NCBI GenBank assembly: GCA_964387845.1 | Contig: CAYLXA010000006.1 | Span: 64,001 to 128,000, forward strand | Direction of reading: 5' to 3' | Length of the DNA stretch: 64,000 nt | Origin: an uncultured bacterium | GTDB lineage: Bacteria; Omnitrophota; Omnitrophia; Omnitrophales; Abzuiibacteriaceae | Shown here: positions 1-64,000 of the stretch, in pieces | Numbering within the stretch: position 1 is the first letter of the stretch | How the letters are laid out: each line of letters opens with the position of its first letter | Notes under the pieces: generated by a model | The model's input: only the letters and a program-made list of their open reading frames with translations | The model's database searches: none | Told to the model about the DNA's origin: nothing | Made by a program: the position numbers and the translations under genes

Positions 1-106
1 GGGAAGCAGAATCAGGCTCAGACGGCAAGGTTTTCGATCGATAAACTTGGCTTTAAGAATCGCCGGGCTCAGGCCGATAATTTAAGCACCAAAAAAGGGG
101 AGAGCC

Positions 107-1552
107 ATGAATTTCAAACACAAAAGCCAAGCTACCATTGCCGTTATTAGCATTGTTTCGCTGCTTATTCCTCATATCGCTTACGCAGTCGGTTCCTCCG
201 GATTCGAAAACGCTTCTTACAGCGCCCGCTCGCTGGGACAGTCTAATGCGGTAGTGGCGCGTCCGCAGGATCCGGATACGGTTGTTTTTAATCCTGCAGG
301 CATTCCCGACTTACCAGGTGTTCAGATTGGCGGCAATTTGGAAGCAATTCATGTTGTAACCTGGCATAAAAGCTCTGTTTCTCATAACACCGCAACAAGC
401 ACAAGTCCTTTGGCCCTTGTCCCCACAGGTTACGCAACTTATAACTTAGGCGAGCGTTTTGATAACCGTGTCGGCGTCGGCTTGGGCTTTAATTTTCCAT
501 TTGGCGTCAGCAACCGTTATCCGTCGCATTCTGAAATGGCGCGTTATGCTGGATATAAAAACAGTATCAAGTTAGGTGCGCTTACGATGGCAAGCGGCGT
601 CAAATTACATGAGAAATTCAGTATTGGCGGCGGCGCTGTATATTATAAAGTGTTTCAATATGATCAATCGTTTAACTACCCCAATGGGGCAGTGATGACT
701 CCTGCGACACCCGGCGCATTCCATGATGGGAAAGTCCAAACTTATCAACAAGGTGACGCATGGGGGTGGAATGCCGGTGCGCTTCTAAAACCAACGGAAC
801 AGCACCAGATCGGCGTGTCTTATCGAAGTCAAGTGACTATACCTACCAACGGGCGGGCTGTTGTCACTGGATTAGAAGGAATCCCCGGAGTTGGTTCGGC
901 GTGTACTTTACAAGGGTTTGACACCTGTCCTTACTGGGAAAGCGGAATTCATTCAGATATCCCGCTTCCGCAAAATATTACAGTCGGGTATGCTTATATT
1001 CCCTCAGAAAAATGGTCTGCCGAAATTGATTTGGGTTGGACGGGTTGGAGCGTTTTTGCTGATCAAGATGTTTCTGTGGATCGTCCTAATGCAGTTACGC
1101 AATCGCTTGGCAGAGTTCCAAGAAATTACCACAATACTTGGAGCGTCAACGCGGGCGGTCATTATAAAATGAACGAGAAAATAGATCTCCTTGGCGGCAT
1201 GTGGCTTTATTCGGCGGCTTCGCCAACTGAAAACTTTGATGCAGTTATTCCAGATTCCAATCGGCTTGGGTTATCGAGCGGGTTTACTTATTCACTGACA
1301 AAAAGCTTGGACATTACGACCATAGGGTTTGTGTCATTCTTTGAAAGGCGAAGCATATCTAACCGAGAATATTTTGCAAAGAATCGCGTCAGTCTTGATG
1401 GTGAGTACACCAGCATTTCTTATGGTTTAATGAGCGGTTTGACTTACCGGTTCGGTGAGGGCGCGGTAAAAGCTACGAATGAGCCGAAAGTGGCGAGTAC
1501 GCCGAAATTGGCGAGTTCTGCTATTGTGAGCCAGGCGGGGAACCTGGCTTAA
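107..1552 (+). CDS. Outer-membrane beta-barrel transporter, FadL/TodX (OMPP1) family (hydrophobic compound / long-chain fatty acid uptake)
   Basis: There is an N-terminal signal peptide (MNFKHKSQATIAVISIVSLLIPHIAYA). The N-terminal region carries an NPAG hatch-like motif (VVFNPAGIPDLPG) typical of FadL-family proteins. The body shows the alternating amphipathic beta-strand pattern of a barrel, and the last barrel strand ends in aromatic TYRF followed by a roughly 33-aa tail. A purine-rich RBS (AAAGGGGAGAG) precedes the ATG at 107. Confidence 0.55.
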   Translation: MNFKHKSQATIAVISIVSLLIPHIAYAVGSSGFENASYSARSLGQSNAVVARPQDPDTVVFNPAGIPDLPGVQIGGNLEAIHVVTWHKSSVSHNTATSTSPLALVPTGYATYNLGERFDNRVGVGLGFNFPFGVSNRYPSHSEMARYAGYKNSIKLGALTMASGVKLHEKFSIGGGAVYYKVFQYDQSFNYPNGAVMTPATPGAFHDGKVQTYQQGDAWGWNAGALLKPTEQHQIGVSYRSQVTIPTNGRAVVTGLEGIPGVGSACTLQGFDTCPYWESGIHSDIPLPQNITVGYAYIPSEKWSAEIDLGWTGWSVFADQDVSVDRPNAVTQSLGRVPRNYHNTWSVNAGGHYKMNEKIDLLGGMWLYSAASPTENFDAVIPDSNRLGLSSGFTYSLTKSLDITTIGFVSFFERRSISNREYFAKNRVSLDGEYTSISYGLMSGLTYRFGEGAVKATNEPKVASTPKLASSAIVSQAGNLA

Positions 1553-1555
1553 AAG

Positions 1556-2359
1556 TCAATCCGTTAAACCCAGATCCAAACAGCGTTTCGAGACAAGCTC
1601 GCAGAATTCTTCAAGATCAAAAGGCTTTGAACCAAAAATCGTTCCCGGCGGGAACGATTTTTTGTCTTCCGGGCTAAGCGGTGTTGCGGACACCACGAAA
1701 ACTTGTTTTGGATTCCAGCCGTCAAGGCCTGCCAGCTTTTGATAGAGTTCATCGGCGCGCATGTGAGGCATTTTCCAGTCCAGCACCACAAAATCGGGCT
1801 CAAAAAATCCGGCCTTTTCGATTCCCTCAAGACCTGTTAAAGCATACTGAGCTTCAAATTTTGCTTTCGAGTAGGATGCCAAAAAATTAGAGACGACTTC
1901 GCAATACTCTGCTTCGTGATCGATGATTAGGATTTTGGCTTTTGGCTTCGTGACGGTTTCGGAAAACTCCGGCTCATAGGCGATGGTTTCCGTGATTTCG
2001 TCAATCACGCGGATTAATTCATCAGTGTCAGGCGGTTTTGAAAGCATGCGGTCAGCCCGAATGTTCCGCAGCTTCGGCTCAAATTGAGGAAGCTTGCCGG
2101 ACAAAATGATGACTTTCAAATTTGGCTGCTGCTCGCGAAGGAGTGAAAGCACCTGAATCCCGTCCAATCTGGGCATCTGAAGATCCAAAATAACCAAATC
2201 CACAACCAAATGCCGCGCCAAGCGAACGGCTTTCTCAGGGTTCGTTTCCGCAATTACGTCGAAGCAGCTTTCTTTCAGAAAGCTTGAAATGGCTTCGTTG
2301 ATGCCGGGATCATCGTCAATGAGGAGAATGAGTTTGCGCTTATGGTCCATGCTTTCCAT
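1556..2359 (-). CDS. Response regulator with two tandem CheY-like receiver domains and no output domain
   Basis: Two receiver (REC) signatures are present. Each has an acidic pocket (LIDDDPG and LIIDHEAEY), a phospho-acceptor context (LVILDLQMP and VVLDWKMP) and a downstream conserved Lys (SKP and GSKP). The gene is convergent with the outer-membrane protein gene. Confidence 0.7.
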   Translation of the reverse strand: MESMDHKRKLILLIDDDPGINEAISSFLKESCFDVIAETNPEKAVRLARHLVVDLVILDLQMPRLDGIQVLSLLREQQPNLKVIILSGKLPQFEPKLRNIRADRMLSKPPDTDELIRVIDEITETIAYEPEFSETVTKPKAKILIIDHEAEYCEVVSNFLASYSKAKFEAQYALTGLEGIEKAGFFEPDFVVLDWKMPHMRADELYQKLAGLDGWNPKQVFVVSATPLSPEDKKSFPPGTIFGSKPFDLEEFCELVSKRCLDLGLTD

Positions 2360-2575
2360 AAAGTTTACCTAAGTCCTTATCCTATAATATCTTAAAGAAT
2401 ATACAAGTATTATTTTCAAGAATTCTGACTTTCAAGATACAATATAGCATCCAAGACGCTCCAAATGGCTCCTTTACTAAGTTTTAGGATAAGTCGATAA
2501 TTATATGCCATGTGTTTATCACTATTAACCATGCCTCACGATAAGCGAGGGTTGTCGCAAACTGTTATCTAACTT

Positions 2576-4150
2576 ATGAGCCCCACAAAAGATAAATCAA
2601 TTCAAATTAAGCTTGAGCGTCCCATCCACGCATCCAAACGCCAGGCCTTTGCCAAATTGCTCCGGATGACCGATTTTCAGAATTTCATGCCGAACGTCAA
2701 AGAAAGTAAGCTCTTAGAACATTCCGGCAACACAGCGCTCATGAAGTGGCATATTGAAATCGAGGGCTTTCCCATCAAGTGGGCGGAGCGCAATACGATC
2801 AACCGGCACAAATTTACGATTCAATTCAAAGCCATTGACGGAGATTTGGCGCTTTTTGAAGGCAAGTGGTCTATCACGGATCACAGCATCGGTTCTCAGA
2901 TCAGTCTCACCGCAAAAATTCAAACCGGAATTCCGTTTCTGGAAAAATTGGTGGGCGGTATTTTGAGGGAAAAAATCATGCGAAATTTTGAAGCGATGCT
3001 GGCATTCTTGGAGTGTGAAATCCGGGAAGATTTTTACCGCGTCAATTTGCCGAAGAAAAATTTAAGCGGCTACGGCCTGATTGGGCATCCCTACAATTAT
3101 CAACACATGCTTCGCTATTTACAGTCGCTTAATCCGGGCATGAAGCTTCCGTCGCGTGAGTTTTTGGGCAAGCTCTTTGACATGACGCCGCCGCACAAGT
3201 CGTGCGATATCCGCCCGATCGAATCAGTGACGGGCCGGAAATCTTACGGTCATTTTATTGTATGCCCGATTATTCCGGAAATGCTCGATGTAAACATTGA
3301 AGCGGTTTTTAGTCGTGTTATTGAAGCAATCCGGGTTGCGGAGAACCATCGCTGCGGCATTGTAACGCTCGGCGGATTTACGTCTATTGCGGGCGAGCGT
3401 TTTGGGAAAGAAATTCCTAAGCTGGTTTCAGTACCGGTCACGACCGGCAACACATTTACGGCTGCCCTTGCGGTGGAGGGTGTCCTGAAGGGCTGCGAGA
3501 CGATGGGGATCGATCTTTCGGTCGCCAAATTAGTTGTCATCGGCGGCAGCGGTGATATCGGAAGTGCCTGCGCGCGCGTGTTAGCCGAAAAGGTCAGGCA
3601 TGTGACGCTTCTTGCACGCAATATCGAACGTCTTCGGGTTGAGCAGGGTTACATTGAACGGCTTGGGAAAGCGACGGTCGATATCGGTTCCGATGTCAAT
3701 ATGTCGATTGCGGATGCGGATATTGTAATTGCAGCAGCCAGCGCAACGCAGTCGTTTATGGATCCGAGCAATTTTAAGTCCGGTTCTGTTATTTGCGACA
3801 TCGGTTACCCAAAGAACATTGCTTATTTAGCAAAAGACCGGCGCGACCTTCTCATTTTTTCCGGCGGGCTTTGCTCGATTCCGTCTGATTTTCATTTAGA
3901 AGCGAAGTTTGACTACGGCTTGCCGACACGGCGCGTTTTGTACGGTTGCTTCGCGGAAGCGATCTTGCTTGATTTGGATAAAAAGTATGAAAGCTTTAGT
4001 TATGGAAAGGGAAATATTACAAAAGAAAAAATGACCGAAATCATGCAGATTGCACGCAGACATGGTTTGGGCCTTGCGCCGTTTTTTTGGGGCGACCGGC
4101 TGCTGGGCGAGCAAGAATTTGAAATGATTCGCGAAAGAGTCAAAAAATAA
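2576..4150 (+). CDS. Fusion protein: N-terminal SRPBCC (polyketide cyclase/dehydrase-like lipid-binding) domain plus C-terminal long-chain acyl-ACP reductase (AAR)-like NAD(P)-binding reductase domain
   Basis: The C-terminal ~350 aa align motif by motif with cyanobacterial aldehyde-forming acyl-ACP reductase as I recall it. Shared motifs are GLIGH, xPEML, LGGFTSI, TTGNT, a (V/A)(I/V)GG(S/T)GDIGSA Rossmann loop, ARNxERL, D(I/G)GYPKN and CFAEA(I/M)LL(D/E). The N-terminal ~160 aa have an SRPBCC/START-like pattern (W-x-I-E...GD-x-A-x-F-x-G-x-W). The ATG at 2576 has no obvious Shine-Dalgarno sequence. Confidence 0.6.
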   Translation: MSPTKDKSIQIKLERPIHASKRQAFAKLLRMTDFQNFMPNVKESKLLEHSGNTALMKWHIEIEGFPIKWAERNTINRHKFTIQFKAIDGDLALFEGKWSITDHSIGSQISLTAKIQTGIPFLEKLVGGILREKIMRNFEAMLAFLECEIREDFYRVNLPKKNLSGYGLIGHPYNYQHMLRYLQSLNPGMKLPSREFLGKLFDMTPPHKSCDIRPIESVTGRKSYGHFIVCPIIPEMLDVNIEAVFSRVIEAIRVAENHRCGIVTLGGFTSIAGERFGKEIPKLVSVPVTTGNTFTAALAVEGVLKGCETMGIDLSVAKLVVIGGSGDIGSACARVLAEKVRHVTLLARNIERLRVEQGYIERLGKATVDIGSDVNMSIADADIVIAAASATQSFMDPSNFKSGSVICDIGYPKNIAYLAKDRRDLLIFSGGLCSIPSDFHLEAKFDYGLPTRRVLYGCFAEAILLDLDKKYESFSYGKGNITKEKMTEIMQIARRHGLGLAPFFWGDRLLGEQEFEMIRERVKK

Positions 4151-4151
4151 C

Positions 4152-6371
4152 ATGACCCCGCCGCTCCTGAGTCCGAGCGTTTACACTTTTAGCTGGTATG
4201 CTGTACCGACCTTAATAGTTGCCGCTGTTATTCTCGCGATCGGTAGTTTTGTCCTGAAGCAAAGTTTTAAATCCCAAACGAATCAATCATTTTTCTTGCT
4301 CTGTGCTGCACTTTTTGTGTGGCTGACCGGTTACAGCTGCATCTATATGCTGGACCAAGAAGACATTGCGCTAACAGCTTACCGCTACTACACATTTCTG
4401 GGTGTCGCTTTTATTGGATTTAGTGTTTATTTATTTTCAGTTCTTTGGCTCCAATTATGGGAGAAACAAAAATATTTTGTCATTTTTTCTTTCATGCTTT
4501 CAGCGTTCTTCTATATCGCTGCCTGGACAACCGACTGGGTTGTGCCGAGCATTGATCAATATTTTTGGGGTTTCTACTCACATTACGGGCCGCTCGGCAT
4601 CGTTTTTTTTGCAACGTTTGTGGCTTTTTTCTTTATCGCCTTTTTTAATTTTATTTACCGGCTCCGCAATCCGATTCCGAGTGTTCAAAAAAGCCAGATC
4701 AAGGCAGTTCTGCTCTCATTTTGCGTTGCCCTAACCGGCGCCTTTGATTTTGTTCCCAAAATGGTCCATGTCTCGCTATACCCGTTTGGATATCTTTCTG
4801 CGCTGCTGTGGATTTTGATCATGGCGTATGCCATTGTGAAGTACAAAGTGATGGATATCCAAACGGTTATTCATAAAACACTGCTGTGGCTTGCAACGTC
4901 TGTGATTTTCTTGGCGCCAATCGCACTCGTGTCTTATGCGGCCTGGGGCTGGCTGAGCCAGCTGTCGGCTGCATGGTTTGCATTAATCACATTTTGCTTT
5001 GTTGTGGCTTTCGTTCCGTACGTCCGTTTTGTGCAGCCTTACATTGATCAATGGTTCGAGCGCCGAAGCTGGAATTTAAACCAAGTGATCAAGCAGTTTA
5101 ATGATGAGCTCATTCATCTAAAAACCATAGAGGACCTTTCCAATCACATTCTACAAACCATTAAAAGAACCATTTACCCCGCAGATTTGGATCTTTTGCT
5201 TTGGGATGAGGGCGGCAAGGAATCCTTAGTATTTACGGGCGATGCGAAGGCGGTCAAGTATGATGCGAGGAAGTTTCACGATTTTTTCCGCTTCTTAGAA
5301 TCATACGATGCCGTCATTCTAGAGGATTATATTGAAATTGATCCGCGCCTTGAAGCTGCCAGGGGGCCGGCGCGCCATTATTTTTCCGCAACCCAAGGAA
5401 TTGTTTGTGTGCCGGTCGTTCTCAATGAAAAGCTGATAGGCGTCATCAATTTACGGCAAAAGGCGAATCTTAAAAATTACTCGCGGGAAGAAATAAGGTT
5501 TCTGTCTGATTTGCGCGGCAGCGCTACGATTGCTATTTCAAATTCACTGCGCCTGATCGCGATGCAGGCAAATCTCAGGCGGTGGAACGAGGAGCTTGAA
5601 AAGCAGGTTGAGGAACGCACCCGAGAGTTGAAAGATGCGCAGGGAAAATTGATTCAAGCGGAAAAATTAGCCACCATCGGAACTTTGGCGGGCGGTGTGG
5701 CGCATGAAATCAACAACCCATTGGCTGCTATTTTGACAAATGCGCAAATGTTACTGTCTGAAAAAATGGACCCTGCGTCTATGGAAAGCCTTCAGTTAAT
5801 TGAAGAAGCGGCGGAAAGATGCCGAATTATAGTGCAAAAGCTCATGAAATACTCCCGAAAATCGCCTCAGGGAGAGTCGTTTGAATCGGTTGATCTCAAT
5901 GAAGCTACCGAACAGACAATCGCTTTGCTGCAGTATCAATTAGAGCAAGACAACGTAAAACTGGTCAAAAAGTTAAATGCAAGAGGAGCCGTGCAGGGAA
6001 ATGCAAACGAATTGTCGCAGGTGCTGACCAATTTAATATTGAATGCGCGTGATGCGCTTCGAAACCGTCCGGATGCCGTTATTGAGGTGCGTACTTTTGA
6101 GAAAGACGGCAAAACCATTGTGGAAGTAGAAGATAACGGAGAGGGGATTCCCAAAGAAATCCTCTCGAAAATTTTTGACCCGTTTTTCACGACGAAAGAT
6201 GTGGGAAAAGGAACAGGTCTCGGGCTTTCAATTGTGCAAGGTATCGTAGAAAAACACAATGCCCAAATCGAAGTGAAGTCGAAAGTTGGATCGGGCACCG
6301 TGATGACCGTTATTTTTTCAAAACAAAACGCAAAATCAAAAAATGCTCAAACCGAACATAGCAACCGCTGA
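4152..6371 (+). CDS. Membrane-bound sensor histidine kinase (N-terminal multi-TM sensor region, GAF-like domain, HisKA, HATPase_c)
   Basis: The N-terminal ~300 aa are very hydrophobic, with 7-8 predicted helices. A GAF-like region follows (VCVPVVLNEKLIGVINLRQ). The H-box reads AHEINNPLAAI and the ATP-lid carries G1/G2 boxes (DNGEGIP...GTGLGLSIV). Confidence 0.8.
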   Translation: MTPPLLSPSVYTFSWYAVPTLIVAAVILAIGSFVLKQSFKSQTNQSFFLLCAALFVWLTGYSCIYMLDQEDIALTAYRYYTFLGVAFIGFSVYLFSVLWLQLWEKQKYFVIFSFMLSAFFYIAAWTTDWVVPSIDQYFWGFYSHYGPLGIVFFATFVAFFFIAFFNFIYRLRNPIPSVQKSQIKAVLLSFCVALTGAFDFVPKMVHVSLYPFGYLSALLWILIMAYAIVKYKVMDIQTVIHKTLLWLATSVIFLAPIALVSYAAWGWLSQLSAAWFALITFCFVVAFVPYVRFVQPYIDQWFERRSWNLNQVIKQFNDELIHLKTIEDLSNHILQTIKRTIYPADLDLLLWDEGGKESLVFTGDAKAVKYDARKFHDFFRFLESYDAVILEDYIEIDPRLEAARGPARHYFSATQGIVCVPVVLNEKLIGVINLRQKANLKNYSREEIRFLSDLRGSATIAISNSLRLIAMQANLRRWNEELEKQVEERTRELKDAQGKLIQAEKLATIGTLAGGVAHEINNPLAAILTNAQMLLSEKMDPASMESLQLIEEAAERCRIIVQKLMKYSRKSPQGESFESVDLNEATEQTIALLQYQLEQDNVKLVKKLNARGAVQGNANELSQVLTNLILNARDALRNRPDAVIEVRTFEKDGKTIVEVEDNGEGIPKEILSKIFDPFFTTKDVGKGTGLGLSIVQGIVEKHNAQIEVKSKVGSGTVMTVIFSKQNAKSKNAQTEHSNR

Positions 6372-6378
6372 TTAAGCC

Positions 6379-8688
6379 ATGATCCATCAAGAAGCTTTGG
6401 GAATTGCGAATGCGTTCATCTGCCTGATGGCAGCCGGGCTTGTGTTTGCCAAAGACCGTTACGGCCGCCTGAACCAGGCGTTTCTGATTTTTTCTTCCAG
6501 CTTAGCGCTTTGGCTGGTGCTGCAGCTTTTTTGGACTTACCACTTAGCAGAAGGTAGTGCGCCGCTCAATTTAGCATGGACGCAAGTCGTTTACATTTTT
6601 TCGCTTGTGATTGCAGCGTCCTTCATTGAGTTTTTGCTGTATTTAATCGATGACGAAGAGTCTTTCGCTTTACCCCGGACTTTAAACGTTTTGATCGGAA
6701 CCGTACCGGCTCTTATTTCGCTGGTTCCGGGTGTTTATGCAACCGTATCCCAACATCCGCTGTTTCAAGTTTTTTATCACCATTGGCCATCCCTATACCC
6801 ATCGACCAACTGGTTTATTGCCAATTTTATGTTTGCACAAGTTTGGATGTTGTTGGCCATTCTGAGGAAGCGCTATGCCATGACAAAGCGCAGGATCGGA
6901 TTTGTGCTGATGGCAACTTTTCTGGGATTTATCGGTATGGTAGTGAATCCGGTTGCGCCTGTTTCACAGTTATTGTTGTGCGTTTTTGTGATTACCATGA
7001 CCTACGCGATTATCAATTATAAGTTGATGGTCATTGAATCGATGGTGCGCAAGCTGACCGTTTTTCTGTTTATGTTTTTGTATGTGTTTATTGTTTTTGG
7101 AAGTGTCTCTTTGGTGCTTCAATCCGGCCTCACGATGGACAATTACGAGCGCTGGTTATGGGCGACCGTATCAAGTGTTTTTTTAATTGTTTTGACGTTT
7201 GATGCGGTCAAGCATTGGATGGCTTATATTACCGACCGCTTTTTGTTTCAAACCAGTTTTGATTATCAAAAACTTCTGCGCGATGCGTCAAAGGGCATGT
7301 CGCGTATCAAGAGCTTTAACCATCTTTGCTCACTCGTGGTTCACTTCATCACAATGCGGATGCTGGTCCGGAATGCCGGCATGCTGACGCGCCATCACGG
7401 GACAGACCGTTTTTATTTAAGCCACCGGCGCGGCTATGAGGCGCCGCCGCTTTTGGAAGCAATTGACGCAAACGACCCGTTTATCCGTTTCCTCGAAAAT
7501 GAGCGCGAGCCGATTGACATTGATCATGTGAATGAATGGCTGCAGGACCGCAACAAAAAGCGCGAGAAAGGCATCCGGCCGAAGCGCGATTATGATTATA
7601 AAGTCATTAAAAACCGGATGGCGATTTTGCGCGCCTCCGCATGTATCCCAAGCTTTTTGGGTGACGAACTGAGAAACGTTTTGATTCTCGGGGAGAAAAA
7701 ATCCGGAGATTATTTCACAGTCAGTGACCTGGACGTGCTTTTTACGCTTGCGCAGGAAGCGGCCATCGCAATTGAAAACGCGCGCCTCTATGATGAAGCG
7801 GTTACAAAATCCGCAGAGTTAACCGGTATCAACAAGCAGTTAGAAATTGCACAATCGAAATTGATTCGCGCACTCAACGAAACCGAAATGACAAACAAGC
7901 GGCTTCAGGATACGCAAGCACAGCTGATTCACGAGCAAAAAATGGCAACGCTCGGGCGCCTGGCATCGTCGGTCGGCCATGAAGTGAACAATCCGCTGAC
8001 GATTTTGTCGATGAATGTAAGCCGCGCGATTTTGAAATACCGCAAAGATCCCAATTTACGCGTTTCGGAAATTTTGGATGTGTTCCAGAAAATGGAGCAG
8101 AACGTCGGGCGCATCAAAGCGGTTGTGAATACGCTCACGGGCCTTCTCAAGAAATCCGAAAAAGGAAAATTTGAACCGCTTTCGCTTAAGTTGATTTTAG
8201 AAGAAACGCTGCCGCTTGTGCAATTCCAGACCTATTTAGATAATTTGACCGGGACGGATGTCGAATTCGATATTCCGGGCAATATCCCGCTGGTTCGAGG
8301 GGATTTGGAGCGCCTTCAGGAGGTTTTCCTTAATTTATTTATCAATGCTTATCACGCCATGGCAGGAAAACGTGACCGACGGATCAAAGTAACGGCCAAG
8401 CAGCATGAATCGAATCCGAACATGGTTCTAATCGAATTTTCCGATAATGGCTGCGGGATGTCGGAAGATGTGATGAATAAAATATTCAATTATGGTTTTA
8501 CCACCAAACCGGTCGGCAAAGGTTCCGGGATGGGGCTTTACATGTGCCGCTATATTATTGAATTGCATGGCGGCGAAATTAAGGTTGTCAGTAAGTCCGG
8601 CGAAGGCACGACATTTGTCATACTTCTGCCGGTCTATGAGGAAGAGTCCGGCATTGTAGGCGAAGAATCGAAGCGAGAGAAGCGCTGA
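6379..8688 (+). CDS. Membrane-bound sensor histidine kinase, paralogue of the preceding gene
   Basis: The architecture matches 4152-6371: an N-terminal polytopic membrane domain, a GAF-like segment, an H-box GHEVNNPLTIL and ATPase boxes (DNGCGMSEDV...GSGMGLYMC). The start lies 8 nt after the upstream kinase stop. Confidence 0.8.
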   Translation: MIHQEALGIANAFICLMAAGLVFAKDRYGRLNQAFLIFSSSLALWLVLQLFWTYHLAEGSAPLNLAWTQVVYIFSLVIAASFIEFLLYLIDDEESFALPRTLNVLIGTVPALISLVPGVYATVSQHPLFQVFYHHWPSLYPSTNWFIANFMFAQVWMLLAILRKRYAMTKRRIGFVLMATFLGFIGMVVNPVAPVSQLLLCVFVITMTYAIINYKLMVIESMVRKLTVFLFMFLYVFIVFGSVSLVLQSGLTMDNYERWLWATVSSVFLIVLTFDAVKHWMAYITDRFLFQTSFDYQKLLRDASKGMSRIKSFNHLCSLVVHFITMRMLVRNAGMLTRHHGTDRFYLSHRRGYEAPPLLEAIDANDPFIRFLENEREPIDIDHVNEWLQDRNKKREKGIRPKRDYDYKVIKNRMAILRASACIPSFLGDELRNVLILGEKKSGDYFTVSDLDVLFTLAQEAAIAIENARLYDEAVTKSAELTGINKQLEIAQSKLIRALNETEMTNKRLQDTQAQLIHEQKMATLGRLASSVGHEVNNPLTILSMNVSRAILKYRKDPNLRVSEILDVFQKMEQNVGRIKAVVNTLTGLLKKSEKGKFEPLSLKLILEETLPLVQFQTYLDNLTGTDVEFDIPGNIPLVRGDLERLQEVFLNLFINAYHAMAGKRDRRIKVTAKQHESNPNMVLIEFSDNGCGMSEDVMNKIFNYGFTTKPVGKGSGMGLYMCRYIIELHGGEIKVVSKSGEGTTFVILLPVYEEESGIVGEESKREKR

Positions 8689-8693
8689 GCGGC

Positions 8694-9080
8694 ATGGATA
8701 AGAGCGATACTCGAAAAATATTGGTTGTGGATGACGAAACTGAAATCGTCGACCAGGTGAAGGAATATTTTGAAAGCGAAGGCTTCGCCGTAATGACTGC
8801 CGAAACCGGCGATGCAGGCATCAAACTGATTACCAAAGAGTTTCCTGATATTCTGATTCTTGATATGAAATTACCCGACATGTCCGGCCTGTTGGTATTG
8901 AAGTACGCCAAAGCCCAGAGTCCAAAGACAAAAGTGATTGTCATGACCGGTTATATCGACCAAGTCATGTTTGACCAAGCGGAGGAGCTTGGCCGCGACG
9001 CATTTTTACAAAAGCCATTTGACCTTGAGCGATTGAAGTTTGAGGTCGATAAATTAGGGACAGTTGAAGAGGAAGAATAA
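8694..9080 (+). CDS. Single-domain CheY-like response regulator
   Basis: REC motifs are present: ILVVDDETEIVD, ILILDMKLPDMSG, VIVMTGY and a Lys in LQKPF. There is no output domain. The ATG follows the kinase stop by 6 nt. Confidence 0.8.
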   Translation: MDKSDTRKILVVDDETEIVDQVKEYFESEGFAVMTAETGDAGIKLITKEFPDILILDMKLPDMSGLLVLKYAKAQSPKTKVIVMTGYIDQVMFDQAEELGRDAFLQKPFDLERLKFEVDKLGTVEEEE

Positions 9081-9082
9081 AG

Positions 9083-9811
9083 ATGCCAAAACGCAAAATT
9101 CTAGTCGGGGATGACAGGGACCTATCGATCGGGTTCTTATCCGATTTCTTTTCGGAAACCAAATCTATTCCTATTTTTGCCAAATCGAAAGAGGATGTCG
9201 AAGAAGGGCTGAGCTTGATGAACCCGGACCTGGTTTTTATGCGCATCGATTGGATGGACGAAGCGCTCGGTTCTAAACTTGCCAAATACCGGAAAGACAA
9301 ACCGCAGACTAAATTTTTCAGCTTGGGATATTCGAAGAACGAATATTTTAAATGGGAAAATCAATTTGAAGTACCCTTAGAGCTTAAAGCATTCCGCAAG
9401 ACCTTGCTGGGCGAGCTTCAATTTCCGCCGCTGATTAAACTTCTCGTGATTGACGATGAAAAAGGAATCGGCGAGCTTTTCAAAGATTTCTTCGAACTTC
9501 GGAAAGATCCGCCGTTTCAGGTTGATTTTGCGCTTGACGGCCTGGAAGGCTTTAAAAAGATCGAAACTTTTAAGCCCGATTGCCTGATTCTGGATATCAA
9601 AATGCCGATCCGGAGCGGGATTGAAGTCTACAGAGATCTTCGAAAATCCCAGCGCGACATTCCTACCATTATTTTTATCGATGCCACTTCGGCTGACGAA
9701 ATTTCGGAGATGCGGAAAATAGGCAATCCGGTTTTTGTCGAAAAAAGCGGCTCCGAAAGTTCGATGCCCGAAATGCTGGCCCTTATTAAAAAAATGGTCT
9801 ATTTCGCATAA
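9083..9811 (+). CDS. Tandem receiver-domain protein (divergent N-terminal REC-like domain plus canonical C-terminal REC), no output domain
   Basis: The C-terminal domain has LLVIDDEKG, LILDIKMP and a Lys in FVEKSG. The N-terminal half keeps the fold-like pattern (ILVGDDRD...LVFMRIDWMDE) but is divergent. Confidence 0.6.
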   Translation: MPKRKILVGDDRDLSIGFLSDFFSETKSIPIFAKSKEDVEEGLSLMNPDLVFMRIDWMDEALGSKLAKYRKDKPQTKFFSLGYSKNEYFKWENQFEVPLELKAFRKTLLGELQFPPLIKLLVIDDEKGIGELFKDFFELRKDPPFQVDFALDGLEGFKKIETFKPDCLILDIKMPIRSGIEVYRDLRKSQRDIPTIIFIDATSADEISEMRKIGNPVFVEKSGSESSMPEMLALIKKMVYFA

Positions 9812-9885
9812 TTTCTTGAGTATTTTCCTTTAAATTAGGATATAATGCCCCCTCAATTAAATTCACCGGGGCGAATTACCTTTCC

Positions 9886-11712
9886 ATGAAGCCAACTAAC
9901 ATTTTGGGCATTTCTGCTTATTACCATGATAGTGCCGCCTGTCTTGTCCAGGACGGTAAGATTGTTGCGGCGGCGCAAGAGGAACGTTTCACACGGAAAA
10001 AACACGACCACGAGTTTCCCGCAAATGCTATTGAATATTGTCTCAAGGAAGGCGGTATCGATGCGAATCAAATTGATATCGTTACTTTTTACGATAAACC
10101 TTTTGTGAAGTTTGAACGGCTGCTTCAAACGTATCTTGCTTACGCACCTCAGGGCATCGCATCATTTATAAAGGCAATACCGCTTTGGATTAAGCAAAAG
10201 CTTTGGATTCGGGAATTAATTCGCGAAAGGCTTAATTTTACAGGCAAGGTATTATTCCCGGAACATCATGAATCTCACGCCGCTTCGGCATTTTATGCCT
10301 CACCTTACGAAGAAGCCGCATTTCTGACCATGGATGGAGTCGGCGAGTGGGCGACGACCAGTTATGGAGTTGGGAAAGGAAATCAAATCAAAATCTGGTC
10401 TGAAATTCATTTCCCGCATTCTATAGGCCTTTTGTATTCGGCATTTACTTATCATTTGGGTTTTAAGGTCAATTCTGGTGAATACAAAGTCATGGGGCTG
10501 GCACCTTACGGTGAGCCAAAATACAAAGATATCATTCTTTCTAAATTGATCGACTTAAAGGAAGATGGTTCTTTTAAAATGGACATGCAGTATTTTAATT
10601 ATTGCGCGGGCTTGACGATGACGAATGCCAAGTTCGATAGATTATTCGACGAGCCCCGCCGAAAGCCCGAATCAAAATTAACACAAAAGCACATGGATTT
10701 AGCGCGTTCTGTCCAGGAAGTGACCGAGGAAGCCATGCTCCGGATCACACGCCATGTTCACCGCGAAACCAAGCAGGAGAATCTTTGTCTGGCCGGCGGT
10801 GTTGCGCTCAACTGTGTCGGAAATGGCCGCGTATTGCGAGAGGGGCCGTTTAAGAATATTTGGATTCAGCCCGCAGCCGGTGATGCGGGTGGAGCGCTGG
10901 GAGCTGCTTTATTAGTTTGGCATCAATATTTGGAGAATCCGCGCATGATTAGCTCCAATCGAGATGTGCAGAACGGTTCTTATCTGGGTCCCGATTTTGA
11001 CCGGAATGAAATCAAGGATTATCTGGAGGAAAATCAAATTCCCAATACTGAATTAACCAATGCGGAATTAACGAACCGTGTTTCGGACTTGATTGCGGAA
11101 GGGAATGTGATCGGCTGGTTTCAAGGCAGGATGGAATTCGGCCCCCGCGCTCTTGGGAACCGCTCTATTTTGGGAGATGCGCGGTCTCCAGAGATGCAGG
11201 AAAAAATGAATTTAAAAATTAAATTTCGCGAAAGTTTTCGTCCTTTTGCACCGGCTGTAACGGAAGAAAGAGTTTCGGACTTTTTTGATATTGACCGTGA
11301 AAGCCCTTACATGCTTTTGGTTGCTCCCGTAAAGTCAGAGATTAGAAAAGAAATGACGGATGAGGAGAAGCGGCTTTTCGGAATTCAGAAATTGAATATT
11401 GCGCGCTCTGCAATCCCTGCGGTAACGCACGTCGATTATTCCGCACGCATCCAGACGGTCAGCCCTGACGTGAATCCGATATTTTACGATCTTCTCAAGC
11501 AGTTTGATAAAAAGCACCGCTGTCCGGTTCTTATTAATACATCATTTAATGTCAGGGGAGAACCCATTGTTTGCACGCCCGCAGATGCTTATCGCTGTTT
11601 TATGAGAACAAACATGGATTATCTGGTCCTCGGTAACTTTCTAATCAACAAGCAGGATCAAAAGCCGCTGGAAAAGGACACCAATTGGCTTCGCGAGTTT
11701 GAGCTGGATTAA
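9886..11712 (+). CDS. Carbamoyltransferase, NodU/CmcH family (O-carbamoylation of a sugar or metabolite)
   Basis: The N-terminus ILGISAYYHDSAACLVQDGKIVAAAQEERFTRKKHD is the Carbam_trans_N signature. The ~600-aa length and C-terminal motifs (GRMEFGPRALGNRSIL, FRPFAP) match the family. Confidence 0.85.
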   Translation: MKPTNILGISAYYHDSAACLVQDGKIVAAAQEERFTRKKHDHEFPANAIEYCLKEGGIDANQIDIVTFYDKPFVKFERLLQTYLAYAPQGIASFIKAIPLWIKQKLWIRELIRERLNFTGKVLFPEHHESHAASAFYASPYEEAAFLTMDGVGEWATTSYGVGKGNQIKIWSEIHFPHSIGLLYSAFTYHLGFKVNSGEYKVMGLAPYGEPKYKDIILSKLIDLKEDGSFKMDMQYFNYCAGLTMTNAKFDRLFDEPRRKPESKLTQKHMDLARSVQEVTEEAMLRITRHVHRETKQENLCLAGGVALNCVGNGRVLREGPFKNIWIQPAAGDAGGALGAALLVWHQYLENPRMISSNRDVQNGSYLGPDFDRNEIKDYLEENQIPNTELTNAELTNRVSDLIAEGNVIGWFQGRMEFGPRALGNRSILGDARSPEMQEKMNLKIKFRESFRPFAPAVTEERVSDFFDIDRESPYMLLVAPVKSEIRKEMTDEEKRLFGIQKLNIARSAIPAVTHVDYSARIQTVSPDVNPIFYDLLKQFDKKHRCPVLINTSFNVRGEPIVCTPADAYRCFMRTNMDYLVLGNFLINKQDQKPLEKDTNWLREFELD

Positions 11713-11713
11713 T

Positions 11714-12139
11714 ATGGAATTCACAATCCTAAAGGAAATCCGCGAAATTAAAAGCACCCGAAAAGAACTGCGTGATTTCGGCATTGTGATGGGCGTTGCT
11801 TTTTTGCTCATTGCCGGGTTTATATATTGGAAGTCTGCCAAGCTTAACTTGGTCATTTTCGCATTATCCGCTATTTTTGCTTTGTTGGGTGTGGCAGCAC
11901 CCGGTGTTCTAAAACCAATCCAAAAGGTATGGATGAGCATTGCCGTTGTAATGGGATGGATGGTTTCGCGCGTTATATTGTTCGTTCTTTTTTATGCTGT
12001 GCTAACGCCGATCAGCGTTTTGGCCAAGTTGTTTGGAGAAAGTTTTTTGGATTTAAAGATGAATGACGGGAAGGCTACTTATTGGGTTGATCGACGAACC
12101 AAGGAATTTCAAAAAAAACAGTACGAAAGGCAGTTTTAA
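11714..12139 (+). CDS. Small polytopic membrane protein, SxtJ-like, by context with the carbamoyltransferase
   Basis: The ATG sits 2 nt after the carbamoyltransferase stop; the ORF track extends to a TTG at 11699. The product is ~141 aa with 3-4 hydrophobic helices. The gene order carbamoyltransferase / ~145-aa membrane protein / ~50-aa protein mirrors sxtI-sxtJ-sxtK-type arrangements. Confidence 0.45.
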   Translation: MEFTILKEIREIKSTRKELRDFGIVMGVAFLLIAGFIYWKSAKLNLVIFALSAIFALLGVAAPGVLKPIQKVWMSIAVVMGWMVSRVILFVLFYAVLTPISVLAKLFGESFLDLKMNDGKATYWVDRRTKEFQKKQYERQF

Positions 12140-12149
12140 AGGAGGCGTC

Positions 12150-12308
12150 ATGAGTAAATTATCTATTTTGTCGGAATTCTGGGATTTTCTGAAAGAAAGA
12201 AAAAAGTGGTGGCTGACGCCTATCGTTATTTTTTTGGTTCTGTTTGGCGCATTGTTATTTTTTGCGCAAGGATCCGCGGTTGCTCCGTTTATCTACACAT
12301 TGTTTTAA
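12150..12308 (+). CDS. DUF5989 / SxtK-like micro-protein (52 aa, single TM) missed by the >=60-aa ORF track
   Basis: A strong RBS (AAAGGAGG) lies 6-7 nt before the ATG at 12150. The product is MSKLSILSEFWDFLKERKKWWLTPIVIFLVLFGALLFFAQGSAVAPFIYTLF. Its EFW-x-FLKERKKWWL ... GSA-x-APFIYTLF pattern matches the conserved small protein I recall encoded next to carbamoyltransferases. Confidence 0.55.
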   Translation: MSKLSILSEFWDFLKERKKWWLTPIVIFLVLFGALLFFAQGSAVAPFIYTLF

Positions 12309-12326
12309 GAGGCGCATGATTTTGCA

Positions 12327-12791
12327 ATGAATTCAGCGATTATAAAACAAAGCCAAATTCGAGATGTAAAATTTGGAAAGAGCGTGACCGTCATTCAACC
12401 CGTCAATTTATACGAGTGCGAAATCGGCGACGATGCTTTTGTGGGCCCATTTGTGGAAATTCAAAAGGGTGTCAAAATCGGAAAAAGAACCCGGGTTCAA
12501 TCGCATGCGTTCATTTGCGAGTTGGTGACAATCGGCGATGATTGCTTTGTTTCGCATGGCGCCATGTTTATTAATGATACTTTTGGGGAGGGCGCTCCCG
12601 AGCGTGACCCGCAAAAATGGAAAAAAACAACGATTGGCAATCACGTTTCGATCGGAACCAACGCAACGATCATGCCGGTAAAAATCGCTGATAGCGTTGT
12701 AATCGGCGCGGGTTCTGTAGTCACTAAGGATATCCTAGAGCCCGGTATCTACGCCGGAAATCCTGCAAAGAAAATCAGGAGCATAAAGTAA
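12327..12791 (+). CDS. Hexapeptide-repeat (left-handed beta-helix) acyl/acetyltransferase
   Basis: There are repeated [LIV]-G-x-x-x-x hexads (IGDDAFVGP, IGKRTRV, IGDDCFVSHGAMF, IGNHVSIGTNATI, IGAGSVV). The ~150-aa size is typical of sugar N/O-acetyltransferases. Confidence 0.7.
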   Translation: MNSAIIKQSQIRDVKFGKSVTVIQPVNLYECEIGDDAFVGPFVEIQKGVKIGKRTRVQSHAFICELVTIGDDCFVSHGAMFINDTFGEGAPERDPQKWKKTTIGNHVSIGTNATIMPVKIADSVVIGAGSVVTKDILEPGIYAGNPAKKIRSIK

Positions 12792-12795
12792 TTTC

Positions 12796-13224
12796 GTGAA
12801 CGACCAAATTCCGGAAGGCCTTAGACCTGCCTGCAAAATTTTAATCATCGATGACGAAGAAGCGGTCGGCGAGTTTCTGTCGGATGCGCTGATTAACTAT
12901 GCTAAAGGGACGCGCTACGAAGTCCGCTACGCTCAGAACGGGGAAGCGGCGCTTAAAATATCAAATGAATTCGAGCCGGATGTGGCGATCGTCGATATCA
13001 AAATGCAGCATATGTGGGGCGATGAGTTGATCCGCCGTTTTCAAGCCGGCGAAGCGCATACGCCGAAGGATTTTGTGATTTTTACGGGCACCAACACCGA
13101 TGAATTCCGCACGAAAGCAGCCAACGCCGGCTACACGTTTCTTACCAAATCGGCCCACATGGAAGACATTTTCGAAGCAGTTAAGAAGATCTGCATCAAG
13201 CACAACCTTCTGGAAAAAATCTAG
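12796..13224 (+). CDS. Stand-alone CheY-like receiver domain protein (GTG start)
   Basis: REC motifs are ILIIDDEEAVGE, VAIVDIKMQ, FTGTN and a Lys in LTKS. There is no output domain. Confidence 0.65.
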   Translation: MNDQIPEGLRPACKILIIDDEEAVGEFLSDALINYAKGTRYEVRYAQNGEAALKISNEFEPDVAIVDIKMQHMWGDELIRRFQAGEAHTPKDFVIFTGTNTDEFRTKAANAGYTFLTKSAHMEDIFEAVKKICIKHNLLEKI

Positions 13225-13253
13225 TTATCCTTTACCGCTCATCCCTTACACCG

Positions 13254-13892
13254 TTAATGAATTGCAGGCCGGGTGACTAAGAAAAGGCGAGCTTCAATTG
13301 AATCGATATTCCGGAATTTGTGCGGAATGCCGCCGTCAAAGTAGGCGGATTCATTGGCGTGCAGAGTCTTGATTTTGTTGCCGAAAGTAACTTCCAAAGT
13401 CCCTGACTCCAGGAAAATGCAGATCATCGAATTATCCCGGAACTTCCACTTCTTCAACTCTTTGAAGGGCTTAATATTCATAATGCCCATAAAAAAGTCA
13501 CGGCCGCTAGTGCCCGGAGGGCTCAGGGACTGAATAGAAAAGCCGTGCTGGCTATATTCAATGAAACCGCGCTGTCCAAATCCGCAGGTGTAGAAGGCGC
13601 CTTCCCATTCGCCCATCGCACGTGTGGCAAGTTCCGAAAATGAGATTTGAAAGGCAGATGCAATCTGTACAAGCTTATCGGATGATGGGTCCTGAATGCG
13701 TTGTGCAATGATATTGAATAAATGCTTTTCATTGATGCCTGCCTTTTCTGCAAGCCATCCCACTGAAGCATCATCGCCGCGTCCTCGGCGTTCTTCCATT
13801 AACACTTTGATTGCCGCGCCCCACAGTGGGATTTTTTTTCGAGGGTAGCTTTTGAACTGTTCGTCTAAGTCGCTTTTGATTTCGTTGTACAT
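13254..13892 (-). CDS. XRE-family HTH plus C-terminal cupin-domain transcriptional regulator
   Basis: The N-terminal helix-turn-helix (WLAEKAGINEKHLFNIIAQRIQDPSSDKLVQIASAFQISFSEL) is followed by a cupin beta-barrel motif (ESAYFDGGIPHKFRNID). It is divergent from the 14168-15341 operon. Confidence 0.75.
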   Translation of the reverse strand: MYNEIKSDLDEQFKSYPRKKIPLWGAAIKVLMEERRGRGDDASVGWLAEKAGINEKHLFNIIAQRIQDPSSDKLVQIASAFQISFSELATRAMGEWEGAFYTCGFGQRGFIEYSQHGFSIQSLSPPGTSGRDFFMGIMNIKPFKELKKWKFRDNSMICIFLESGTLEVTFGNKIKTLHANESAYFDGGIPHKFRNIDSIEARLFLVTRPAIH

Positions 13893-14111
13893 ATTTGGTC
13901 TTTCAGAAATGCTTTGATAGTTTGTTTAAATATCTATTAATTATTTATAACACACTAAGATAATAACTCGTGATTTTTGGTTTTTCAAGCTCTCTGACTC
14001 TGAAATTTAAAAAAACAACCACATTGGCTATTGACACAGATAAAAATGTCGGGTAAAGAACAAGCAAGTCATTGAATCGCCAAAAAGCATGTAATAAACA
14101 CGATTAAAATG

Positions 14112-14130
14112 AAGTTATTTTAAATAACTT
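14112..14130. promoter_or_regulatory. Perfect 19-bp palindrome AAGTTATTT-T-AAATAACTT in the divergent intergenic region, a candidate operator for the XRE-cupin regulators
   Basis: The sequence is read directly. The two 9-bp half-sites are exact reverse complements around a central T. It lies ~40 nt upstream of the strong RBS/ATG at 14156-14170. Confidence 0.35.
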
Positions 14131-14167
14131 TTTGGTATTGTCAATGATATTTTTCAAGGAGGCAGTG

Positions 14168-14311
14168 ATGTTGAACACTCTAAAAACAAGGTGCCTAATA
14201 CCAAGGGCCGTTCGGAATCCAAAGGCGTTTACGCGTTGGGTTCGAATGAAATGGATTGTCCGGGTCAGGTTAACGGAGCAAGAGTTGGGAGGTCAATTCG
14301 AGTGTTGTTAA
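14168..14311 (+). CDS. Candidate 47-aa basic micro-ORF (MLNTLKTRCLIPRAVRNPKAFTRWVRMKWIVRVRLTEQELGGQFECC), translationally coupled to the next gene
   Basis: A perfect Shine-Dalgarno AAGGAGG at 14156-14162 sits 5 nt before the ATG at 14168. The stop TAA at 14309-14311 overlaps the ATG at 14311 (TAATG). It is too short for the ORF track and has no homology support. Confidence 0.25.
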   Translation: MLNTLKTRCLIPRAVRNPKAFTRWVRMKWIVRVRLTEQELGGQFECC

Positions 14312-14673
14312 TGAAGGCACAGAGAAAGCCGGCCCCGGTTATCCTTAATGCACTCATTGCTCAGCATGCTTATTTTGTGATTGGCTTGCTGAGGATAGGA
14401 CTAGGGCGCATTAAAGTGAACGATGCTGAACTGATTCATCATTGCGAAGTTGCAGTCTATCACTTGGAATCGTTGATCGATCAGCTGGATGATGCCTTTA
14501 TGATTGCGACATGCCAGTCTTTGATCCAAGCGTTCCGAGAGTGTATTGCCCATCAAAACTTGCTTAGTTTGCAGAATCACTACCGGCTTCCGGCACGGTA
14601 TTTTATCGAGCGCTTTGGAACCCGGGAATTGGTCCGTGAATTTTTGAATAAACGAGAAAAGGTCATGGTATGA
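14311..14673 (+). CDS. Hypothetical alpha-helical protein (121 aa from ATG 14311; the ORF track extends to a GTG at 14191)
   Basis: The ORF is continuous. Its stop overlaps the next start (ATGA at 14670-14673). I recognise no motif. The start choice is uncertain. Confidence 0.35.
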   Translation: MKAQRKPAPVILNALIAQHAYFVIGLLRIGLGRIKVNDAELIHHCEVAVYHLESLIDQLDDAFMIATCQSLIQAFRECIAHQNLLSLQNHYRLPARYFIERFGTRELVREFLNKREKVMV

Positions 14674-15341
14674 AAAAAATGAAAAATCGTATCGCTTCTC
14701 ATCCATCCGATATTTACAGCAAATTAAGCTCGCAAGCCGCTCAAGCGTACGATTTTCAGCGAGTGAGCCAAAGCGGTGTCGGCGATACGATCCGAAGCTT
14801 CCGACAGACGAAAGGCATCAGAGCGGCGCATCTTGCCAGAAAGGCCGGGCTAGATCCTCGGACTTTGGCGGCTATTGAATCTGGGCATATCCAGAATCCT
14901 TCCCTTGAAAAGCTGCGAAACATTTCAGCTTCGCTTGAAGTTTCGATTGCGGATTTATTTTTGCATATGCAGGCTTCACAGCCTGAAAATTTTTATCTGG
15001 GCGAGCAGCGCGGCACCCATGCATTTGAATTTCAGCAAGAGGGGTTTAAAGCAGTTTCATACACTCCCATGAACCCGAGTTTTTTTATCGGAAAGGTGAC
15101 GCTTGCCGGGAAGGCATTTTTGAATGCAGGCGTGCTGCCGTCTGAGGGGCATTTCTTTATTCAAATGATTTTGGGAAAATTGAAATTGTCCATCCAGCAA
15201 GAGGAAGTGGTTGTGAAGGAGGGTTCGCATCTTTTGATGAATGGGCGGCTGCCGCACACATTTCAAAATCTGCTGATCAAAGAAACCTCCTTTCTTTTTG
15301 TGAGCGTCCCGTCCTTTGTTGCATTTTCATCCCGCCGTTAA
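14670..15341 (+). CDS. XRE-family HTH plus cupin-domain transcriptional regulator (paralogue of 13254-13892)
   Basis: The HTH (IRSFRQTKGIRAAHLARKAGLDPRTLAAIESGHIQNPSLEKLRNISASLEVSIADLF) is followed by a C-terminal cupin motif (GSHLLMNGRLPHTFQNL). Confidence 0.7.
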   Translation: MKKMKNRIASHPSDIYSKLSSQAAQAYDFQRVSQSGVGDTIRSFRQTKGIRAAHLARKAGLDPRTLAAIESGHIQNPSLEKLRNISASLEVSIADLFLHMQASQPENFYLGEQRGTHAFEFQQEGFKAVSYTPMNPSFFIGKVTLAGKAFLNAGVLPSEGHFFIQMILGKLKLSIQQEEVVVKEGSHLLMNGRLPHTFQNLLIKETSFLFVSVPSFVAFSSRR

Positions 15342-15429
15342 GCACTTTTTTTGGTTGCTTTAAAGATTAATAAACATTCAAAAAAGTTGCTGATTTTGCC
15401 GATAATTTTAGGTAACCTAAGCCGACAGA

Positions 15430-15457
15430 TTGACTTAGTGCTTTGATTCGATATAAT
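15430..15457 (+). promoter_or_regulatory. Sigma70-like promoter TTGACT-N16-TATAAT upstream of the efflux operon
   Basis: The -35 TTGACT is at 15430-15435, followed by a 16-nt spacer and the -10 TATAAT at 15452-15457. This is ~25 nt upstream of the ATG at 15483. Confidence 0.4.
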
Positions 15458-15482
15458 CAATTCACAAAACTTGCAGCGATCA

Positions 15483-17426
15483 ATGACCCAAAAATTATCC
15501 AAGTTCATCCGCCGGATTTGTTTTGCGCTGATCGTGGTTTTGACCTCCTCTATCTATTTAGATTCCAACCCCGTTTTATCTGATACTTTTAAGACCACCG
15601 TTAAACCGATCGATGCTAACCGGGATGAGCAGGAGATTATGCGCGACCGAGATAATGCCATTAACGCTGCATTCGGCGAAATTAAAAAGGAAACGCCTGC
15701 ACCGAGTGCCAAAGCAGAAAAGAAAGACAAAGACAATGAAATAAAAAAGCACGACCAGTCTTCTCCAGCTCCGGCCGAGAAAGAAACAAGGCCGAAAAAA
15801 CGGCGAAGTTGGTTTGCTTTCTGGGGAAAAAATGATTCAGACAGAGCTGCCCCCAATATCATGCAGGAGGTAAGGGAAAAGCGGAAAGAGCGCCTCGAGC
15901 AATTTCCGGGAATTGACCCGGAGCACGTCAGGGAATCGATCGACGAAATGAAAATTGTGACGAAGCGCGAATTTCTTGCCAAAGACAAACACAGCTTGGA
16001 AGACGTGATCAGCCGTGCGGTGCAAGTGCATTTACCGGCACAAATTGCGCGTGAGCGGATCGAACTTGCCGAGAAGCGAATTATAAAGGCGTTTAGAGAT
16101 TTTTTCAGCGATTTGGATTTTACGCGAACCCAGAAAGATGGAACTTTATCGACAGACGCTTACAAAAGCCGCAGCTGGCGCTTGGCATTTCGGCAGCCGC
16201 TTTTTCGCGGCGGGATTATTTGGAATACATTTCAGCTCGAAATGGAAGGGCGTGAAACCGCGCGGCGCGAATATGAAAAAACCGTTTCGAATTTAGTGGC
16301 TGATGTTTCAAAAGCTTATTTTGAGTACGAGCGCGCGTGGAACGTGCTGGAAGACCGCAAACGTCTCTTTGGCAAGGCGCAGGAGGCCAAGCGCGTATCG
16401 GATGAAAAAAATCAGGCAAAATTGATTTCTGAGATTGAAAAACTAAACGTCGATTCGCTTTTCAGCCAGGCTCAATATGATTTGGAAACGGCCCAACAGG
16501 ACTTAGAACTTGCAAAGCTTGATCTTCAGAAATATTTGGCGTTAGAAATTGCAGATCCGGTCTCGATCGAGTCCGTTTATCAGATCGATAACATTAAGCT
16601 GGTCGATTTGTCCGGAAAACCCATCCCGCTCTCGTTCGCGGATGAGCCCGAAGGCCAAGCGATTCCGAGGCCCGAGCTGCAGGAGAGTCGAAATGCTTTG
16701 GAGCAATATGTGGATATGGCCTATGCTCATCGTTCAGATTTAAGGGTAGAAGCCTCTAAGCTTCATGCGGCACGTCTTTCGCGTAAAATTTCCGGGGGCA
16801 AAATGCTCCCAGAATGGGATCTTGTGGTAGAATTTGGCGAGTTGGCGGAAGCGTTTCAAACAATTGCGCATCTTCCACCTTATCGTGACGAATGGAAAAT
16901 CGGTTCCGAATTATCATGGAACGTTGGCGGCAGCACGTTTCGGCACACGTATGATCATGACCAGCGCGCACCGAGCGTTTCGCAGTTTTTAGGAACGCAA
17001 GGCCCGATTTCGGATACGCATACGTTTAGTTTCGGGTTTTTTGACAATTTGAATTCGCTGGCGGAATTAAAAGAAACCAAGATCGCAGCGCTTGAGCAGG
17101 TGGTTGAGCTTGAGAAAACGGAGCGCGAAGTGATCCGTGAAGTCAAAGAGGCTTATTTTAATTACAACAAAGCGCTCATTCAGGTTGAATCGAATTACAA
17201 ACGGATGAATTACCGGGACCGTCTCGCGCAGCTGGCGCAGCACCGGTTGGAAACAAATGAAATTCAGGTTTCGGAATTTTTACAGTCCGAAATTGATTAC
17301 ACGGAAGAGCGAATGCAAGTCCATAAGGCGTTGTCCGATTTTTATACGTCGAAAGCGAATTTGAACCGGGCGATTGGTGTCCGGGACTATTTGCAAATCG
17401 AATCACATCAGTTTGAAAGCAGATAA
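15483..17426 (+). CDS. Outer-membrane efflux factor (TolC/OEP family) with an unusual K/E/P-rich N-terminal extension
   Basis: A hydrophobic signal/anchor (FIRRICFALIVVLTSSIYL) is followed by long alpha-helical coiled-coil repeats and OEP-like segments (two repeat halves). It is the first gene of the adaptor-RND operon. A TTG at 15471 is an alternative start. The segment KKETPAPSAKAEKKDKDNEIKKHDQSSPAPAEKETRPKKRR is low-complexity and charged. Confidence 0.65.
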   Translation: MTQKLSKFIRRICFALIVVLTSSIYLDSNPVLSDTFKTTVKPIDANRDEQEIMRDRDNAINAAFGEIKKETPAPSAKAEKKDKDNEIKKHDQSSPAPAEKETRPKKRRSWFAFWGKNDSDRAAPNIMQEVREKRKERLEQFPGIDPEHVRESIDEMKIVTKREFLAKDKHSLEDVISRAVQVHLPAQIARERIELAEKRIIKAFRDFFSDLDFTRTQKDGTLSTDAYKSRSWRLAFRQPLFRGGIIWNTFQLEMEGRETARREYEKTVSNLVADVSKAYFEYERAWNVLEDRKRLFGKAQEAKRVSDEKNQAKLISEIEKLNVDSLFSQAQYDLETAQQDLELAKLDLQKYLALEIADPVSIESVYQIDNIKLVDLSGKPIPLSFADEPEGQAIPRPELQESRNALEQYVDMAYAHRSDLRVEASKLHAARLSRKISGGKMLPEWDLVVEFGELAEAFQTIAHLPPYRDEWKIGSELSWNVGGSTFRHTYDHDQRAPSVSQFLGTQGPISDTHTFSFGFFDNLNSLAELKETKIAALEQVVELEKTEREVIREVKEAYFNYNKALIQVESNYKRMNYRDRLAQLAQHRLETNEIQVSEFLQSEIDYTEERMQVHKALSDFYTSKANLNRAIGVRDYLQIESHQFESR

Positions 17427-17447
17427 AACGGTTCAGAAAGATTAAGT

Positions 17448-18719
17448 ATGGATGAAAACGAGCTAAATCAAAATCCTTTGCCCGAAGATCCGAAAACACC
17501 GGACGAGCCGCCGGTCAATCCGGAGCACAAAACGCCCGTCAATCCCTATTTGAAATCGATCGCCAAGCTGCAGGGCATTCAGAACTCCCCCTATTTCAAG
17601 AAAATCGTCATCGGCGTTGTGATCTTGGCTGTGGCCGGTTTCGGTGCTCAGAAAGTTTTTGAAATCTTCGATAAAAAGTCAAAAGAGAAAATTTCGCAGG
17701 AAAAGCAAGGCGACCAGGTGATCGGCGTGAAGGCCTTTAAAGTTGGGCGTTACAATTACGAAGACTCGCTGAATGAACTCGGTACGATTAAGGGAGCGGT
17801 CGAATTTAAATTGAGTTTTGAAATACCGGGCGTTGTCAGCGCGATCAATTACCGCGAAGGCGAGCGCTACGAAGAAGGTGCATTGTTAATTTCGCTTAAG
17901 CAAGATGACATCCTGCTGCGCTTGAAGCGCGCGCAAGCGGAGCGGAGCAAAGCAGAAACCGCGCTTGCCATTGCGCAGGAAAAAATGAAAGAGCATGAGA
18001 AATTATTTCAAATCGGTGCGATTCCGCAGACCACCCTGGACAAAGTAAAGCTGGAAGTCGACAGCGCCCGGTTTGATGTGGAAGCCAATGATTTGGAAGT
18101 CAAAGCCAACGAAGTCATGCTTGAAAAATCAAATCTCTACGCGCCGACGGCTGGCACCATTGGCGAACTTCACGTCGAGGAAGGCGAGGCCATCACGCAG
18201 AATACGCTGGTCGGAACGCATCTTTCAACCGACCGCGTACTTGCCGAATTTGGCGTGACCGAAAAAGACCTCAATAAATTGTCGCTCGGCCAGAAGGCAA
18301 AAGTGTTTGTCGACGCTTATCCCGATAAAAATTTTGACGGAACGATTGAGAGTATCGGCAGTGTGGTGGTTGGTCAAAGCCGGACGGCAAACGTGAAAGT
18401 CCGTATTGAAAATCCGGAGAATATCCTGGTGCCCGGCATGTTTGCTCGGATTAAAATTCTCCTGTTTCAAAAGAAAAATACACTGGTTTTACCGACTGAT
18501 TCTCTTCAGGGCAAAGAGAAGGATTATTTTGTCTACATTATTGACCCCGGCCAAAAAACCGTTCACAAACAGCCAATCGTGGTGGGTTATCAAAGGACCG
18601 ACTACGCTCAAATTGATTCCGGTGTTAAGGAAGGCGATTTGGTCGCCGTAACCGGTTTAGACCGCCTGCAGGAAGACTCCAAAGTCCGCATTATCGAGAC
18701 CCAAGAAGCAGAATTATAA
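17448..18719 (+). CDS. Efflux RND periplasmic adaptor subunit (membrane fusion protein, HlyD/AcrA family)
   Basis: There is a single N-terminal TM (IVIGVVILAVAGFGA). A lipoyl-like hairpin (GTIKGAVEF...APTAGTIGELHVEEGEAI) is followed by a coiled-coil hairpin and beta-barrel/MP domains. It sits between the outer-membrane factor and the RND pumps. Confidence 0.8.
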   Translation: MDENELNQNPLPEDPKTPDEPPVNPEHKTPVNPYLKSIAKLQGIQNSPYFKKIVIGVVILAVAGFGAQKVFEIFDKKSKEKISQEKQGDQVIGVKAFKVGRYNYEDSLNELGTIKGAVEFKLSFEIPGVVSAINYREGERYEEGALLISLKQDDILLRLKRAQAERSKAETALAIAQEKMKEHEKLFQIGAIPQTTLDKVKLEVDSARFDVEANDLEVKANEVMLEKSNLYAPTAGTIGELHVEEGEAITQNTLVGTHLSTDRVLAEFGVTEKDLNKLSLGQKAKVFVDAYPDKNFDGTIESIGSVVVGQSRTANVKVRIENPENILVPGMFARIKILLFQKKNTLVLPTDSLQGKEKDYFVYIIDPGQKTVHKQPIVVGYQRTDYAQIDSGVKEGDLVAVTGLDRLQEDSKVRIIETQEAEL

Positions 18720-18803
18720 GCCCGAAATTTGCCTTCCGTTTTCACCCCTCCGAGCCGATAAATTATCTGTAGTGTATACTTATTCAAGTCTTTAAATTTG
18801 TAA

Positions 18804-21800
18804 GTGCGGAGCGCTATGACTTTACCTGAATACGCAATCAAGCGGCGTGTAACAACCGTGATGGTGTTCTGCGGCATCGTTTTTCTGGGCCTCATTGCGC
18901 TGACCCGGATGTCGCAAGAGCTTTTCCCGCGGATTAGTTTTCCGCAGGTTACCGTTGTGACGGATTACGCCAATGCCGCGCCGGAAGAAATCGAAACGCT
19001 CATCACACGGCCCCTCGAAGAAGCGATCAGCTCAGTGAGCGGCTTGCGCCGCATCGAATCCATCTCACGCGAAGGCAAAAGCACCGTTAGTGTTGCGTTT
19101 AATTGGAATCAGGACATCGATTTCGCGGCGCTCGCGGTCCGGGAAAAAATCGATCTTGTCAAAGAACGCCTTCCGAAGGAATCCGAAGATCCTGTCGTGC
19201 TCAAATTTGATCCGCTTTCAAAACCTGTTTTAATTTTATCCGTTACGGGAAAGATGTCGCCAGTTGAGCTGAAGGAAGTTGCCGAGCATACACTGCAGGA
19301 CAACCTCGAAAAAGTGGAAGGCGTGGCGTCCATTACCGTTTCGGGCGGCATGGACCGTGAAATCATTGCCGAAATCGACCAAGGTCAGCTTCAATCGGCC
19401 GGCGCATCACTGCTTCAGGTGATTGATTCCATTGATACGGCCAATGTTTCTTATCCGGCCGGCAGTATTAAAAAGGGTTTGTACGAATATCTCATCCGTA
19501 CGGTCGGAGAATTCCGATCGATTCCCGAGATCGGCTTTACGGTGATTAAAGCCGTGGCGCGCGACCGCTCACATGTGCGGGATACGGGGTTTGTGGAGCG
19601 CGGCGCCGAAGGTCCGCGCGCGACGCTGGATACCGAACGGGAACAAAAAGAGCGGGGCATTCAGGAAAAAAGATTAGTTCTTTTAAATGATATCGGAATT
19701 GTTCAAGATACTTTTGCCGAGCGGACAACGATTTCGCGGCACAATCAGCAGGAAAATGTGTCGGTGGCGATACAAAAACAGGCAACGACGAATTCGGTGG
19801 AACTCGTGGACCGGATCCGGCTCGCGCTCGTATTCTTACAGGAAGATTTAAACGCCCGGGGCATGCAAGTAAAAGTAGTTTACGATCAATCCGAGTTTGT
19901 CTCTCAAGCTATTGAGGATACGAAGCAAAGCGCGCTTGAAGGCGGCCTGCTGGCGGCGATCGTTTTATTTTTCTTTTTTTGGGATTTTAGAAGTGCGGGG
20001 CTCATCGCATTGTCGGTTCCCATTTCGGTGCTCGGTTCGTTCTTTCTCCTCAATCTGCAGGGAATCACGATCAACACGATGTCGCTAAGCGGCATGGCGC
20101 TCGGCATCGGGATGATGGTGGACAACTGTATTGTGGTGCTTGAAAATATTTTCCGGCTGCGGGAGGAAGGCCGTTCGCCCGAAGATGCATCGGTGGATGG
20201 CGCCAATGAAGTATTTTGGCCGGTTTTTTCTTCCACGCTTACGACTGATGCTGTTTTTCTTCCGCTGATTTTGTTTGTGCCCGGTGTTGCCGGCCAGTTA
20301 TTCAAAGATTTGTCGTGGGCGATTATCCACTGCTCGAACATTTCGTTCCTGATTTCTGTTTGGCTGATCCCGATGGCGGCCGTTTATATTCAGCCGCCCG
20401 CAAAAAAAGCAGCACAAAATGTCGAGAAACGCCAGCGTTTTCAAAAGCAAGTACAGGATTTCTTTGCCAAGCGTACGCACGCTCAGCAAAATACGGTCTT
20501 GCTTTCAATTGTCCTGGTGGCGCTTGTGCTATTTTTCGTCGGCGTTGCAATTTTTCGTTCTCTTGATACGGAAGTTCTGCCGAAGGTGGATCAGGGCAAA
20601 TTTTTTGTTAAACTGAATCTTCCGGTTGGATCGAGAATTGAAGCTACCGATGAACTGGCCAAGATTGTGGAAAAGCATTTAGACCGGATTCAGGAAGTTG
20701 AAACCATTCAAGTGGATATCGGCTCGGCTTCAAGTTCCAAAATCGGTGCTGTAAAAGTCGACACCTTGCGTGCATCGCAGGCATTGATTCTCGTATCGCT
20801 CAATAAGGATCGAAAACGATCCTCGTATGAAGTTATTGAAGATTTGAAACAATCTTTGGGTACTGAAAATTTAGCGCAAGCAAATATTGAATACATGCTT
20901 GAAGAAAATGAATTTGCGTTTGCGACTGCCGGCGGCAAGCCGATTGTAATCGAAGTGAAGGGGTATGATTTGGAAATTTTACGGTCGCTTGCGGAAGAAG
21001 CGGAAAGAAAAATCAAAAATATCCCGGGTGTTATGGAAGTGATTTCGGATGTCGGAGAGCGCTCGCCCGAAACCATGATTGAAATCGATAAGAAAAAAGC
21101 TTCACTGTACGCGATTTCGGCGCGTGATATTTCGCTCACAGCCAAAGCCGCAATCGACGGCGCGGTGGCGACAAAATACAAAGAGGCCGGCCGTGAAATT
21201 GACGTCCGGGTCCGGCTCCGCGAGAAAGACCGAGAGGACATGACGCGGCTCGGCGACCTTTTGGTCAGGAGTGATAGTCTCGAAATTTCCGTTCCGCTAA
21301 AAGCCATTGCAACCATCAAGTCCGGCTATGGGCCCAGTGAAATTAAGCGTAAAGATCAAATACGGACAGTCTCCGTTGCGGCTGCAATTAAGAAAGATTT
21401 TAAAGAAAAAAATGTCTTAAAATCGGTTGCAGAAGCTATTGCGCAAATAGACCGGCCTGAAACTTATGAAGTTAAGCTGGTGGGTAAAGCTCGCGAAGTC
21501 AGGGAATCATTCCGGATGATCGCATTTGCGATCACGCTCGCGCTCATTTTAAACTACATGATCATGGCCGCGCAGTTTGAATCATTCCTGCAGCCGTTTG
21601 TGATCATGCTTGTGGTTCCGCTGGCACTTTTCGGTATTGCGGTTGCGCTATTACTAACCGGGACGGCCGTAAGCGTTATTTCCTTGATGGGCATTTTGTT
21701 AATCGGCGGCTCGGGAACCAACTCCGGCATTATTTTGATTGATTTTATTAATCAGCGCCGCATTGAAGGCGCACGGCTCATGCAGGCTGCGATTGAATCC

Positions 21801-22037
21801 GCGTTTGTGCGCTTTCGTGCGATCATGATGTCGGCACTCACAGCTGCAGTCGGGCTCATTCCGCTCTCTTTTGGCGCCGATCTGCAAGCACCGCTTGCGA
21901 TTTCAATGATCGGCGGGACGATCAGCTCGACCTTGCTGACGCTTTGCGTGATTCCTGCGGTTTATGTGTTGATGATTCGCTTATCAGACCGAATTTTAAA
22001 TGGGCCGCTTTTAACGGATGAAGCCGTTTTGGAATAA
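18804..22037 (+). CDS. RND efflux permease (AcrB/HAE1 family), subunit 1
   Basis: The N-terminus (AIKRRVTTVMVFCGIVFLGLIALTRM...FPQVTVVTDYANAAPEEIE) matches the family. The 12-TM layout and two large periplasmic loops are present and the length is ~1077 aa. It starts with GTG at 18804, with an alternative ATG at 18816. Confidence 0.9.
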   Translation: MRSAMTLPEYAIKRRVTTVMVFCGIVFLGLIALTRMSQELFPRISFPQVTVVTDYANAAPEEIETLITRPLEEAISSVSGLRRIESISREGKSTVSVAFNWNQDIDFAALAVREKIDLVKERLPKESEDPVVLKFDPLSKPVLILSVTGKMSPVELKEVAEHTLQDNLEKVEGVASITVSGGMDREIIAEIDQGQLQSAGASLLQVIDSIDTANVSYPAGSIKKGLYEYLIRTVGEFRSIPEIGFTVIKAVARDRSHVRDTGFVERGAEGPRATLDTEREQKERGIQEKRLVLLNDIGIVQDTFAERTTISRHNQQENVSVAIQKQATTNSVELVDRIRLALVFLQEDLNARGMQVKVVYDQSEFVSQAIEDTKQSALEGGLLAAIVLFFFFWDFRSAGLIALSVPISVLGSFFLLNLQGITINTMSLSGMALGIGMMVDNCIVVLENIFRLREEGRSPEDASVDGANEVFWPVFSSTLTTDAVFLPLILFVPGVAGQLFKDLSWAIIHCSNISFLISVWLIPMAAVYIQPPAKKAAQNVEKRQRFQKQVQDFFAKRTHAQQNTVLLSIVLVALVLFFVGVAIFRSLDTEVLPKVDQGKFFVKLNLPVGSRIEATDELAKIVEKHLDRIQEVETIQVDIGSASSSKIGAVKVDTLRASQALILVSLNKDRKRSSYEVIEDLKQSLGTENLAQANIEYMLEENEFAFATAGGKPIVIEVKGYDLEILRSLAEEAERKIKNIPGVMEVISDVGERSPETMIEIDKKKASLYAISARDISLTAKAAIDGAVATKYKEAGREIDVRVRLREKDREDMTRLGDLLVRSDSLEISVPLKAIATIKSGYGPSEIKRKDQIRTVSVAAAIKKDFKEKNVLKSVAEAIAQIDRPETYEVKLVGKAREVRESFRMIAFAITLALILNYMIMAAQFESFLQPFVIMLVVPLALFGIAVALLLTGTAVSVISLMGILLIGGSGTNSGIILIDFINQRRIEGARLMQAAIESAFVRFRAIMMSALTAAVGLIPLSFGADLQAPLAISMIGGTISSTLLTLCVIPAVYVLMIRLSDRILNGPLLTDEAVLE

Positions 22038-22124
22038 ATTTAAATTTCAAAATTAAAAATTCAAAATATTTGAAATATTAGGATTATTCGCACGGTTTTG
22101 AACTTTTAGTTTTGAATTTGTGAA

Positions 22125-25100
22125 TTGAGGTCTATGGGTCTTCCGAACCTTTCAGTCAAAAAACCTGTTCTCGTCACGGTCGTTTTTGTCGGATTTCTTC
22201 TGCTTGGCATTCTCGCCGCATTCCGTTTGCCCGTCGAGCTTTATCAAGGCACTTCCAGCGGCATCATCAGCATCATCATCCGTGCGCGCGGCGGATTAGC
22301 ACCTGTCGAAGTGGAACACATGATCACACGGCCGGTCGAGGAGTCGGTATCGACCGTGAGCCGCCTGAAAACCATGTATTCGAATTCGCGTGAAGCCGAA
22401 AGCCGTGTAACGCTTGAATTTGAACCAGGCACCGACATGAACTTTGCCGCGCTCGAAGTGCGCGAAAAATTTTCGCGCGTGAAATCCAAGCTTCCGCCCG
22501 AAATCGAAAAACCTGTCATTGCCAATTACTCCGAAAGCGAAAGTGCCGTGATTGTGTTTGCGGTGATTTCCGATACCAAAACGCCGGAAGAACTTCGCGA
22601 AATGGTAGAAACGGATTTGAAACCGTGGCTGGAACGCGTCGACGGCGTCGCAAGTGTTGAAATTTACGGCGGCCGGGAGCGAAAGATTTTAGTCGAGTTG
22701 GACCGCGACAAAATGGTGGCTTATTCCGTTTCGGTGGAGCAAGTGATGGATGTGCTGGGCGCCAGCAACATTAATCTTCTTGCCGGAGACTATGAGCGCG
22801 GCGAGTATGATTTTGCAGTCCGGACTATGGGTGCTTTTACAAGCATTGATGAAATCGGCAACATCGGCGTCAAAGTAACGCGCCAAGGATCGATTATTCC
22901 GCTCAAGGAAGTCGCAACCATCAAAGATTCCTACCTCGAGCCTGAGGATTATGCGCGGCTCAACCTCAATCAAAACGTTTCCATTTATATCAAAAAAACA
23001 AGCCTCGCGAATACGATCAAAGTCGTCAAGCTCGCCAAACAAGTTGTGAAGGGCTATGCAGATGAAAAAGTGAGCGAGCTCAGAATCATCACGGTTTCTG
23101 ATCGCGCGCATTCCATCGAACGCGCCATCGGCGATGTCAGAGGGTCGCTTATTTTAGGTGTTTTTTTGGTGACTTTGATGATTTACTTTGCGCTCAGGAG
23201 TCCGGTTCTGGCGCTGATTATTTCAACCGCAATCCCAATTTCGGTTATTTCGACTTTTCTGTTCATGGATTTTTTCGGCATCAGTCTGAACGTGATGACC
23301 TTAAGCGGCCTGGCTCTATCAATCGGCATCATGGTCGACAGTGCAGTGGTCGTGATGGAAAACGTTTTCAAGAAGCGCGAAGAAGGTCTTAGCCACGAGC
23401 AGGCAGTCCGTGAAGGGTCGGAGGAAATGTGGATTCCGCTCTTGGCTGCATCCGTTACCAATTTAGTTGTCTTTTTGCCCATTATTTTCATTGATAAAGA
23501 AATCCAGCTCATTTATCAAGGATTTGCATTTACCGTTTGCATTTCGCAAGTCATGTCGCTCCTGGTAGCCATCATGCTGATTCCGATGCTTTTGTCGAAA
23601 ATCAATTTCGATGTACCATCCAAACCGCAAGAGAGCCCGGCGAAGCCTAATTTTATTTCGAAGTTTTATTTTTGGTATGAGCAGTTAATCCGGGCATCAT
23701 TCCGCTTGAGGTATTTAATGCTGTCTTTAATCGTTATGCTTTTTGTCGCTTCTGCCTGGGGTCTGGCGCATCGGGACATTGACCTGCCGTCAACACTCGA
23801 AGAAAACGAATTCCAGGTGGTTATATTCCCGCTAGCCGGAGCGAAGCTTGAAACAAATGACGAAGTGGTCAAGAAAATTGAAGAGATGCTCGGTCAATAC
23901 AAAGAAGTCGATTTGATCTCAACCACGGTCCGGAAGGACGATATCCGGATTTTTGTTCGGCTTGTTCCTCGGGCGAAACGTTCAGCATCGAAGGATGTCA
24001 TCATGTCGCAGATTAAGGAAAAGGGAAATGAAGAGATTAAGCAAGTGCATGAGGAATACTCGCTGATTGTTGATGAGGGAGCTTCGAGTGAAGAATCGAA
24101 AAAGATGATTATTAATATTTTCGGGCTCGAAAATGAAACACTCGAAAAGCTGGCGCATGAATTTGCAAAAAAAATAAATTCGGTCAAGGGATTGACCAAT
24201 CTGGTGATGACCGACCTTCGGAAGCGGCCCGAATACAGCTTGGTGGTTGACCGCGCAAGAGCTGCCTTTTATGGTTTAAACGTAAGGGAAGTTGCAGATT
24301 CTATTCACGCTCAGATTCGCGGAATGAGGCCGACGAAGTATCATGAGCTGACGGAAGGCCTGGAAATCGAAACTATTACGCGGCTTCAGCCGATTTTTCG
24401 GCAGAAAATTGATGACTTGAGGAATATTTTTGTGGTTTCACCGCAAACCGGCGTTCAGGTAGCGCTGGAACAATTTTCGAGTTTTTATCCGTCAACGGGG
24501 CCGCAGACGATTGACCGGCGGAATAAATACCGCTACGTATTTTTAAAGGGTGACGTTAACCGCCCGCTTGAAACGGTGGGCAAGGAAATCAAAGAGGCTG
24601 TGAAAGACGTTCCGATGCCGAAGGATTATTTTTGGCGCTTTGGCGGGCAATACGAATCATTGCTGCAAGGAAGGTCGGAGCTTTGGTTGGCGTTTGTGAT
24701 TACCGTTGTTTTAATTTACATGGTTCTGGCTTGCATGTTTCAATCTTTCAGCGAGCCCGTGCTGGTCATGATCGCAATTCCGCTGGCAAGTATCGGGGTT
24801 TGGCTTGCATTGACACTCACGCAAAAACCGCTCAGCCAGCCTGTTTTTATCGGTATGATTTTATTGGCCGGGTATGTTGTTAATAATTCCATTATCTTAA
24901 TCGACCGGATTAATCATCTGAAAAAGCATATCCGCGACCGCAATCAAATTCTAGTCAAAGCCGGGCTTGACCGCTTACGTCCGATCATGATGACCACAGG
25001 ATCAACCCTGATAGGATTCCTACCAATGGCCATTGCGGTGAGCGATTCCAGCGAGCTGTGGTCGCCGCTTGCCGTTACCGTGATTGGGGGGTTGTTGACT

Positions 25101-25199
25101 TCGACTATCTTGACCTTGTTTGTCATTCCGAACATGTTCCTCTATTTTTCCGACCTGACGCGTCTTTTTCGAACTGAAAAAACTTCCAAGCAAATCTAG
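22125..25199 (+). CDS. RND efflux permease (AcrB/HAE1 family), subunit 2
   Basis: The N-terminus (VKKPVLVTVVFVGFLLLGILAAFRLPVELYQ) and the conserved GxxxD motif region (GLALSIGIMVDSAVVVMENV) match the family, and the length is 1024 aa. The start codon is uncertain (TTG 22125 or ATG 22134). Confidence 0.9.
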   Translation: MRSMGLPNLSVKKPVLVTVVFVGFLLLGILAAFRLPVELYQGTSSGIISIIIRARGGLAPVEVEHMITRPVEESVSTVSRLKTMYSNSREAESRVTLEFEPGTDMNFAALEVREKFSRVKSKLPPEIEKPVIANYSESESAVIVFAVISDTKTPEELREMVETDLKPWLERVDGVASVEIYGGRERKILVELDRDKMVAYSVSVEQVMDVLGASNINLLAGDYERGEYDFAVRTMGAFTSIDEIGNIGVKVTRQGSIIPLKEVATIKDSYLEPEDYARLNLNQNVSIYIKKTSLANTIKVVKLAKQVVKGYADEKVSELRIITVSDRAHSIERAIGDVRGSLILGVFLVTLMIYFALRSPVLALIISTAIPISVISTFLFMDFFGISLNVMTLSGLALSIGIMVDSAVVVMENVFKKREEGLSHEQAVREGSEEMWIPLLAASVTNLVVFLPIIFIDKEIQLIYQGFAFTVCISQVMSLLVAIMLIPMLLSKINFDVPSKPQESPAKPNFISKFYFWYEQLIRASFRLRYLMLSLIVMLFVASAWGLAHRDIDLPSTLEENEFQVVIFPLAGAKLETNDEVVKKIEEMLGQYKEVDLISTTVRKDDIRIFVRLVPRAKRSASKDVIMSQIKEKGNEEIKQVHEEYSLIVDEGASSEESKKMIINIFGLENETLEKLAHEFAKKINSVKGLTNLVMTDLRKRPEYSLVVDRARAAFYGLNVREVADSIHAQIRGMRPTKYHELTEGLEIETITRLQPIFRQKIDDLRNIFVVSPQTGVQVALEQFSSFYPSTGPQTIDRRNKYRYVFLKGDVNRPLETVGKEIKEAVKDVPMPKDYFWRFGGQYESLLQGRSELWLAFVITVVLIYMVLACMFQSFSEPVLVMIAIPLASIGVWLALTLTQKPLSQPVFIGMILLAGYVVNNSIILIDRINHLKKHIRDRNQILVKAGLDRLRPIMMTTGSTLIGFLPMAIAVSDSSELWSPLAVTVIGGLLTSTILTLFVIPNMFLYFSDLTRLFRTEKTSKQI

Positions 25200-25228
25200 A
25201 TTCTTGACTTTCCCCGTTGTTTTCATCC

Positions 25229-25259
25229 GCTTATTTTTTATTTCAGACCGAAAATAAGC
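25229..25259 (+). terminator. Weak AT-rich hairpin (GCTTATTTT ... AAAATAAGC) after the second RND gene
   Basis: The arms are 9-bp exact reverse complements with a 13-nt loop and no clean downstream T-tract, so it is low-stability and only weakly supported. Confidence 0.2.
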
Positions 25260-25354
25260 ATTTCAATTTCTGCCCTATCCAAGCGCACTTTTTAGATCGG
25301 CATATATCACGGTAAACACTAGGGTTACGTTAAATACTTTTCTCAGTTCCGGGT

Positions 25355-25383
25355 TTGACAGGGGGGTATTCAAACTGTATACT
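25355..25383 (+). promoter_or_regulatory. Near-consensus sigma70 promoter TTGACA-N17-TATACT driving the giant gene
   Basis: The -35 TTGACA is at 25355-25360, followed by a 17-nt spacer and the -10 TATACT at 25378-25383. This is ~107 nt upstream of the ATG at 25491, in a 291-bp AT-rich intergenic region. Confidence 0.45.
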
Positions 25384-25490
25384 TTTATCAAAGATTTTAA
25401 AAGATAAATTAAGTGTTTTTTATCTCACTTTATTTTTAGATGTAAGCACGACTCGAAAAAACCCCGGCAGTGAAAAGAGATTCCTAACAA

Positions 25491-28400
25491 ATGCGCCAGG
25501 TTGAAAAGAGTAAAACTTTTAATCTTTATCTAAAAGTTGTCGCGCTGATTGTTTTATTTACTTTTACGCTCAACACAATCGCGTGGGCTGACGGGTCTAG
25601 TAACTTAATTCAGTCGCTGCAGAATAATAAAGCCAGCACCTACCGTGACATTTTAGAATCCAACTTAGTGATTGATCAGTCCCTTCTCGACACTTCAATC
25701 ATTCCTGATAAAGTCGGGCACATCAAAAGCCGGTTTCAAGGTAAAAAGCCTCAGACGATTTACCATATTCAAGATGCGCACATCAACTACGATGCCCAGA
25801 TCAATATTTCCAAAATTATCGAGCAGGTATCAAAAGCAAACGGCACTGATTTGATCAACGTCGAAGGAGCCATGGGGCGACTGAACAATTACTGGCTCTC
25901 TTCATTTCCAAATGCAGAAGCGCGTGAATTGGTCGGTGATTACTTTGTCAGGGAAGGACGATTGAGCGGGCCGGCTTTCGCATCGATTGTCACACTTCCG
26001 AGATCAATCATCAATGGCGTCGAAGATGAAGCGCTTTATGAAGAAAACAGGCAGGCATTTTTAACGGCGCTCGCGTTTCGCGACCGGAATGAAGGGCTTT
26101 TGCAATCACTCCGGAATGGACTGGATCATGTGGCGCGCTACATTTTTCCGGATGATTTGCGCGAGCTCAGAATTCGCCATGACGCATTCCAGGAAGATTC
26201 GCTTTCGATGAAAGCATTTGTCCGGTATTTGGTGGAGTTGGCGCAGGCAAACAGCGTTAGCTTGTACCGTTACCGCCACATCGACGCGTTCATGAAATTA
26301 GTCGAGCTTGAAAAGTCGATCAATTTTGAAACAGCCGAAAAGGACCTCGAGGGATTATTGTCTGAGATTAAGAAGCGTATGCCGGCCCAGGATGTATCGG
26401 CTTTCGGGTTCAAAGTACTCCAATATCACCGCAAGAAATATTCCCGCAAAGATTTTTTTGAATATATTGATCAACTCATCAACAAATTACAGATTAGTGG
26501 CGAAGCGTTCATGCCGGCATTGAACTATGTGGCGTATATGCGCAGCTTCGACACAATCGGCGTGGAGCTTTTTGATGAGATCCGGCTCGCCGAGGATGAT
26601 TTGAAAAATAAATTGTTCCGCAACGAGACGGAAGTCAAGCTGGACCGGCTTTACCGGCTGCACGAATTGTTGAAGCACATTTTTGATTTCTCACTCACCA
26701 AAGAAGACGCCGAGTTTTTTTATTCCTATCGGGATGAATTTAAAATCACAAATTTCAAAGCCTTTATCGGCGAACAGGCGAAGGCGCTCGGTATTGAAGT
26801 CGAGCTGGATCCGAAACTCGAGCAGATTGACGATGATTTGCTGAAGGTCGAGAAATTTTACGAAATTGCTCTGAAGCGCGACAAAGTGTTGATCGAACGT
26901 TCTTTAAAAGCGATGGAAGCGGAAGGCCGCAAAAGCGCTTTTATAGTCACCGGCGGATTTCATACGCCCGGCATTGAACGCTATCTTCGAGAGCGTGATA
27001 TTTCTTATGTTGTGATCGCGCCCCGGATTTCTAGCAAAATCGACGAAGTCAAAGAAGCTATGCGCTATGAAAGCGCCATGCGCGATATGCCGTCCAAAAT
27101 CGAATCGCTGCTCAAAGAAGTTTACCAGCCGCAGAAAGCGATGATGCTGAACGATCCACGGTATCAAGTGTCGGCGCCGCAAGTGATTCGTCCGTTCGGG
27201 TCAGAAGGAAAGTTTGAAATTGGCGCCGGCGCAATTTTGCGCGGGTTTGTCGGAAAATCAGAACTTCGCCGGTGGCTGCCGGCTTTATCGGAAAATCTAA
27301 TCGCATCGGGCATCGATAGCAATTTGGCAGCACGCACACTGGAACGGTTTCAGGATTTCCAGCGAAACTTTGATTCTTACATCAAAGTCGAAATCAACAA
27401 GACCCATGTGATTGCGAGCAGGCTTCCGGATGGAAGAGTATTGATGACAGTGATGTATCCATCGAAAGATAAATCCGAAGTTGGCCGGCCGGGCGGTATG
27501 CATGATTACGCTAAAATTGCTGAAATCGGAAAGTTTGTCATTGAAGTATTTATAACGGATCGTGCTTTCTTGGAATCAATTTTGAAACGCGATGGTGCGA
27601 AGGTTGTTGAATCATCAGATTGGGTCTCTGAAGCATTGCCGCCAAGTTCACAGAGCACAGTTCCCGAAAGAGCCATTTCGGTTGATCTTGCCATGGCCAA
27701 GATGCATAACGGCGGCCAGACTTGGGAGTTATTGCAGAAAATCGCGCAAAGCAGCGACCTTAACTGGACTGCGATGAGCGTTAACGAAAAGTTGGCATCA
27801 ATTGAAAGTATTCTGATTGACCGGAAAATTAACCGGGACAATCTCGCGAGAGCCGCCTCCGAAGAATTAAAAATCATATCGCCATCCGCGGAAATCACGC
27901 TGCAATCTCGGTTCAGCGTTCGCGTCTTTATTTTTTTAGCGGAAAACGCCTTCGATTTAAAAAAGATGAGAATTAGGGATGAACTTTTATCCTTGATTCA
28001 ATCTCGTAACCGTTTTGATGAAGAGGTTGACGTAGCCGTATCCGCCGGTCCGGCCGCCTTGGAATCACTGCGCAGTGAACTTAGGCACTTAAACGCACTT
28101 GCGGGCGATACGCGCGTTGTGTCTCAGGCAGTCATTCGGGTCAATTCCGAGCTCCGAAAAATTTCAGCTCCCGTTTCAGAAGAAGTAAAGCCTGTTGCTT
28201 TAGAATCCGGCGCTCCTGCTGAAACTGCAAAAGTAGAAAAATCAGCCACAGAAGTTACGGAGCCGAAAGCACAAGAAGTAAAGCCAACGCGCGCTCCTCC
28301 TGCTCCAAAATTAAGCAAGGCGGAGATCATTAATAAAATTCTTGCTAAGCAAGCCGCAAAATCTTCAGAGCCGCTTAACTTTATTTCCAACATTTCACTC

Positions 28401-31400
28401 AAAGCAAAGACGGCCGACATTATCGCCGCAATCAAAGCGATTGGGTTTGATGATGAAGATCTCGAGCTTCTGTCGCAGCTTTCCGGCATTAACGCGGATT
28501 CTTCCGTTCAGGAATGGCGTTATGTTTACACGCAGGTCCGCCGGATCTTCGAAAAAATGTACAAAGTCCGAGACCAGCGCCACGGTGAAGCAAAAGCGGA
28601 ATCCAAAGAACCTTTGGTGGACCGCATTCTGCGCGCGTCCTGGAGTGCTGTGAAATGGTTTTCGAATCCATTCAAAGTGGGTAAGTGGCTGATCACGGTT
28701 GGCCCTCACTTGCTCGATAGTTTTTATTTTGGCTACACACGCCGCGCTTGGCAAATGACGCTTTTTGGAAAAGATATTAAACCATTTAACCGAGCGGATC
28801 ATATACAACAGGTTGTGGATACTTTGTCCGGAGCGATGTTGAATGCCAGAGAAAAGAACTTTGATTCATTTTTAAACCGGAGTCGGTTTGGAAATTCCAA
28901 TTGGAGCATTGTGTACCGTTTTGTTGATAAATACATCTCAAAATTATTTGTATTGCCGCACTTTGAATTTTTCATGAAACGCTGGAAGATGGCAGTTTTT
29001 GGTGTATTTGCACTCGGAACCGTGTCTGTGTTGCTGCCTGCAAGCGTCGCCGGCTACAGCTTGCTCGGTCCGGTGGGCATCTGGATTACAAGCGCTTTTG
29101 AAGGCGCAGGGTTCCTTAGCGTTGCTGCCAATGCTTTTGTTCATGCATTTACGGTTTCTTCATTTCTCAACACAGCGATTTTAGCGTTCATGCTTACTAT
29201 TCCTAATTTTGCAAAGCGTTTCTCCAATCTTCGCATGGACCGTATGATCATTACCCAGCTCGGGCGTTTGAAAAATCTGCAATCTTTGGATTATCCGGTT
29301 GTGCGTAAAGTTCTGAGCGATGTTACGCAGGGCGGGTTGCCCGTGGAGCAAAAATTACAAATCATTTTGGAATTGCAATCACTTCTTCCGCATGTCCGTT
29401 ACGATAATGACTCGCAGAAAACTTTATTTACGACTTTGGTCCATGACGAAGTGAGCCGAATTCAGGATGCGCTCAAAAGCAGCACGCAGGAACGCGCACC
29501 GCCAGTAGTTGAATCACCAAACTTGATCCAACGCTACATCATTTCTCCTCTCTTTGGTGTCATTCGCGCTACTTTCACAATCAACTTCGCAAAAGCGTTC
29601 GCAAAATCCATGTTTGGCATGCTGACGGTCGGTGCCGAAATCGGTGCTTTGGCGGGCGGCCATGCTCCAGGCGAGTACGGCGCTGCGCATTACATGGATG
29701 AATACCTGCTCTCGAAGCCCGTTTCATTCATCATGAAAAATATCACCGGCAATGCGGATTTCGATATCCAGGTTTCTTACTTTGAACCGGCGGTCAATTA
29801 CGTTGAACGCTTCATGATCAATGTCGGCCACTATGCGGTTGAAGGTGTCGAACACACATTCGGATTTAGTGCAGCAGAAATAGTCGCCAAAACATGGGCG
29901 AGCGTCCTCAATACTTTCGGCATTAAAACCGAGGTCGGTCAATTACTCTCAGAAGGCATCAGCCTTCAAGAAATTGAAGTGGCTCGTCAATTAGGCCTGC
30001 CGGCACAATTTCTAAAGTTCGGACAAAAAATACCAGAACCGCAAAAACAAATCGCCGCAGCGCCTGCCACAGGCGGCGCAGCGGGTATGGGACTTGCCAT
30101 GAACCCGATGCTGGCGATCGCTCAGATTGCCGCTATCAGCGCGATGGGTTCTACAAAAGAAGTACGGGATGGTACCGAATACAAAGATGAAAAGCCGAAG
30201 GGGGCGGCGATTCCGCCCGTTCTTTTTGAGAAATTTGAATTTGCGGTACCGCTTCATTCAAGCGTAGCAAATTTAGAAAACCTGAGAAAAGACTACGGAT
30301 CAGTTCCTGCTTCAGAAAGATACCAGGCTGCTCTGGCATTGCCAAAAGCCGAGGAAGAATATGAGGCGGCAAAGAAGAAAGCTTTCCTGAATTTGTTTGC
30401 CTCAGAGCGTCTGGCCGCAAAAGAAAAAGTTGATAGGTTGCAGTCGCTTACCGGAGATTCGATCTTAAAAGAAAAACAAAAAGTTTTCTGGAAACTGATC
30501 AAAGAAATTGACGAGCGCCAGAAATCCCTCGATAAGACCATCGAACAAATTTATAAAAGCGTTACCCATTACACTTCCGATAAGAAAGCAGCAGAACAAT
30601 TTATTGAGGAAGCCAGAGATCAGATTTCGGCGATGCGCGCGATGACGGATTATTTTTCCGCAGATGACGCGCGCTACGCCGTTAGAACCGGCGCCTGGCA
30701 GGTCATGGATGCCGCAGCTTCGGATAAAGAAGTAGCAAAAATTCGCGCGGATATGGCAAGCCGTGAACAAAAAATGGTGGGCCAACTCGAAAGAGTCAAA
30801 GATATTTTAGACCAGTGGCCGACCTATGTAGAAAGTGTTTTGAGCGGCGCTGACGTTGATGTGCCGGCACGTCTCATTGATGAAGAATATCTTCCATGGG
30901 GCGAGCGGGCAAAAGTTTGGCTGGCGGGAAAAGGCATTCCGAATGAAGTGATTGTTTCCACCGAAGGATTAATGACTTTGCTCCATGGTGTGCCTATTCC
31001 GATGCCGTGGGCTCAAAATGAAAGTTGGAAGGGGTCTTTACGGGTCGCGCAACATGATGTGAATCAGGGGCGGGCGGTTCTTGTTGTAACTGATCAAGGC
31101 AATGACTCTATCCGGCATGATGGTGCCGAAGTTTTTAGAGCAGGCTTGAAGGCAGGCATTAAAGAGGCTCTCGTGCTGCGTCATGACCTGATGCCATCGC
31201 AACGAAACAACTTCGTCGTAACGGCGACTTTTTATAGCGCTTCTGCTGAGCGGCTCATTCCTGTGCTCCTGGATGTGGTACGTCAGAATCCGGATATCAA
31301 ATTCAACGCGCGGATGTACGACACGACATTGCAAAAAACCAGTTCCAAACAAGCCGAAACAATCGCCAAACTGGAACAGGATGCTAAAGTTCTGCCCAAT

Positions 31401-34400
31401 CTTTTTGTTCTCAATTTGATCATGGATGACGGCGGTTATTCAAACAAGGGAATTGACGGCACGCCGGATCGGGTGGTCAATTATGAGGTGAGGCGCAACA
31501 ATGGGAAAGGTCCTTTTATCGGACATTTCCCCGGTATTGGCGGAGCTGACGACCCGGATACATTTGCTGCTGTTATGAAATTTAGAAAACAAGAGATAGG
31601 CGCGGCCTCTTCTGCAGCAGCAGAACCAGTTTCTGAGCCCAAAACGAGACATCACGTTGTTGTGGTGTATCAGGGAAAATCGGCCACACCTCCTGTCGAT
31701 AAGGTTGTTGATCAAGTTGAAGGATTGGGCGGCTGGCAGATCGCGAGAATGAAGGGCAATGAATTCAGCGATACAGTCCGTTCTCAAAAAGCGCTTGTCG
31801 CAAAAAAAGTTGAAGAATTCAAGTCTTTAAATCAGCCAGTAAAAGCGGTGACTCGCGTTGATCAATTTGAACGCGCTTTAATTAAAGAAACAGAGTCAGA
31901 AATCGTGCCGCAGCAAACCGCTGAGGTAAAAGCAGAGACAGAAAAGATTCAGGTTGCATTGACTAGCGCAATGCCGAAGCTTCAAGAGGTCGAGCCGGTT
32001 GCCGAAGAAGCGATTGAGCTTGTGTCGGCGGCACAAAAGAAAAGTGCTGTCGAGCAGCCGGTCTTGCTTTCGGATCTACCGCCCTTGTCCTATAGCCAAT
32101 ACCGCTCAGAACAAACCCCGGGCGAACAGCTTTCCGGAATTGATCAATTCGTTTCAAAAGATATTGCGGAACAAATGAGAAAGGATGCCAGCATTTTCTC
32201 ACCGCTTGCCGGCGCACCAGTCGGAACGCCGACGTATGGATTTAGGGACCAAAAGGGCGGGGATATTTTTGAAACTGAAAATCTGAGCGCGCTTGAGCTT
32301 AAGAATCTTGAGAATGAAAGCGAATTTCAATCTGCGGATTTCGCGACTTCCATTCATGTTTTTCTCAAAGCGCGCGATTTGATTAACCGAGGGGCTGCCG
32401 AACGCCGGCTCGAGCTTTTCCTCGAAGCGCTTCGAAAAGTCGAGCTCAGTCCGGACGGCTTGCTGTATGACCGTTACGATATCAAGCGACATTCTAAAAT
32501 AGGCGAGAAGACCAACCTTCAAACATCTAAAGCTATCTACGAATTGGCGGTTCAAATCCAGAGCGAGTACGAACAAATCGCAAAAGGCCGTAGCAAGATT
32601 GATATTCGCCTGATCAAAGAAAAGAATCTGATCCGGCTGGCAGGTTTGGTCAAAGAAAAATTTACGCGCGCACAAAACATCCGCTTACCTGAAATTCCGC
32701 AGCCCGAATTGCCGAAGCGGTTGTTTGTCGAAAAAGATGCCGAACCGCTTCAAATCGAAGAATCCGTCGCAGCATCCAAGCCTTTGCTTGCGCCTGAAGT
32801 GGTGCGCGTACCTCAAACCGCAGCGGTGAGCGGTGAGCGTGCGGTTGTTTCGAGCGTTGAAGAAATTGAGTTGGTGGCAGTGTCAACCCGGCCGCTTGTC
32901 GAAGAAAAAGTTTTGGAGCCGGCCGTTGAAAAGCAAGAGCCGGCGGTTGCGCTTGTTGAATCAATTCCGGCGCCGGAGCAGGAAAAAGTTGAACCAAAAC
33001 CGGCGGTCATATCAGTCCAATACGAAATGCCGGGAAAAGGCGGTGATGTTAAAGTCGCTTATCCGGAATTTGAGCCCGGCCAAGTTCAAGTCATGTTCCA
33101 AACGGAAGTATCCGTTCCGGAAAAACCGGCTCCGGTTCCTGCTTCTGCTCCGCCTAGCACGACTCAAGCCAATCAGCCGGCAAGCCTTCAGGCAATTGAA
33201 GAAAAAACAGTTCAAGCCGTTCCGGCCGCAGCGCCGAGTTTGGTTTCGGCGAATAAGCCCGTTTCAATTGATGAAAGAGAGCCGGTTGAAATGGAAATCA
33301 AAATTGCCCAACAGCCTGAGAAGGTTGAAGAAGTTGAAAAGGCGGAACCAAAGGTGCCCGCCCAAAAGTTGCGCATTCAGCTTCCGGATTTCAAGCGATG
33401 GATAAAATCCGCCAAAATTGCGGCTGCAGGACTCGTGGCACTTTCCGGCGCCTGGGTCAATGAAGTTTCGGCAAAATTTCAAGCAATTCCTCCCGCTACT
33501 GTTCAAAAGGCACCAGAAGTAAAAGAAGCCAAAGAAGAAATCGTAAAAGAAGAAATTGCACTCACTCCGCCCGTCAAAATTGAAGCACCAAGCCAGGAAA
33601 AATGGACGGATCTTGAGCATCAAAAGACGGCCGATGTAGTCATGGCGGCTTTGCGCAGCGCGCCGCAGGATTTGCGCGAGAAAGTTTTGGAACTTATCCG
33701 GTCAAAAGCCGGCGCTCCGGATTACATCCGAGAATTTGATGATTTGGTTCCGGTTCCTGAAGACATTCGCTCGCGCGCCAAAATAGAAACTGTCTCTCCG
33801 GGGCAGGAAATTAAATATTTCGGTGAAAAAGAATTTTGGGACGCCATGCAGGCAATTTATCCGCCGGATAAGGATCGTCCGCATTTTACTCCGTCTTATA
33901 TCCGCGACAATAAAGTTGCGATGACGCATGAAGAATTATTGAACCGAAAAGACCTTGAAATTTACGTGAATGGCCGATCGCTCGGCCAAAAATCAGCCGA
34001 TCATTTACGCCAATCTAAAGAACTCGAAAAATTACCCATTTTCTTTATCCGTGTCGGCGCCGGTTTTGTCGGCTTTGATTATACGGGTGCGACGATTTCA
34101 ATCGGTTTGCGCGGCCAATATTCATTGGGCCATGATTTAGCCGAGTGGCGGCAGGTGCTTAATGTGATGTCGGAAGAACATAAAGTAGCGGCAGATATTC
34201 TGAAACGTTACGTTGCGTTCAGGGCCGTTGGATATCAATACGCACAAGCGCAAGAAAAAGTGAGTAATGCGGATGCGGAAATCAAACGCATGAACGAACA
34301 GCTTGCGAAGGGAATCTATCAAGTCGCAACTCATCAGGACGAATACGCGATCGGAAAAGCCATCAGCATCATTCAGCATGAAATTAAAACTCAGCAACAA

Positions 34401-37400
34401 TGGCGTTACAACCAGTACGACACGAGCCGTGTTTTAGGCGAAATCATGAAGCTTGACTCGCGTCAAGTGCATGTTGAATTAAATTCCGATTATGTGCGCC
34501 AAATCCGAAAAGAGTTTGCGGATGCGCCCAATTCTCTGAAATCGTTGGATCCCTATAAGCAGCAGGAAATTTATTTGAAGACAGCGATGGAAATTTTGAG
34601 TGACCGGATTGAATTGGCCCAGAGGCACCTGTCCAGCATCAGCTACGAACTTCGTTTCGATATCTTTTTGGCCAATAAGGCTTCGGACCTTTTGGCTCTG
34701 ATCGGCGGCTTTGGCGTCAGGAAAGGCAACGACCGGACACTTGGGCAAAAATACATTGACATCGCCAAAAAACAGATCGACCGCTACAAACAGTACGGCG
34801 ATGAGCGTTACAAGGTTGAAAAACTGGTTCGTGATTATCAAAAATTGAAAGAAAGATACGACACGACCTATACGGAATCCGTGAAGGCAGCGCAAAAACA
34901 TTATGAATTGGCCAAAAAGTTGGATGCGCTCGAAGTCATTCCGATTAACGAACTAGAACAGGCTTGGAAGGCCTATGAAAGTCAACTCAAGGAGAAAGAT
35001 GCGCTGTATGTACAACTTCAACGCATTGTTGCTGAGATGGAAGGGCTCCGCACTGCCCAGCTTTCAGCAGAATCGATTGAGAATCCGTCGCCAACCATGC
35101 GCGAACTTCAAAAGCTTGAGCAGCGCCTCAAAGATACGGATCAAATTGATTCGTTGGTTCAAATCAGGGAAGCCGAAGGTGTCACCGGCAATGAGCTTCA
35201 GTTTTATAAACGCATCCAGCAAAATCCGGACAAGGAAAGATCGGATATTCAAGCGGAGCGGGTTGAATTGGTAAGACAGCTGCGCGAAGATGCGAGCCGC
35301 ATTAGAGCGATTCAGGATAAAAGCGGGCTCAATATTGATTATCTCTATCCTCTGGATTCTCGAAAAGGTGAATGGATGTGGAAAACCGGCCGGGCAATCA
35401 AGGGGTTGGACGGTAAATATTACACAATCCCAATGCTAATTCCCATTAAGGCCGAATACCAGAGTTATGCGGAAAGTTTGATGGAACGCGGCCTCGCAAA
35501 ACAAAATTTCCTGGGTAACTTTCAATCATCATTTTCGGACCGCCATATTGAAGACCAAGCTCACGAGTTAATGAACCGGTATCTCGAAATCAGGCCGAAA
35601 GACGGACAAAAGCCTGCTTGGAGCCGCGAGGAACGAACACAGAAGATAAAAGAATTTAATGAAATGGCAGAGAGTTATTTAAAACGCCTCGAGGAACTTG
35701 TTCCGGCCTACGCTGCGCTTGATTATGCAGGAAGGCCGAAAAGTTATGGCGAGCGGCTCATGTCCGATGAGGAGTGGCAAAATTTTCACAGCGAATACAA
35801 AAAATTCGAGCGCAGTTATTATGCTGCGCAAGAAATGGTTGCGGAATTAAGCCAGGAAATTTTGCCGGCGACAGGCGATGCCGTCAATCCGCAGATTGAT
35901 GTCTTAAAAGCGCAAAAGTTAGCGGCTGAAACGGCCAAAAAATCAATCGATCTCAACATGTTTGATGAAGCGACAAACATCGCCGATGCTTCTGATTTGA
36001 CAATCCCTGAGCATATCATCGGGCCCGCGACTGTAAGGGCACAAACCACCGATGTGCCGGTCCGGGCTTGGCAAGAAGGCTTATTGTCGGCGGCAATGCC
36101 GATGATCCGAAAGCAGTCCAACGTTCTTTTTGACCTCAATATCCAGGGCTACAACTTCGAATTAGAAAGACTCTTCAAAAAAGATTTTGAAACCAAGGAA
36201 CTCCAGGCAATTCCCGTAATCGGCTGGTTTGTTCCGGGCAGCGATTCTGAAATTACGGAAATGAGAGCGCAGGTGTTGGTTATCCGCCAGAAAGTCATGA
36301 AGCCGGATGACAGCGGTTCGGGCGGCGGCCTTGGCGGTGGCATGGGTGGTGGCGGGCAATTACAGCTTCCGGGCAAATTGGGCAAACTCCAACAAATGAT
36401 GGGACAGATGCAGCAATTGATGGGTTCGTTTCAGGGCCTTGGAAACGGCGCGCAAACATTTCTCGGTGCGGCTGGTCAACGGTTTCCGATGGTAGCCCGT
36501 GCACAGGGCTTGCTGCAAGGAATCAATGCTCAGCAGCAAATCTTTAATCAATTTACAGGCGGCCAGAATTCTTCCCTCCTGCCGTTTGTCACAGGTCAAA
36601 TGAATCAGCTTAATCAAACCGGCCGGATTCCGTCTGTCGGTCTCGCGTCTTCCGGAGCGACAGGGCCGCACGGAGCACTGCAAACATCGACACCGGGCCG
36701 AGTCAGCGGCGAAGCTTATTCGGCGGATGCGTTTAATCAGGGACTTGATTCACTCAGGCAGGGCGGTGATTTAGCGAAGGAAGTGACGGGTAAGCTGCAA
36801 GGTCAAGGCGGTGAGCAGGGTGGTATGACAGAAGAGATCGAATATGAAATTGCCGGCGTGTTTACGGTCCAATTCAAATTAACGGGCAGCAATGAAGAAA
36901 AACAGAATCAGCTGCGCACTCTTATTGCACTTAATGAACAAAATAAAGTGCTTTACGAAACTGACCAGCAGAAGAAACTCCTCGAAATCGCAATTGATTA
37001 TGAGGGTAAGGTCCAGTTGCTCAGGGCAAGAAAGCTTCACCGCGAATTTGTCAATACCACACGGCGAGCTATCCTCGATAAATTCACCGAGTGGCGTGTA
37101 ACGCCGGCGAAACAGGTCGAATTTGAAGCAGATTTAGCCGTCATCGACAAGAACATTGACGACCTAGAAAAAGAAATCGCCGAGACGCCCAATAAAATCA
37201 GGGAAGCGCTGAAGGTTACACCGGAAGCTGCCAACGGCCTGCTGCACATGATGAAATCTGAAATCGAAAAGCACGGCATTGTCGATATTCGCGAACTGAA
37301 CGGCATTGAGAATTTACGCCGCCAAATTGTTGAGAACCCATATGCCGACCGGGCCGCAGGGTACCGTGTGCTTGCTGCTCAGCTGGAAGAATCGCGCGCA

Positions 37401-40400
37401 AAGTTATTTGAGAAAATCAAGAACGCTTATCAGGTTGAGCTGAGCGTCAGCACAAAGCTGGAATTCAATGTGGTGCTTCAGGAATTGGGTTACGCGATCC
37501 GCAATGCAGTCGCGGGTGAACAGCGCGGTACGATTAATGATTTTCTGGGTCAGATTCAAACGGGCCTGAATCCGCAGGAAATGCAAGGCCAAAGAGACCG
37601 GTTAGAGGCGTTGACGACCGCGATCCGGAAAAGCGGTCTCAAGCGCGAAGTGATGGATGCTTTATTTGAAGTTGCGATCGTCGAACGTGTCATGCAGGAA
37701 CGGGTCCGTCAAAATGAGAAAAATCGAATGGAGCAGCTCATTCGTTTAGAGGAAGCGAAGCTGCGTCTTCGGCGCGAAGAAATCCAGCTTGCAAAAATCC
37801 ATGAACAGAAAAGAATCACGCCCGCGGACAATTGGATCAAGCAAGTCCTTCTGTCCGCGGAGATCTATATTCAGGAGCTTTTGCTTATGGGTGCGCGGGA
37901 TGATCTGGCGAAAGCGATAATGCAGTCGCTTTCTGCGATCGCGATGAGCGAGGAAGAAATCCGGTCTTTGCAGGTTTTAACCAACGCAGAGCAGAGAATT
38001 CATGAATCAAACCGCCGGATCGGTCTCCTACAGGCGCAAGCCGTTGAAAGTGATGTGTCAACCCGGGAAGAATTTTTTGAACTCCAGAGAGAGTTGAAAT
38101 GGCTTTATGAGCGAAGAGACCAATATTCCTTGCCAAGCACACCGGACGGCTCTTTGAATGAGTTAGACCAAAAAATTGCAGAAAATCATAAAGCCATTCA
38201 AGCATTGGTTGCTGATGCGCTTCTGCGCAATCCGAAAATCAAAGAAAAAGTTACGAAAGAAGAAGTCATTCGTGATGAGCTCTTAATTTCTAAAAAGAAT
38301 ATCGAAGAAGAAAAGCAGGCTGTGATCAGCCGCCACGATCAAGAGGTGAAAGTGATTTTGGATCCGATGATCCAGCTCCATCAAGAACGTGCACAATTGG
38401 GAATTGATGCGGCCAATCGGCTCGATGTTGAGCGCGCCAAAAAGGGAGAGGACCCGGTTTTGGTCGAGCTCAGCGATGCGCGCCTTGCGCAAAGCGTGAG
38501 CGAAGTGGAGGGAATTGACCGAAACGCTGTCTTGGATGTGATGAGTAAGGTCATGAACGTGATCGGTGATATTGAAGTGGCGCAAACCATGCTGCGGGAA
38601 TGGGACGGAAAAGCGTTACCCCGTTACCTGGATCGCCTGCTCAGGAATCTGTATTTTCTGGCCGGCACCAATCAATTAGACGATGTGCTGCGCGGGACGG
38701 CGCAAGGGTCATTCAAAATGGGTATCGGCGGTTCGCTCATTAGCGATGAAGACCTGAGAAATTTAATCCGCGCGGAAGCCTCGCGCTGGGCGATTCGTGT
38801 GAAAGAAGTTGTCCGCGATAAGATCATCCGGGACGAGCAGGCAAAAATCTACAGCGAATATCTGCAGTATGTCAGTTTGATTGAAGAACTTTATATCGAC
38901 CTCAAAAATATCCGAGCCCTCGAGAAAGCAATCAAGGCTTACGAAGCCCGCGCTAAACGCCAATACGATACAGAGCGCTTAAACGATGCAACCGGCCCTT
39001 ATGAAAAATTAGAACAGGCGAAAGTCCGGCTTTATGTGTCTTTAAAAAGAATCAAGGTCCAGCGCGCACAGCTCGAATTTTTGACTCAGGAATATTTACC
39101 GCACAATGTGTCGGTCTTTAAATCCGTCAAGGCGTCAGGGAAGAGTGTTGAGGAAAATCTGGAGATCGAATTCCGAACCTCGGCGGCTCATGAACAAGGC
39201 GTCGACTTGGAAGCGCTTGGGGCCATGCTCAGCGGTGAAGTGGCTGCCGAAAATCCGTTTCCGGCCGGTTCCGACAAGGCAGTGTTTTGGAATAAATTTT
39301 ATAGATCCAATATCCGCGGCGATGAATTTATCCGTGAAGTCCGCAAGCTGCGGATGTCTCCGGAAGATGTGTCAAAACTCAAAAAAGAAAACGGGCTCGA
39401 GCAATGGATTTGGGGTTCTTCGGACAATCAGTTTCAAGTCGCAAAGGCCATGAACGAAAATTTAAATGCCGATGCCATTGGCTTTTTCCTATTTCCATTT
39501 GGCAGCTTCAAGTTTGACATCAACGCGTTTTTGGGCGGTTCCTGGGACTTCAAAAATAAACCCGAGTTCTTGAATATTATCAACGCTTCAGCCGAAGTGG
39601 AGTTTGACTGGGGCGCCAAATGGCAAGCCTTCCAATCGGCCGTTCAGAAATCTTTGAATGAAGCGTTTAAGCTAGATGAAATTTCAAATGACGCCGTCCG
39701 CCGACGCCATCAAATGCTCATGGAATATGCGTTTATGCAAATCATGTACGAAGCGTCCCAAGAAATATTGAAAACCGCCATCGAAAATGAATCCACATGG
39801 TATAAAGCGCTCATGAGGGGCAAGATTGACTGGGATAAATATTACACATCAAACACGCACGGCCTTGCGCGTATTTGGGACCTCGAGCGTACATTAAAAG
39901 AAGAATGGGTTGCATTGCATGCAGCCAGCCGCAACATTCAAAATTCTCTTGAGGAATCAGGAATTCAAAGCACCTCTGTTTTGATCCAGTCTTTCCCGCT
40001 TCCATTGCCGCCTGAAATTGAACACAAACTGGTGTCGGAAGCCGAGATTCAATTACAAGAGCATGCCGCCCAACAAGAAAAGGCGGCTCTTGAAAAAGCT
40101 GCCCAAGATGCAGCTGCAAGAACGAAATTCTTTTCCGAATTTAAAGACTTATTTTCAAGATTAAAATCACTGACCGAGAACATGTTGGTTAATCTCGAAA
40201 ACGTCATGAATAAACTCGGCGACCTGCAGGATCAATATAAGCCCACGCAGCATCACGGGGAGCTCTCACCTGAAGCAAAAGCAATTTTGCCTGACACGAA
40301 TGAATTTCTGAGAGTCTTGAAAGTCAAAACCCAGAGCGGTGTTGATTCTGTTGATTTGGAAACATTTGCCGAACGAATGGCAACGTTTGGAAGAGAGCGG

Positions 40401-43400
40401 CATATGTCGTCCGAGGATCTGCAAAATCTAATACGGTCTGCGATTGAAATTGCCAAAAAATTAGAAGCTGCACCGGGCGAAGCCCCGAATGAATTACAGA
40501 CAAAATGGGCTGCCATGTCTGCGCCCGGCACAAAAGCGGACGGCTCTGCGTTCTTGATGAGTGAACGTTGGCCGCCATTCCTGGAAATTCCTTTGCGGCA
40601 TCTGTTTACTCAGGAAGAAATCATACGCTCGAGAGGTTCTATCGCTGATAAGAATCTCAATTTATATCAAATCGGCGCCATTCTACTTTCCGCTATGCGC
40701 GAGCAAGCGGCTAAGGAGCTGGACTATCGGTTTGAGAACAATTTAGACGAACTGGTAAACGGTGTTGAAGCCTACAAACAAATCCGTGCCGGCTCCGGCG
40801 ATGCGTCAGCTGTGCAGCGCTATCTAAGTTGGTATAGGAAATGGGTGATCCCCGTAGGCAGTGCCGAGTCACTATTTTCAACCGGAGTTCTCCTTTACCG
40901 TCCTTGGGTTAAATTCCAAAGAGCCGGGGATCAGGAAATTAACATTGATGACATCAGACAGCATTGGTCGTTTGTGTCAACGTCATTTGTGAAGCATATT
41001 CAAAAATCCGAGAAATTTCAGGCAATCGCGCAATATTTAGGTCTGGATCCGGTTGAGTTTTTTGACAGTCAAAAAGATCAAGGCAGGCTCTACGCCATTA
41101 TTTCAGAACTGCTTAATACCGGCATTATTAAGACGCTGCCGACAACCGAAGCCGAACTGGAAGCTCTGAACGCCGAAATTGATCATTTCTTTGGCGAGCT
41201 CATGCCTTTGATTGAAGAACGCAAGTATTTCTACCTGACCGTAGGCGCTCTTCCGAATTACAGTGATTTAACCCAAATGCAGCATTACACCGCATTGGAC
41301 GGCAGATTAACAGGAACCGGCGGAGCGGAACTGCCATTCGCTAAATTCCAAGAAGATGCAGCGCGGATGGAAGACGGTATCGGCAAGTTACAAAAACTCT
41401 TACCTTCCGATATTATTTTTTATCAGCAAGTTAAAGAGGCGAAAAATGTTTTGGATGTTATCAAGAATGCCTCCGATTACTCTCAAATTTCAGACTTAGA
41501 AGGTCTCATGGACCATTTGCGAGAAATCGTGGACTACGCCCGCGAAACCTATGCGTCGTTGCTGCTGGGCGATGCCTACTATCATTATGGATTTTTCCGG
41601 GAGAATAAAGCAGTGCTGGTCCAGTTAAATTTAATAGATAAAAAGGATCTTAACTCCAAGGGGGCGCTGAAGCCGGATAGCTTGCGGCCAGTTACGCAAA
41701 AGTATAACCAGCTACTTCTCCATTCAAAGGATTACATTGAGCATTTTTACTTGGGTAAACCAATTGATTTCTCAAGCATGGATCAAATTGGTGTTTGGAA
41801 TGCGCTTGCGCAGACCAAAGCCGCCGGTTTGGATGATACGGTTTTCTCTGCGTATTTGAATTGGGCAAGCCGAATTGCAGGTATTCGTGAGAAAAGTGCG
41901 CTGTCCGATGCTAACCGCGAGCTTGCAGCGCAATTATGGAAAATCATTCCGGGACTTCAAGATAAAATATCAGAACAAAAATATGCGGAAGCTCTCGCAT
42001 CAGGCCTTGCGGTCCATATTCTTTTAAATCCCGAGCTGACCGAAGCTGATTTGATCCAGCTCATACAAAATATCAAGGCAATGTTGCAGAATCCGGAGTT
42101 GGTAGAGAGCGTTATACGAGAGTCACAGTCGGAGCTGGAAATTATATACGGCGAATTACGCTCCATTGATTTAACACGGCAGAAAGATTTTGGCATTTTC
42201 TTCAACGCATTTGCGGAAGCCCATGAATTGGGATTCAGCCAGTTTCTGGTCCGTCATCAGAGAACTATGAATTTGATTCAAGAGCATCAACGCATCCGGG
42301 AGCAGGAGAAAGGCACCGGCTCTCGAGCGGAAACCGCTTTGAGCCGCGCTATCCTGATCGGCAGTCAAATTGAAAGAGTTAAGAACGGTGACGGCGCAGT
42401 ACAGATTGATGAAATCTCATTCTTCCAAAATCAAAAAGCGCGCAATTCGGTCATGTGGGTTTTGAGCGGCATGGCAGACGAAGGTGTTGATCCTTTTGTT
42501 TTGAAATCTGAAGCTATTTTGGATTTTCTTAGGGAATTTTATTCAGATCAGCCGGTTCGTTACGATCATCTTGGCCGTGTTAGCGTGGATGCCGAGTCGA
42601 AAACAGCTGTGGAATTAGCAGCCGAGCTTGCTCGTGAGCGTGAAGTTGTATTTCAAGGCCAGGACGCACTCACTATTTCGGCAGAAGGCATCAAGCAAAG
42701 CCGTGTGATTTGGAACCGGGTGATGGCAGAGTTGGGCGGCATGGCGGACGAAGGCCTCCAAACCTGGATCCAAAAGCATCGCGGCAGCGATAAGCAAATC
42801 GGCGTCTTTCCAATGCTCTCAAACCGCGAACAGTTGAACAAATTATTTCCGTCTATTGAAGCATTCTATCAATCTATATTTGGAGCTGCCAATACACCCG
42901 AAATCAATCCAGAGACTTTCAAAGCCAATAAAAGGGTACAGATGCTTGTCACAGCCTGGTTGGGTTCGGCTGCTGAAGAGGGATTGGCAGAATGGAACGC
43001 CAAAAGCGATGTGATTGCTCGAATATTAAGCAATCCTGAAGAAAGAAAGCAAGTGATCGAAGCAACGCGGGAATATGCACATGCTCTGGAAAAAATATTG
43101 AAGATTGATTATCCGGAAATCAGCGAACAATCTTTGGTTGATGATCGCCGCGCGCGCGCTTTGGTTTTGGCTTGGACGGGCGCGCAGCAAGAGGACGGAA
43201 AAGTAAAATGGGCACGGAAAAACTCGGATATCATCACTTTCTCAGAGCGAGTCAATGCGCAAGCCGATTTTGCGGAGGGATTGGATAATGTCACGAGGCA
43301 TTATTATGAGGCCAAGTATGGGGAAGCGGTCGGCAGGTCCTGGACGCCGAGCCAACGAGGCCAGCAAGTCGGTTTGATTTTCATGCTGGCACGCCAGTAT

Positions 43401-46400
43401 GTGGAAAATCCAAATCTAACGGATGGCCGGCTGATCGAGTATGTTAACGCAATGGCTGATCTTGCCCCTGTCTTTATCGGAAGAGATGCATCATCCCGTT
43501 CGTTTGATCAATCCAGAATTCATCAAACCTATTTGAGGCTGATTGGTGAGACGAAATCGCGCCATGATCAGCAGCATGAAATGGGATGGGTTGATGCAGA
43601 ATTGGCGTATATGGCCGAACTGATTGGCTGGGATGGAGTTAATTGGAAGAAGCGAGACCGCTGGCGCTCACTAAGTTCTTCCGAAAAAATCGAGCACCGC
43701 TATCGAGTGCTCGAAAAAGCGACGGACCCTGTGATCCAGCAAGAAGCCAGGGATTTGATGGCGCTGGTTTCTTCCAAATCTTCGGATCAATGGGATCTGC
43801 GCGCTCATCCTTCAGACTTGGGCTTTTTGGTGACATGGGCAGACATGAAAATGGAGGCCGGGGAAGCAACCGATCTTTTCGGACAATACCGGCATGTGAT
43901 TGATTCTTCGGCATTCAGCCGTTATTTAAAGGAATTTGATATTGCCCAAGAATTCCGAAAGGAACTTGCGTCGACTTTTTCTGAAGTTGTGAAGAAGGCG
44001 AACGGGGAAGACGCGGACCGAAACCAAATCGAGCGTTTTTATGAACTCATGGGCCGCGTGTCATCTTTTGCGAAATTTACATCACTGCAATTTGATCAAA
44101 AAATAAAAGTCAATTTGGAAGTCATCGATGCGCTGAAGCGCTATTATGGCCAGTCTGCTTCTGATTCCAGCCAGGCAATGATCGACGGCGTCATTGATTT
44201 GTTATCCGTCCTTAAGATTGAGCCGGTTGAGCTGGCCGGAATGCAAGCTGAGAATTATTATCAACTCCGCGAAATGATGTACCTCATGGCAAAGATTTCT
44301 GAATACCGCAGAAACCGCGAGATGGCAAATGACGGCCCCGTTCCGCAAGCCTATGTTGAAGATATGAAAAGGGAATATAGGTCTGTTTTTGTTGAAAGTA
44401 TGCTGCCGGGATTTGCGCAGAAAATAGTGCCGGCCAAACACGGAAAATTGGAAAACTGGATCGGTGATTTTGAAAGCATTATCCGTGAATTGGCTGATTA
44501 TCCCATAGAGCTTGAGAGCAGCGATGCAATTTCTCAATATAATTTTGCGCGATTCCTGAAAAATCTAGAAGAGGAAGGCATTGTGCTTGATGACGCGTCA
44601 GTTAAAATTTACGAGCGGGTGTTCAAGCAGTACCAGCTCATGGGCCTCGCAAGCTGGTGGCTTGATCAGAAGCTTCCTGAGGCCGAGGAGCAATTTACGC
44701 TTTCTGAAATTAAAGAAAGGATTCAGAGAAAGAAGCTTGTCTGGGCTCTGAATGAGAAATACTGGAATTCAGAAAGTTTGCACATGCCAGTAACTGCGGA
44801 CGAGATATCATTCTTGGCCGATTTAGAGCTTTACGAAGACGAGTATGAACACTTTTTTAGAATGAGTGCCCTTTTCCAGAACTGGGCATCAGCTCACTTG
44901 GGCCGCCATCTTTTCTTTGATGAAATTATCTACTTCTATTTTGCTCCCGGTAAATATTTCGGTGACCTGGTCATGCCATTCCGCGGCGGCTTGTCTCGGC
45001 TTTTAACTTGGGGCCAGGACCCCGATTTGCTCTCCAGGTTTAGAGCGAAACATTTATTTGAAAATGTTTTAACCGGACCCGAACAAGCGCTTTATCAAGT
45101 GGCCATGAATCGAGAGAATGAAGAAAGGCGCTTTATTTTGTGGCATGGACAGAAACAGTTGCTAAGAGTGATTGGGCTGGGCCCGGATTATGAAGATTAC
45201 TGGTATGACATTCTGCATGAAAAGCAAACGCTGGGCGAATATGCAAGCGAGAAATATCTTAAAGAGTTGTTGGTAATGGGGCGTGTTCTGAGCGAGGGTG
45301 TTCGATGGCTTGCACTCGGCAATCACTTTTCATATGACGACAACATGCTGACTGATGAATTTAAGCGGAATCAATACATCATTTTAAGGCTGCTGACACG
45401 CCGCGAATACCGCATATTGACTTCAGATGAAGAGAAAATGAGCATCAAAAAGTTGATTGAGTATACGCGCGATCAAACCAAAAACAAGAAAGTCGAAATT
45501 GAAAATCCTTCGGAATGGGTTGAATCGCTAAAGGAATTAGCCCGAGCCCATAATCGTGTTATTGAAACCGAGCAAGAGCTTAAAGAAATCATTAAAAGTA
45601 TTTTATGGGATGCGGAAACGATTATCGACGAAGCTGATCGCGAATACGATGTGAAGCTTGATCAGGATTCTGTCCTGAAAGTAATCATGGAGCAGCGCAT
45701 CAACGGAGAGCTGCATCAAATCACCAAAGCAGAAGAAATGATTACAAAACATTTCGCCAATTCAGTTATTGGCAGGAATTCGATCGAATTGAGCAATGAA
45801 GAAAATCAGATGCCTGTCTCTGTATTGATTGAAAAATGGCTCAACGATTATGAACTTCAAAATACGCCGATTGCAGGCCTGAAAGACCGCTGGATATTGG
45901 CTGCCAATGACAGATCGTTGGATTATGTTTCGATTAAGACGATCTTTTCAGACCTTAAAACAATGCAGGACGCTTGGCGTAATGCGCCGCTGTTTAGGCC
46001 GATGGATTTAATCGAGTCATTAAAACTTGTGAATAAAGTCCGGCGCTTTGGTTTGGATAATATCGGCATTGTGGAGCCTGAAATATTAACGCCCGTTCAA
46101 AGAACGGAAAAATATAAGAAGAATAAGAAATTGTTTTTAGGAATGATCGGAAGCGATTTGATCGCGGATTCAACACAGCAAATCGCCATTCTTTTCAACC
46201 AGCAAACTAAAAACTGGAGCATTCAAAAAACAATTGACGATCTTGAGAAAGACAAATCAATTGAAACAAAACAAGAAAGCTTCCGCTTGATCCATGGTGC
46301 CGCCGTTGTATTGGTCCTGTCTCTTATTTTAGTAACCATTCGGGCGCATTATTTGAAATGGAGACAAATGCAGTCGGCTAAGAAGGCAGGGCTGCCGACA

Positions 46401-49400
46401 CCGCAAACGCCGTATCGCCAGGGTTTGTTCAAGAAAGTGAGCGAATCGGTTAAAGGGTTTTCGCCTTTGACTTGGGTCAATATTATTTATTTTGCCTCGG
46501 TGTTGCTGATCGCCGGCTCTATGTCGTGGGCTTACTTTGTTGCGCACGCTTGGGCAATTTCACATTCAACGTTTTCGACTTTGATGGTCATTATGTTTTC
46601 TTATTTGAGTTTAACCAACGCTCACATCTTGGTTGATCGTCTGATTACGCTCCCAAAATTCAGGGACCGATTATTTAGAAAGCAGCCTGTGGATGATGTA
46701 AAAACACCTAATTTTAAAGATGCTTTCCGTGCAGGAAATTTTCCTCCCGGGCATCAGGCGGTTGTTGCCATTATCACTCAAGCCAAAGGGAACACTTTTG
46801 GGAAGCTTGATCAAAGAACCGGCGAGTTGAAAGGGCAAGTGATTGAAAATTTAATGGTCTCATTAAAGAATAATCCCGGCGTGCCCGGTGTCATTATTCA
46901 GGCCGGACAGGATTTGGATGATGTAGAAACGAACCGGCAAATCCGCATGATCGAGGCGCTTGAGAAGGCGTTAGGAACGCGCGTTTATTATTTCAGGCGC
47001 AATAATTTATTTTCGGCAGGTGATATCAATCTTGAGAAGAAATTCGGTGCTTTCCAGGAATATATGCGATTTGTCGGTGACGGAGCTATGTTTGCCGAGA
47101 ATGAAACCGATCAATATCCGGGCCGTCACTTTGGCTTGGATGTTACGAAGAATGTGAGTTGGGTTGCGGGTTGGACAGTTTTAGCAGCAACGCTTTTCAA
47201 TGCATTAATTCCCGGGCTGTTATTGAATCCTCTTGGGCTTGTCGTTGGCATTCTGGGAATTTCTCTTGGCGTTGGGTATCTTTGGACTTTGTGGAAATAT
47301 GGGCAAGCGAAGCGAATCTCAATTAAGACCATTGTCGGAAAGAATGAGCTCTCGGCGTTGACGCGTTCAACCCTTCCATATTATGACGTCATCTACGGCG
47401 ACTTAGGAGCGATCGGTTTTGTCGATATGGAAAGCGGACAATCTCTCCAAGGAAGCAGGACTTGGCGTGCGGACGAGGCATATTGGCAAAAAATAAAATT
47501 AGACACTGAACACCCGAACAAAATTTGGCTTTCATTTATCTTGGACGACAAAAACAAAGTTGGCATGAACTCTACCAACGAAGACACGGAGGGTCTGACA
47601 GAGGCGGATCGATGGCTGCGAGACCGAATGAAAGTTGAGAACCCTCTTGAGCGGCGCGAACAAAATGCCTATTACGAAGCAGTTCGAAAAGCAGCGGAAA
47701 CGATGTATCGCGAAAGTTGGGCAGCCATGGGGCAGCCCGTTTATGAAATTGGCAACCCGAATGCCAGCATGTTTTCGGAGATGCTTTCAATTGCTGCCCG
47801 AGTCGGTGAATTTTATGCGGGCGCGCAGAAAATATTCGGCCGCGGACGGGCGAATTTTACCGGCAAAGGGCCCGTTGTCGTGGACAGGTGGCTGCATGGA
47901 ACGCGTGAACGCCATCAGAAAATCATGTGGGGTTTCGGCTTGGGCAGTATCGGCGGTGTTTTGGTGGGTGCGCTGATTTCGTCTTTGCTCTTTGGTGTTG
48001 GGAATATCGGCTTCGGAATGCTAATTGGATATTTCTTGGGCGGAGCAATCCTCGGGAATTTTGAAATGCGGTACGGAACCGCATACGGCGTTATTTATTA
48101 CGGAGAACTTTCACATGATTATGCGGAAGGCGGCAGTGTGGGTGCGGCCTATCTCAGCAATGTCGGAATCACGGAAGATGCAACAACGGATTTGGCTAAA
48201 GAGAACGAGCGCGGCCCAACGCGCTGGTTCCAAGGCGTTATCCCGTACTGGCGTCATCAATTTGGCCCGGGCTACACACTCATTGATCGTTGGATGATGT
48301 TTCTGGCGGAGAAAATGTATTTAAATGATACGTTGTTCCTATTTTGGTTAATAGGCGGATTTGTCGGGATTACGTTTTCCGGTTTGGCTGACACTTTCTA
48401 TCCAGTGGCGCGTCTTCAAGAATATTCAGAACCTCTTTATGCAATGGGGTTGTATATATTGAACATGTTGGTCATCATAGGTTTTGCTAACTTTGTTGGA
48501 GCTTTTTGGAAGAGCGCCGATAACGCAGGCGTCGCTACTTCTAAGGAGAGGTTCCAGGCAATTGCTCGTTCCACGATGATTTATCTCAACAAACCCTTTA
48601 TCACGACCGCATACGCAATTCCGAACTTGTTCCGCGTATTAGTCGGCGGCGAACATCCGAGAGCGCGCGATTGGGCTCCGGAGCACAAGCTTAGGGCATT
48701 GGTTTTTGGATCACTTATTGGGGCAATTAATTTACTCTTACTTGCCAACCTTTTTGTCGGCTGGGTGTCGATTTCGTGGATGGTGCCGGCGGCAGTTTTT
48801 GTGGCTTCATTTTATGCGATTCATCGTTTGGCGGGGCGGTATATTCCGGTAGCCCGAATTTTTGCGGAACTTTTATATTTAACTCTCAAATTTTCTCTAT
48901 TTGCTATTCCAATCGTGGTTTTATCGGCCTATTCGTATATAAATGAACCTTTAGTGGCTTTTCTCGAGAAATTCTCGTTCATCAGCTTTATCAGCGCACC
49001 TATCCAGGCGCTCTTGATTCAAATTTTCGGAACTATCATTTTAGAGGCCAAAGCATTGAAATGGATTCGTGAACTTGAAGAAATTTTAAAAGAACCGCTG
49101 CCTTGGAGAGGGTTTACGCTGGTCGCCGGGTCGAAGGGGCCTTTGAAAATGTATGAATCGGCTGTGATGGTAAAGTGGTCGTTGATTACTACCGTTGCGG
49201 TGATTTTATCCCACGTAGTCATCACCTCTAACTTTTGGGTTATTTCAGGATGGGGAATTCCTCTCTTCGTGTCCTGGTCAATTGGGTGGTTTTATGTTTG
49301 GTATACCTCAAAAATGATGCCTGATTTTGTTCGTGAAACAAAAACAGATAAATCCGGAGAAGTCATTAAAGATGCTCAAGGTAAAGCCAAACTATTCCCG

Positions 49401-52400
49401 CGGCTATGGAAATCTATACCGAAACTGGCCATCGCCGAACTTGTAAAGACTTCGAAGAATAAAGAAGATAAGGAGATAATCAGAATCGGAGATGTGCAGA
49501 TTAAAATGGAAGACATTCGATGGAGGACGGTCCCGACCATTCTCTTTCTTTATACGAAAGAAGCCCTGTCTCTTAGCAGTATGAAGCAAAATTTGAATCC
49601 AAGTGTTCTTTGGAAGAAAATTAAATCTGCGCCTGCGCGGGCAGACCATTGGGCAAATGGTCTTTTTATGCTCGGAGTGGTGTTCGGCACTTTCCTATTT
49701 TTGGGTGTTGTGATCGGCACTCCGCTTTATTTATGGTTCGGGACCGGTCACTTATTTTTACCAACCGCATCGTTCTGGTCGAAGGTCGGAATCGTTTGGC
49801 AGTATTACATCGGAGCCGTAGTTGCCGCTCTGGTGTTGCCGGGCGTGTTTGGCCATTTATTTGCATTGACCGTATTTCCGCTGGTTTGGATCAATCGCCA
49901 ACTTGTCTTAATTAAAACGTTCTTCACGAAGGTTGTTGATACCAAGGGGCCTAATTTTAAAAAGGGCCATGACGACAAAGGATCGCCCGAAAGTATTCAA
50001 GAAGGCGTGCAAAATGTTCAACTCGAAGTTGCTAACTTTATTTCTCAAATTTCAAACCGCAAGATTTCAGGATTTGCCGATGAAGTGATGAGAGAAAAAG
50101 ATCCGGTCAAAATATTCGACATGTTCTTCAATCTGGATGCTTTTAAAATATGGAAATTTAGGATCGGCGGCAGTCTTTTCAGGTGGATTCATCAAGTAAA
50201 AATGAAGCGAGAAGCTTGGCGGATGAGTCAGCGTCCAGACGATTATATGTCGGTTGCACAACATCAGAACGAGATGTTTATTGCCTTAAAGGCGCTTTTT
50301 GAAGGCCGTACAGATTTTCTGAATCAAAAGACTTTTGATAAACAGGCTTTAGATTCCGCGCTCTTGAAGCGGCTACAAGAAAGCGTGGACAGTTTGAGCG
50401 AGAGAGAAAAAACATTGCTTGCCTTGACGGTTGTGCTCAAAGATTTTGGTAAAATCGCGACTGCAGGCCCCCTGGACCCTGTTGCAGGTTCGAATATCGT
50501 AGAAAAATTGCTGACAAAGCTCCAATTTGATCCGAAAGATGTCCACTTTATCAAGCAGCTTATTCTCAGAAACCGCGAGCTTGGGTCATTGCATTGGGGT
50601 GAAAAAGACCCGCTCAAGATTTTATCCGGTTTGGAAGTTGAAAAAACAGAGCTATTTCTAAAACTGCTGACCATTATTTATGTGGTGGATGTTTCGGCGG
50701 TAGGCACGGGAAAGCTAACCTCCACACATTTAAGTAATGCATTATTTATGCAGGATCAAAGCAACCTTTATTCCTTTGCTTTGACCTGGCCCGAGTTTCG
50801 CGCGGCAAGTTTTTATAGTAAAGCCGCAGGGCAGGTATTGGATTTAAACCAGCCGCAGTTTACCAATCATATAGATCCGGTTTTGTTGCAGGAAATCAAA
50901 GAGAGCGGCGGAAATTATGATTTCCGGGAATTTATGTATAACGTTACATTTCAAAGAGCGATCAATATTTTCCGCTATTTTGTCCGGAACGGACACCCCG
51001 AAAATGTCACCAAACTTTTATATATCTTTTTCAGGCTGTATCAAATTACCGGTATGAAATACATCGGAATTTTGGATGACAGCGAGCCGGTAGCCGAAGC
51101 TTTGGATAAAAAACTGTCCTCGATTTCATGGGAGGAGCTCCGGTTTGCTCGTGTTGAAGCCCCGTCTGTTGAAGTGAAATTGCAGAAAGAAACGGAGTGG
51201 GATACGACGCGGGATACTGTCTATGCTATCGAAAAGAGCACGGTGGTGGTAAGAAAGAAAACAAATTTAGATACCGTAGAAACCGTTCTGAGCCTGCCTT
51301 TTCAATATACGGATGACCACCAGCAAGTTCTTATTAACGCAGATCCGGACCCGTCCCCCCGCTCAGAGCTTCGCCAAATTAAAATCGGTGATTTGACATG
51401 GCTTTCTTCTATCAGTGAGTTTCAGAAACTCAAGGCTACAAACCCAGCTCGCGCAGCTCATATGGCAGAAGTGGTTCGATATTTTAAAGCATTTTCCGAA
51501 GGTGATTTTGCCTATTTTGCGGAAAGGCTGCAAGATCGTGCTGCAACTCAGCCGGACAAAATTGCAAGGTTTGAAACAAAGATGAGTGATCTCAAGAAGA
51601 AATTCGATAGTTTGAACGATGACCAGCGTTTGGCGCTGTGGCTTGCGGTCAATCTACACGATATCGGCTATTTAACCGGCGGAAGCAAAGACGAGAGCAC
51701 GCGAGGTTCCGTCTTGGCTGAAGAAATTTTGACACGGGAAGGCGTAAAGGAATCTGTAGTTGACCTTGCAAGCCGGATCGTGCTCGCGCATGAACTGTTG
51801 GGCAATGTGGTGGTCGGAGAGCGCGCACCGCAATCGGCCTGGCCCAGCATCGCGCCGTTATTTGATTTTCTGCAAATCCACACGGTGGTTGATGTGGCTG
51901 GTTATGGGTTGATGACTACTTATGTGTTGGATTGGTTTTTGGAAGTCAAAGACAAGTTAGAGCAGATTGCACAGACTTTTGATCAATATAGGTTGGAACG
52001 TTTGGTCAAGCCGGCTCCTAATGCTGATGCTATTAGTGCAGATGCTCTGGAGCATTTAAACGATGCTATCCGAAAAATTTTTGGAGATGAAGAAGAGATT
52101 TTGCGTTCTGTGCTGCGAAGCCGAGTTGAATTTTTAAGCCGCTCCAGCACCATTGCCCGCAAATTGGCTGCAATAGATCCTTCATATGAAGGTTATGCCA
52201 AATTTATGCGCATGGCCGGGCATCTCGCTCTCTTGGCGGGTGAGGACGCCAGCATTTCTGTTTTCAGCGATTTAGATCGGTTTGATGGCCGGCCCACTTC
52301 TAAAAAGGATATGGATCAGGCGTTGGAAGCTATCGCTCAGCGCATATTAGAATTGCCAAACACGATCAGTATTACGGATGCACGGTATCATTTGGAAGAG

Positions 52401-53606
52401 TCGGGTTGGAGGAGTTATTTTGAAGTTCCAATTATGCGTAAAGAGAATCAGATTACAATTTCAACGGTCAAATCGCACAAACCTCTTCTTGTATCGGAGA
52501 GCGATCTTTCAAATATCAGCGCGAATCAACTTCCGGTTCGCGATGCATGGGGAGTTGAAGCGAGAATTTTTAAAGACGAGTCTGGTGAGCATGGCGAAAA
52601 GGGAAAGTGGTATTTAAAAGTTGAAAACCTTTCTGATCGAGAACAATATCCTTGGGTTAAGTTTCCGTTTGAAATTTTTAAAGAGTTATACACGCCATTT
52701 TTTATAAAGGATGTTTCAAAAAGCCAAGCGCGATCCGGCTACGATATTTTATTTAATGCTAAAGGCCAGAATGGCAAGCCGGGAAATATCAATCCCGAAA
52801 CGGGTGAAATAGTCTTTCATTTAAGATCGTATCAACACCACCTGTTTGATCTCAGCACGATCAGCGTCATTGAAGATCGAGAGGTGCAAGATCAGGAAGG
52901 TGCGGTGAGTATTCATCGCATTATCCCGTCACAATTTTTTGAGCTTGGGCGTTCAGAGCTTCGGATTGCGGAAAATCGGGCGAGTGCTGCACCGGCCGGA
53001 TTGGTGGACGCGGTTTCATCCGCTCAACAAATGAAAAATGTCCAACGCTTGACAGCGCTTGAAGCTTCTCTGGGCGGGTATGATGCTGCGAATCGCGCGG
53101 TTGGGAATTTCTTAGCGCTTAACCTTGGTGAATTAGTTCCGAGCGTGCAAGGGTCAACGCGTGTTGTGATTGATTTGACCAGTTTCGATAATCTTGCTTC
53201 CGTCAGCGACTTGTTTAACAGTCAATCCATCGTGACTGTGCGCGCGGCAAATGAAGCGCAAAAGGCAAAATTAATAGCAGAGCAGGTTGAGCTGGGTATT
53301 TCCACTAAAGAATTGCGTATCATAACAGGTGATTTGGAAACAATTGTCCGCGGCGAGTGGGAAAAGCTGGGCACTGACTCACCTGATGCGCTCAGGCAAA
53401 TCATACCGCTTACCGGAACGGAGCGTTATCATGGGGCGATTGCCAGGGCGACGATTTTACAAGCTGTGCCTGGTGTTAACATCTTATCAACACAAGAGTT
53501 ACCGATGGTCAAAGACAGTGCTAAACACAGGATTTCGGTGGAAGACCTTGTGTTTGCAATGCAAGTAGCGGAAGAGGCAGAGAGACTGATCGGCCGTTTC
53601 GCGTAA
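25491..53606 (+). CDS. Giant 9,371-aa multi-segment protein with no recognisable catalytic domain
   Basis: A single uninterrupted 28,116-nt reading frame cannot arise by chance. Codon and GC usage are consistent with the neighbouring genes. The N-terminus KVVALIVLFTFTLNTIAWA is a signal/anchor sequence. A hydrophobic cluster at nt ~28640-29230 has 3-4 helices. There are extensive heptad-like, E/K/Q/L-rich coiled-coil tracts. A polytopic membrane region spans nt 46280-49920. Confidence 0.8.
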   Translation: MRQVEKSKTFNLYLKVVALIVLFTFTLNTIAWADGSSNLIQSLQNNKASTYRDILESNLVIDQSLLDTSIIPDKVGHIKSRFQGKKPQTIYHIQDAHINYDAQINISKIIEQVSKANGTDLINVEGAMGRLNNYWLSSFPNAEARELVGDYFVREGRLSGPAFASIVTLPRSIINGVEDEALYEENRQAFLTALAFRDRNEGLLQSLRNGLDHVARYIFPDDLRELRIRHDAFQEDSLSMKAFVRYLVELAQANSVSLYRYRHIDAFMKLVELEKSINFETAEKDLEGLLSEIKKRMPAQDVSAFGFKVLQYHRKKYSRKDFFEYIDQLINKLQISGEAFMPALNYVAYMRSFDTIGVELFDEIRLAEDDLKNKLFRNETEVKLDRLYRLHELLKHIFDFSLTKEDAEFFYSYRDEFKITNFKAFIGEQAKALGIEVELDPKLEQIDDDLLKVEKFYEIALKRDKVLIERSLKAMEAEGRKSAFIVTGGFHTPGIERYLRERDISYVVIAPRISSKIDEVKEAMRYESAMRDMPSKIESLLKEVYQPQKAMMLNDPRYQVSAPQVIRPFGSEGKFEIGAGAILRGFVGKSELRRWLPALSENLIASGIDSNLAARTLERFQDFQRNFDSYIKVEINKTHVIASRLPDGRVLMTVMYPSKDKSEVGRPGGMHDYAKIAEIGKFVIEVFITDRAFLESILKRDGAKVVESSDWVSEALPPSSQSTVPERAISVDLAMAKMHNGGQTWELLQKIAQSSDLNWTAMSVNEKLASIESILIDRKINRDNLARAASEELKIISPSAEITLQSRFSVRVFIFLAENAFDLKKMRIRDELLSLIQSRNRFDEEVDVAVSAGPAALESLRSELRHLNALAGDTRVVSQAVIRVNSELRKISAPVSEEVKPVALESGAPAETAKVEKSATEVTEPKAQEVKPTRAPPAPKLSKAEIINKILAKQAAKSSEPLNFISNISLKAKTADIIAAIKAIGFDDEDLELLSQLSGINADSSVQEWRYVYTQVRRIFEKMYKVRDQRHGEAKAESKEPLVDRILRASWSAVKWFSNPFKVGKWLITVGPHLLDSFYFGYTRRAWQMTLFGKDIKPFNRADHIQQVVDTLSGAMLNAREKNFDSFLNRSRFGNSNWSIVYRFVDKYISKLFVLPHFEFFMKRWKMAVFGVFALGTVSVLLPASVAGYSLLGPVGIWITSAFEGAGFLSVAANAFVHAFTVSSFLNTAILAFMLTIPNFAKRFSNLRMDRMIITQLGRLKNLQSLDYPVVRKVLSDVTQGGLPVEQKLQIILELQSLLPHVRYDNDSQKTLFTTLVHDEVSRIQDALKSSTQERAPPVVESPNLIQRYIISPLFGVIRATFTINFAKAFAKSMFGMLTVGAEIGALAGGHAPGEYGAAHYMDEYLLSKPVSFIMKNITGNADFDIQVSYFEPAVNYVERFMINVGHYAVEGVEHTFGFSAAEIVAKTWASVLNTFGIKTEVGQLLSEGISLQEIEVARQLGLPAQFLKFGQKIPEPQKQIAAAPATGGAAGMGLAMNPMLAIAQIAAISAMGSTKEVRDGTEYKDEKPKGAAIPPVLFEKFEFAVPLHSSVANLENLRKDYGSVPASERYQAALALPKAEEEYEAAKKKAFLNLFASERLAAKEKVDRLQSLTGDSILKEKQKVFWKLIKEIDERQKSLDKTIEQIYKSVTHYTSDKKAAEQFIEEARDQISAMRAMTDYFSADDARYAVRTGAWQVMDAAASDKEVAKIRADMASREQKMVGQLERVKDILDQWPTYVESVLSGADVDVPARLIDEEYLPWGERAKVWLAGKGIPNEVIVSTEGLMTLLHGVPIPMPWAQNESWKGSLRVAQHDVNQGRAVLVVTDQGNDSIRHDGAEVFRAGLKAGIKEALVLRHDLMPSQRNNFVVTATFYSASAERLIPVLLDVVRQNPDIKFNARMYDTTLQKTSSKQAETIAKLEQDAKVLPNLFVLNLIMDDGGYSNKGIDGTPDRVVNYEVRRNNGKGPFIGHFPGIGGADDPDTFAAVMKFRKQEIGAASSAAAEPVSEPKTRHHVVVVYQGKSATPPVDKVVDQVEGLGGWQIARMKGNEFSDTVRSQKALVAKKVEEFKSLNQPVKAVTRVDQFERALIKETESEIVPQQTAEVKAETEKIQVALTSAMPKLQEVEPVAEEAIELVSAAQKKSAVEQPVLLSDLPPLSYSQYRSEQTPGEQLSGIDQFVSKDIAEQMRKDASIFSPLAGAPVGTPTYGFRDQKGGDIFETENLSALELKNLENESEFQSADFATSIHVFLKARDLINRGAAERRLELFLEALRKVELSPDGLLYDRYDIKRHSKIGEKTNLQTSKAIYELAVQIQSEYEQIAKGRSKIDIRLIKEKNLIRLAGLVKEKFTRAQNIRLPEIPQPELPKRLFVEKDAEPLQIEESVAASKPLLAPEVVRVPQTAAVSGERAVVSSVEEIELVAVSTRPLVEEKVLEPAVEKQEPAVALVESIPAPEQEKVEPKPAVISVQYEMPGKGGDVKVAYPEFEPGQVQVMFQTEVSVPEKPAPVPASAPPSTTQANQPASLQAIEEKTVQAVPAAAPSLVSANKPVSIDEREPVEMEIKIAQQPEKVEEVEKAEPKVPAQKLRIQLPDFKRWIKSAKIAAAGLVALSGAWVNEVSAKFQAIPPATVQKAPEVKEAKEEIVKEEIALTPPVKIEAPSQEKWTDLEHQKTADVVMAALRSAPQDLREKVLELIRSKAGAPDYIREFDDLVPVPEDIRSRAKIETVSPGQEIKYFGEKEFWDAMQAIYPPDKDRPHFTPSYIRDNKVAMTHEELLNRKDLEIYVNGRSLGQKSADHLRQSKELEKLPIFFIRVGAGFVGFDYTGATISIGLRGQYSLGHDLAEWRQVLNVMSEEHKVAADILKRYVAFRAVGYQYAQAQEKVSNADAEIKRMNEQLAKGIYQVATHQDEYAIGKAISIIQHEIKTQQQWRYNQYDTSRVLGEIMKLDSRQVHVELNSDYVRQIRKEFADAPNSLKSLDPYKQQEIYLKTAMEILSDRIELAQRHLSSISYELRFDIFLANKASDLLALIGGFGVRKGNDRTLGQKYIDIAKKQIDRYKQYGDERYKVEKLVRDYQKLKERYDTTYTESVKAAQKHYELAKKLDALEVIPINELEQAWKAYESQLKEKDALYVQLQRIVAEMEGLRTAQLSAESIENPSPTMRELQKLEQRLKDTDQIDSLVQIREAEGVTGNELQFYKRIQQNPDKERSDIQAERVELVRQLREDASRIRAIQDKSGLNIDYLYPLDSRKGEWMWKTGRAIKGLDGKYYTIPMLIPIKAEYQSYAESLMERGLAKQNFLGNFQSSFSDRHIEDQAHELMNRYLEIRPKDGQKPAWSREERTQKIKEFNEMAESYLKRLEELVPAYAALDYAGRPKSYGERLMSDEEWQNFHSEYKKFERSYYAAQEMVAELSQEILPATGDAVNPQIDVLKAQKLAAETAKKSIDLNMFDEATNIADASDLTIPEHIIGPATVRAQTTDVPVRAWQEGLLSAAMPMIRKQSNVLFDLNIQGYNFELERLFKKDFETKELQAIPVIGWFVPGSDSEITEMRAQVLVIRQKVMKPDDSGSGGGLGGGMGGGGQLQLPGKLGKLQQMMGQMQQLMGSFQGLGNGAQTFLGAAGQRFPMVARAQGLLQGINAQQQIFNQFTGGQNSSLLPFVTGQMNQLNQTGRIPSVGLASSGATGPHGALQTSTPGRVSGEAYSADAFNQGLDSLRQGGDLAKEVTGKLQGQGGEQGGMTEEIEYEIAGVFTVQFKLTGSNEEKQNQLRTLIALNEQNKVLYETDQQKKLLEIAIDYEGKVQLLRARKLHREFVNTTRRAILDKFTEWRVTPAKQVEFEADLAVIDKNIDDLEKEIAETPNKIREALKVTPEAANGLLHMMKSEIEKHGIVDIRELNGIENLRRQIVENPYADRAAGYRVLAAQLEESRAKLFEKIKNAYQVELSVSTKLEFNVVLQELGYAIRNAVAGEQRGTINDFLGQIQTGLNPQEMQGQRDRLEALTTAIRKSGLKREVMDALFEVAIVERVMQERVRQNEKNRMEQLIRLEEAKLRLRREEIQLAKIHEQKRITPADNWIKQVLLSAEIYIQELLLMGARDDLAKAIMQSLSAIAMSEEEIRSLQVLTNAEQRIHESNRRIGLLQAQAVESDVSTREEFFELQRELKWLYERRDQYSLPSTPDGSLNELDQKIAENHKAIQALVADALLRNPKIKEKVTKEEVIRDELLISKKNIEEEKQAVISRHDQEVKVILDPMIQLHQERAQLGIDAANRLDVERAKKGEDPVLVELSDARLAQSVSEVEGIDRNAVLDVMSKVMNVIGDIEVAQTMLREWDGKALPRYLDRLLRNLYFLAGTNQLDDVLRGTAQGSFKMGIGGSLISDEDLRNLIRAEASRWAIRVKEVVRDKIIRDEQAKIYSEYLQYVSLIEELYIDLKNIRALEKAIKAYEARAKRQYDTERLNDATGPYEKLEQAKVRLYVSLKRIKVQRAQLEFLTQEYLPHNVSVFKSVKASGKSVEENLEIEFRTSAAHEQGVDLEALGAMLSGEVAAENPFPAGSDKAVFWNKFYRSNIRGDEFIREVRKLRMSPEDVSKLKKENGLEQWIWGSSDNQFQVAKAMNENLNADAIGFFLFPFGSFKFDINAFLGGSWDFKNKPEFLNIINASAEVEFDWGAKWQAFQSAVQKSLNEAFKLDEISNDAVRRRHQMLMEYAFMQIMYEASQEILKTAIENESTWYKALMRGKIDWDKYYTSNTHGLARIWDLERTLKEEWVALHAASRNIQNSLEESGIQSTSVLIQSFPLPLPPEIEHKLVSEAEIQLQEHAAQQEKAALEKAAQDAAARTKFFSEFKDLFSRLKSLTENMLVNLENVMNKLGDLQDQYKPTQHHGELSPEAKAILPDTNEFLRVLKVKTQSGVDSVDLETFAERMATFGRERHMSSEDLQNLIRSAIEIAKKLEAAPGEAPNELQTKWAAMSAPGTKADGSAFLMSERWPPFLEIPLRHLFTQEEIIRSRGSIADKNLNLYQIGAILLSAMREQAAKELDYRFENNLDELVNGVEAYKQIRAGSGDASAVQRYLSWYRKWVIPVGSAESLFSTGVLLYRPWVKFQRAGDQEINIDDIRQHWSFVSTSFVKHIQKSEKFQAIAQYLGLDPVEFFDSQKDQGRLYAIISELLNTGIIKTLPTTEAELEALNAEIDHFFGELMPLIEERKYFYLTVGALPNYSDLTQMQHYTALDGRLTGTGGAELPFAKFQEDAARMEDGIGKLQKLLPSDIIFYQQVKEAKNVLDVIKNASDYSQISDLEGLMDHLREIVDYARETYASLLLGDAYYHYGFFRENKAVLVQLNLIDKKDLNSKGALKPDSLRPVTQKYNQLLLHSKDYIEHFYLGKPIDFSSMDQIGVWNALAQTKAAGLDDTVFSAYLNWASRIAGIREKSALSDANRELAAQLWKIIPGLQDKISEQKYAEALASGLAVHILLNPELTEADLIQLIQNIKAMLQNPELVESVIRESQSELEIIYGELRSIDLTRQKDFGIFFNAFAEAHELGFSQFLVRHQRTMNLIQEHQRIREQEKGTGSRAETALSRAILIGSQIERVKNGDGAVQIDEISFFQNQKARNSVMWVLSGMADEGVDPFVLKSEAILDFLREFYSDQPVRYDHLGRVSVDAESKTAVELAAELAREREVVFQGQDALTISAEGIKQSRVIWNRVMAELGGMADEGLQTWIQKHRGSDKQIGVFPMLSNREQLNKLFPSIEAFYQSIFGAANTPEINPETFKANKRVQMLVTAWLGSAAEEGLAEWNAKSDVIARILSNPEERKQVIEATREYAHALEKILKIDYPEISEQSLVDDRRARALVLAWTGAQQEDGKVKWARKNSDIITFSERVNAQADFAEGLDNVTRHYYEAKYGEAVGRSWTPSQRGQQVGLIFMLARQYVENPNLTDGRLIEYVNAMADLAPVFIGRDASSRSFDQSRIHQTYLRLIGETKSRHDQQHEMGWVDAELAYMAELIGWDGVNWKKRDRWRSLSSSEKIEHRYRVLEKATDPVIQQEARDLMALVSSKSSDQWDLRAHPSDLGFLVTWADMKMEAGEATDLFGQYRHVIDSSAFSRYLKEFDIAQEFRKELASTFSEVVKKANGEDADRNQIERFYELMGRVSSFAKFTSLQFDQKIKVNLEVIDALKRYYGQSASDSSQAMIDGVIDLLSVLKIEPVELAGMQAENYYQLREMMYLMAKISEYRRNREMANDGPVPQAYVEDMKREYRSVFVESMLPGFAQKIVPAKHGKLENWIGDFESIIRELADYPIELESSDAISQYNFARFLKNLEEEGIVLDDASVKIYERVFKQYQLMGLASWWLDQKLPEAEEQFTLSEIKERIQRKKLVWALNEKYWNSESLHMPVTADEISFLADLELYEDEYEHFFRMSALFQNWASAHLGRHLFFDEIIYFYFAPGKYFGDLVMPFRGGLSRLLTWGQDPDLLSRFRAKHLFENVLTGPEQALYQVAMNRENEERRFILWHGQKQLLRVIGLGPDYEDYWYDILHEKQTLGEYASEKYLKELLVMGRVLSEGVRWLALGNHFSYDDNMLTDEFKRNQYIILRLLTRREYRILTSDEEKMSIKKLIEYTRDQTKNKKVEIENPSEWVESLKELARAHNRVIETEQELKEIIKSILWDAETIIDEADREYDVKLDQDSVLKVIMEQRINGELHQITKAEEMITKHFANSVIGRNSIELSNEENQMPVSVLIEKWLNDYELQNTPIAGLKDRWILAANDRSLDYVSIKTIFSDLKTMQDAWRNAPLFRPMDLIESLKLVNKVRRFGLDNIGIVEPEILTPVQRTEKYKKNKKLFLGMIGSDLIADSTQQIAILFNQQTKNWSIQKTIDDLEKDKSIETKQESFRLIHGAAVVLVLSLILVTIRAHYLKWRQMQSAKKAGLPTPQTPYRQGLFKKVSESVKGFSPLTWVNIIYFASVLLIAGSMSWAYFVAHAWAISHSTFSTLMVIMFSYLSLTNAHILVDRLITLPKFRDRLFRKQPVDDVKTPNFKDAFRAGNFPPGHQAVVAIITQAKGNTFGKLDQRTGELKGQVIENLMVSLKNNPGVPGVIIQAGQDLDDVETNRQIRMIEALEKALGTRVYYFRRNNLFSAGDINLEKKFGAFQEYMRFVGDGAMFAENETDQYPGRHFGLDVTKNVSWVAGWTVLAATLFNALIPGLLLNPLGLVVGILGISLGVGYLWTLWKYGQAKRISIKTIVGKNELSALTRSTLPYYDVIYGDLGAIGFVDMESGQSLQGSRTWRADEAYWQKIKLDTEHPNKIWLSFILDDKNKVGMNSTNEDTEGLTEADRWLRDRMKVENPLERREQNAYYEAVRKAAETMYRESWAAMGQPVYEIGNPNASMFSEMLSIAARVGEFYAGAQKIFGRGRANFTGKGPVVVDRWLHGTRERHQKIMWGFGLGSIGGVLVGALISSLLFGVGNIGFGMLIGYFLGGAILGNFEMRYGTAYGVIYYGELSHDYAEGGSVGAAYLSNVGITEDATTDLAKENERGPTRWFQGVIPYWRHQFGPGYTLIDRWMMFLAEKMYLNDTLFLFWLIGGFVGITFSGLADTFYPVARLQEYSEPLYAMGLYILNMLVIIGFANFVGAFWKSADNAGVATSKERFQAIARSTMIYLNKPFITTAYAIPNLFRVLVGGEHPRARDWAPEHKLRALVFGSLIGAINLLLLANLFVGWVSISWMVPAAVFVASFYAIHRLAGRYIPVARIFAELLYLTLKFSLFAIPIVVLSAYSYINEPLVAFLEKFSFISFISAPIQALLIQIFGTIILEAKALKWIRELEEILKEPLPWRGFTLVAGSKGPLKMYESAVMVKWSLITTVAVILSHVVITSNFWVISGWGIPLFVSWSIGWFYVWYTSKMMPDFVRETKTDKSGEVIKDAQGKAKLFPRLWKSIPKLAIAELVKTSKNKEDKEIIRIGDVQIKMEDIRWRTVPTILFLYTKEALSLSSMKQNLNPSVLWKKIKSAPARADHWANGLFMLGVVFGTFLFLGVVIGTPLYLWFGTGHLFLPTASFWSKVGIVWQYYIGAVVAALVLPGVFGHLFALTVFPLVWINRQLVLIKTFFTKVVDTKGPNFKKGHDDKGSPESIQEGVQNVQLEVANFISQISNRKISGFADEVMREKDPVKIFDMFFNLDAFKIWKFRIGGSLFRWIHQVKMKREAWRMSQRPDDYMSVAQHQNEMFIALKALFEGRTDFLNQKTFDKQALDSALLKRLQESVDSLSEREKTLLALTVVLKDFGKIATAGPLDPVAGSNIVEKLLTKLQFDPKDVHFIKQLILRNRELGSLHWGEKDPLKILSGLEVEKTELFLKLLTIIYVVDVSAVGTGKLTSTHLSNALFMQDQSNLYSFALTWPEFRAASFYSKAAGQVLDLNQPQFTNHIDPVLLQEIKESGGNYDFREFMYNVTFQRAINIFRYFVRNGHPENVTKLLYIFFRLYQITGMKYIGILDDSEPVAEALDKKLSSISWEELRFARVEAPSVEVKLQKETEWDTTRDTVYAIEKSTVVVRKKTNLDTVETVLSLPFQYTDDHQQVLINADPDPSPRSELRQIKIGDLTWLSSISEFQKLKATNPARAAHMAEVVRYFKAFSEGDFAYFAERLQDRAATQPDKIARFETKMSDLKKKFDSLNDDQRLALWLAVNLHDIGYLTGGSKDESTRGSVLAEEILTREGVKESVVDLASRIVLAHELLGNVVVGERAPQSAWPSIAPLFDFLQIHTVVDVAGYGLMTTYVLDWFLEVKDKLEQIAQTFDQYRLERLVKPAPNADAISADALEHLNDAIRKIFGDEEEILRSVLRSRVEFLSRSSTIARKLAAIDPSYEGYAKFMRMAGHLALLAGEDASISVFSDLDRFDGRPTSKKDMDQALEAIAQRILELPNTISITDARYHLEESGWRSYFEVPIMRKENQITISTVKSHKPLLVSESDLSNISANQLPVRDAWGVEARIFKDESGEHGEKGKWYLKVENLSDREQYPWVKFPFEIFKELYTPFFIKDVSKSQARSGYDILFNAKGQNGKPGNINPETGEIVFHLRSYQHHLFDLSTISVIEDREVQDQEGAVSIHRIIPSQFFELGRSELRIAENRASAAPAGLVDAVSSAQQMKNVQRLTALEASLGGYDAANRAVGNFLALNLGELVPSVQGSTRVVIDLTSFDNLASVSDLFNSQSIVTVRAANEAQKAKLIAEQVELGISTKELRIITGDLETIVRGEWEKLGTDSPDALRQIIPLTGTERYHGAIARATILQAVPGVNILSTQELPMVKDSAKHRISVEDLVFAMQVAEEAERLIGRFA
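32690..33600 (+). repeat. Low-complexity P/E/V/K/A-rich (PEVK-like) disordered linker, ~300 aa, inside the giant protein
   Basis: Examples of the composition are PAVEKQEPAVALVESIPAPEQEKVEPKPAV, VPEKPAPVPASAPPSTT and KAPEVKEAKEEIVKEEIALTPPVKIEAP. It is followed by one hydrophobic helix (IAAAGLVALSGAWV). Confidence 0.6.
36300..36835 (+). repeat. Q/G/M/N-rich low-complexity segment, ~175 aa, inside the giant protein
   Basis: Examples of the composition are DDSGSGGGLGGGMGGGGQLQLPGKLGKLQQMMGQMQQLMGSFQGLGNG and GQGGEQGG. It has prion-like or FG-like character. Confidence 0.6.
42440..43375 (+). repeat. Four degenerate tandem ~80-aa modules with core W(V/L/T)xG(M/A)A(D/E)EG(x)xxW inside the giant protein
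   Basis: The cores are MWVLSGMADEGVDPF, VMAELGGMADEGLQTW, VTAWLGSAAEEGLAEW and LAWTGAQQEDGKVKW. They recur with a period of ~240-270 nt. Confidence 0.5.
46280..49920 (+). other. Polytopic membrane-embedded region of the giant protein (roughly 16-20 predicted TM helices with soluble loops)
   Basis: Hydrophobic runs include AAVVLVLSLILVTI, VNIIYFASVLLIAGSMSWAYFV, WTVLAATLFNALIPGLLLNPLGLVVGILGISLGVGYLW, SIGGVLVGALISSLLFGVGNIGFGMLIGYFLGGAIL, LFLFWLIGGFVGITFSGL, LYILNMLVIIGFANFVGAF, ALVFGSLIGAINLLLLANLFVGWV, AVILSHVVITSNFWVISGWGIPLFVSWSIGWFYVWY and LFMLGVVFGTFLFLGVVIGTPLYLWF. Confidence 0.6.
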
Positions 53607-53650
53607 AAGTACTCATTTTTTTAAATCGCACGGCCGATAATTAATTTGAT

Positions 53651-54241
53651 ATGAACGATACTCCTAATAATAATCCATCACAGCCGAAAGCCTCAGACAG
53701 AAGGTCCGTCCGCAACATCATCATTCACAAGCCGATGCAGCAGCAGTTTACGCTCATCACGATTGCGATCATGATGTTCTCGGCGTGCGGTGTGAGTTTC
53801 GTTATCCATTCGACACTTCATGAAACGATCGCGGACAGTGTGGGAAGGATCGGCGGAATCGGCGCATATACGATCCTTTCGGATGTCAGTTATGATTTGA
53901 TCGTCCGCGTTGTTCTTGTTTTCTTTGCAACGATTATTGCAGTCGGGCTTTTCGGCATATTTTTCCTGCACCGGGTTGCGGGGCCGGCGTACCGGTTCCA
54001 TCAATTGTTTAAAAGCCTGAGCCGCGATCAAATTCCGTCGGATGTCACGCTGCGCGAGAAAGATTTCTTCAAGGAAATCGCGGTTGAATTGAACATGGTT
54101 TTTAAGTCGCTCCGGAAGCGCCAGCAGGCGATTGAACAGGTCGAAACCATCATCTCATCCATGTCCTCAGCGCAGCTGCCGCCCGAGACCAAGCAAAAAG
54201 TGGAACAGCTTCGTTCTATTCTCCAAGAGTTAAAGAAGTAG
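53651..54241 (+). CDS. Small two-TM membrane protein with a HAMP-like juxtamembrane segment and no output domain
   Basis: TM1 is FTLITIAIMMFSACGVSFVI and TM2 is LIVRVVLVFFATIIAVGLFGIFFL. TM2 is followed by HRVAGPAYRFHQLFKSL, which is HAMP-like, and a helical C-terminal tail. It lies 45 nt downstream of the giant gene. Confidence 0.4.
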   Translation: MNDTPNNNPSQPKASDRRSVRNIIIHKPMQQQFTLITIAIMMFSACGVSFVIHSTLHETIADSVGRIGGIGAYTILSDVSYDLIVRVVLVFFATIIAVGLFGIFFLHRVAGPAYRFHQLFKSLSRDQIPSDVTLREKDFFKEIAVELNMVFKSLRKRQQAIEQVETIISSMSSAQLPPETKQKVEQLRSILQELKK

Positions 54242-54277
54242 AATCGCCGGCTTTACCTCCTAAAATGCCTTATTGCC

Positions 54278-54305
54278 TTGACAATATATAGAAGCTGAGT
54301 ATAAT
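54278..54305 (+). promoter_or_regulatory. Consensus sigma70 promoter TTGACA-N16-TATAAT for the nusA-infB operon
   Basis: The -35 TTGACA is at 54278-54283 and the -10 TATAAT at 54300-54305. Confidence 0.5.
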
Positions 54306-54327
54306 TACTTCACTTTTTGTGGTGACA

Positions 54328-54360
54328 AAAGTGGGCCCAATGCCCACTTTTTTTATTTTG
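54328..54360 (+). terminator. Intrinsic-terminator-like hairpin in the nusA leader (probable NusA-dependent attenuator)
   Basis: The stem AAAGTGGGC (54328-54336) pairs with GCCCACTTT (54342-54350) around the loop CCAAT. It is followed by TTTTTTATTTT. The position is between the promoter and the nusA ATG at 54382. Confidence 0.45.
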
Positions 54361-54381
54361 AAGGAGAATTTAGGTGTCAAA

Positions 54382-55602
54382 ATGGCACAAGGCCTATTGA
54401 GTATTTTAGAAGCAATCGAGAAAGAAAAGGGAATTCAGCGCGAAGTCCTCTTGGAGGCAATCCGCTCGGCCCTTATTTCCGCATGCCGTAAAACCTTCGC
54501 CAATCCGGAAGGTGTGGATGTCCAGATTGATGTGAATACGGGCGCTATCCACGTACTGGAAAACGGGAAGGAAGTTTTTAACGCCGATTTCGGCCGTATT
54601 GCCGCACAGACCGCTAAGCAAGTCATCATGCAGAAAATCCGTGAAGCGGAGCGCGAAACTATCTTAGGCGAATTTACCAAAAAGGCCGGTGATATCGTAA
54701 CCGGGCACGTTCATCGCGTGGAGGCACGTGCGATCCTGGTAGATCTCGGAAAAGCGGAAGGGATTTTGCCGGCTCGCGAGCAATCCGCCAACGACGATTA
54801 CCGCCAAGGCGATGTAATTCGTGCGTATGTTGTCGAGGTGAAAAAGACAACGCGCGGCCCCGAAATTATTCTGTCGCGCGCACATGAAAATTTGGTCAAG
54901 AAAATGTTTGAGATCGAAGTCCCCGAAATTCATGACGGCATTGTTGAAATCAAGGGCGTATCACGCGAAGCCGGTTCGCGTACTAAAATCGCCGTGATTT
55001 CGCACGATGAAAAAATCGATTCCGTCGGTTCCTGTGTCGGCATGCGCGGCCAGCGCGTTAAAAATATTGTTCGCGAAATCGGCGGCGAAAAAGTCGATAT
55101 CATCCGCTGGAATGAAGATCCCGATATTTTTATACGGAATGCTTTAGGCCTTCCTGAAAACTCTGAAGTGAAACTCAACAAGAAAGAACTTGCCGCCGAA
55201 ATTTTGGTAAGCGATGATCAGCTGTCGATTGTGATCGGCAAGAAAGGCCAGAACGTTCGCTTAGCGTCAAAATTAACCGGTTGGCGGCTTGAAATCCGTC
55301 CGATGAGCCAACGTGTTCCGATTGAGTCGCTTGACGGCGTGGGTAAAAAAACGGCGGAACTTTTGAAAGGCGCGGGTATTAACTCTATCAAGGACTTGCT
55401 GAAAACGAGCGCCGAAGAACTCGTGAAGATCGAAGGGATCGGCCAAAAGACGGCCGAAAAAGTCATTGCCGCGGCGCATCAAGCGATCTTTCAAGGTAAG
55501 CCCCAGGAAGCAGCAGCGCCAAGCGAGGCTGAGGCCAAAGAAACAGGAGCAGAAAGCCGGCAAGAAAACGAGGCTGAAAACCAGGAAAGTAAAGACAAAT
55601 GA
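54382..55602 (+). CDS. nusA: Transcription termination/antitermination factor NusA
   Basis: The N-terminus LLSILEAIEKEKGI and the S1 and two KH regions match NusA, as do the helix-hairpin-helix motif (KIEGIGQKTAEKV) and the acidic tail. The stop overlaps the infB start (ATGA at 55599-55602). The true start is the ATG at 54382; the ORF track extends to a TTG at 54319. Confidence 0.9.
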   Translation: MAQGLLSILEAIEKEKGIQREVLLEAIRSALISACRKTFANPEGVDVQIDVNTGAIHVLENGKEVFNADFGRIAAQTAKQVIMQKIREAERETILGEFTKKAGDIVTGHVHRVEARAILVDLGKAEGILPAREQSANDDYRQGDVIRAYVVEVKKTTRGPEIILSRAHENLVKKMFEIEVPEIHDGIVEIKGVSREAGSRTKIAVISHDEKIDSVGSCVGMRGQRVKNIVREIGGEKVDIIRWNEDPDIFIRNALGLPENSEVKLNKKELAAEILVSDDQLSIVIGKKGQNVRLASKLTGWRLEIRPMSQRVPIESLDGVGKKTAELLKGAGINSIKDLLKTSAEELVKIEGIGQKTAEKVIAAAHQAIFQGKPQEAAAPSEAEAKETGAESRQENEAENQESKDK

Positions 55603-57899
55603 AAGTTAACGAACTCGCCAAAGAGCTTGGCGTCTCAAGCAAAGAACTTCTCGAAGTCTTGAAGGAGAAGGATTCTAAACTTAAGAATCAGTTTACCGAG
55701 CTTGATAAAAATCAAATCGCTTACGCCAAGAAACATGTAAAACCTTCCGCAAAAACGAAGAAAGAAACGAAGGTCGCCGTAGCTCAAAAAGAAAAAATCA
55801 GTGCGGCGCTCAAAAAATTATCCGAAAAAGCCGCAAAAAAAGAAGCAAAAGAAAAGGAAGTCAAGGCCGCTGCCAAAGCAAAAACAGTGGAGGTTAAGAA
55901 GCCCGTTGCGCCAAAGCCCGTTGCGCCGAAAATTGAAAAGCCGGCTGTGCCCGCAAAGCCGGCTCCTGAAATTAAAAGAGCACCTGCGAAATCAGTGCCT
56001 TTGACAAGTTCGCCGGTAGCCGCAAAACCGTTTGTTGCACCAAAAGCCCATCCAGAAGTTAAAAAGCAAGAAAGGCCGGTTTTTGTACCTAAATCAGCGC
56101 CTGTTGTCCAAACACCTCCTTCTCCGCCACCGGTTCAGGAAAAGAAGCCGATTAAGCTTGATATTCCGATTACGGTTGGTAACTTGGCGAATGCGTTTAG
56201 CATGACGCCTGCCGAATTAATCAAAGCGCTCATCAGCATTGGTGTATTTGCGAATATTAACCAGCTTTTAAATGATGAGATTGTCTTTAAAGTTGCAGCG
56301 GAACTCGAAATCAAAGTCGAAAAAAATGAAGCCGTTTCCGAAAAAATTTACAGCGCGAAAAAAGAAGATCCTAAGAAATTAAAGTTCCGCGCTCCCGTGG
56401 TCACGATGATGGGCCATGTCGATCACGGAAAGACATCGCTCCTGGATGCGATTCGCAAAACACATGTGGCGGCAGGCGAGGCCGGCTACATCACACAACA
56501 CATCGGTGCTTACATGGTCGAGCTTCCGGGAAAAGGTTATGTCACATTTCTCGATACCCCTGGCCATGAGGCGTTTACTGCCATCCGTGCCCGCGGAGCA
56601 CACGTGACGGATATGGTTGTTCTTGTGGTGGCGGCCGATGACGGCATCATGCCGCAAACGCGCGAAGCGATTGATCACGCGCGCGCCGCTGAATGCCCAA
56701 TCATTGTCGCAATTAATAAATCCGATTTGCCGGCTGCCAATCCGCAACGCGTGATGACACAGCTGCAAAAAATCGAACTCGTTCCCGAGGAATGGGGCGG
56801 TAAGACAATTTGCGTGAAGGTTTCTGCAAAAACCGGTGATGGAATTGATGAACTGCTCGAGATGCTGCTTTTACAGGCGGAAGTTATGGAACTCAGAGCC
56901 AATCCTGATTGCGAAGCGCAGGGGACGGTTCTTGAGGCCAAGCTAACAAAAGGCCAGGGAGCGGTTTCGACCATTCTTGTTCAGCGCGGCACGCTGCATG
57001 TGGGTGACGTGGTTGTGGCGGGCCCTTATTTCGGCCGCGTGCGTGCGATGAAAAACGATCGCGGTAAAAATGTGAAAGAAGCTCGGCCCTCCCATGCCGT
57101 TGAAGTGCTCGGCCTTTCCGGTGTTCCGGATGCCGGAGAGCTTTTCGCGGTGGTGGGTGATGAAAAAATGGCGCGTACGATTGCAGAAAAGCGCGAGCTT
57201 GAACTCCGCGAAAGAAGTATGCAGGGCATTCATTCGAAACACATGTCTCTGCAAGAGCTTTACAGCAAGATTAAAGAAGGCCAGAAGGAGCTCCGGCTCA
57301 TCATTAAGGCCGATACCCAAGGTTCTATCGAAGCGCTTTCGCAGATGCTTGAAAAATCGTTTTCAGATAAAATCAGTGTTCGCATTATTCATACCGGGGT
57401 CGGCGGTCTTAACGAATCAGACGTCATGCTCGCAGTCGCAAGCGATGCCATTCTGATCGGTTTTCATGTGAAATCCGAAACGCGCGCACAGGAGATCATC
57501 GAAAAAGAAGGGATTGATGCCCGCTTTTACAGCATTATTTATGAAGTCGTGCAGGATGTCCAAAAAGCGCTCGAAGGGTTGCTGGAGCCGACCCTGAAGG
57601 AAGTGGTCGAAGGAAGGTTTGAAATTCGTAAGATTTTTAAATCATCGAAAGTCGGCACAATCGGCGGCGGTACGGTGATTAAAGGCAAAATCAGCCGCAA
57701 CAATCCCGTTCGCGTGATCCGCGATAATATTGTCGTATTTGAAGGAAAGCTGGCGTCATTAAAACGGTTTCAGGATGATGCGCGCGAAGTTCAGGAAGGC
57801 TTTGAATGCGGTGTTGCCGTACAGGGTTTTGACGGGATTCAGGAAAAAGACATTGTGGAGTCCTACCGCGTTGATAAAATCGCGACGAAACTCGTTTAA
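55599..57899 (+). CDS. infB: Translation initiation factor IF-2
   Basis: The IF2_N start is [27 protein letters not shown]-rich linker follows. The GTPase motifs [20 protein letters not shown] and NKSD are present, as is the C-terminal beta-barrel. Confidence 0.95.
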
Positions 57900-57904
57900 A
57901 TCAA

Positions 57905-58186
57905 ATGATTTTGGGAACGCTCCAGCTTGAACTTTATTTCCCGGATCCTCAATCTTTGAAAGAAAAACGCCACATTTTAAAAAGCGTTCTCACACGGCTG
58001 AAGCAGCGGTTCAATGTTTCAGTGGCCGAGCTGGATAATATGGGCAAATGGCAGTCATCGATTATCGGTGTTGCCTATATCGGAAGTAACCGGAACGATG
58101 TGGACCGCGGTTTGAATTCGGTGCTCGAGTTTTTTGACGCAGAAGATAAGCTCGAAGTGGTCAGGCAAATGAAGGAGTTATTGTAA
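57905..58186 (+). CDS. ylxP: DUF503 family protein (YlxP-like)
   Basis: The 93-aa product MILGTLQLELYFPDPQSLKEKRHILKSVLTRLKQRFNVSVAELD has the characteristic L-x-L-x-xP...SLKEKR motif. It sits between infB and rbfA. Its stop overlaps the rbfA start (TAATG). Confidence 0.7.
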   Translation: MILGTLQLELYFPDPQSLKEKRHILKSVLTRLKQRFNVSVAELDNMGKWQSSIIGVAYIGSNRNDVDRGLNSVLEFFDAEDKLEVVRQMKELL

Positions 58187-58554
58187 TGCAGGGAAAAAGA
58201 GCAGATAAAGTCGCAGAACTTGTGAGAATGGAGCTGAGCTCAACGGTTTTGACACGCCTCAAGGATCCGCGTGTCGGATTTATCACGATTACGCGTGTCG
58301 AGATGAGTAATGACCTGCAAATCGCAAAAGTTTTTTACAGTGTTTTAGGAGACCGCGAGAAAAAGCGTGCCACCGGCGAAGCGCTCGAGCATGCGCGCGG
58401 ATTTTTACAGCGCGACGTGGGTGATGTTTTGAAGCTCCGCTACACGCCGCATTTACAGTTTCATCTCGATGAATCCGCCGACAATTCCGAAGAAGTTGAA
58501 AATATCATTAAAAAAATACATACGAATACTGGAAAAAATCCGGGTCAATTATGA
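58186..58554 (+). CDS. rbfA: Ribosome-binding factor A
   Basis: The product matches RbfA (RADKVAELVRMELSSTVLTRLKDPRVGFITITRVEMSNDLQIAKVFYSV). The RBS GAAGGAG lies 9 nt upstream. Confidence 0.85.
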   Translation: MQGKRADKVAELVRMELSSTVLTRLKDPRVGFITITRVEMSNDLQIAKVFYSVLGDREKKRATGEALEHARGFLQRDVGDVLKLRYTPHLQFHLDESADNSEEVENIIKKIHTNTGKNPGQL

Positions 58555-59555
58555 CAACGATCAAAACAAAGCAAAATAAGGTCGATCACCAGATTGCCGA
58601 ATTCTGCAAAGGGCTTGAGTCTAAAAGCCACTTTATATTAGCGTCGCATGTGAACCCGGAAGGCGATGCGGTGGCGTGTCTTTTGGCGATGGAATCGCTT
58701 TTGAAACGCCTGGGGAAAAAGACCATTATCGTTTGCGAAGACCCGTTTCCTGCGAGACTCCGGTGCCTGGACTCCAAACATTGGAATCAAGTGAAAGACG
58801 TGAAGCTTGATCCGAATCAGTACGATGCGCTGGTAGTGGCCGATTGCCCGACGCTGGAGCGCGTCGGAACAACACGTCGATTCGTCAACGAAAAAACAAC
58901 GATTTTCAATATTGATCACCACGTCACGAATTTACGGTTTGGGACTTATAATTTTGTGCAGCCCAAAGCCTCTGCATGCGGCGAAGTTGTGTATGAGTTC
59001 TTTAAATACTTTAAACTTCCGCTGACCAAAGAAGAAGCGGCCGCGCTCTACGTTTCGATTTCGACGGACACCGGTTCATTCAAATACAGCAACACCACCG
59101 TCGGTTCTCATTTAATTGCGGCGGAGCTAATTAAAACCGGCATTGATATCGAAGCGATCAACGAAGATCTTTATGCGACCTATTCGCTCAATCAAATGAA
59201 GCTTTACAGCCTCTTGATGGGACGTGTCCGCAACGAATTTAACGGTCAAGTGGCTTGGGTGGGAATGCGCCGTCACGATCTTCACAGTTCCGGCGCGACG
59301 TATGAAGATGCCGAAGGTTTTATCGATTTTTTGAAGTACATGCAGGAAGTGCAATTTGCGTTTTTTCTTCTTGAAACCGAAACGCCGAATCAAATCCGCG
59401 TTTGCCTGCGCGCCAAAGGCCATCATGATGTCAGTAAAATCGCGATCCATTTTGGCGGCGGCGGACACTCCAAAGCGGCTGGCTGTATTATTGAAGGTAC
59501 GCTCCAGAAAGCGGCGGATTTGCTGCTCGCTGAAATCCGGAAAGAATTGAAATAA
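58551..59555 (+). CDS. nrnA: DHH/DHHA1 family phosphoesterase, NrnA-like bifunctional oligoribonuclease / pAp phosphatase
   Basis: The DHH motifs are ILASHVNPEGDAVAC, VVADCP and NIDHH. The DHHA1 C-terminus is GGGHSKAAG. The start overlaps the rbfA stop (ATGA). Confidence 0.75.
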   Translation: MTTIKTKQNKVDHQIAEFCKGLESKSHFILASHVNPEGDAVACLLAMESLLKRLGKKTIIVCEDPFPARLRCLDSKHWNQVKDVKLDPNQYDALVVADCPTLERVGTTRRFVNEKTTIFNIDHHVTNLRFGTYNFVQPKASACGEVVYEFFKYFKLPLTKEEAAALYVSISTDTGSFKYSNTTVGSHLIAAELIKTGIDIEAINEDLYATYSLNQMKLYSLLMGRVRNEFNGQVAWVGMRRHDLHSSGATYEDAEGFIDFLKYMQEVQFAFFLLETETPNQIRVCLRAKGHHDVSKIAIHFGGGGHSKAAGCIIEGTLQKAADLLLAEIRKELK

Positions 59556-59562
59556 GCCATCC

Positions 59563-60261
59563 ATGAACGGAATCCTCATCGTTGATAAAGAAAAAGGCTG
59601 GACATCGCACGACGTGTGCGCTTTTATCCGAAGCCGTTTTAAGATCAGTAAAGTCGGGCATGCCGGCACGCTGGATCCTTTGGCAACGGGCTTGCTGGTT
59701 GTTTTGCTGGGGCGCGCGACAAAATTATCCCAGTCGTTATCGGCTTGCGACAAAGAATATAACGGTACGATGCGGCTTGGCATAAAAACCGATTCACATG
59801 ATTTGGAAGGAAAAATATTGGAAGAAAGATCTTGGCAGGATGTGACGCCCGAAAAGCTGGAAACCGTTTTGGCCGGTTTCCGAGGCGATATTGAACAAAT
59901 GCCGCCGATGGTTTCAGCGCTCAAACACAAAGGCGTTCGTCTTTATAAATTGGCGCGGCAGGGCAAAACGGTTGAACGGGAAAGCCGAAAGATCACAGTG
60001 CATCAGCTTGAAGCGACAAAAATTCAATTCCCCGATGTGGATTTTACCGCCCGGGTTTCAAAAGGCACCTATTTACGGACGCTTGTTAATGATATCGGAG
60101 AAAAATTAGGATGCTTTGCTTCGCTGGCATCATTGCGCAGGACCCGCTGCGGCGATTTTAGTATTGAAGATGCGATTACAATCGCGCAGTTGAAAGAATT
60201 GAAAGCCGATTCGCTGGGGCGCTGGGTGCGCATGGCAACGCTGGCTTATTCCAGCGCATAG
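59563..60261 (+). CDS. truB: tRNA pseudouridine(55) synthase
   Basis: The product reads GILIVDKEKGWTSHDVCAFIRSRFKISKVGHAGTLDPLATGLLVVLLGRATKL with a catalytic Asp in the GTLDP motif. Confidence 0.9.
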   Translation: MNGILIVDKEKGWTSHDVCAFIRSRFKISKVGHAGTLDPLATGLLVVLLGRATKLSQSLSACDKEYNGTMRLGIKTDSHDLEGKILEERSWQDVTPEKLETVLAGFRGDIEQMPPMVSALKHKGVRLYKLARQGKTVERESRKITVHQLEATKIQFPDVDFTARVSKGTYLRTLVNDIGEKLGCFASLASLRRTRCGDFSIEDAITIAQLKELKADSLGRWVRMATLAYSSA

Positions 60262-60266
60262 TTTTT

Positions 60267-61289
60267 ATGATTCATGTTGTGACCGACTTGAAGCGGTTCC
60301 GAAAGAAGGAACACGCGGCGCTGGTCGTGGCGCTGGGTAATTTTGACGGCGTACATACGGGTCATCAGGCAATTCTGAAGCAAATCCGCGACCATGCGCG
60401 TCAGATCAATGGCAATGCCGCGGTTTTGACTTTTGAGCAGCATCCGCAGCACGTTTTGCACAAAAAAGGCGACCCGCTGCTTTTGACGTCGTTTCATCAA
60501 AAGCTGGCGCTTTTGGAACAAAACGGGATTTCGCTTTGCATCCTTGAGAAGTTTACGATTGATTTCTCGAAACAATCGCCCGAGCAGTTTGTTAAAGAAG
60601 TGTTGATCGGGCATTTGGGTGCAAAAGCTGTTTGCATGGGCTTTAATGCCAAATTCGGCCGCGACCGGACGGGCGATGTGCAGAGCATGCACGATCTGGC
60701 CGAGAAGTATCACTTTCGTTTTTTGGAAATCAAGCCGGTTGAGTCGGGGCATGTGTCGGTCAGCAGTACCGAAGTCCGCGCCAGCATTACAAAAGGCAAT
60801 TTGGAATCCGCCGCTCAATTTTTAGGCAGGCCTTTTTCGGTTTATGGAACGGTGGAGCGTGGCTCAGGGCGCGGTGTGGCGTTAGGTTTTCCAACCGCCA
60901 ACCTAAAATTGTCGAGCGAAGTGCTCCCGCCTTGCGGCGTCTATGCGGTATGTGCCGATTTGATCGAAGAAAAGATCAAAACCACGGACGATGGTTTTTC
61001 TTTTGAGAAAACCACGGCTCAAAAAGGCATGCAAGGGGTTCTGAATTATGGCTTGCGGCCCACCTTTGAGGCGGGTCAAAACCCCCGGATGGAAGTGCAT
61101 TTATTAGGTGAAAATCGGGATTTTTTGAGTAAAACGCTCGAAATCTCGTTTATTCGTAAGCTACGGGATGAAAAGAAGTTCGCAAATCCCGGAGAATTGG
61201 CATCTCAAATTAAGGAAGATATTAAAGACGCAAAATCGGCATTTTCTGGTAAAATGTCCGGTCTTGGCATTATTCAAAAAGGTAATTAG
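60267..61289 (+). CDS. ribF: Bifunctional riboflavin kinase / FMN adenylyltransferase
   Basis: The N-terminal nucleotidyltransferase motif is ALGNFDGVHTGHQ and the C-terminal riboflavin-kinase motif is GRGVALGFPTANL.... Confidence 0.9.
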   Translation: MIHVVTDLKRFRKKEHAALVVALGNFDGVHTGHQAILKQIRDHARQINGNAAVLTFEQHPQHVLHKKGDPLLLTSFHQKLALLEQNGISLCILEKFTIDFSKQSPEQFVKEVLIGHLGAKAVCMGFNAKFGRDRTGDVQSMHDLAEKYHFRFLEIKPVESGHVSVSSTEVRASITKGNLESAAQFLGRPFSVYGTVERGSGRGVALGFPTANLKLSSEVLPPCGVYAVCADLIEEKIKTTDDGFSFEKTTAQKGMQGVLNYGLRPTFEAGQNPRMEVHLLGENRDFLSKTLEISFIRKLRDEKKFANPGELASQIKEDIKDAKSAFSGKMSGLGIIQKGN

Positions 61290-61302
61290 GAGGAGTTTAA
61301 GA

Positions 61303-61572
61303 ATGAGTATTACGAAAGAAAAGAAAACTGAAATTGTGAAGTCATTTCAGAAAGCGAAGAACGATACCGGCTCTTGTGAAGTCCAGGTCGCTGTTTTGAC
61401 CGAAAGGATCAATAAGCTGACGGATCATCTGAAAACCAATTCAAAAGACAAGCATTCCAAACTGGGTCTTTTGAGGATGGTTGAACGCAGAAAGAAGCTT
61501 CTGGCTTATTTGTCGAAAACCGATGAAAAGACTTACAAGTCGCTGATCGGCAAGCTGGATATCCGGAAGTAA
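61303..61572 (+). CDS. rpsO: 30S ribosomal protein S15
   Basis: The 89-aa product MSITKEKKTEIVKSFQ...DTGSCEVQVAVLTERINKLTDHLKTNSKDKHSKLGLLRMVERRKKLLAYL matches S15. The RBS AGGAGG is at 61288-61293. The ORF track entry 61168-61572 is an upstream in-frame extension. Confidence 0.9.
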   Translation: MSITKEKKTEIVKSFQKAKNDTGSCEVQVAVLTERINKLTDHLKTNSKDKHSKLGLLRMVERRKKLLAYLSKTDEKTYKSLIGKLDIRK

Positions 61573-61638
61573 GCGGGTATTGAAGAATTGAAGAGAAGAA
61601 AAATAAAATTCAGAGGGAAGTAGAGGGGATAAAAGAGA

Positions 61639-63762
61639 ATGGCTACAAAAGTTAGCGCGAAAGTTGGTAATGAAGAAGTTAGTATCGAAACAGGCAAGTT
61701 GGCAAAACAAGCGGACGGTTCGGTTTTAATCCAGGCGGGCGGCACGGTTGTGCTGGTCAGCGCAGTTGCGGAAAAGGAAGTTGATGAAGGGCAGGATTTC
61801 TTCCCGCTTACAGTGGATTATCGAGAGAAAACTTACGCGGCCGGCAAAATTCCCGGAGGATTTTTTAAACGCGAAGGCCGTCCGACCGAGAAAGAGATTT
61901 TAACGAGCCGCTTGATGGATCGCCCGATCCGTCCTCTTTTCCCCTCAAATTATTTAAACGAAGTTCAAGTGATTGCTATGGTTCTTTCCGTGGACGGTGA
62001 AAACAACCCCGATACCCTCGCGATGGTCGGTGCCTCAGCCGCTCTCATGGTTTCCGGAATTCCGTTCGAAACGCCGGTCGGCAGTGTCCGGGTCGGTATG
62101 ATCGGAGAAGAATTTGTGATTAATCCGACTTACGCGCAAATGGAAGAAAGCCGATTGGATCTGGTTTTGGCTGCAACCGAGAAAAACGTAACGATGATTG
62201 AAGCCGGTGCCCATGAGCTTTCGGAAGAAACCATTCTGAAAGCCATTCAATTCGGCCATTCAAAAGCTCAGGAATTAATCCGCATCCAGAAAGAGCTGGC
62301 AGCCAAGTGCGGAAAGTCTAAACCCAAAGTTGCCGAGCGAGTAATTCCCGCGAACGTGGCAAAGCAAGTCAAAGACAAAGTCGGCAATGAATTTTCCAAA
62401 ATTTTTAAACTTCCGACAAAGGAAGAGCGCGCAGATGCCCGCACCGAACTTTATAAGGCAGTGTTGGCAAGTTTTAATGCAGAGGCTCCGGATTTCAAAG
62501 AGGGTGATGTGAAGTATGCTTTTGATGTTCTGGAAGAACAATTCGTCCGCATTGCGATAGCCGATAAGCATCAGCGCCCGGACGGCCGCCAGTTAACGGA
62601 ATTTCGTAAAATTACGTGCGAAACCGGCATATTGCCCAGAACGCACGGCTCTTCGCTTTTTACGCGCGGCGAAACTCAAAGTCTTTCAACCGCTACCTTG
62701 GGCAGCGGCCAAGATGAGCAGAGAATCGATGCGTTGGAAGGCGAAATGTTCAAGCAGTTCATGCTCCATTACAATTTCCCGCCGTTTAGCGTGGGCGAAA
62801 CAGGGCGCAACAGCGGCCCGGGCCGCAGAGAAATCGGCCATGGCGCGTTGGCTGAGCGGGCATTAAGAGCTGTTATTCCTTCACAGGAAGAATTTCCGTA
62901 TGTGATTCGTGTGGTGTCGGAAATTTTGGAATCAAACGGTTCCAGCTCCATGGCCTCGGTCTGCGCCGGAACTTTGGCGCTGATGGATGCCGGCGTTCCG
63001 ATTAAAGCGCCCGTGAGCGGTATTGCGATGGGCCTTGTGACGGAAGGCGATAAATGGTGCGTTTTGACCGATATCGCAGGCGTCGAAGACCATTTGGGTG
63101 ATATGGATTTCAAAGTCGCCGGAACCAAGCAGGGCATCACGGCGCTTCAAATGGATATTAAGATTTCAGGAATTTCGGAAGCGATCTTGAAAAAAGCACT
63201 CGAAGACAGCAAGGTCGCACGCCTCAAAATTTTGGATATTATGTTGCAGTCAATTCCGTCTGCGCGTAAAGATTTGTCCGAATTTGCACCGCGGATTACG
63301 ACGGTACGCGTAAATCCGGAGAAAATCGGCGAATTGATCGGCCCCGGCGGTAAGAATATTAAGAAAATTATCGCAGAATCCGGTGCCAAGGTTGATATCG
63401 AAGATGATGGCCGTGTCAATGTGTCCTCAAATGACGCAAAGGCAGTTGAAATGGCCTTGAAAATGATTTCAGCGATTGCTGAAGAGCCCGAGCTTGGGAA
63501 AATCTATCAAGCCAAAGTTCGGAAGATCGCTGCGTTCGGTGCATTTTGTGAAATTTTGCCCGGCACGGATGGTCTGCTGCACGTTTCTGAAATTGCCGAA
63601 GGATTTGTGAAGAAAGTGGATGATTATTTGAAAATGGGCGATATTGTTCCCGTCAAAGTCATCAACATTGACGAAAACGGCAAAATCAGCCTGAGCCGCG
63701 TAAAGGCACTGAAAGAATTGGGCATCACGGATACCAAAACAGCAGCGAGTCCCAAATCTTAA
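61639..63762 (+). CDS. pnp: Polyribonucleotide nucleotidyltransferase (PNPase)
   Basis: Two RNase PH domains are present, followed by KH and S1 domains ([10 protein letters not shown] and [28 protein letters not shown]), and the length is 707 aa. Confidence 0.95.
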
Positions 63763-63784
63763 ACCAAAAGCGCTGAGGCAAAGC

Positions 63785-64000
63785 ATGGCGCGCCAAAAAC
63801 TCGAACTTCTCATCAAGCGCCTTCCGCATCATGAAGGCCTTGAGATGCCTGCCTATATGAGCGAGCATGCAAGCGGGATGGACTTAGTGGCTGCCGTGAC
63901 TGAGCCCGTGACACTTTTGCCAGGCAAGCGCGCCCTCATTCCAACCGGTATTTCGATCGCAATTCCCGAAGGTTTCGAAGTGCAGGTACGCCCGCGGAGC
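63785..64000 (+). CDS. dut: dUTP diphosphatase (partial; the 3' end lies beyond the window)
   Basis: The product [63 protein letters not shown] has the Dut motifs SGMDL and LIPTG(I/L)AI. Confidence 0.8.

Follow-up and report, generated by a model that had tools for sequence, protein, structure and literature searches.

The bacterial chromosome segment analysed here (the window, 64,000 nucleotides in full) carries a single open reading frame between an upstream and a downstream group of genes, and this frame encodes a protein of 9,371 aa. On its 5' side lie two-component genes, a carbamoyltransferase gene and an RND efflux set (OEP, HlyD-like and two AcrB-like genes), and on its 3' side lies the nusA-infB-truB-ribF-pnp cluster; Rfam and tRNA scans across the window found nothing. 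Over its full length the protein matches no Pfam family at E<0.01, its one NCBIfam match is far below threshold (21.8 bits against a cut-off of 631), and BLAST at 1e-3 recovers no internal repeats. The hydrophobic helix at its N-terminus ends in AWA, and the giant-protein family to which it belongs is, as a whole, essentially free of cysteine. The region considered in detail, nt 42440-43375, corresponds to aa 5650-5962, where a preliminary description of this DNA had proposed four degenerate tandem modules. The features referred to below are listed here, with relatives denoted by P or L and a number.

25491..53606, forward strand: giant ORF that carries the modules; free of cysteine, with a signal or anchor helix at the N-terminus (aa 12-30) and without Pfam or NCBIfam domains
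25527..27230, forward strand: conserved N-terminal domain (aa 13-580) with an HIQDAH motif, found also in P0002 and P0003
42162..42407, forward strand: M0, possible degenerate copy (aa 5558-5639, GIFFNAFAEAHELGFSQFL), not significant in the window protein alone
42408..42677, forward strand: module M1 (aa 5640-5729), core MWVLSGMADEGVDPF; the longest copy, with a low-confidence insertion of about 20 aa between helices B and C
42678..42905, forward strand: module M2 (aa 5730-5805), core VMAELGGMADEGLQTW
42906..43121, forward strand: module M3 (aa 5806-5877), core VTAWLGSAAEEGLAEW; of all copies the nearest to consensus, with predicted helices a0 (5807-5812), aA (5814-5830), aB (5832-5847) and aC (5849-5870)
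43122..43337, forward strand: module M4 (aa 5878-5949), core LAWTGAQQEDGKVKW
43338..43772, forward strand: M5 (aa 5950-6017) and M6 (aa 6018-6094, MGWVDAELAYMAELIGWDGVNW), possible degenerate copies, both helical
46287..49874, forward strand: multi-TM block of the conserved core (aa ~6933-8128), downstream of the modules
48108..48512, forward strand: segment aligned with OpgH (aa 7540-7674), against residues 446-602 of E. coli OpgH

All four cores claimed in the preliminary description are present in the frame of this one ORF, at aa 5655, 5744, 5820 and 5893 (nt 42453, 42720, 42948 and 43167). They are spaced by 267, 228 and 219 nt (89, 76 and 73 aa), a range slightly wider than the 240-270 nt originally given. 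The core motif recurs as described, but it had been written one residue short, and its corrected form is W-x-G-x-x-[AQ]-[DE]-[DE]-G-x-x-x-[WF]; the first W is absent from the second copy and shifted by one position in the first. A module is about 75 residues long overall, with individual units of 72-90 aa.

We trained HMMs on three copies at a time and searched all 9,371 aa with each of them, using 50 locally shuffled giants as a control. The omitted copy was the best non-training match each time, at 5.9, 12.7, 17.4 and 5.5 bits for M1 to M4 (low for M1 and M4), and the best matches in the shuffled giants reached 0.0-3.3 bits. An HMM of all four copies found no further copy above shuffle level elsewhere in the 9,371-aa protein. 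A relaxed regular expression, which was fitted post hoc, matches these four sites only, compared with a mean of 0.03 and a maximum of 1 match in 2,000 shuffles. Self-comparison of a 9-sequence alignment with hhalign gave an off-diagonal score of 125.5 (E 4.8e-15) over 345 columns at a shift of about 80 aa, with further alignments (scores 43-44) shifted by about 165 and 250 aa; the reversed alignment scored 20.1 and 20 column shuffles at most 18.0. When the modules were compared in pairs, M2-M3 scored 41.1 (E 5e-8), M3-M4 28.5 and M1-M2 27.6, followed by the weaker pairs M2-M4 (25.7), M1-M3 (18.6) and M1-M4 (18.1), all six lying above the reversed controls (at most 14.9). The repeat is real and consists of four diverged tandem copies, M1-M4, each of which is individually significant. 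Composition alone does not account for it, as shuffled proteins and reversed profiles score lower.

Plain self-BLAST does not pair the copies, which are about 15-25% identical to each other, and TRF finds no tandem repeat in the DNA, where the sole link between copies is one 36-nt match of 78% from the M1 core to the M2 core. A recent duplication at the DNA level is ruled out by these results, and the duplication is therefore ancient. According to one survey, ancient repeats whose tandems have dissolved at the DNA level are the rule among Omnitrophota giants (10.64898/2026.06.07.730766).

Flanking copies are only hinted at. In the module-pair comparison M0, M5 and M6 are not individually significant, with the exception of M3-M6 (19.2). 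M5 and M6 are covered by the long off-diagonal alignment and are weak when taken singly (M4-M5 reaches 14.7). With the module HMM, whose shuffle maximum is 4.1, the orthologues of M0 reach 14.2 bits in P0005 and 22.0 bits in P0012, and the orthologue of M6 in P0001 reaches 10.3 bits. These segments may be degenerate copies, and the four solid ones are probably what is left of a longer array that had six or seven in the ancestor.

In order to find relatives, we searched 1.84 billion cluster representatives in full by HMMER, with aa 5401-6500 as the query (E<=0.001). It returned 12 matches, all of them giant proteins or fragments, with lengths that include 7,699, 7,111, 5,491, 4,027 and 2,529 aa. 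Pattern scans added one genome locus (L001, in a Candidatus Omnitrophota MAG) and two metagenome loci, and the reading frame is open over the full 20 kb in all three (L001-L003). With so few matches, and an Omnitrophota MAG as the only genome among them, the module is indeed lineage-restricted, as had been suspected. By this homology the window itself would be assigned to Omnitrophota. A word-indexed protein search with the region, a 6-sequence alignment and a 36-copy alignment returned nothing, a result of little weight, as the prefilter evidently misses the family. The broad family alignment contains no conserved stretch of 7-10 columns.

The modules align one-to-one with their orthologues in P0003, P0005, P0007 and L001-L003 in the 9-sequence alignment. 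An HMM built from M1-M4 of all relatives (shuffle maximum 4.1 bits) also detects copies on which it was not trained, in P0006 (14.6 and 26.3 bits), P0010 (17.6 and 26.1 bits) and P0012 (22.0 bits). These alignments indicate position-by-position conservation of the repeat across about a dozen relatives. P0010 spans the whole of its 4.5-kb contigs.

The window protein shares two parts with P0002 and P0003, namely aa 13-580, at 36-40% identity, and aa ~5726 to ~8150, which are collinear and make up the only long block in common. The roughly 5,000 aa between them have no relative among the HMMER matches. Since the shared block starts at aa ~5726, the modules form the N-terminal edge of the conserved core. 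Further into the core, aa ~5950-8150 are 30-35% identical over more than 1,000 aa, a stretch that includes the multi-TM OpgH-like region. The modules had been called the most domain-like part of the protein, a view that does not hold, as both aa 13-580 and aa ~5950-8150 are better conserved.

An AlphaFold2 model of aa 5540-6130, built on a 6-sequence alignment, is all-alpha (pLDDT 75.2, pTM 0.73), with pLDDT of about 80-88 for M2-M4. The DSSP layouts of M1-M3 in this predicted structure are in register when anchored on the conserved Gly, and a small hairpin at the turn is the sole deviation of M4. The layout that emerges for the module family, by prediction rather than experiment, is a0-aA-Gly-aB-aC, with an a0 of about 6 aa, an aA of 17 aa that runs to [DE]-E, a one-residue Gly break, an aB of 16-19 aa and an aC of 17-22 aa. 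The tail of aA reads ...W-L-x-x-x-A-[DE]-E, aB often starts with Trp and aC often with a D-P cap, so that the motif reported earlier corresponds to the predicted aA-Gly-aB junction; the helical stretch said to follow each core likewise agrees with the modelled secondary structure. In an alignment of 36 module copies the conserved columns are those of the hydrophobic core (V, W, L, I, A, F/Y) and two Gly (57% and 64%), together with a basic residue ahead of aA and the D-P cap ahead of aC. Among the core positions, V is hydrophobic in 94% of copies, W is Trp in 50% and hydrophobic in 89%, L is hydrophobic in 100%, and A is conserved in 61%.

Searches for a known family to which the modules might belong agree with the earlier view that they match no named repeat. 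Pfam at E<=10 over aa 5640-5949 returns noise only, with no ARM, HEAT, TPR or Sel1 family, and on the 36 module copies it returns 16 unrelated families with one match each, all below cut-off; Sel1-like, SLH, PG_binding_1 and spectrin repeats were considered as candidates, and Pfam supports none of them. NCBIfam, run on the protein, is equally blank above threshold, and PDB sequence and profile searches with the modules and the region give nothing above chance. Foldseek, run against PDB with the AlphaFold2 model of the array, finds no recognisable fold match (best E 0.35, and TM <=0.15 among the 50 matches listed). With Pfam, PDB and Foldseek all blank, we detect no membership of the array in the ARM, HEAT, TPR or Sel1 families or in any solenoid of solved structure.

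As a type, the array belongs with the tandem alpha-helical repeats. Like ARM, HEAT, TPR and Sel1 repeats, the modules are arranged in tandem, highly diverged and all-alpha, with conservation at core-hydrophobic and turn positions and a likely role as a scaffold or interaction surface. ARM repeats, like the modules, combine a short helix with longer ones (one short and two longer in ARM). The unit in those four families, however, has 34-47 aa and two or three helices, whereas the modules have 72-90 aa and are predicted to contain three long helices and a short one, and Foldseek against PDB gives no superposition of the array on solved members of these superhelical solenoids.

A further clue to the setting of the array comes from the membrane core that follows it. 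OpgH (MdoH) is the GT2 glucan synthase of osmoregulated periplasmic glucans. A comparison of the family profile with E. coli OpgH in hhalign scored 38.4 over 131 columns (E 7.8e-4), compared with 19.2 for reversed OpgH and at most 22.7 for 40 locally shuffled OpgH sequences. Collinear catalytic motifs of the OpgH type ([ST]ED-like and Q/RxxRW) are present, with SHDYAEG...TED...TRW aligned to OpgH 446-490; LSHDYAEG of the window family corresponds to LSHDFVEA of OpgH, and TED...TRW to YEEL...RRW, followed by helices. The family shows no variation in LDDKN, SHDYxE, E and RW, and no tool aligned LDDKN to the LDADS of OpgH. Among NCBIfam models at E<=10, MdoH is the only recurrent family, matched by four models in two of five relatives at E 0.0014-0.056, with scores of 12-14 bits where the curated cut-offs require 419-884 bits; the window protein itself has no MdoH match among these models, and Pfam at E<=10 gives no GT2 match on the core. 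Unlike OpgH, the window protein has its putative GT domain split by TM hairpins and large insertions, and an AF2 model of the GT-like region has a pLDDT of 38.6, too low for use. OpgH-like or GT2 membership of the downstream core (aa ~7090-7680) is thus suggestive only.

The protein resembles the Pfam-dark giants of Omnitrophota described in two surveys (10.1101/2023.11.21.568195; 10.64898/2026.06.07.730766), in being very long and membrane-anchored with many TM helices, and it is linked to the same phylum by the one relative resolved to a genome, an Omnitrophota MAG. At 9,371 aa it is under the 10-kAA and 30-kAA cut-offs applied in the two surveys, and at Pfam E<0.01 it differs from the giant classes described there by having no SecA_DEAD, dockerin, TSP3 or peptidase domains. 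An Archaeovorin (SecA_DEAD) or a giant of the dockerin/TSP3 type was considered and is ruled out, since no such Pfam family occurs over the 9,371 aa. Complete absence of database matches is reported there for 137 of 916 long proteins (10.64898/2026.06.07.730766), and we did not find the module described in the accessible text of either survey (10.1101/2023.11.21.568195; 10.64898/2026.06.07.730766).

Taken together, we favour the interpretation, with a probability of roughly 0.55, that the region arose by ancient tandem duplication of an all-alpha module not described before, the copies of which stack as a non-catalytic scaffold by the membrane core. M1-M4 (aa 5640-5949) are its clearly recognisable part, and up to three degenerate copies may flank them. 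Stacked on one another, the modules would form a rigid helical structure without catalytic function that connects the lineage-specific N-terminal part of about 5,000 aa with the membrane-embedded core and positions the one relative to the other. Such a scaffold may double as a docking surface, and its location is probably extracytoplasmic. We infer this role because conservation at core and turn positions coincides with a confident helical prediction and with a position at the boundary of the core. The conserved columns are those of a hydrophobic core, Gly turns and helix caps, a pattern that seems to fit a structural scaffold better than a specific binding pocket.

A somewhat unlikely alternative is that each module binds a ligand, be it a glycan, a cation or a partner protein. 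The A-[DE]-E-G turn and Trp would then make up one site per module, and the array as a whole would be multivalent; its targets might be the nascent polymer of the OpgH-like core or the surface of a host or prey. Sites that bind sugars or cations typically contain aromatic and acidic residues, and the turn offers both, the W...[DE][DE]G...W pattern of all four copies being present also in P0005, P0010 and P0012. The array also lies beside a putative glycan synthase, maybe on the extracytoplasmic side, and adhesion roles have been proposed for Omnitrophota giant proteins in one survey (10.1101/2023.11.21.568195). However, conservation of the acidic pair at the turn reaches only about 40% across the 36 copies, the pair is often missing from P0003 and L001-L003, the Trp positions are 89-92% hydrophobic, which suggests burial, and Pfam, PDB and Foldseek show no similarity to a carbohydrate- or cation-binding family.

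Sidedness bears on a second alternative, which we consider rather improbable, namely that the array is a cytoplasmic platform for regulation or assembly, comparable to the helical accessory domains of large synthases, that recruits partner enzymes or senses substrate for the OpgH-like core. The GT loops of OpgH are cytoplasmic. Three hydrophobic helices (6933, 6993 and 7030) separate the region upstream from the first GT-like loop, and the loop at aa 6952-6992 is net positive. Given cytoplasmic GT-like loops, the three TM helices and this positive-inside signal would put the long region upstream, together with its modules, outside the cytoplasm. We hold this assignment tentatively, as a simple topology model conflicts with the local positive-inside signals around TM 1168-1237 and a weak hydrophobic segment at 1531-1549 must be invoked to reconcile them. 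The resulting ambiguity in TM parity ahead of the region favours the platform, as does P0005, which has the same modules along with segments that, by eye, are kinase-like and nucleotide-metabolism-like; multi-enzyme giants are common in Omnitrophota according to one survey (10.64898/2026.06.07.730766). Besides the predicted topology, the N-terminus with its resemblance to a signal or anchor ending in AWA speaks against a cytoplasmic location, and so does the near absence of Cys from the family, which would be unusual for a large cytoplasmic enzyme scaffold.

The weakest reading, that there is no repeat and that the likeness reflects helical periodicity, composition and a reader's selection of the best motif matches, could draw on the blank self-BLAST, the low identity between copies and the low leave-one-out scores of M1 and M4, but it is highly improbable and largely refuted by the controls, with omitted copies ranking first in the whole protein above 50 shuffled ones, profile-profile scores 2-6 times those of reversed or shuffled controls, untrained copies in independent proteins and predicted helices in register.

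Omnitrophota giant proteins are for the most part dark matter, and surveys of them depend on Pfam matches. For the window protein, the module array is the first internal landmark, being statistically solid, conserved and helical by confident prediction. It marks the start of the conserved core and gives a testable lead to an OpgH-like glycan synthase, the 36-copy profile can be used for annotating relatives, and aa 5640-5949 (about 310 aa, Cys-free and helical) are a tractable fragment for expression and structure determination. A degenerate helical repeat by itself would not surprise a specialist, and the surrounding family, which is Cys-free and Pfam-dark and has an OpgH-like core, is arguably more interesting than the repeat. 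A far-reaching interpretation, which we regard as a long shot, is that the module is the founding member of a new helical repeat family specific to a small Cys-free clade of Omnitrophota giant envelope proteins, in which a very divergent OpgH-like processive glycan synthase would be fused to an extracytoplasmic array that guides or binds the extruded polymer or a host surface. If true, this would be a new machine in which synthase and surface apparatus are combined in a single chain, in host-dependent ultrasmall bacteria.

The giant protein (9,371 aa, encoded at window positions 25491-53606) and the genes directly upstream of it contain the following features outside the module array:

15471-25199, forward strand (that of the giant gene), directly upstream: RND-type efflux set
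25527-27230 (aa 13-580), forward strand: N-terminal domain shared with the relatives P0002 and P0003
~27230-41930 (aa ~580-5480), forward strand: middle region of about 4,900 aa
~46758-48512 (aa ~7090-7674), forward strand: OpgH/MdoH-like GT2 motifs in the conserved membrane core

The efflux set comprises an outer-membrane factor, an HlyD-like adaptor and two AcrB-like pumps. Type II secretion genes have been reported close to other Omnitrophota giant genes, but none were seen near this giant gene within the window.

The N-terminal domain is preceded by a signal-like helix ending in AWA and contains an HIQDAH motif. It shares 36-40% identity with the corresponding ends of P0002 and P0003, and had no match in Pfam or NCBIfam searches. 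The middle region that follows has no counterpart among the 12 family members, which were themselves retrieved only with a query comprising aa 5401-6500, and neither a Pfam domain nor, by BLAST, an internal repeat was detectable in it.

At the DNA level the sole trace of the module repeat is a 36-nt stretch, 78% identical between positions 42449-42484 and 42719-42754 (270 nt apart), which codes for the V-M-x-x-L-x-G-M-A-D-E-G cores of the first two modules, M1 and M2. The GMADEG codons are nearly identical in the two copies, and this match may be a coincidence of codon usage or the result of local gene conversion. In the relative P0005 (7,699 aa) the module array is followed, within one polypeptide, by many segments that look enzyme-like by eye (P-loop kinase-like, ROK-kinase-like DIGGT, HD-like and NDK-like). 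On this reading by eye, P0005 resembles the "multi-enzyme" class of Omnitrophota giants (10.64898/2026.06.07.730766).

The membrane core carries the motifs YYFRR..AGDIN, LDDKN, NFTGKGPV, LSHDYAEG, TED and TRW. Aligned with E. coli OpgH, a GT2 synthase of osmoregulated periplasmic glucans, using hhalign, it scored 38.4, compared with at most 22.7 for shuffles. MdoH was also the sole recurrent NCBIfam family for the core, with matches in relatives and none for the window protein itself; the GT2 similarity was not picked up by Pfam. AF2 gave no usable model of the GT-like region (pLDDT 38.6). TM hairpins seem to interrupt the putative GT domain.

The giant protein contains no cysteine over its entire length, and its relatives are similarly depleted (P0002, 0/5491; P0003, 2/7111; and the proteins of the related loci L001, 0/6781, L002, 0/6761, and L003, 0/6234). 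At the cysteine frequency of 20 neighbouring proteins in the window (0.71%), the probability of finding none in 9,371 residues is ~8e-30. Such strong selection against cysteine throughout a giant-protein family could stem from export in an unfolded state or from an extracytoplasmic location.

What the first reader, a model, noticed from the sequence alone, without database searches (positions are those of the whole stretch)
46280..49920. A ~1,200-aa polytopic membrane domain (16-20 helices) near the C-terminal third of the giant protein
Most giant bacterial surface proteins have a single anchor. Here a dense cluster of long hydrophobic helices, several of them glycine-rich (IGGVLVGALISSLLFGVGNIGFGMLIGYFLGGAILG), is separated by soluble loops of 150-200 aa. 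It resembles a transporter- or channel-like core fused to the scaffold. Together with the N-terminal signal peptide and the hydrophobic cluster at nt 28640-29230, the protein would cross the inner membrane many times. It could alternatively anchor in two different membranes.
Basis: partly seen in the sequence, partly recalled or inferred. Interest (0 to 1): 0.6.

Follow-up and report, generated by a model that had tools for sequence, protein, structure and literature searches.

The report
Hidden glucan-synthase-like membrane module

Summary
Residues 6933-8141 (nt 46287-49913) of a 9,371-aa ORF (nt 25491-53606) contain 17-18 hydrophobic segments. Short, charge-poor turns alternate with large K/R-rich loops.

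The region is not a known transporter. It is a conserved ~1,200-aa module found in only 19 sequence clusters, nearly all giant proteins or fragments, among 1.84 billion representatives. [quoted passage not shown]
- A module profile searched against PDB sequences hits only Cgs below E=0.1 (E=0.008).
- Profile-profile comparison gives 97.4% probability, E=1e-11, in collinear blocks. Shuffled controls give E>0.6.
- The catalytic base (LSHD), one DxD Asp, FTGKG and the RW motif are invariant in both families.

Differences from Cgs: two membrane hairpins sit inside the catalytic domain, about 11 extra helices are present, one UDP-binding Asp is not conserved, and there is no cyclase or GH94 domain.

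Best reading: a membrane-embedded, probably processive glucan synthase. Product and export are inferred. I class it as a new variant of a known kind.

The parts
25491..53606 (+). Giant ORF, 9,371 aa, that contains the module
   Evidence: No internal stop codon. Identical over 20,350 nt (window 43651-64000) to Logan assembly SRR15237813.
46287..49913 (+). Whole membrane module, aa 6933-8141 (17-18 TM helices plus a split GT-A domain)
   Evidence: Hydropathy and charge bias. Conserved as a unit in P0001-P0010 and L083-L085.
46287..46346 (+). TM1 (aa 6933-6952). Followed by a K/R-rich loop, so predicted N-out/C-in. Additional relative to Cgs.
   Evidence: Conserved in homologues.
46473..46634 (+). 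TM2-TM3 hairpin (aa 6995-7048), ending in the near-invariant 'VDRL'. Occupies the position of Cgs TM1-2.
   Evidence: On its own the similarity to Cgs TM1-2 is not significant (E=0.25).
46731..47081 (+). GT block 1 (aa 7081-7197): N-terminal Rossmann-like half of the GT-A domain. Motifs 'PPGHQAVVAIITQ', 'NNPG..VIIQAG', 'YYFRR', 'NLEKKFGA'. Corresponds to Cgs ~473-595.
   Evidence: hhalign 97.4%, E=1.1e-11. HMMER versus 8rf0/8rf9. AF2 pLDDT 73-92 with a beta-alpha-beta pattern.
47157..47294 (+). TM4-TM5 hairpin (aa 7223-7268), an insertion inside the GT domain relative to Cgs. It follows the ERKRGK-equivalent 'EKKFGA'.
   Evidence: Aligns to a gap in all 8 Cgs sequences. 3-aa connecting turn with K/R-rich flanks.
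47373..47564 (+). Beta-rich segment ending in 'WLSFILDDKN' (aa 7295-7358). D7352 is the candidate DxD aspartate, equivalent to Cgs D624.
   Evidence: D7352, K7354 and N7355 are invariant in 14/14 family members, and D7352 aligns with the first Asp of Cgs 'TLDxD' in 8/8. AF2 pLDDT 83-91. The low-stringency hhalign run placed the Cgs motif 12 residues upstream.
47676..47891 (+). GT block 2 (aa 7396-7467): 'VRKAAETM..AAMGQP...NFTGKGPVVVDRW'. Corresponds to Cgs ~630-720, including the FTGKG motif.
   Evidence: hhalign E=4.2e-4, collinear. G7458 and K7459 are invariant in both families.
47925..48062 (+). TM6-TM7 glycine-rich hairpin (aa 7479-7524), the second insertion inside the GT domain, between FTGKG and LSHD.
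   Evidence: Aligns to a gap in all Cgs sequences. 4-aa turn. Part of the most conserved stretch of the family.
48102..48326 (+). GT block 3 (aa 7538-7612): 'ELSHDYAEGG' (D7543 = catalytic-base equivalent of Cgs D739), 'ITED' (E7562), 'RGPTRWFQG' (R7578/W7579 = RW motif), 'DRW..MYLN'.
   Evidence: hhalign 91.3%, E=9.3e-7. H7542, D7543, E7546, E7562, R7574, R7578, W7579 and G7582 are invariant in 13/13 family and 8/8 Cgs sequences. Residue roles are taken from PMC10901819.
48327..49043 (+). TM8-TM13 (aa 7613-7851), three hairpins. TM8-9 follow the RW block as Cgs TM3-4 do.
   Evidence: No significant similarity to Cgs on their own.
49086..49313 (+). 'LKEPLPW' loop plus TM14-TM15 ('VSWSIGWFYVWYTSK'), aa 7866-7941. 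Weak collinear match to Cgs 'LLEWTTA' ... 'LLW.LAP.IAW' (TM5-6 region).
   Evidence: hhalign E=0.032, at the expected position. HMMER third block. Suggestive only.
49653..49913 (+). TM16 and TM17(/18), aa 8055-8141. Last helices of the module. The count here is uncertain (2 or 3).
   Evidence: Conserved in P0001, P0005, P0007 and L083.
42669..46286 (+). Conserved ~1,200-aa domain immediately upstream of TM1 (aa 5727-6932). It always travels with the module and is predicted to lie on the non-cytoplasmic side.
   Evidence: phmmer E 1e-168 to 1e-217 against P0001, P0002, P0003 and L083. No Pfam or PDB hit. Not similar to the Cgs N-terminal domain.

Best explanation

Shown:
- The three large loops (aa 7049-7222, 7269-7478, 7525-7612) are collinear with the Cgs GT domain.
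- They carry its invariant catalytic motifs: the second UDP-coordinating Asp (D7352), FTGKG, the LSHD catalytic base (D7543), a conserved Glu (E7562) and the RW motif (R7578/W7579).
- All large loops are K/R-rich and the connecting turns are tiny. This puts the whole catalytic domain on one side of the membrane.

Inferred:
- That side is the cytoplasm, where nucleotide sugars are available.
- The module polymerises a sugar, most likely glucose from UDP-glucose into a beta-glucan, possibly beta-1,2-linked. The only sequences I compared that share the LSHDxxE...RW signature are Cgs and E. coli OpgH, both described as beta-1,2-glucan synthases (OpgH's activity is from my own knowledge, not from a tool result).
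- The enlarged helix bundle either conducts the chain across the inner membrane or holds it for other parts of the giant protein. The bundle comprises the six Cgs-equivalent positions, TM1, two hairpins inserted into the GT domain, and about six more helices.

The predicted topology is N-out/C-in. This would place the ~6,900 upstream residues, including the conserved domain at aa 5727-6932, outside the cytoplasm and the C-terminal HD-like domains inside.
For: Rarity and conservation: only 19 hits among 1.84 billion representatives, nearly all giant proteins or fragments. The whole module is conserved.

Unbiased PDB sequence search with the module profile: the only hits below E=0.1 are Cgs entries 8rf0_A and 8rf9_A (E=0.008 and 0.011), in three collinear blocks.

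Profile-profile comparison with eight plasmid-borne Cgs sequences:
- 97.4% probability, E=1.1e-11 for GT block 1.
- 91.3%, E=9.3e-7 for the LSHD-RW block.
- E=4.2e-4 for the middle block and E=0.032 for the last TM hairpin.
- One collinear path of 508 columns.

Controls: reversed or column-shuffled Cgs profiles and unrelated polytopic proteins from the same window score 12-20 (E 0.27-0.99), against 107.6 for the real comparison.

Catalytic columns are invariant in 13-14 family and 8 Cgs sequences. The residue roles come from the Cgs cryo-EM paper (PMC10901819).

Charge bias and hairpin geometry support the topology.

Domain context in homologues:
- P0006 carries PF10091 downstream, the same Pfam family that covers the Cgs cyclase region.
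- P0009 carries a GT5 starch-synthase domain downstream.
- P0005 carries a TolC-like OEP domain upstream. This fits N-out/C-in.

Pfam has no model covering the GT84 catalytic domain: Sinorhizobium NdvB itself hits only GH94, PF10091 and DUF3131. This explains the absence of domain hits in the giant protein.
Against: - The Cgs D527 equivalent (first UDP-coordinating Asp) is not conserved. The window protein has Q7137/A7138 at that position. Only 5 of 13 relatives have Asp, one position earlier.
- The DxD assignment depends on the aligner. MAFFT pairs LDDKN with Cgs TLDxD, while the low-stringency hhalign run placed it 12 residues upstream.
- The Cgs primer tyrosine (Y694) aligns with F7441, and the column is not conserved as Tyr in the family.
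- Both AF2 models are of low overall confidence (mean pLDDT 44.7 and 53.3), and the LSHD-RW half is poorly modelled. Foldseek hits were not significant (best E=0.1).
- No cyclase or GH94 domain was found in this protein.
- Cgs itself has no export channel (PMC10901819), so export cannot be inferred from homology.
- No sugar-nucleotide or glucan-export genes were seen in the 64-kb window.
- Membrane insertion of the two intra-domain hairpins rests on hydropathy only.
Confidence: 0.72

Rival explanations
1. Cgs-like synthase without export. The module polymerises a glucan on the cytoplasmic face, as Cgs does. The many extra helices only anchor and organise the giant protein. The product is handled by other domains or by a separate exporter.
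For: In Cgs the membrane domain is compact and forms no export channel, and a separate ABC transporter (Cgt, cited in the Cgs paper's reference list) exports the glucan (PMC10901819). Cgs is the closest relative. Sugar-handling domains lie downstream of the module in homologues; I assume they are cytoplasmic.
Against: The family has about 11 more helices than Cgs. These include two conserved hairpins inserted at sites that, from the Cgs paper's description of R586 and the IF1h loop, I infer lie near the membrane face of the GT domain (PMC10901819). That is more than anchoring needs. No ABC exporter was seen in the window.
Confidence: 0.3
2. Degenerate pseudo-enzyme. The module descends from a glucan synthase, has lost activity, and now serves as a large membrane anchor or scaffold for the giant protein.
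For: The first UDP-coordinating Asp (Cgs D527) is not conserved and the primer Tyr is absent. The module is very divergent (14-22% identity to Cgs).
Against: The catalytic base, one DxD Asp, FTGKG, the conserved Glu and the RW motif are invariant across family members that are only 22-60% identical to the window protein over this region. This is the pattern expected under selection for catalysis.
Confidence: 0.12
3. Transporter or channel core unrelated to glycan synthesis, for example an MFS-, RND- or MscS-like unit fused to a scaffold.
For: Many helices, several of them glycine-rich, as in channel-lining helices.
Against: No transporter family was detected by Pfam, NCBIfam or PDB searches. 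hhalign against the window's own AcrB-like protein is at background level. The large loops are accounted for as a glycosyltransferase domain.
Confidence: 0.04
4. The segments are not membrane-spanning. They are buried helices of a large soluble domain.
For: Some segments are only marginally hydrophobic on my position-independent insertion-scale sum (TM15, TM17 and TM18 above 4 kcal/mol).
Against: There are 17-18 uncharged runs of 18-60 aa arranged as hairpins with 2-21-aa turns and strict alternation of K/R content. The homologous Cgs region is an experimentally solved membrane domain (PMC10901819).
Confidence: 0.02

Closest known systems
[quoted passage not shown]
   Same: - The order of elements is the same: TM hairpin, GT N-half, ERKRGK/EKKFG, DxD strand, FTGKG, LSHD base, Glu, RW, TM helices, then 'LxW' loop and final hairpin.
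- The catalytic base, second UDP-coordinating Asp and RW arginine are conserved (PMC10901819).
   Different: - 17-18 helices instead of 6.
- Two TM hairpins are inserted inside the GT domain.
- An extra N-terminal TM1 implies an extracytoplasmic upstream region. In Cgs all soluble domains are cytoplasmic.
- The D527 equivalent and the Y694 primer tyrosine are not conserved.
- No similarity to the Cgs N-terminal domain.
- No cyclase (PF10091/GH189) or GH94 phosphorylase domain in this protein.
- It is embedded at 74-87% of a 9,371-aa protein from Omnitrophota, whereas the Cgs sequences used here are ~2,800-aa proteobacterial proteins.
OpgH/MdoH (GT2), the osmoregulated periplasmic glucan backbone synthase of E. 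coli
   Same: It shares the 'LSHDxxE ... E ... RW.xG' block followed by a TM helix (BLASTP E=1.9; hhalign E=8.7e-4). OpgH is itself related to Cgs (94.8%, E=5e-8). It is a membrane-embedded synthase with a cytoplasmic GT domain between TM helices.
   Different: The similarity is weak and limited to one block. OpgH hits Pfam Glycos_transf_2 and Glyco_trans_2_3, while the giant module hits neither. In the E. coli OpgH sequence I saw no hydrophobic hairpin within the GT region; its helix count was not determined here.
Processive membrane-embedded GT2 synthases (BcsA cellulose synthase, hyaluronan synthase, chitin synthase)
   Different: No detectable sequence-profile similarity (A1 versus E. coli BcsA, E=0.45). 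The 'LSHD' motif stands in place of 'TED'. No PilZ domain.
Giant multi-TM proteins of Candidatus Omnitrophota ('Archaeovorin'-type and others)
   Same: The genome context is Omnitrophota (NusA 64-69% identical to Omnitrophota MAGs). The ORF exceeds 7,000 aa, has many TM helices and few annotated domains. Sugar-metabolism domains occur in relatives (10.1101/2023.11.21.568195; 10.64898/2026.06.07.730766).
   Different: The published analyses treat the TM helices as anchors or exclude TM regions from structure prediction. They do not report a Cgs/GT84-like module. This protein has no SecA-DEAD, dockerin or TSP3 Pfam hit.

Membership tests
[quoted passage not shown] | Significant sequence similarity to the GT84 catalytic domain | tested here: met
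   HMMER profile versus PDB: Cgs is the only hit below E=0.1 (0.008). hhalign 97.4%, E=1.1e-11 and 91.3%, E=9.3e-7. Shuffled, reversed and unrelated controls give E 0.27-0.99.
[quoted passage not shown] | GT-A (modified GT2) fold docked to transmembrane helices | tested here: met
   [not shown]
[quoted passage not shown] | Catalytic base Asp of 'LSHD' (Cgs D739) | tested here: met
   D7543 is invariant in 13/13 family and 8/8 Cgs sequences. The role comes from PMC10901819.
[quoted passage not shown] | RW motif arginine (Cgs R773) | tested here: met
   R7578 and W7579 are invariant in both families.
[quoted passage not shown] | Second UDP-coordinating Asp (Cgs D624, 'TLDxD') | tested here: met
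   D7352 of 'FILDDKN' is invariant in 14/14 and aligns with the Cgs Asp in 8/8 under MAFFT. The low-stringency hhalign path puts the Cgs motif 12 residues upstream, so the assignment has some uncertainty.
[quoted passage not shown] | First UDP-coordinating Asp (Cgs D527) | tested here: not met
   The aligned column is A7138 in the window protein (T/A/G/K/V in the family). Asp occurs one position earlier in 5 of 13 relatives, but the window protein has Gln there. D7141 aligns with the second Cgs Asp of 'SDWxDA'.
[quoted passage not shown] | Autoglycosylated primer tyrosine in the IF1-homology loop (Cgs Y694) | tested here: not met
   Y694 aligns with F7441. The family column is F or A, and the next residue is Y, F or D. 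The alignment in this loop is of low confidence.
[quoted passage not shown] | Cgs architecture: cytoplasmic N-terminal domain, 6 TM helices, cyclase domain (PF10091/GH189-like), GH94 phosphorylase | tested here: not met
   17-18 helices. No PF10091 or GH94 hit anywhere in the 9,371 aa, whereas NdvB hits both. The upstream domain is unrelated to the Cgs N-terminal domain. One homologue (P0006) does carry PF10091.
[quoted passage not shown] | Makes beta-1,2-glucan from UDP-glucose | not testable with these tools
   Needs biochemistry.
GT2 OpgH/MdoH | Match to Pfam Glycos_transf_2 / Glyco_trans_2_3 | tested here: not met
   No hit even at E<=10 for the region. E. coli OpgH hits at 3.9e-20 and 1.8e-10.
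GT2 OpgH/MdoH | Profile similarity over the catalytic domain | tested here: inconclusive
   Only the LSHD-RW block aligns: hhalign E=8.7e-4, probability 23%.
Known transporter or channel families (MFS, RND, MscS etc.) | Match to a curated transporter model or a solved transporter | tested here: not met
   Pfam, NCBIfam and PDB searches gave no such hit. hhalign versus an AcrB-like protein gave E=0.33.
Giant Omnitrophota proteins (as described by West-Roberts et al. 2023) | Omnitrophota origin, ORF of at least ~7,000 aa, numerous TM helices | tested here: met
   NusA neighbour is 64-69% identical to Omnitrophota MAGs. 9,371 aa. About 20 or more hydrophobic helices in total.
Giant Omnitrophota proteins (as described by West-Roberts et al. 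2023) | Divergent SecA DEAD helicase domain (stated for most full-length giants) | tested here: not met
   No Pfam hit at E<=0.1 over the whole protein. A very divergent copy cannot be excluded.

The most novel reading that the evidence does not exclude
The module is a new class of synthase-translocon.
- A Cgs-type catalytic domain has been rebuilt so that two membrane hairpins grow out of the GT-A fold itself. With about nine further helices these form an export path that Cgs lacks.
- The conserved 1,200-aa domain just upstream of TM1 sits on the outer face, in the position BcsB holds for cellulose synthase. It would receive the glucan.
- The giant exported protein would then build, and perhaps be decorated by or embedded in, its own beta-glucan coat. 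This would link the unexplained giant proteins of Omnitrophota to polysaccharide synthesis as well as to adhesion or prey degradation.
Probability: 0.2. Interest if true: 0.8.

Novelty: new variant of a known kind. Interest (0 to 1): 0.6.

Why it matters
Giant Omnitrophota proteins are abundant, largely unannotated and of unknown function. Published work treats their many membrane helices as anchors and left those regions out of structure prediction. [quoted passage not shown]

This gives a concrete, testable biochemical activity for ~1,200 residues of a 9,371-residue protein. It suggests that at least one family of these giants makes a polysaccharide. It also explains why domain databases see nothing: Pfam has no model that covers the GT84 catalytic domain.

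For glycobiology, the module offers a natural variant in which membrane hairpins are inserted into a GT-A fold and one canonical UDP-binding Asp is missing. That could show how synthase and membrane domains co-evolve, and whether a non-exporting Cgs-type enzyme can become an exporter.

If the activity proved to be absent, the finding would reduce to one more divergent glycosyltransferase-derived anchor.

Tried and rejected
- Direct domain searches found nothing for the region: Pfam at E<=10, NCBIfam, and phmmer against PDB.
- The search for homologous proteins returned no hit three times: with the region, with the 12-sequence alignment, and with the 10-sequence core block. The word-index step is probably swamped by hydrophobic words, or the giant proteins are not indexed.
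- A genome-contig scan with the region found no relative among GTDB species representatives.
- I fetched 80 NusA-anchored loci to look for syntenic orthologues. tblastn of the whole giant protein against them found nothing (which replaces the incomplete that skipped a file). The gene is therefore not conserved upstream of nusA in related genomes.
- The metagenome scan gave only three more loci (L083-L085).
- The first AF2 run on 1,200 aa was too poor to use (pLDDT 44.7). Foldseek on both models gave only non-significant hits, although GT-A enzymes ranked first.
- I tested whether the upstream conserved domain is the Cgs N-terminal domain. It is not (E=0.49).
- I tested BcsA as a relative by sequence profile. 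There is no signal.
- I considered an HD-GYP type regulator for the C-terminal HD-like region and did not see the GYP motif (by eye).
- I rejected assembly artefact or gene fusion by misassembly. The ORF is uninterrupted, identical in an independent assembly, and at least ten homologues keep the same upstream-domain-plus-module order.

Full report
**What is there**

The window carries one uninterrupted ORF at nt 25491-53606 on the + strand. It encodes 9,371 aa. The finding's coordinates correspond to aa ~6931-8143.

Hydropathy scanning and a search for long uncharged runs find 17-18 hydrophobic segments between aa 6933 and 8141. Only about four are found in the remaining 8,160 residues. On a simple position-independent sum of a membrane-insertion scale (values recalled from Hessa et al. 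2005), the count is 16 inside the region and 3 outside. The quoted glycine-rich peptide is at aa 7486-7521.

The segments are arranged as eight hairpins. Their connecting turns are 2-21 aa long and contain 0-1 Lys/Arg. All the larger loops (42, 174, 210, 88, 62, 14, 44 and 114 aa) are K/R-rich.

No dedicated topology predictor was available.

The sequence is identical over 20,350 nt to an independent public assembly of run SRR15237813.

**Whose genome**

Downstream lies the nusA-infB-rbfA-truB-ribF-rpsO-pnp cluster. Upstream lies an RND efflux operon. The NusA protein is 64-69% identical to those of Candidatus Omnitrophota MAGs.

This phylum is already known for giant ORFs with many predicted transmembrane helices (PMC10066038; bioRxiv 10.1101/2023.11.21.568195; 10.64898/2026.06.07.730766). 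The first of the two preprints excluded helix-rich regions from structure prediction. The second reads the helices as inner-membrane anchors. A multi-helix region in such a protein is therefore not surprising in itself. The open question is what this one is.

**No curated model sees it, but it is a conserved module**

- Pfam, NCBIfam and a direct PDB sequence search gave nothing for the region.
- An exhaustive HMMER scan of 1.84 billion representative proteins found only 19 relatives, nearly all 2,500-8,000-aa proteins or fragments.
- These relatives match the whole span aa ~6914-8153 in order. The strongest conservation is at aa ~7389-7654.
- A metagenome scan added three more giant ORFs.
- The ~1,200 residues just upstream of the first helix (aa 5727-6932) are even more conserved in the same proteins, with E down to 1e-217.

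**Identification**

Reading the loops, I noticed 'LSHDYAEG ... TED ... RWFQG'. This recalls the 'LSHDFVEA ... YEE ... RRWCHGN' block of E. coli OpgH. A pairwise BLASTP aligned the two blocks but was not significant (E=1.9). That was a lead, not a test. Four tests followed.

1. PDB sequence search with a profile. A profile of the module (alignment A1, 12 sequences) was searched against all PDB chain sequences. [quoted passage not shown] The match fell into three collinear blocks.

2. Profile-profile comparison. I collected eight diverse plasmid-borne Cgs genes and aligned their residues 350-1100 (A3).
   - hhalign gave 97.4% probability and E=1.1e-11 for the N-terminal half of the glycosyltransferase domain.
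   - It gave 91.3% and E=9.3e-7 for the LSHD-RW block.
   - It gave E=4.2e-4 for the intervening 'VRKA..MAH..GQP..FTGKG' block.
   - It gave E=0.032 for the 'LPW ... SW..G..WYTSK' loop and hairpin at the position of Cgs TM5-6.
   - With a permissive setting all blocks lie on one collinear path of 508 columns.

3. Controls. Reversed or column-shuffled Cgs profiles, and two unrelated polytopic proteins from this window, score 12-20 (E 0.27-0.99). The real comparison scores 107.6. For scale, Cgs versus E. coli OpgH gives E=5e-8. Neither Cgs nor the module is detectably similar to BcsA by this method.

4. Structure. A 625-residue construct (aa 7056-7680) was folded with family sequences only.
   - Confidence is modest overall (mean pLDDT 53). 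It is good (73-92) for a beta-alpha-beta N-half and for a beta-rich segment ending in 'FILDD'.
   - Foldseek gave only non-significant hits, with GT-A enzymes on top.

**Catalytic residues**

The Cgs cryo-EM study names D527 and D624 as UDP ligands, D739 as catalytic base and R773 of the RW motif (PMC10901819). I compared these in a joint alignment of 14 family and 8 Cgs sequences.

| Cgs residue or motif | Equivalent in the window protein | Conservation |
|---|---|---|
| D739 (catalytic base, 'LSHD') | D7543 | invariant in both families |
| R773/W774 (RW motif) | R7578/W7579 | invariant in both families |
| FTGKG | G7458/K7459 | invariant in both families |
| two Glu columns and an Arg upstream of RW | E7546, E7562, R7574 | invariant in both families |
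| D624 (first Asp of 'TLDxD') | D7352 of 'FILDDKN' | invariant in the family; aligns in MAFFT, but the low-stringency hhalign run shifts it by 12 residues |
| D527 (UDP ligand) | A7138, preceded by Q7137 | not conserved in the family |
| Y694 (primer tyrosine) | F7441 | column not conserved as Tyr |

**How it differs from Cgs**

- Relative to all eight Cgs sequences, two hydrophobic hairpins are insertions inside the catalytic domain. TM4-5 (aa 7223-7268) follows the ERKRGK-equivalent 'EKKFGA'. The glycine-rich TM6-7 (aa 7479-7524) lies between FTGKG and LSHD.
- Each insertion holds exactly two helices joined by a 3-4-residue turn. This keeps the three GT pieces on the same side of the membrane.
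- In Cgs the corresponding sites lie near the IF1-homology loop and R586, which the paper places close to the interface helices. Contact with the membrane is therefore plausible, but this is an inference.
- The module also has an extra TM1 and about six more helices after the RW block.
- It has no detectable Cgs N-terminal domain.
- It has no PF10091 cyclase-type domain or GH94 domain.
- Pfam has no model covering the GT84 catalytic region. Sinorhizobium NdvB hits only GH94, PF10091 and DUF3131. That explains the earlier silence of the domain searches.

**Context in relatives**

- P0006 carries PF10091 downstream of its module. This is the same Pfam family that marks the Cgs cyclase region.
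- P0009 carries a GT5 starch-synthase domain and DUF4922 downstream.
- P0005 carries a TolC-like OEP domain upstream.

These placements agree with the topology implied by the charge bias: N-terminal side out, C-terminal side in. In the window protein the C-terminal part has HD-like domains and the N-terminus has a signal-peptide-like start. The location of the huge upstream part remains an inference.

**Most likely mechanism**

This is a membrane-embedded, probably processive glycosyltransferase of the Cgs/OpgH lineage. It would use a nucleotide sugar on the cytoplasmic face. The product is most plausibly a beta-glucan and possibly beta-1,2-linked, because Cgs and E. coli OpgH, the only compared sequences with this motif signature, are both described as making that backbone.

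- Shown: homology, motif conservation, one-sided placement of the catalytic pieces, and conservation of the module as a unit.
- Inferred: activity, sugar, linkage, and whether the enlarged bundle exports the chain.

Cgs itself has no export channel (PMC10901819), so the non-exporting variant is a serious rival. A degenerate anchor is less likely given the invariant catalytic columns. A transporter unrelated to glycan synthesis, or a soluble domain, is not supported.

**Novelty**

The literature held by the tools did not link Omnitrophota giant proteins to a glucan synthase, and none of the 25 listed papers (of 60) that mention GT84 concerns Omnitrophota. The kind of system, a GT-A synthase fused to a helix bundle, is known. 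The arrangement here is a new variant: hairpins inside the catalytic fold, about 11 extra helices, one missing UDP ligand, and embedding in a giant exported protein. I score interest at 0.6.

Noticed in passing
window 15471-25199 (+): A complete RND efflux set lies directly upstream of the giant ORF on the same strand: TolC-like OEP, HlyD-type adaptor and two AcrB-type pumps. One homologous giant protein (P0005) has an OEP domain fused upstream of its module, which hints at a functional link to outer-membrane export.
   Followed up: partly
window 42669-46286 (aa 5727-6932 of the giant ORF): This is the most conserved part of the protein family (phmmer E down to 1e-217 against P0001, P0002, P0003 and L083). 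It always lies immediately upstream of TM1 of the module. It has no Pfam or PDB hit and is unrelated to the Cgs N-terminal domain. It is predicted to be extracytoplasmic.
   Followed up: partly
window 25518-27188 (aa 10-566): The signal-peptide-like start (…NTIAWA/DG) is followed by a ~550-aa N-terminal domain shared with P0001, P0002, P0008 and P0010 (E 1e-113 to 1e-139). No curated family matches it.
   Followed up: no
window 50172-51890 (aa ~8228-8800): HD-like domains lie downstream of the module. The only NCBIfam hit in the whole protein is to the HD region of GlnD uridylyltransferase (E=4e-5, aa 8716-8773). The stretch aa 8228-8554 is shared with the C-terminus of P0010. It may be a cytoplasmic regulatory or hydrolytic unit.
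   Followed up: no
window 28983-29213 (aa 1165-1241): A second, smaller hydrophobic cluster (2-4 helices) has K/R-rich flanks on both sides. Whether its helix count is odd or even decides if the 5,700 residues between it and the module are inside or outside the cell. This could not be resolved here.
   Followed up: partly
window ~36300-36860 (aa ~3605-3790): A Gly/Gln/Met-rich low-complexity stretch (GGGLGGGMGGGGQLQLPGKLGKLQQMMGQMQQLMG…) lies in the middle of the giant protein.
   Followed up: no
window 9886-12791 (+): A NodU/CmcH-type carbamoyltransferase and a hexapeptide-repeat acyltransferase lie ~14 kb upstream. Enzymes of these types often modify polysaccharides. No other sugar-pathway gene was seen in the window.
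   Followed up: no
P0006 (aa ~6150-6830) and P0009 (aa ~3850-6250), homologous giant proteins: Relatives carry sugar-handling domains downstream of the module. P0006 has HAD plus PF10091 ('glucoamylase', the family that covers the Cgs cyclase region). P0009 has DUF4922 and a GT5 starch-synthase/GT1 domain.
   Followed up: partly
L003-L082 (80 NusA-anchored loci from GTDB genomes): None of the related Omnitrophota or other genomes has any tblastn match to the giant protein within 10 kb of nusA. The gene's position here is therefore not syntenic, and the family looks patchy and rare.
   Followed up: yes
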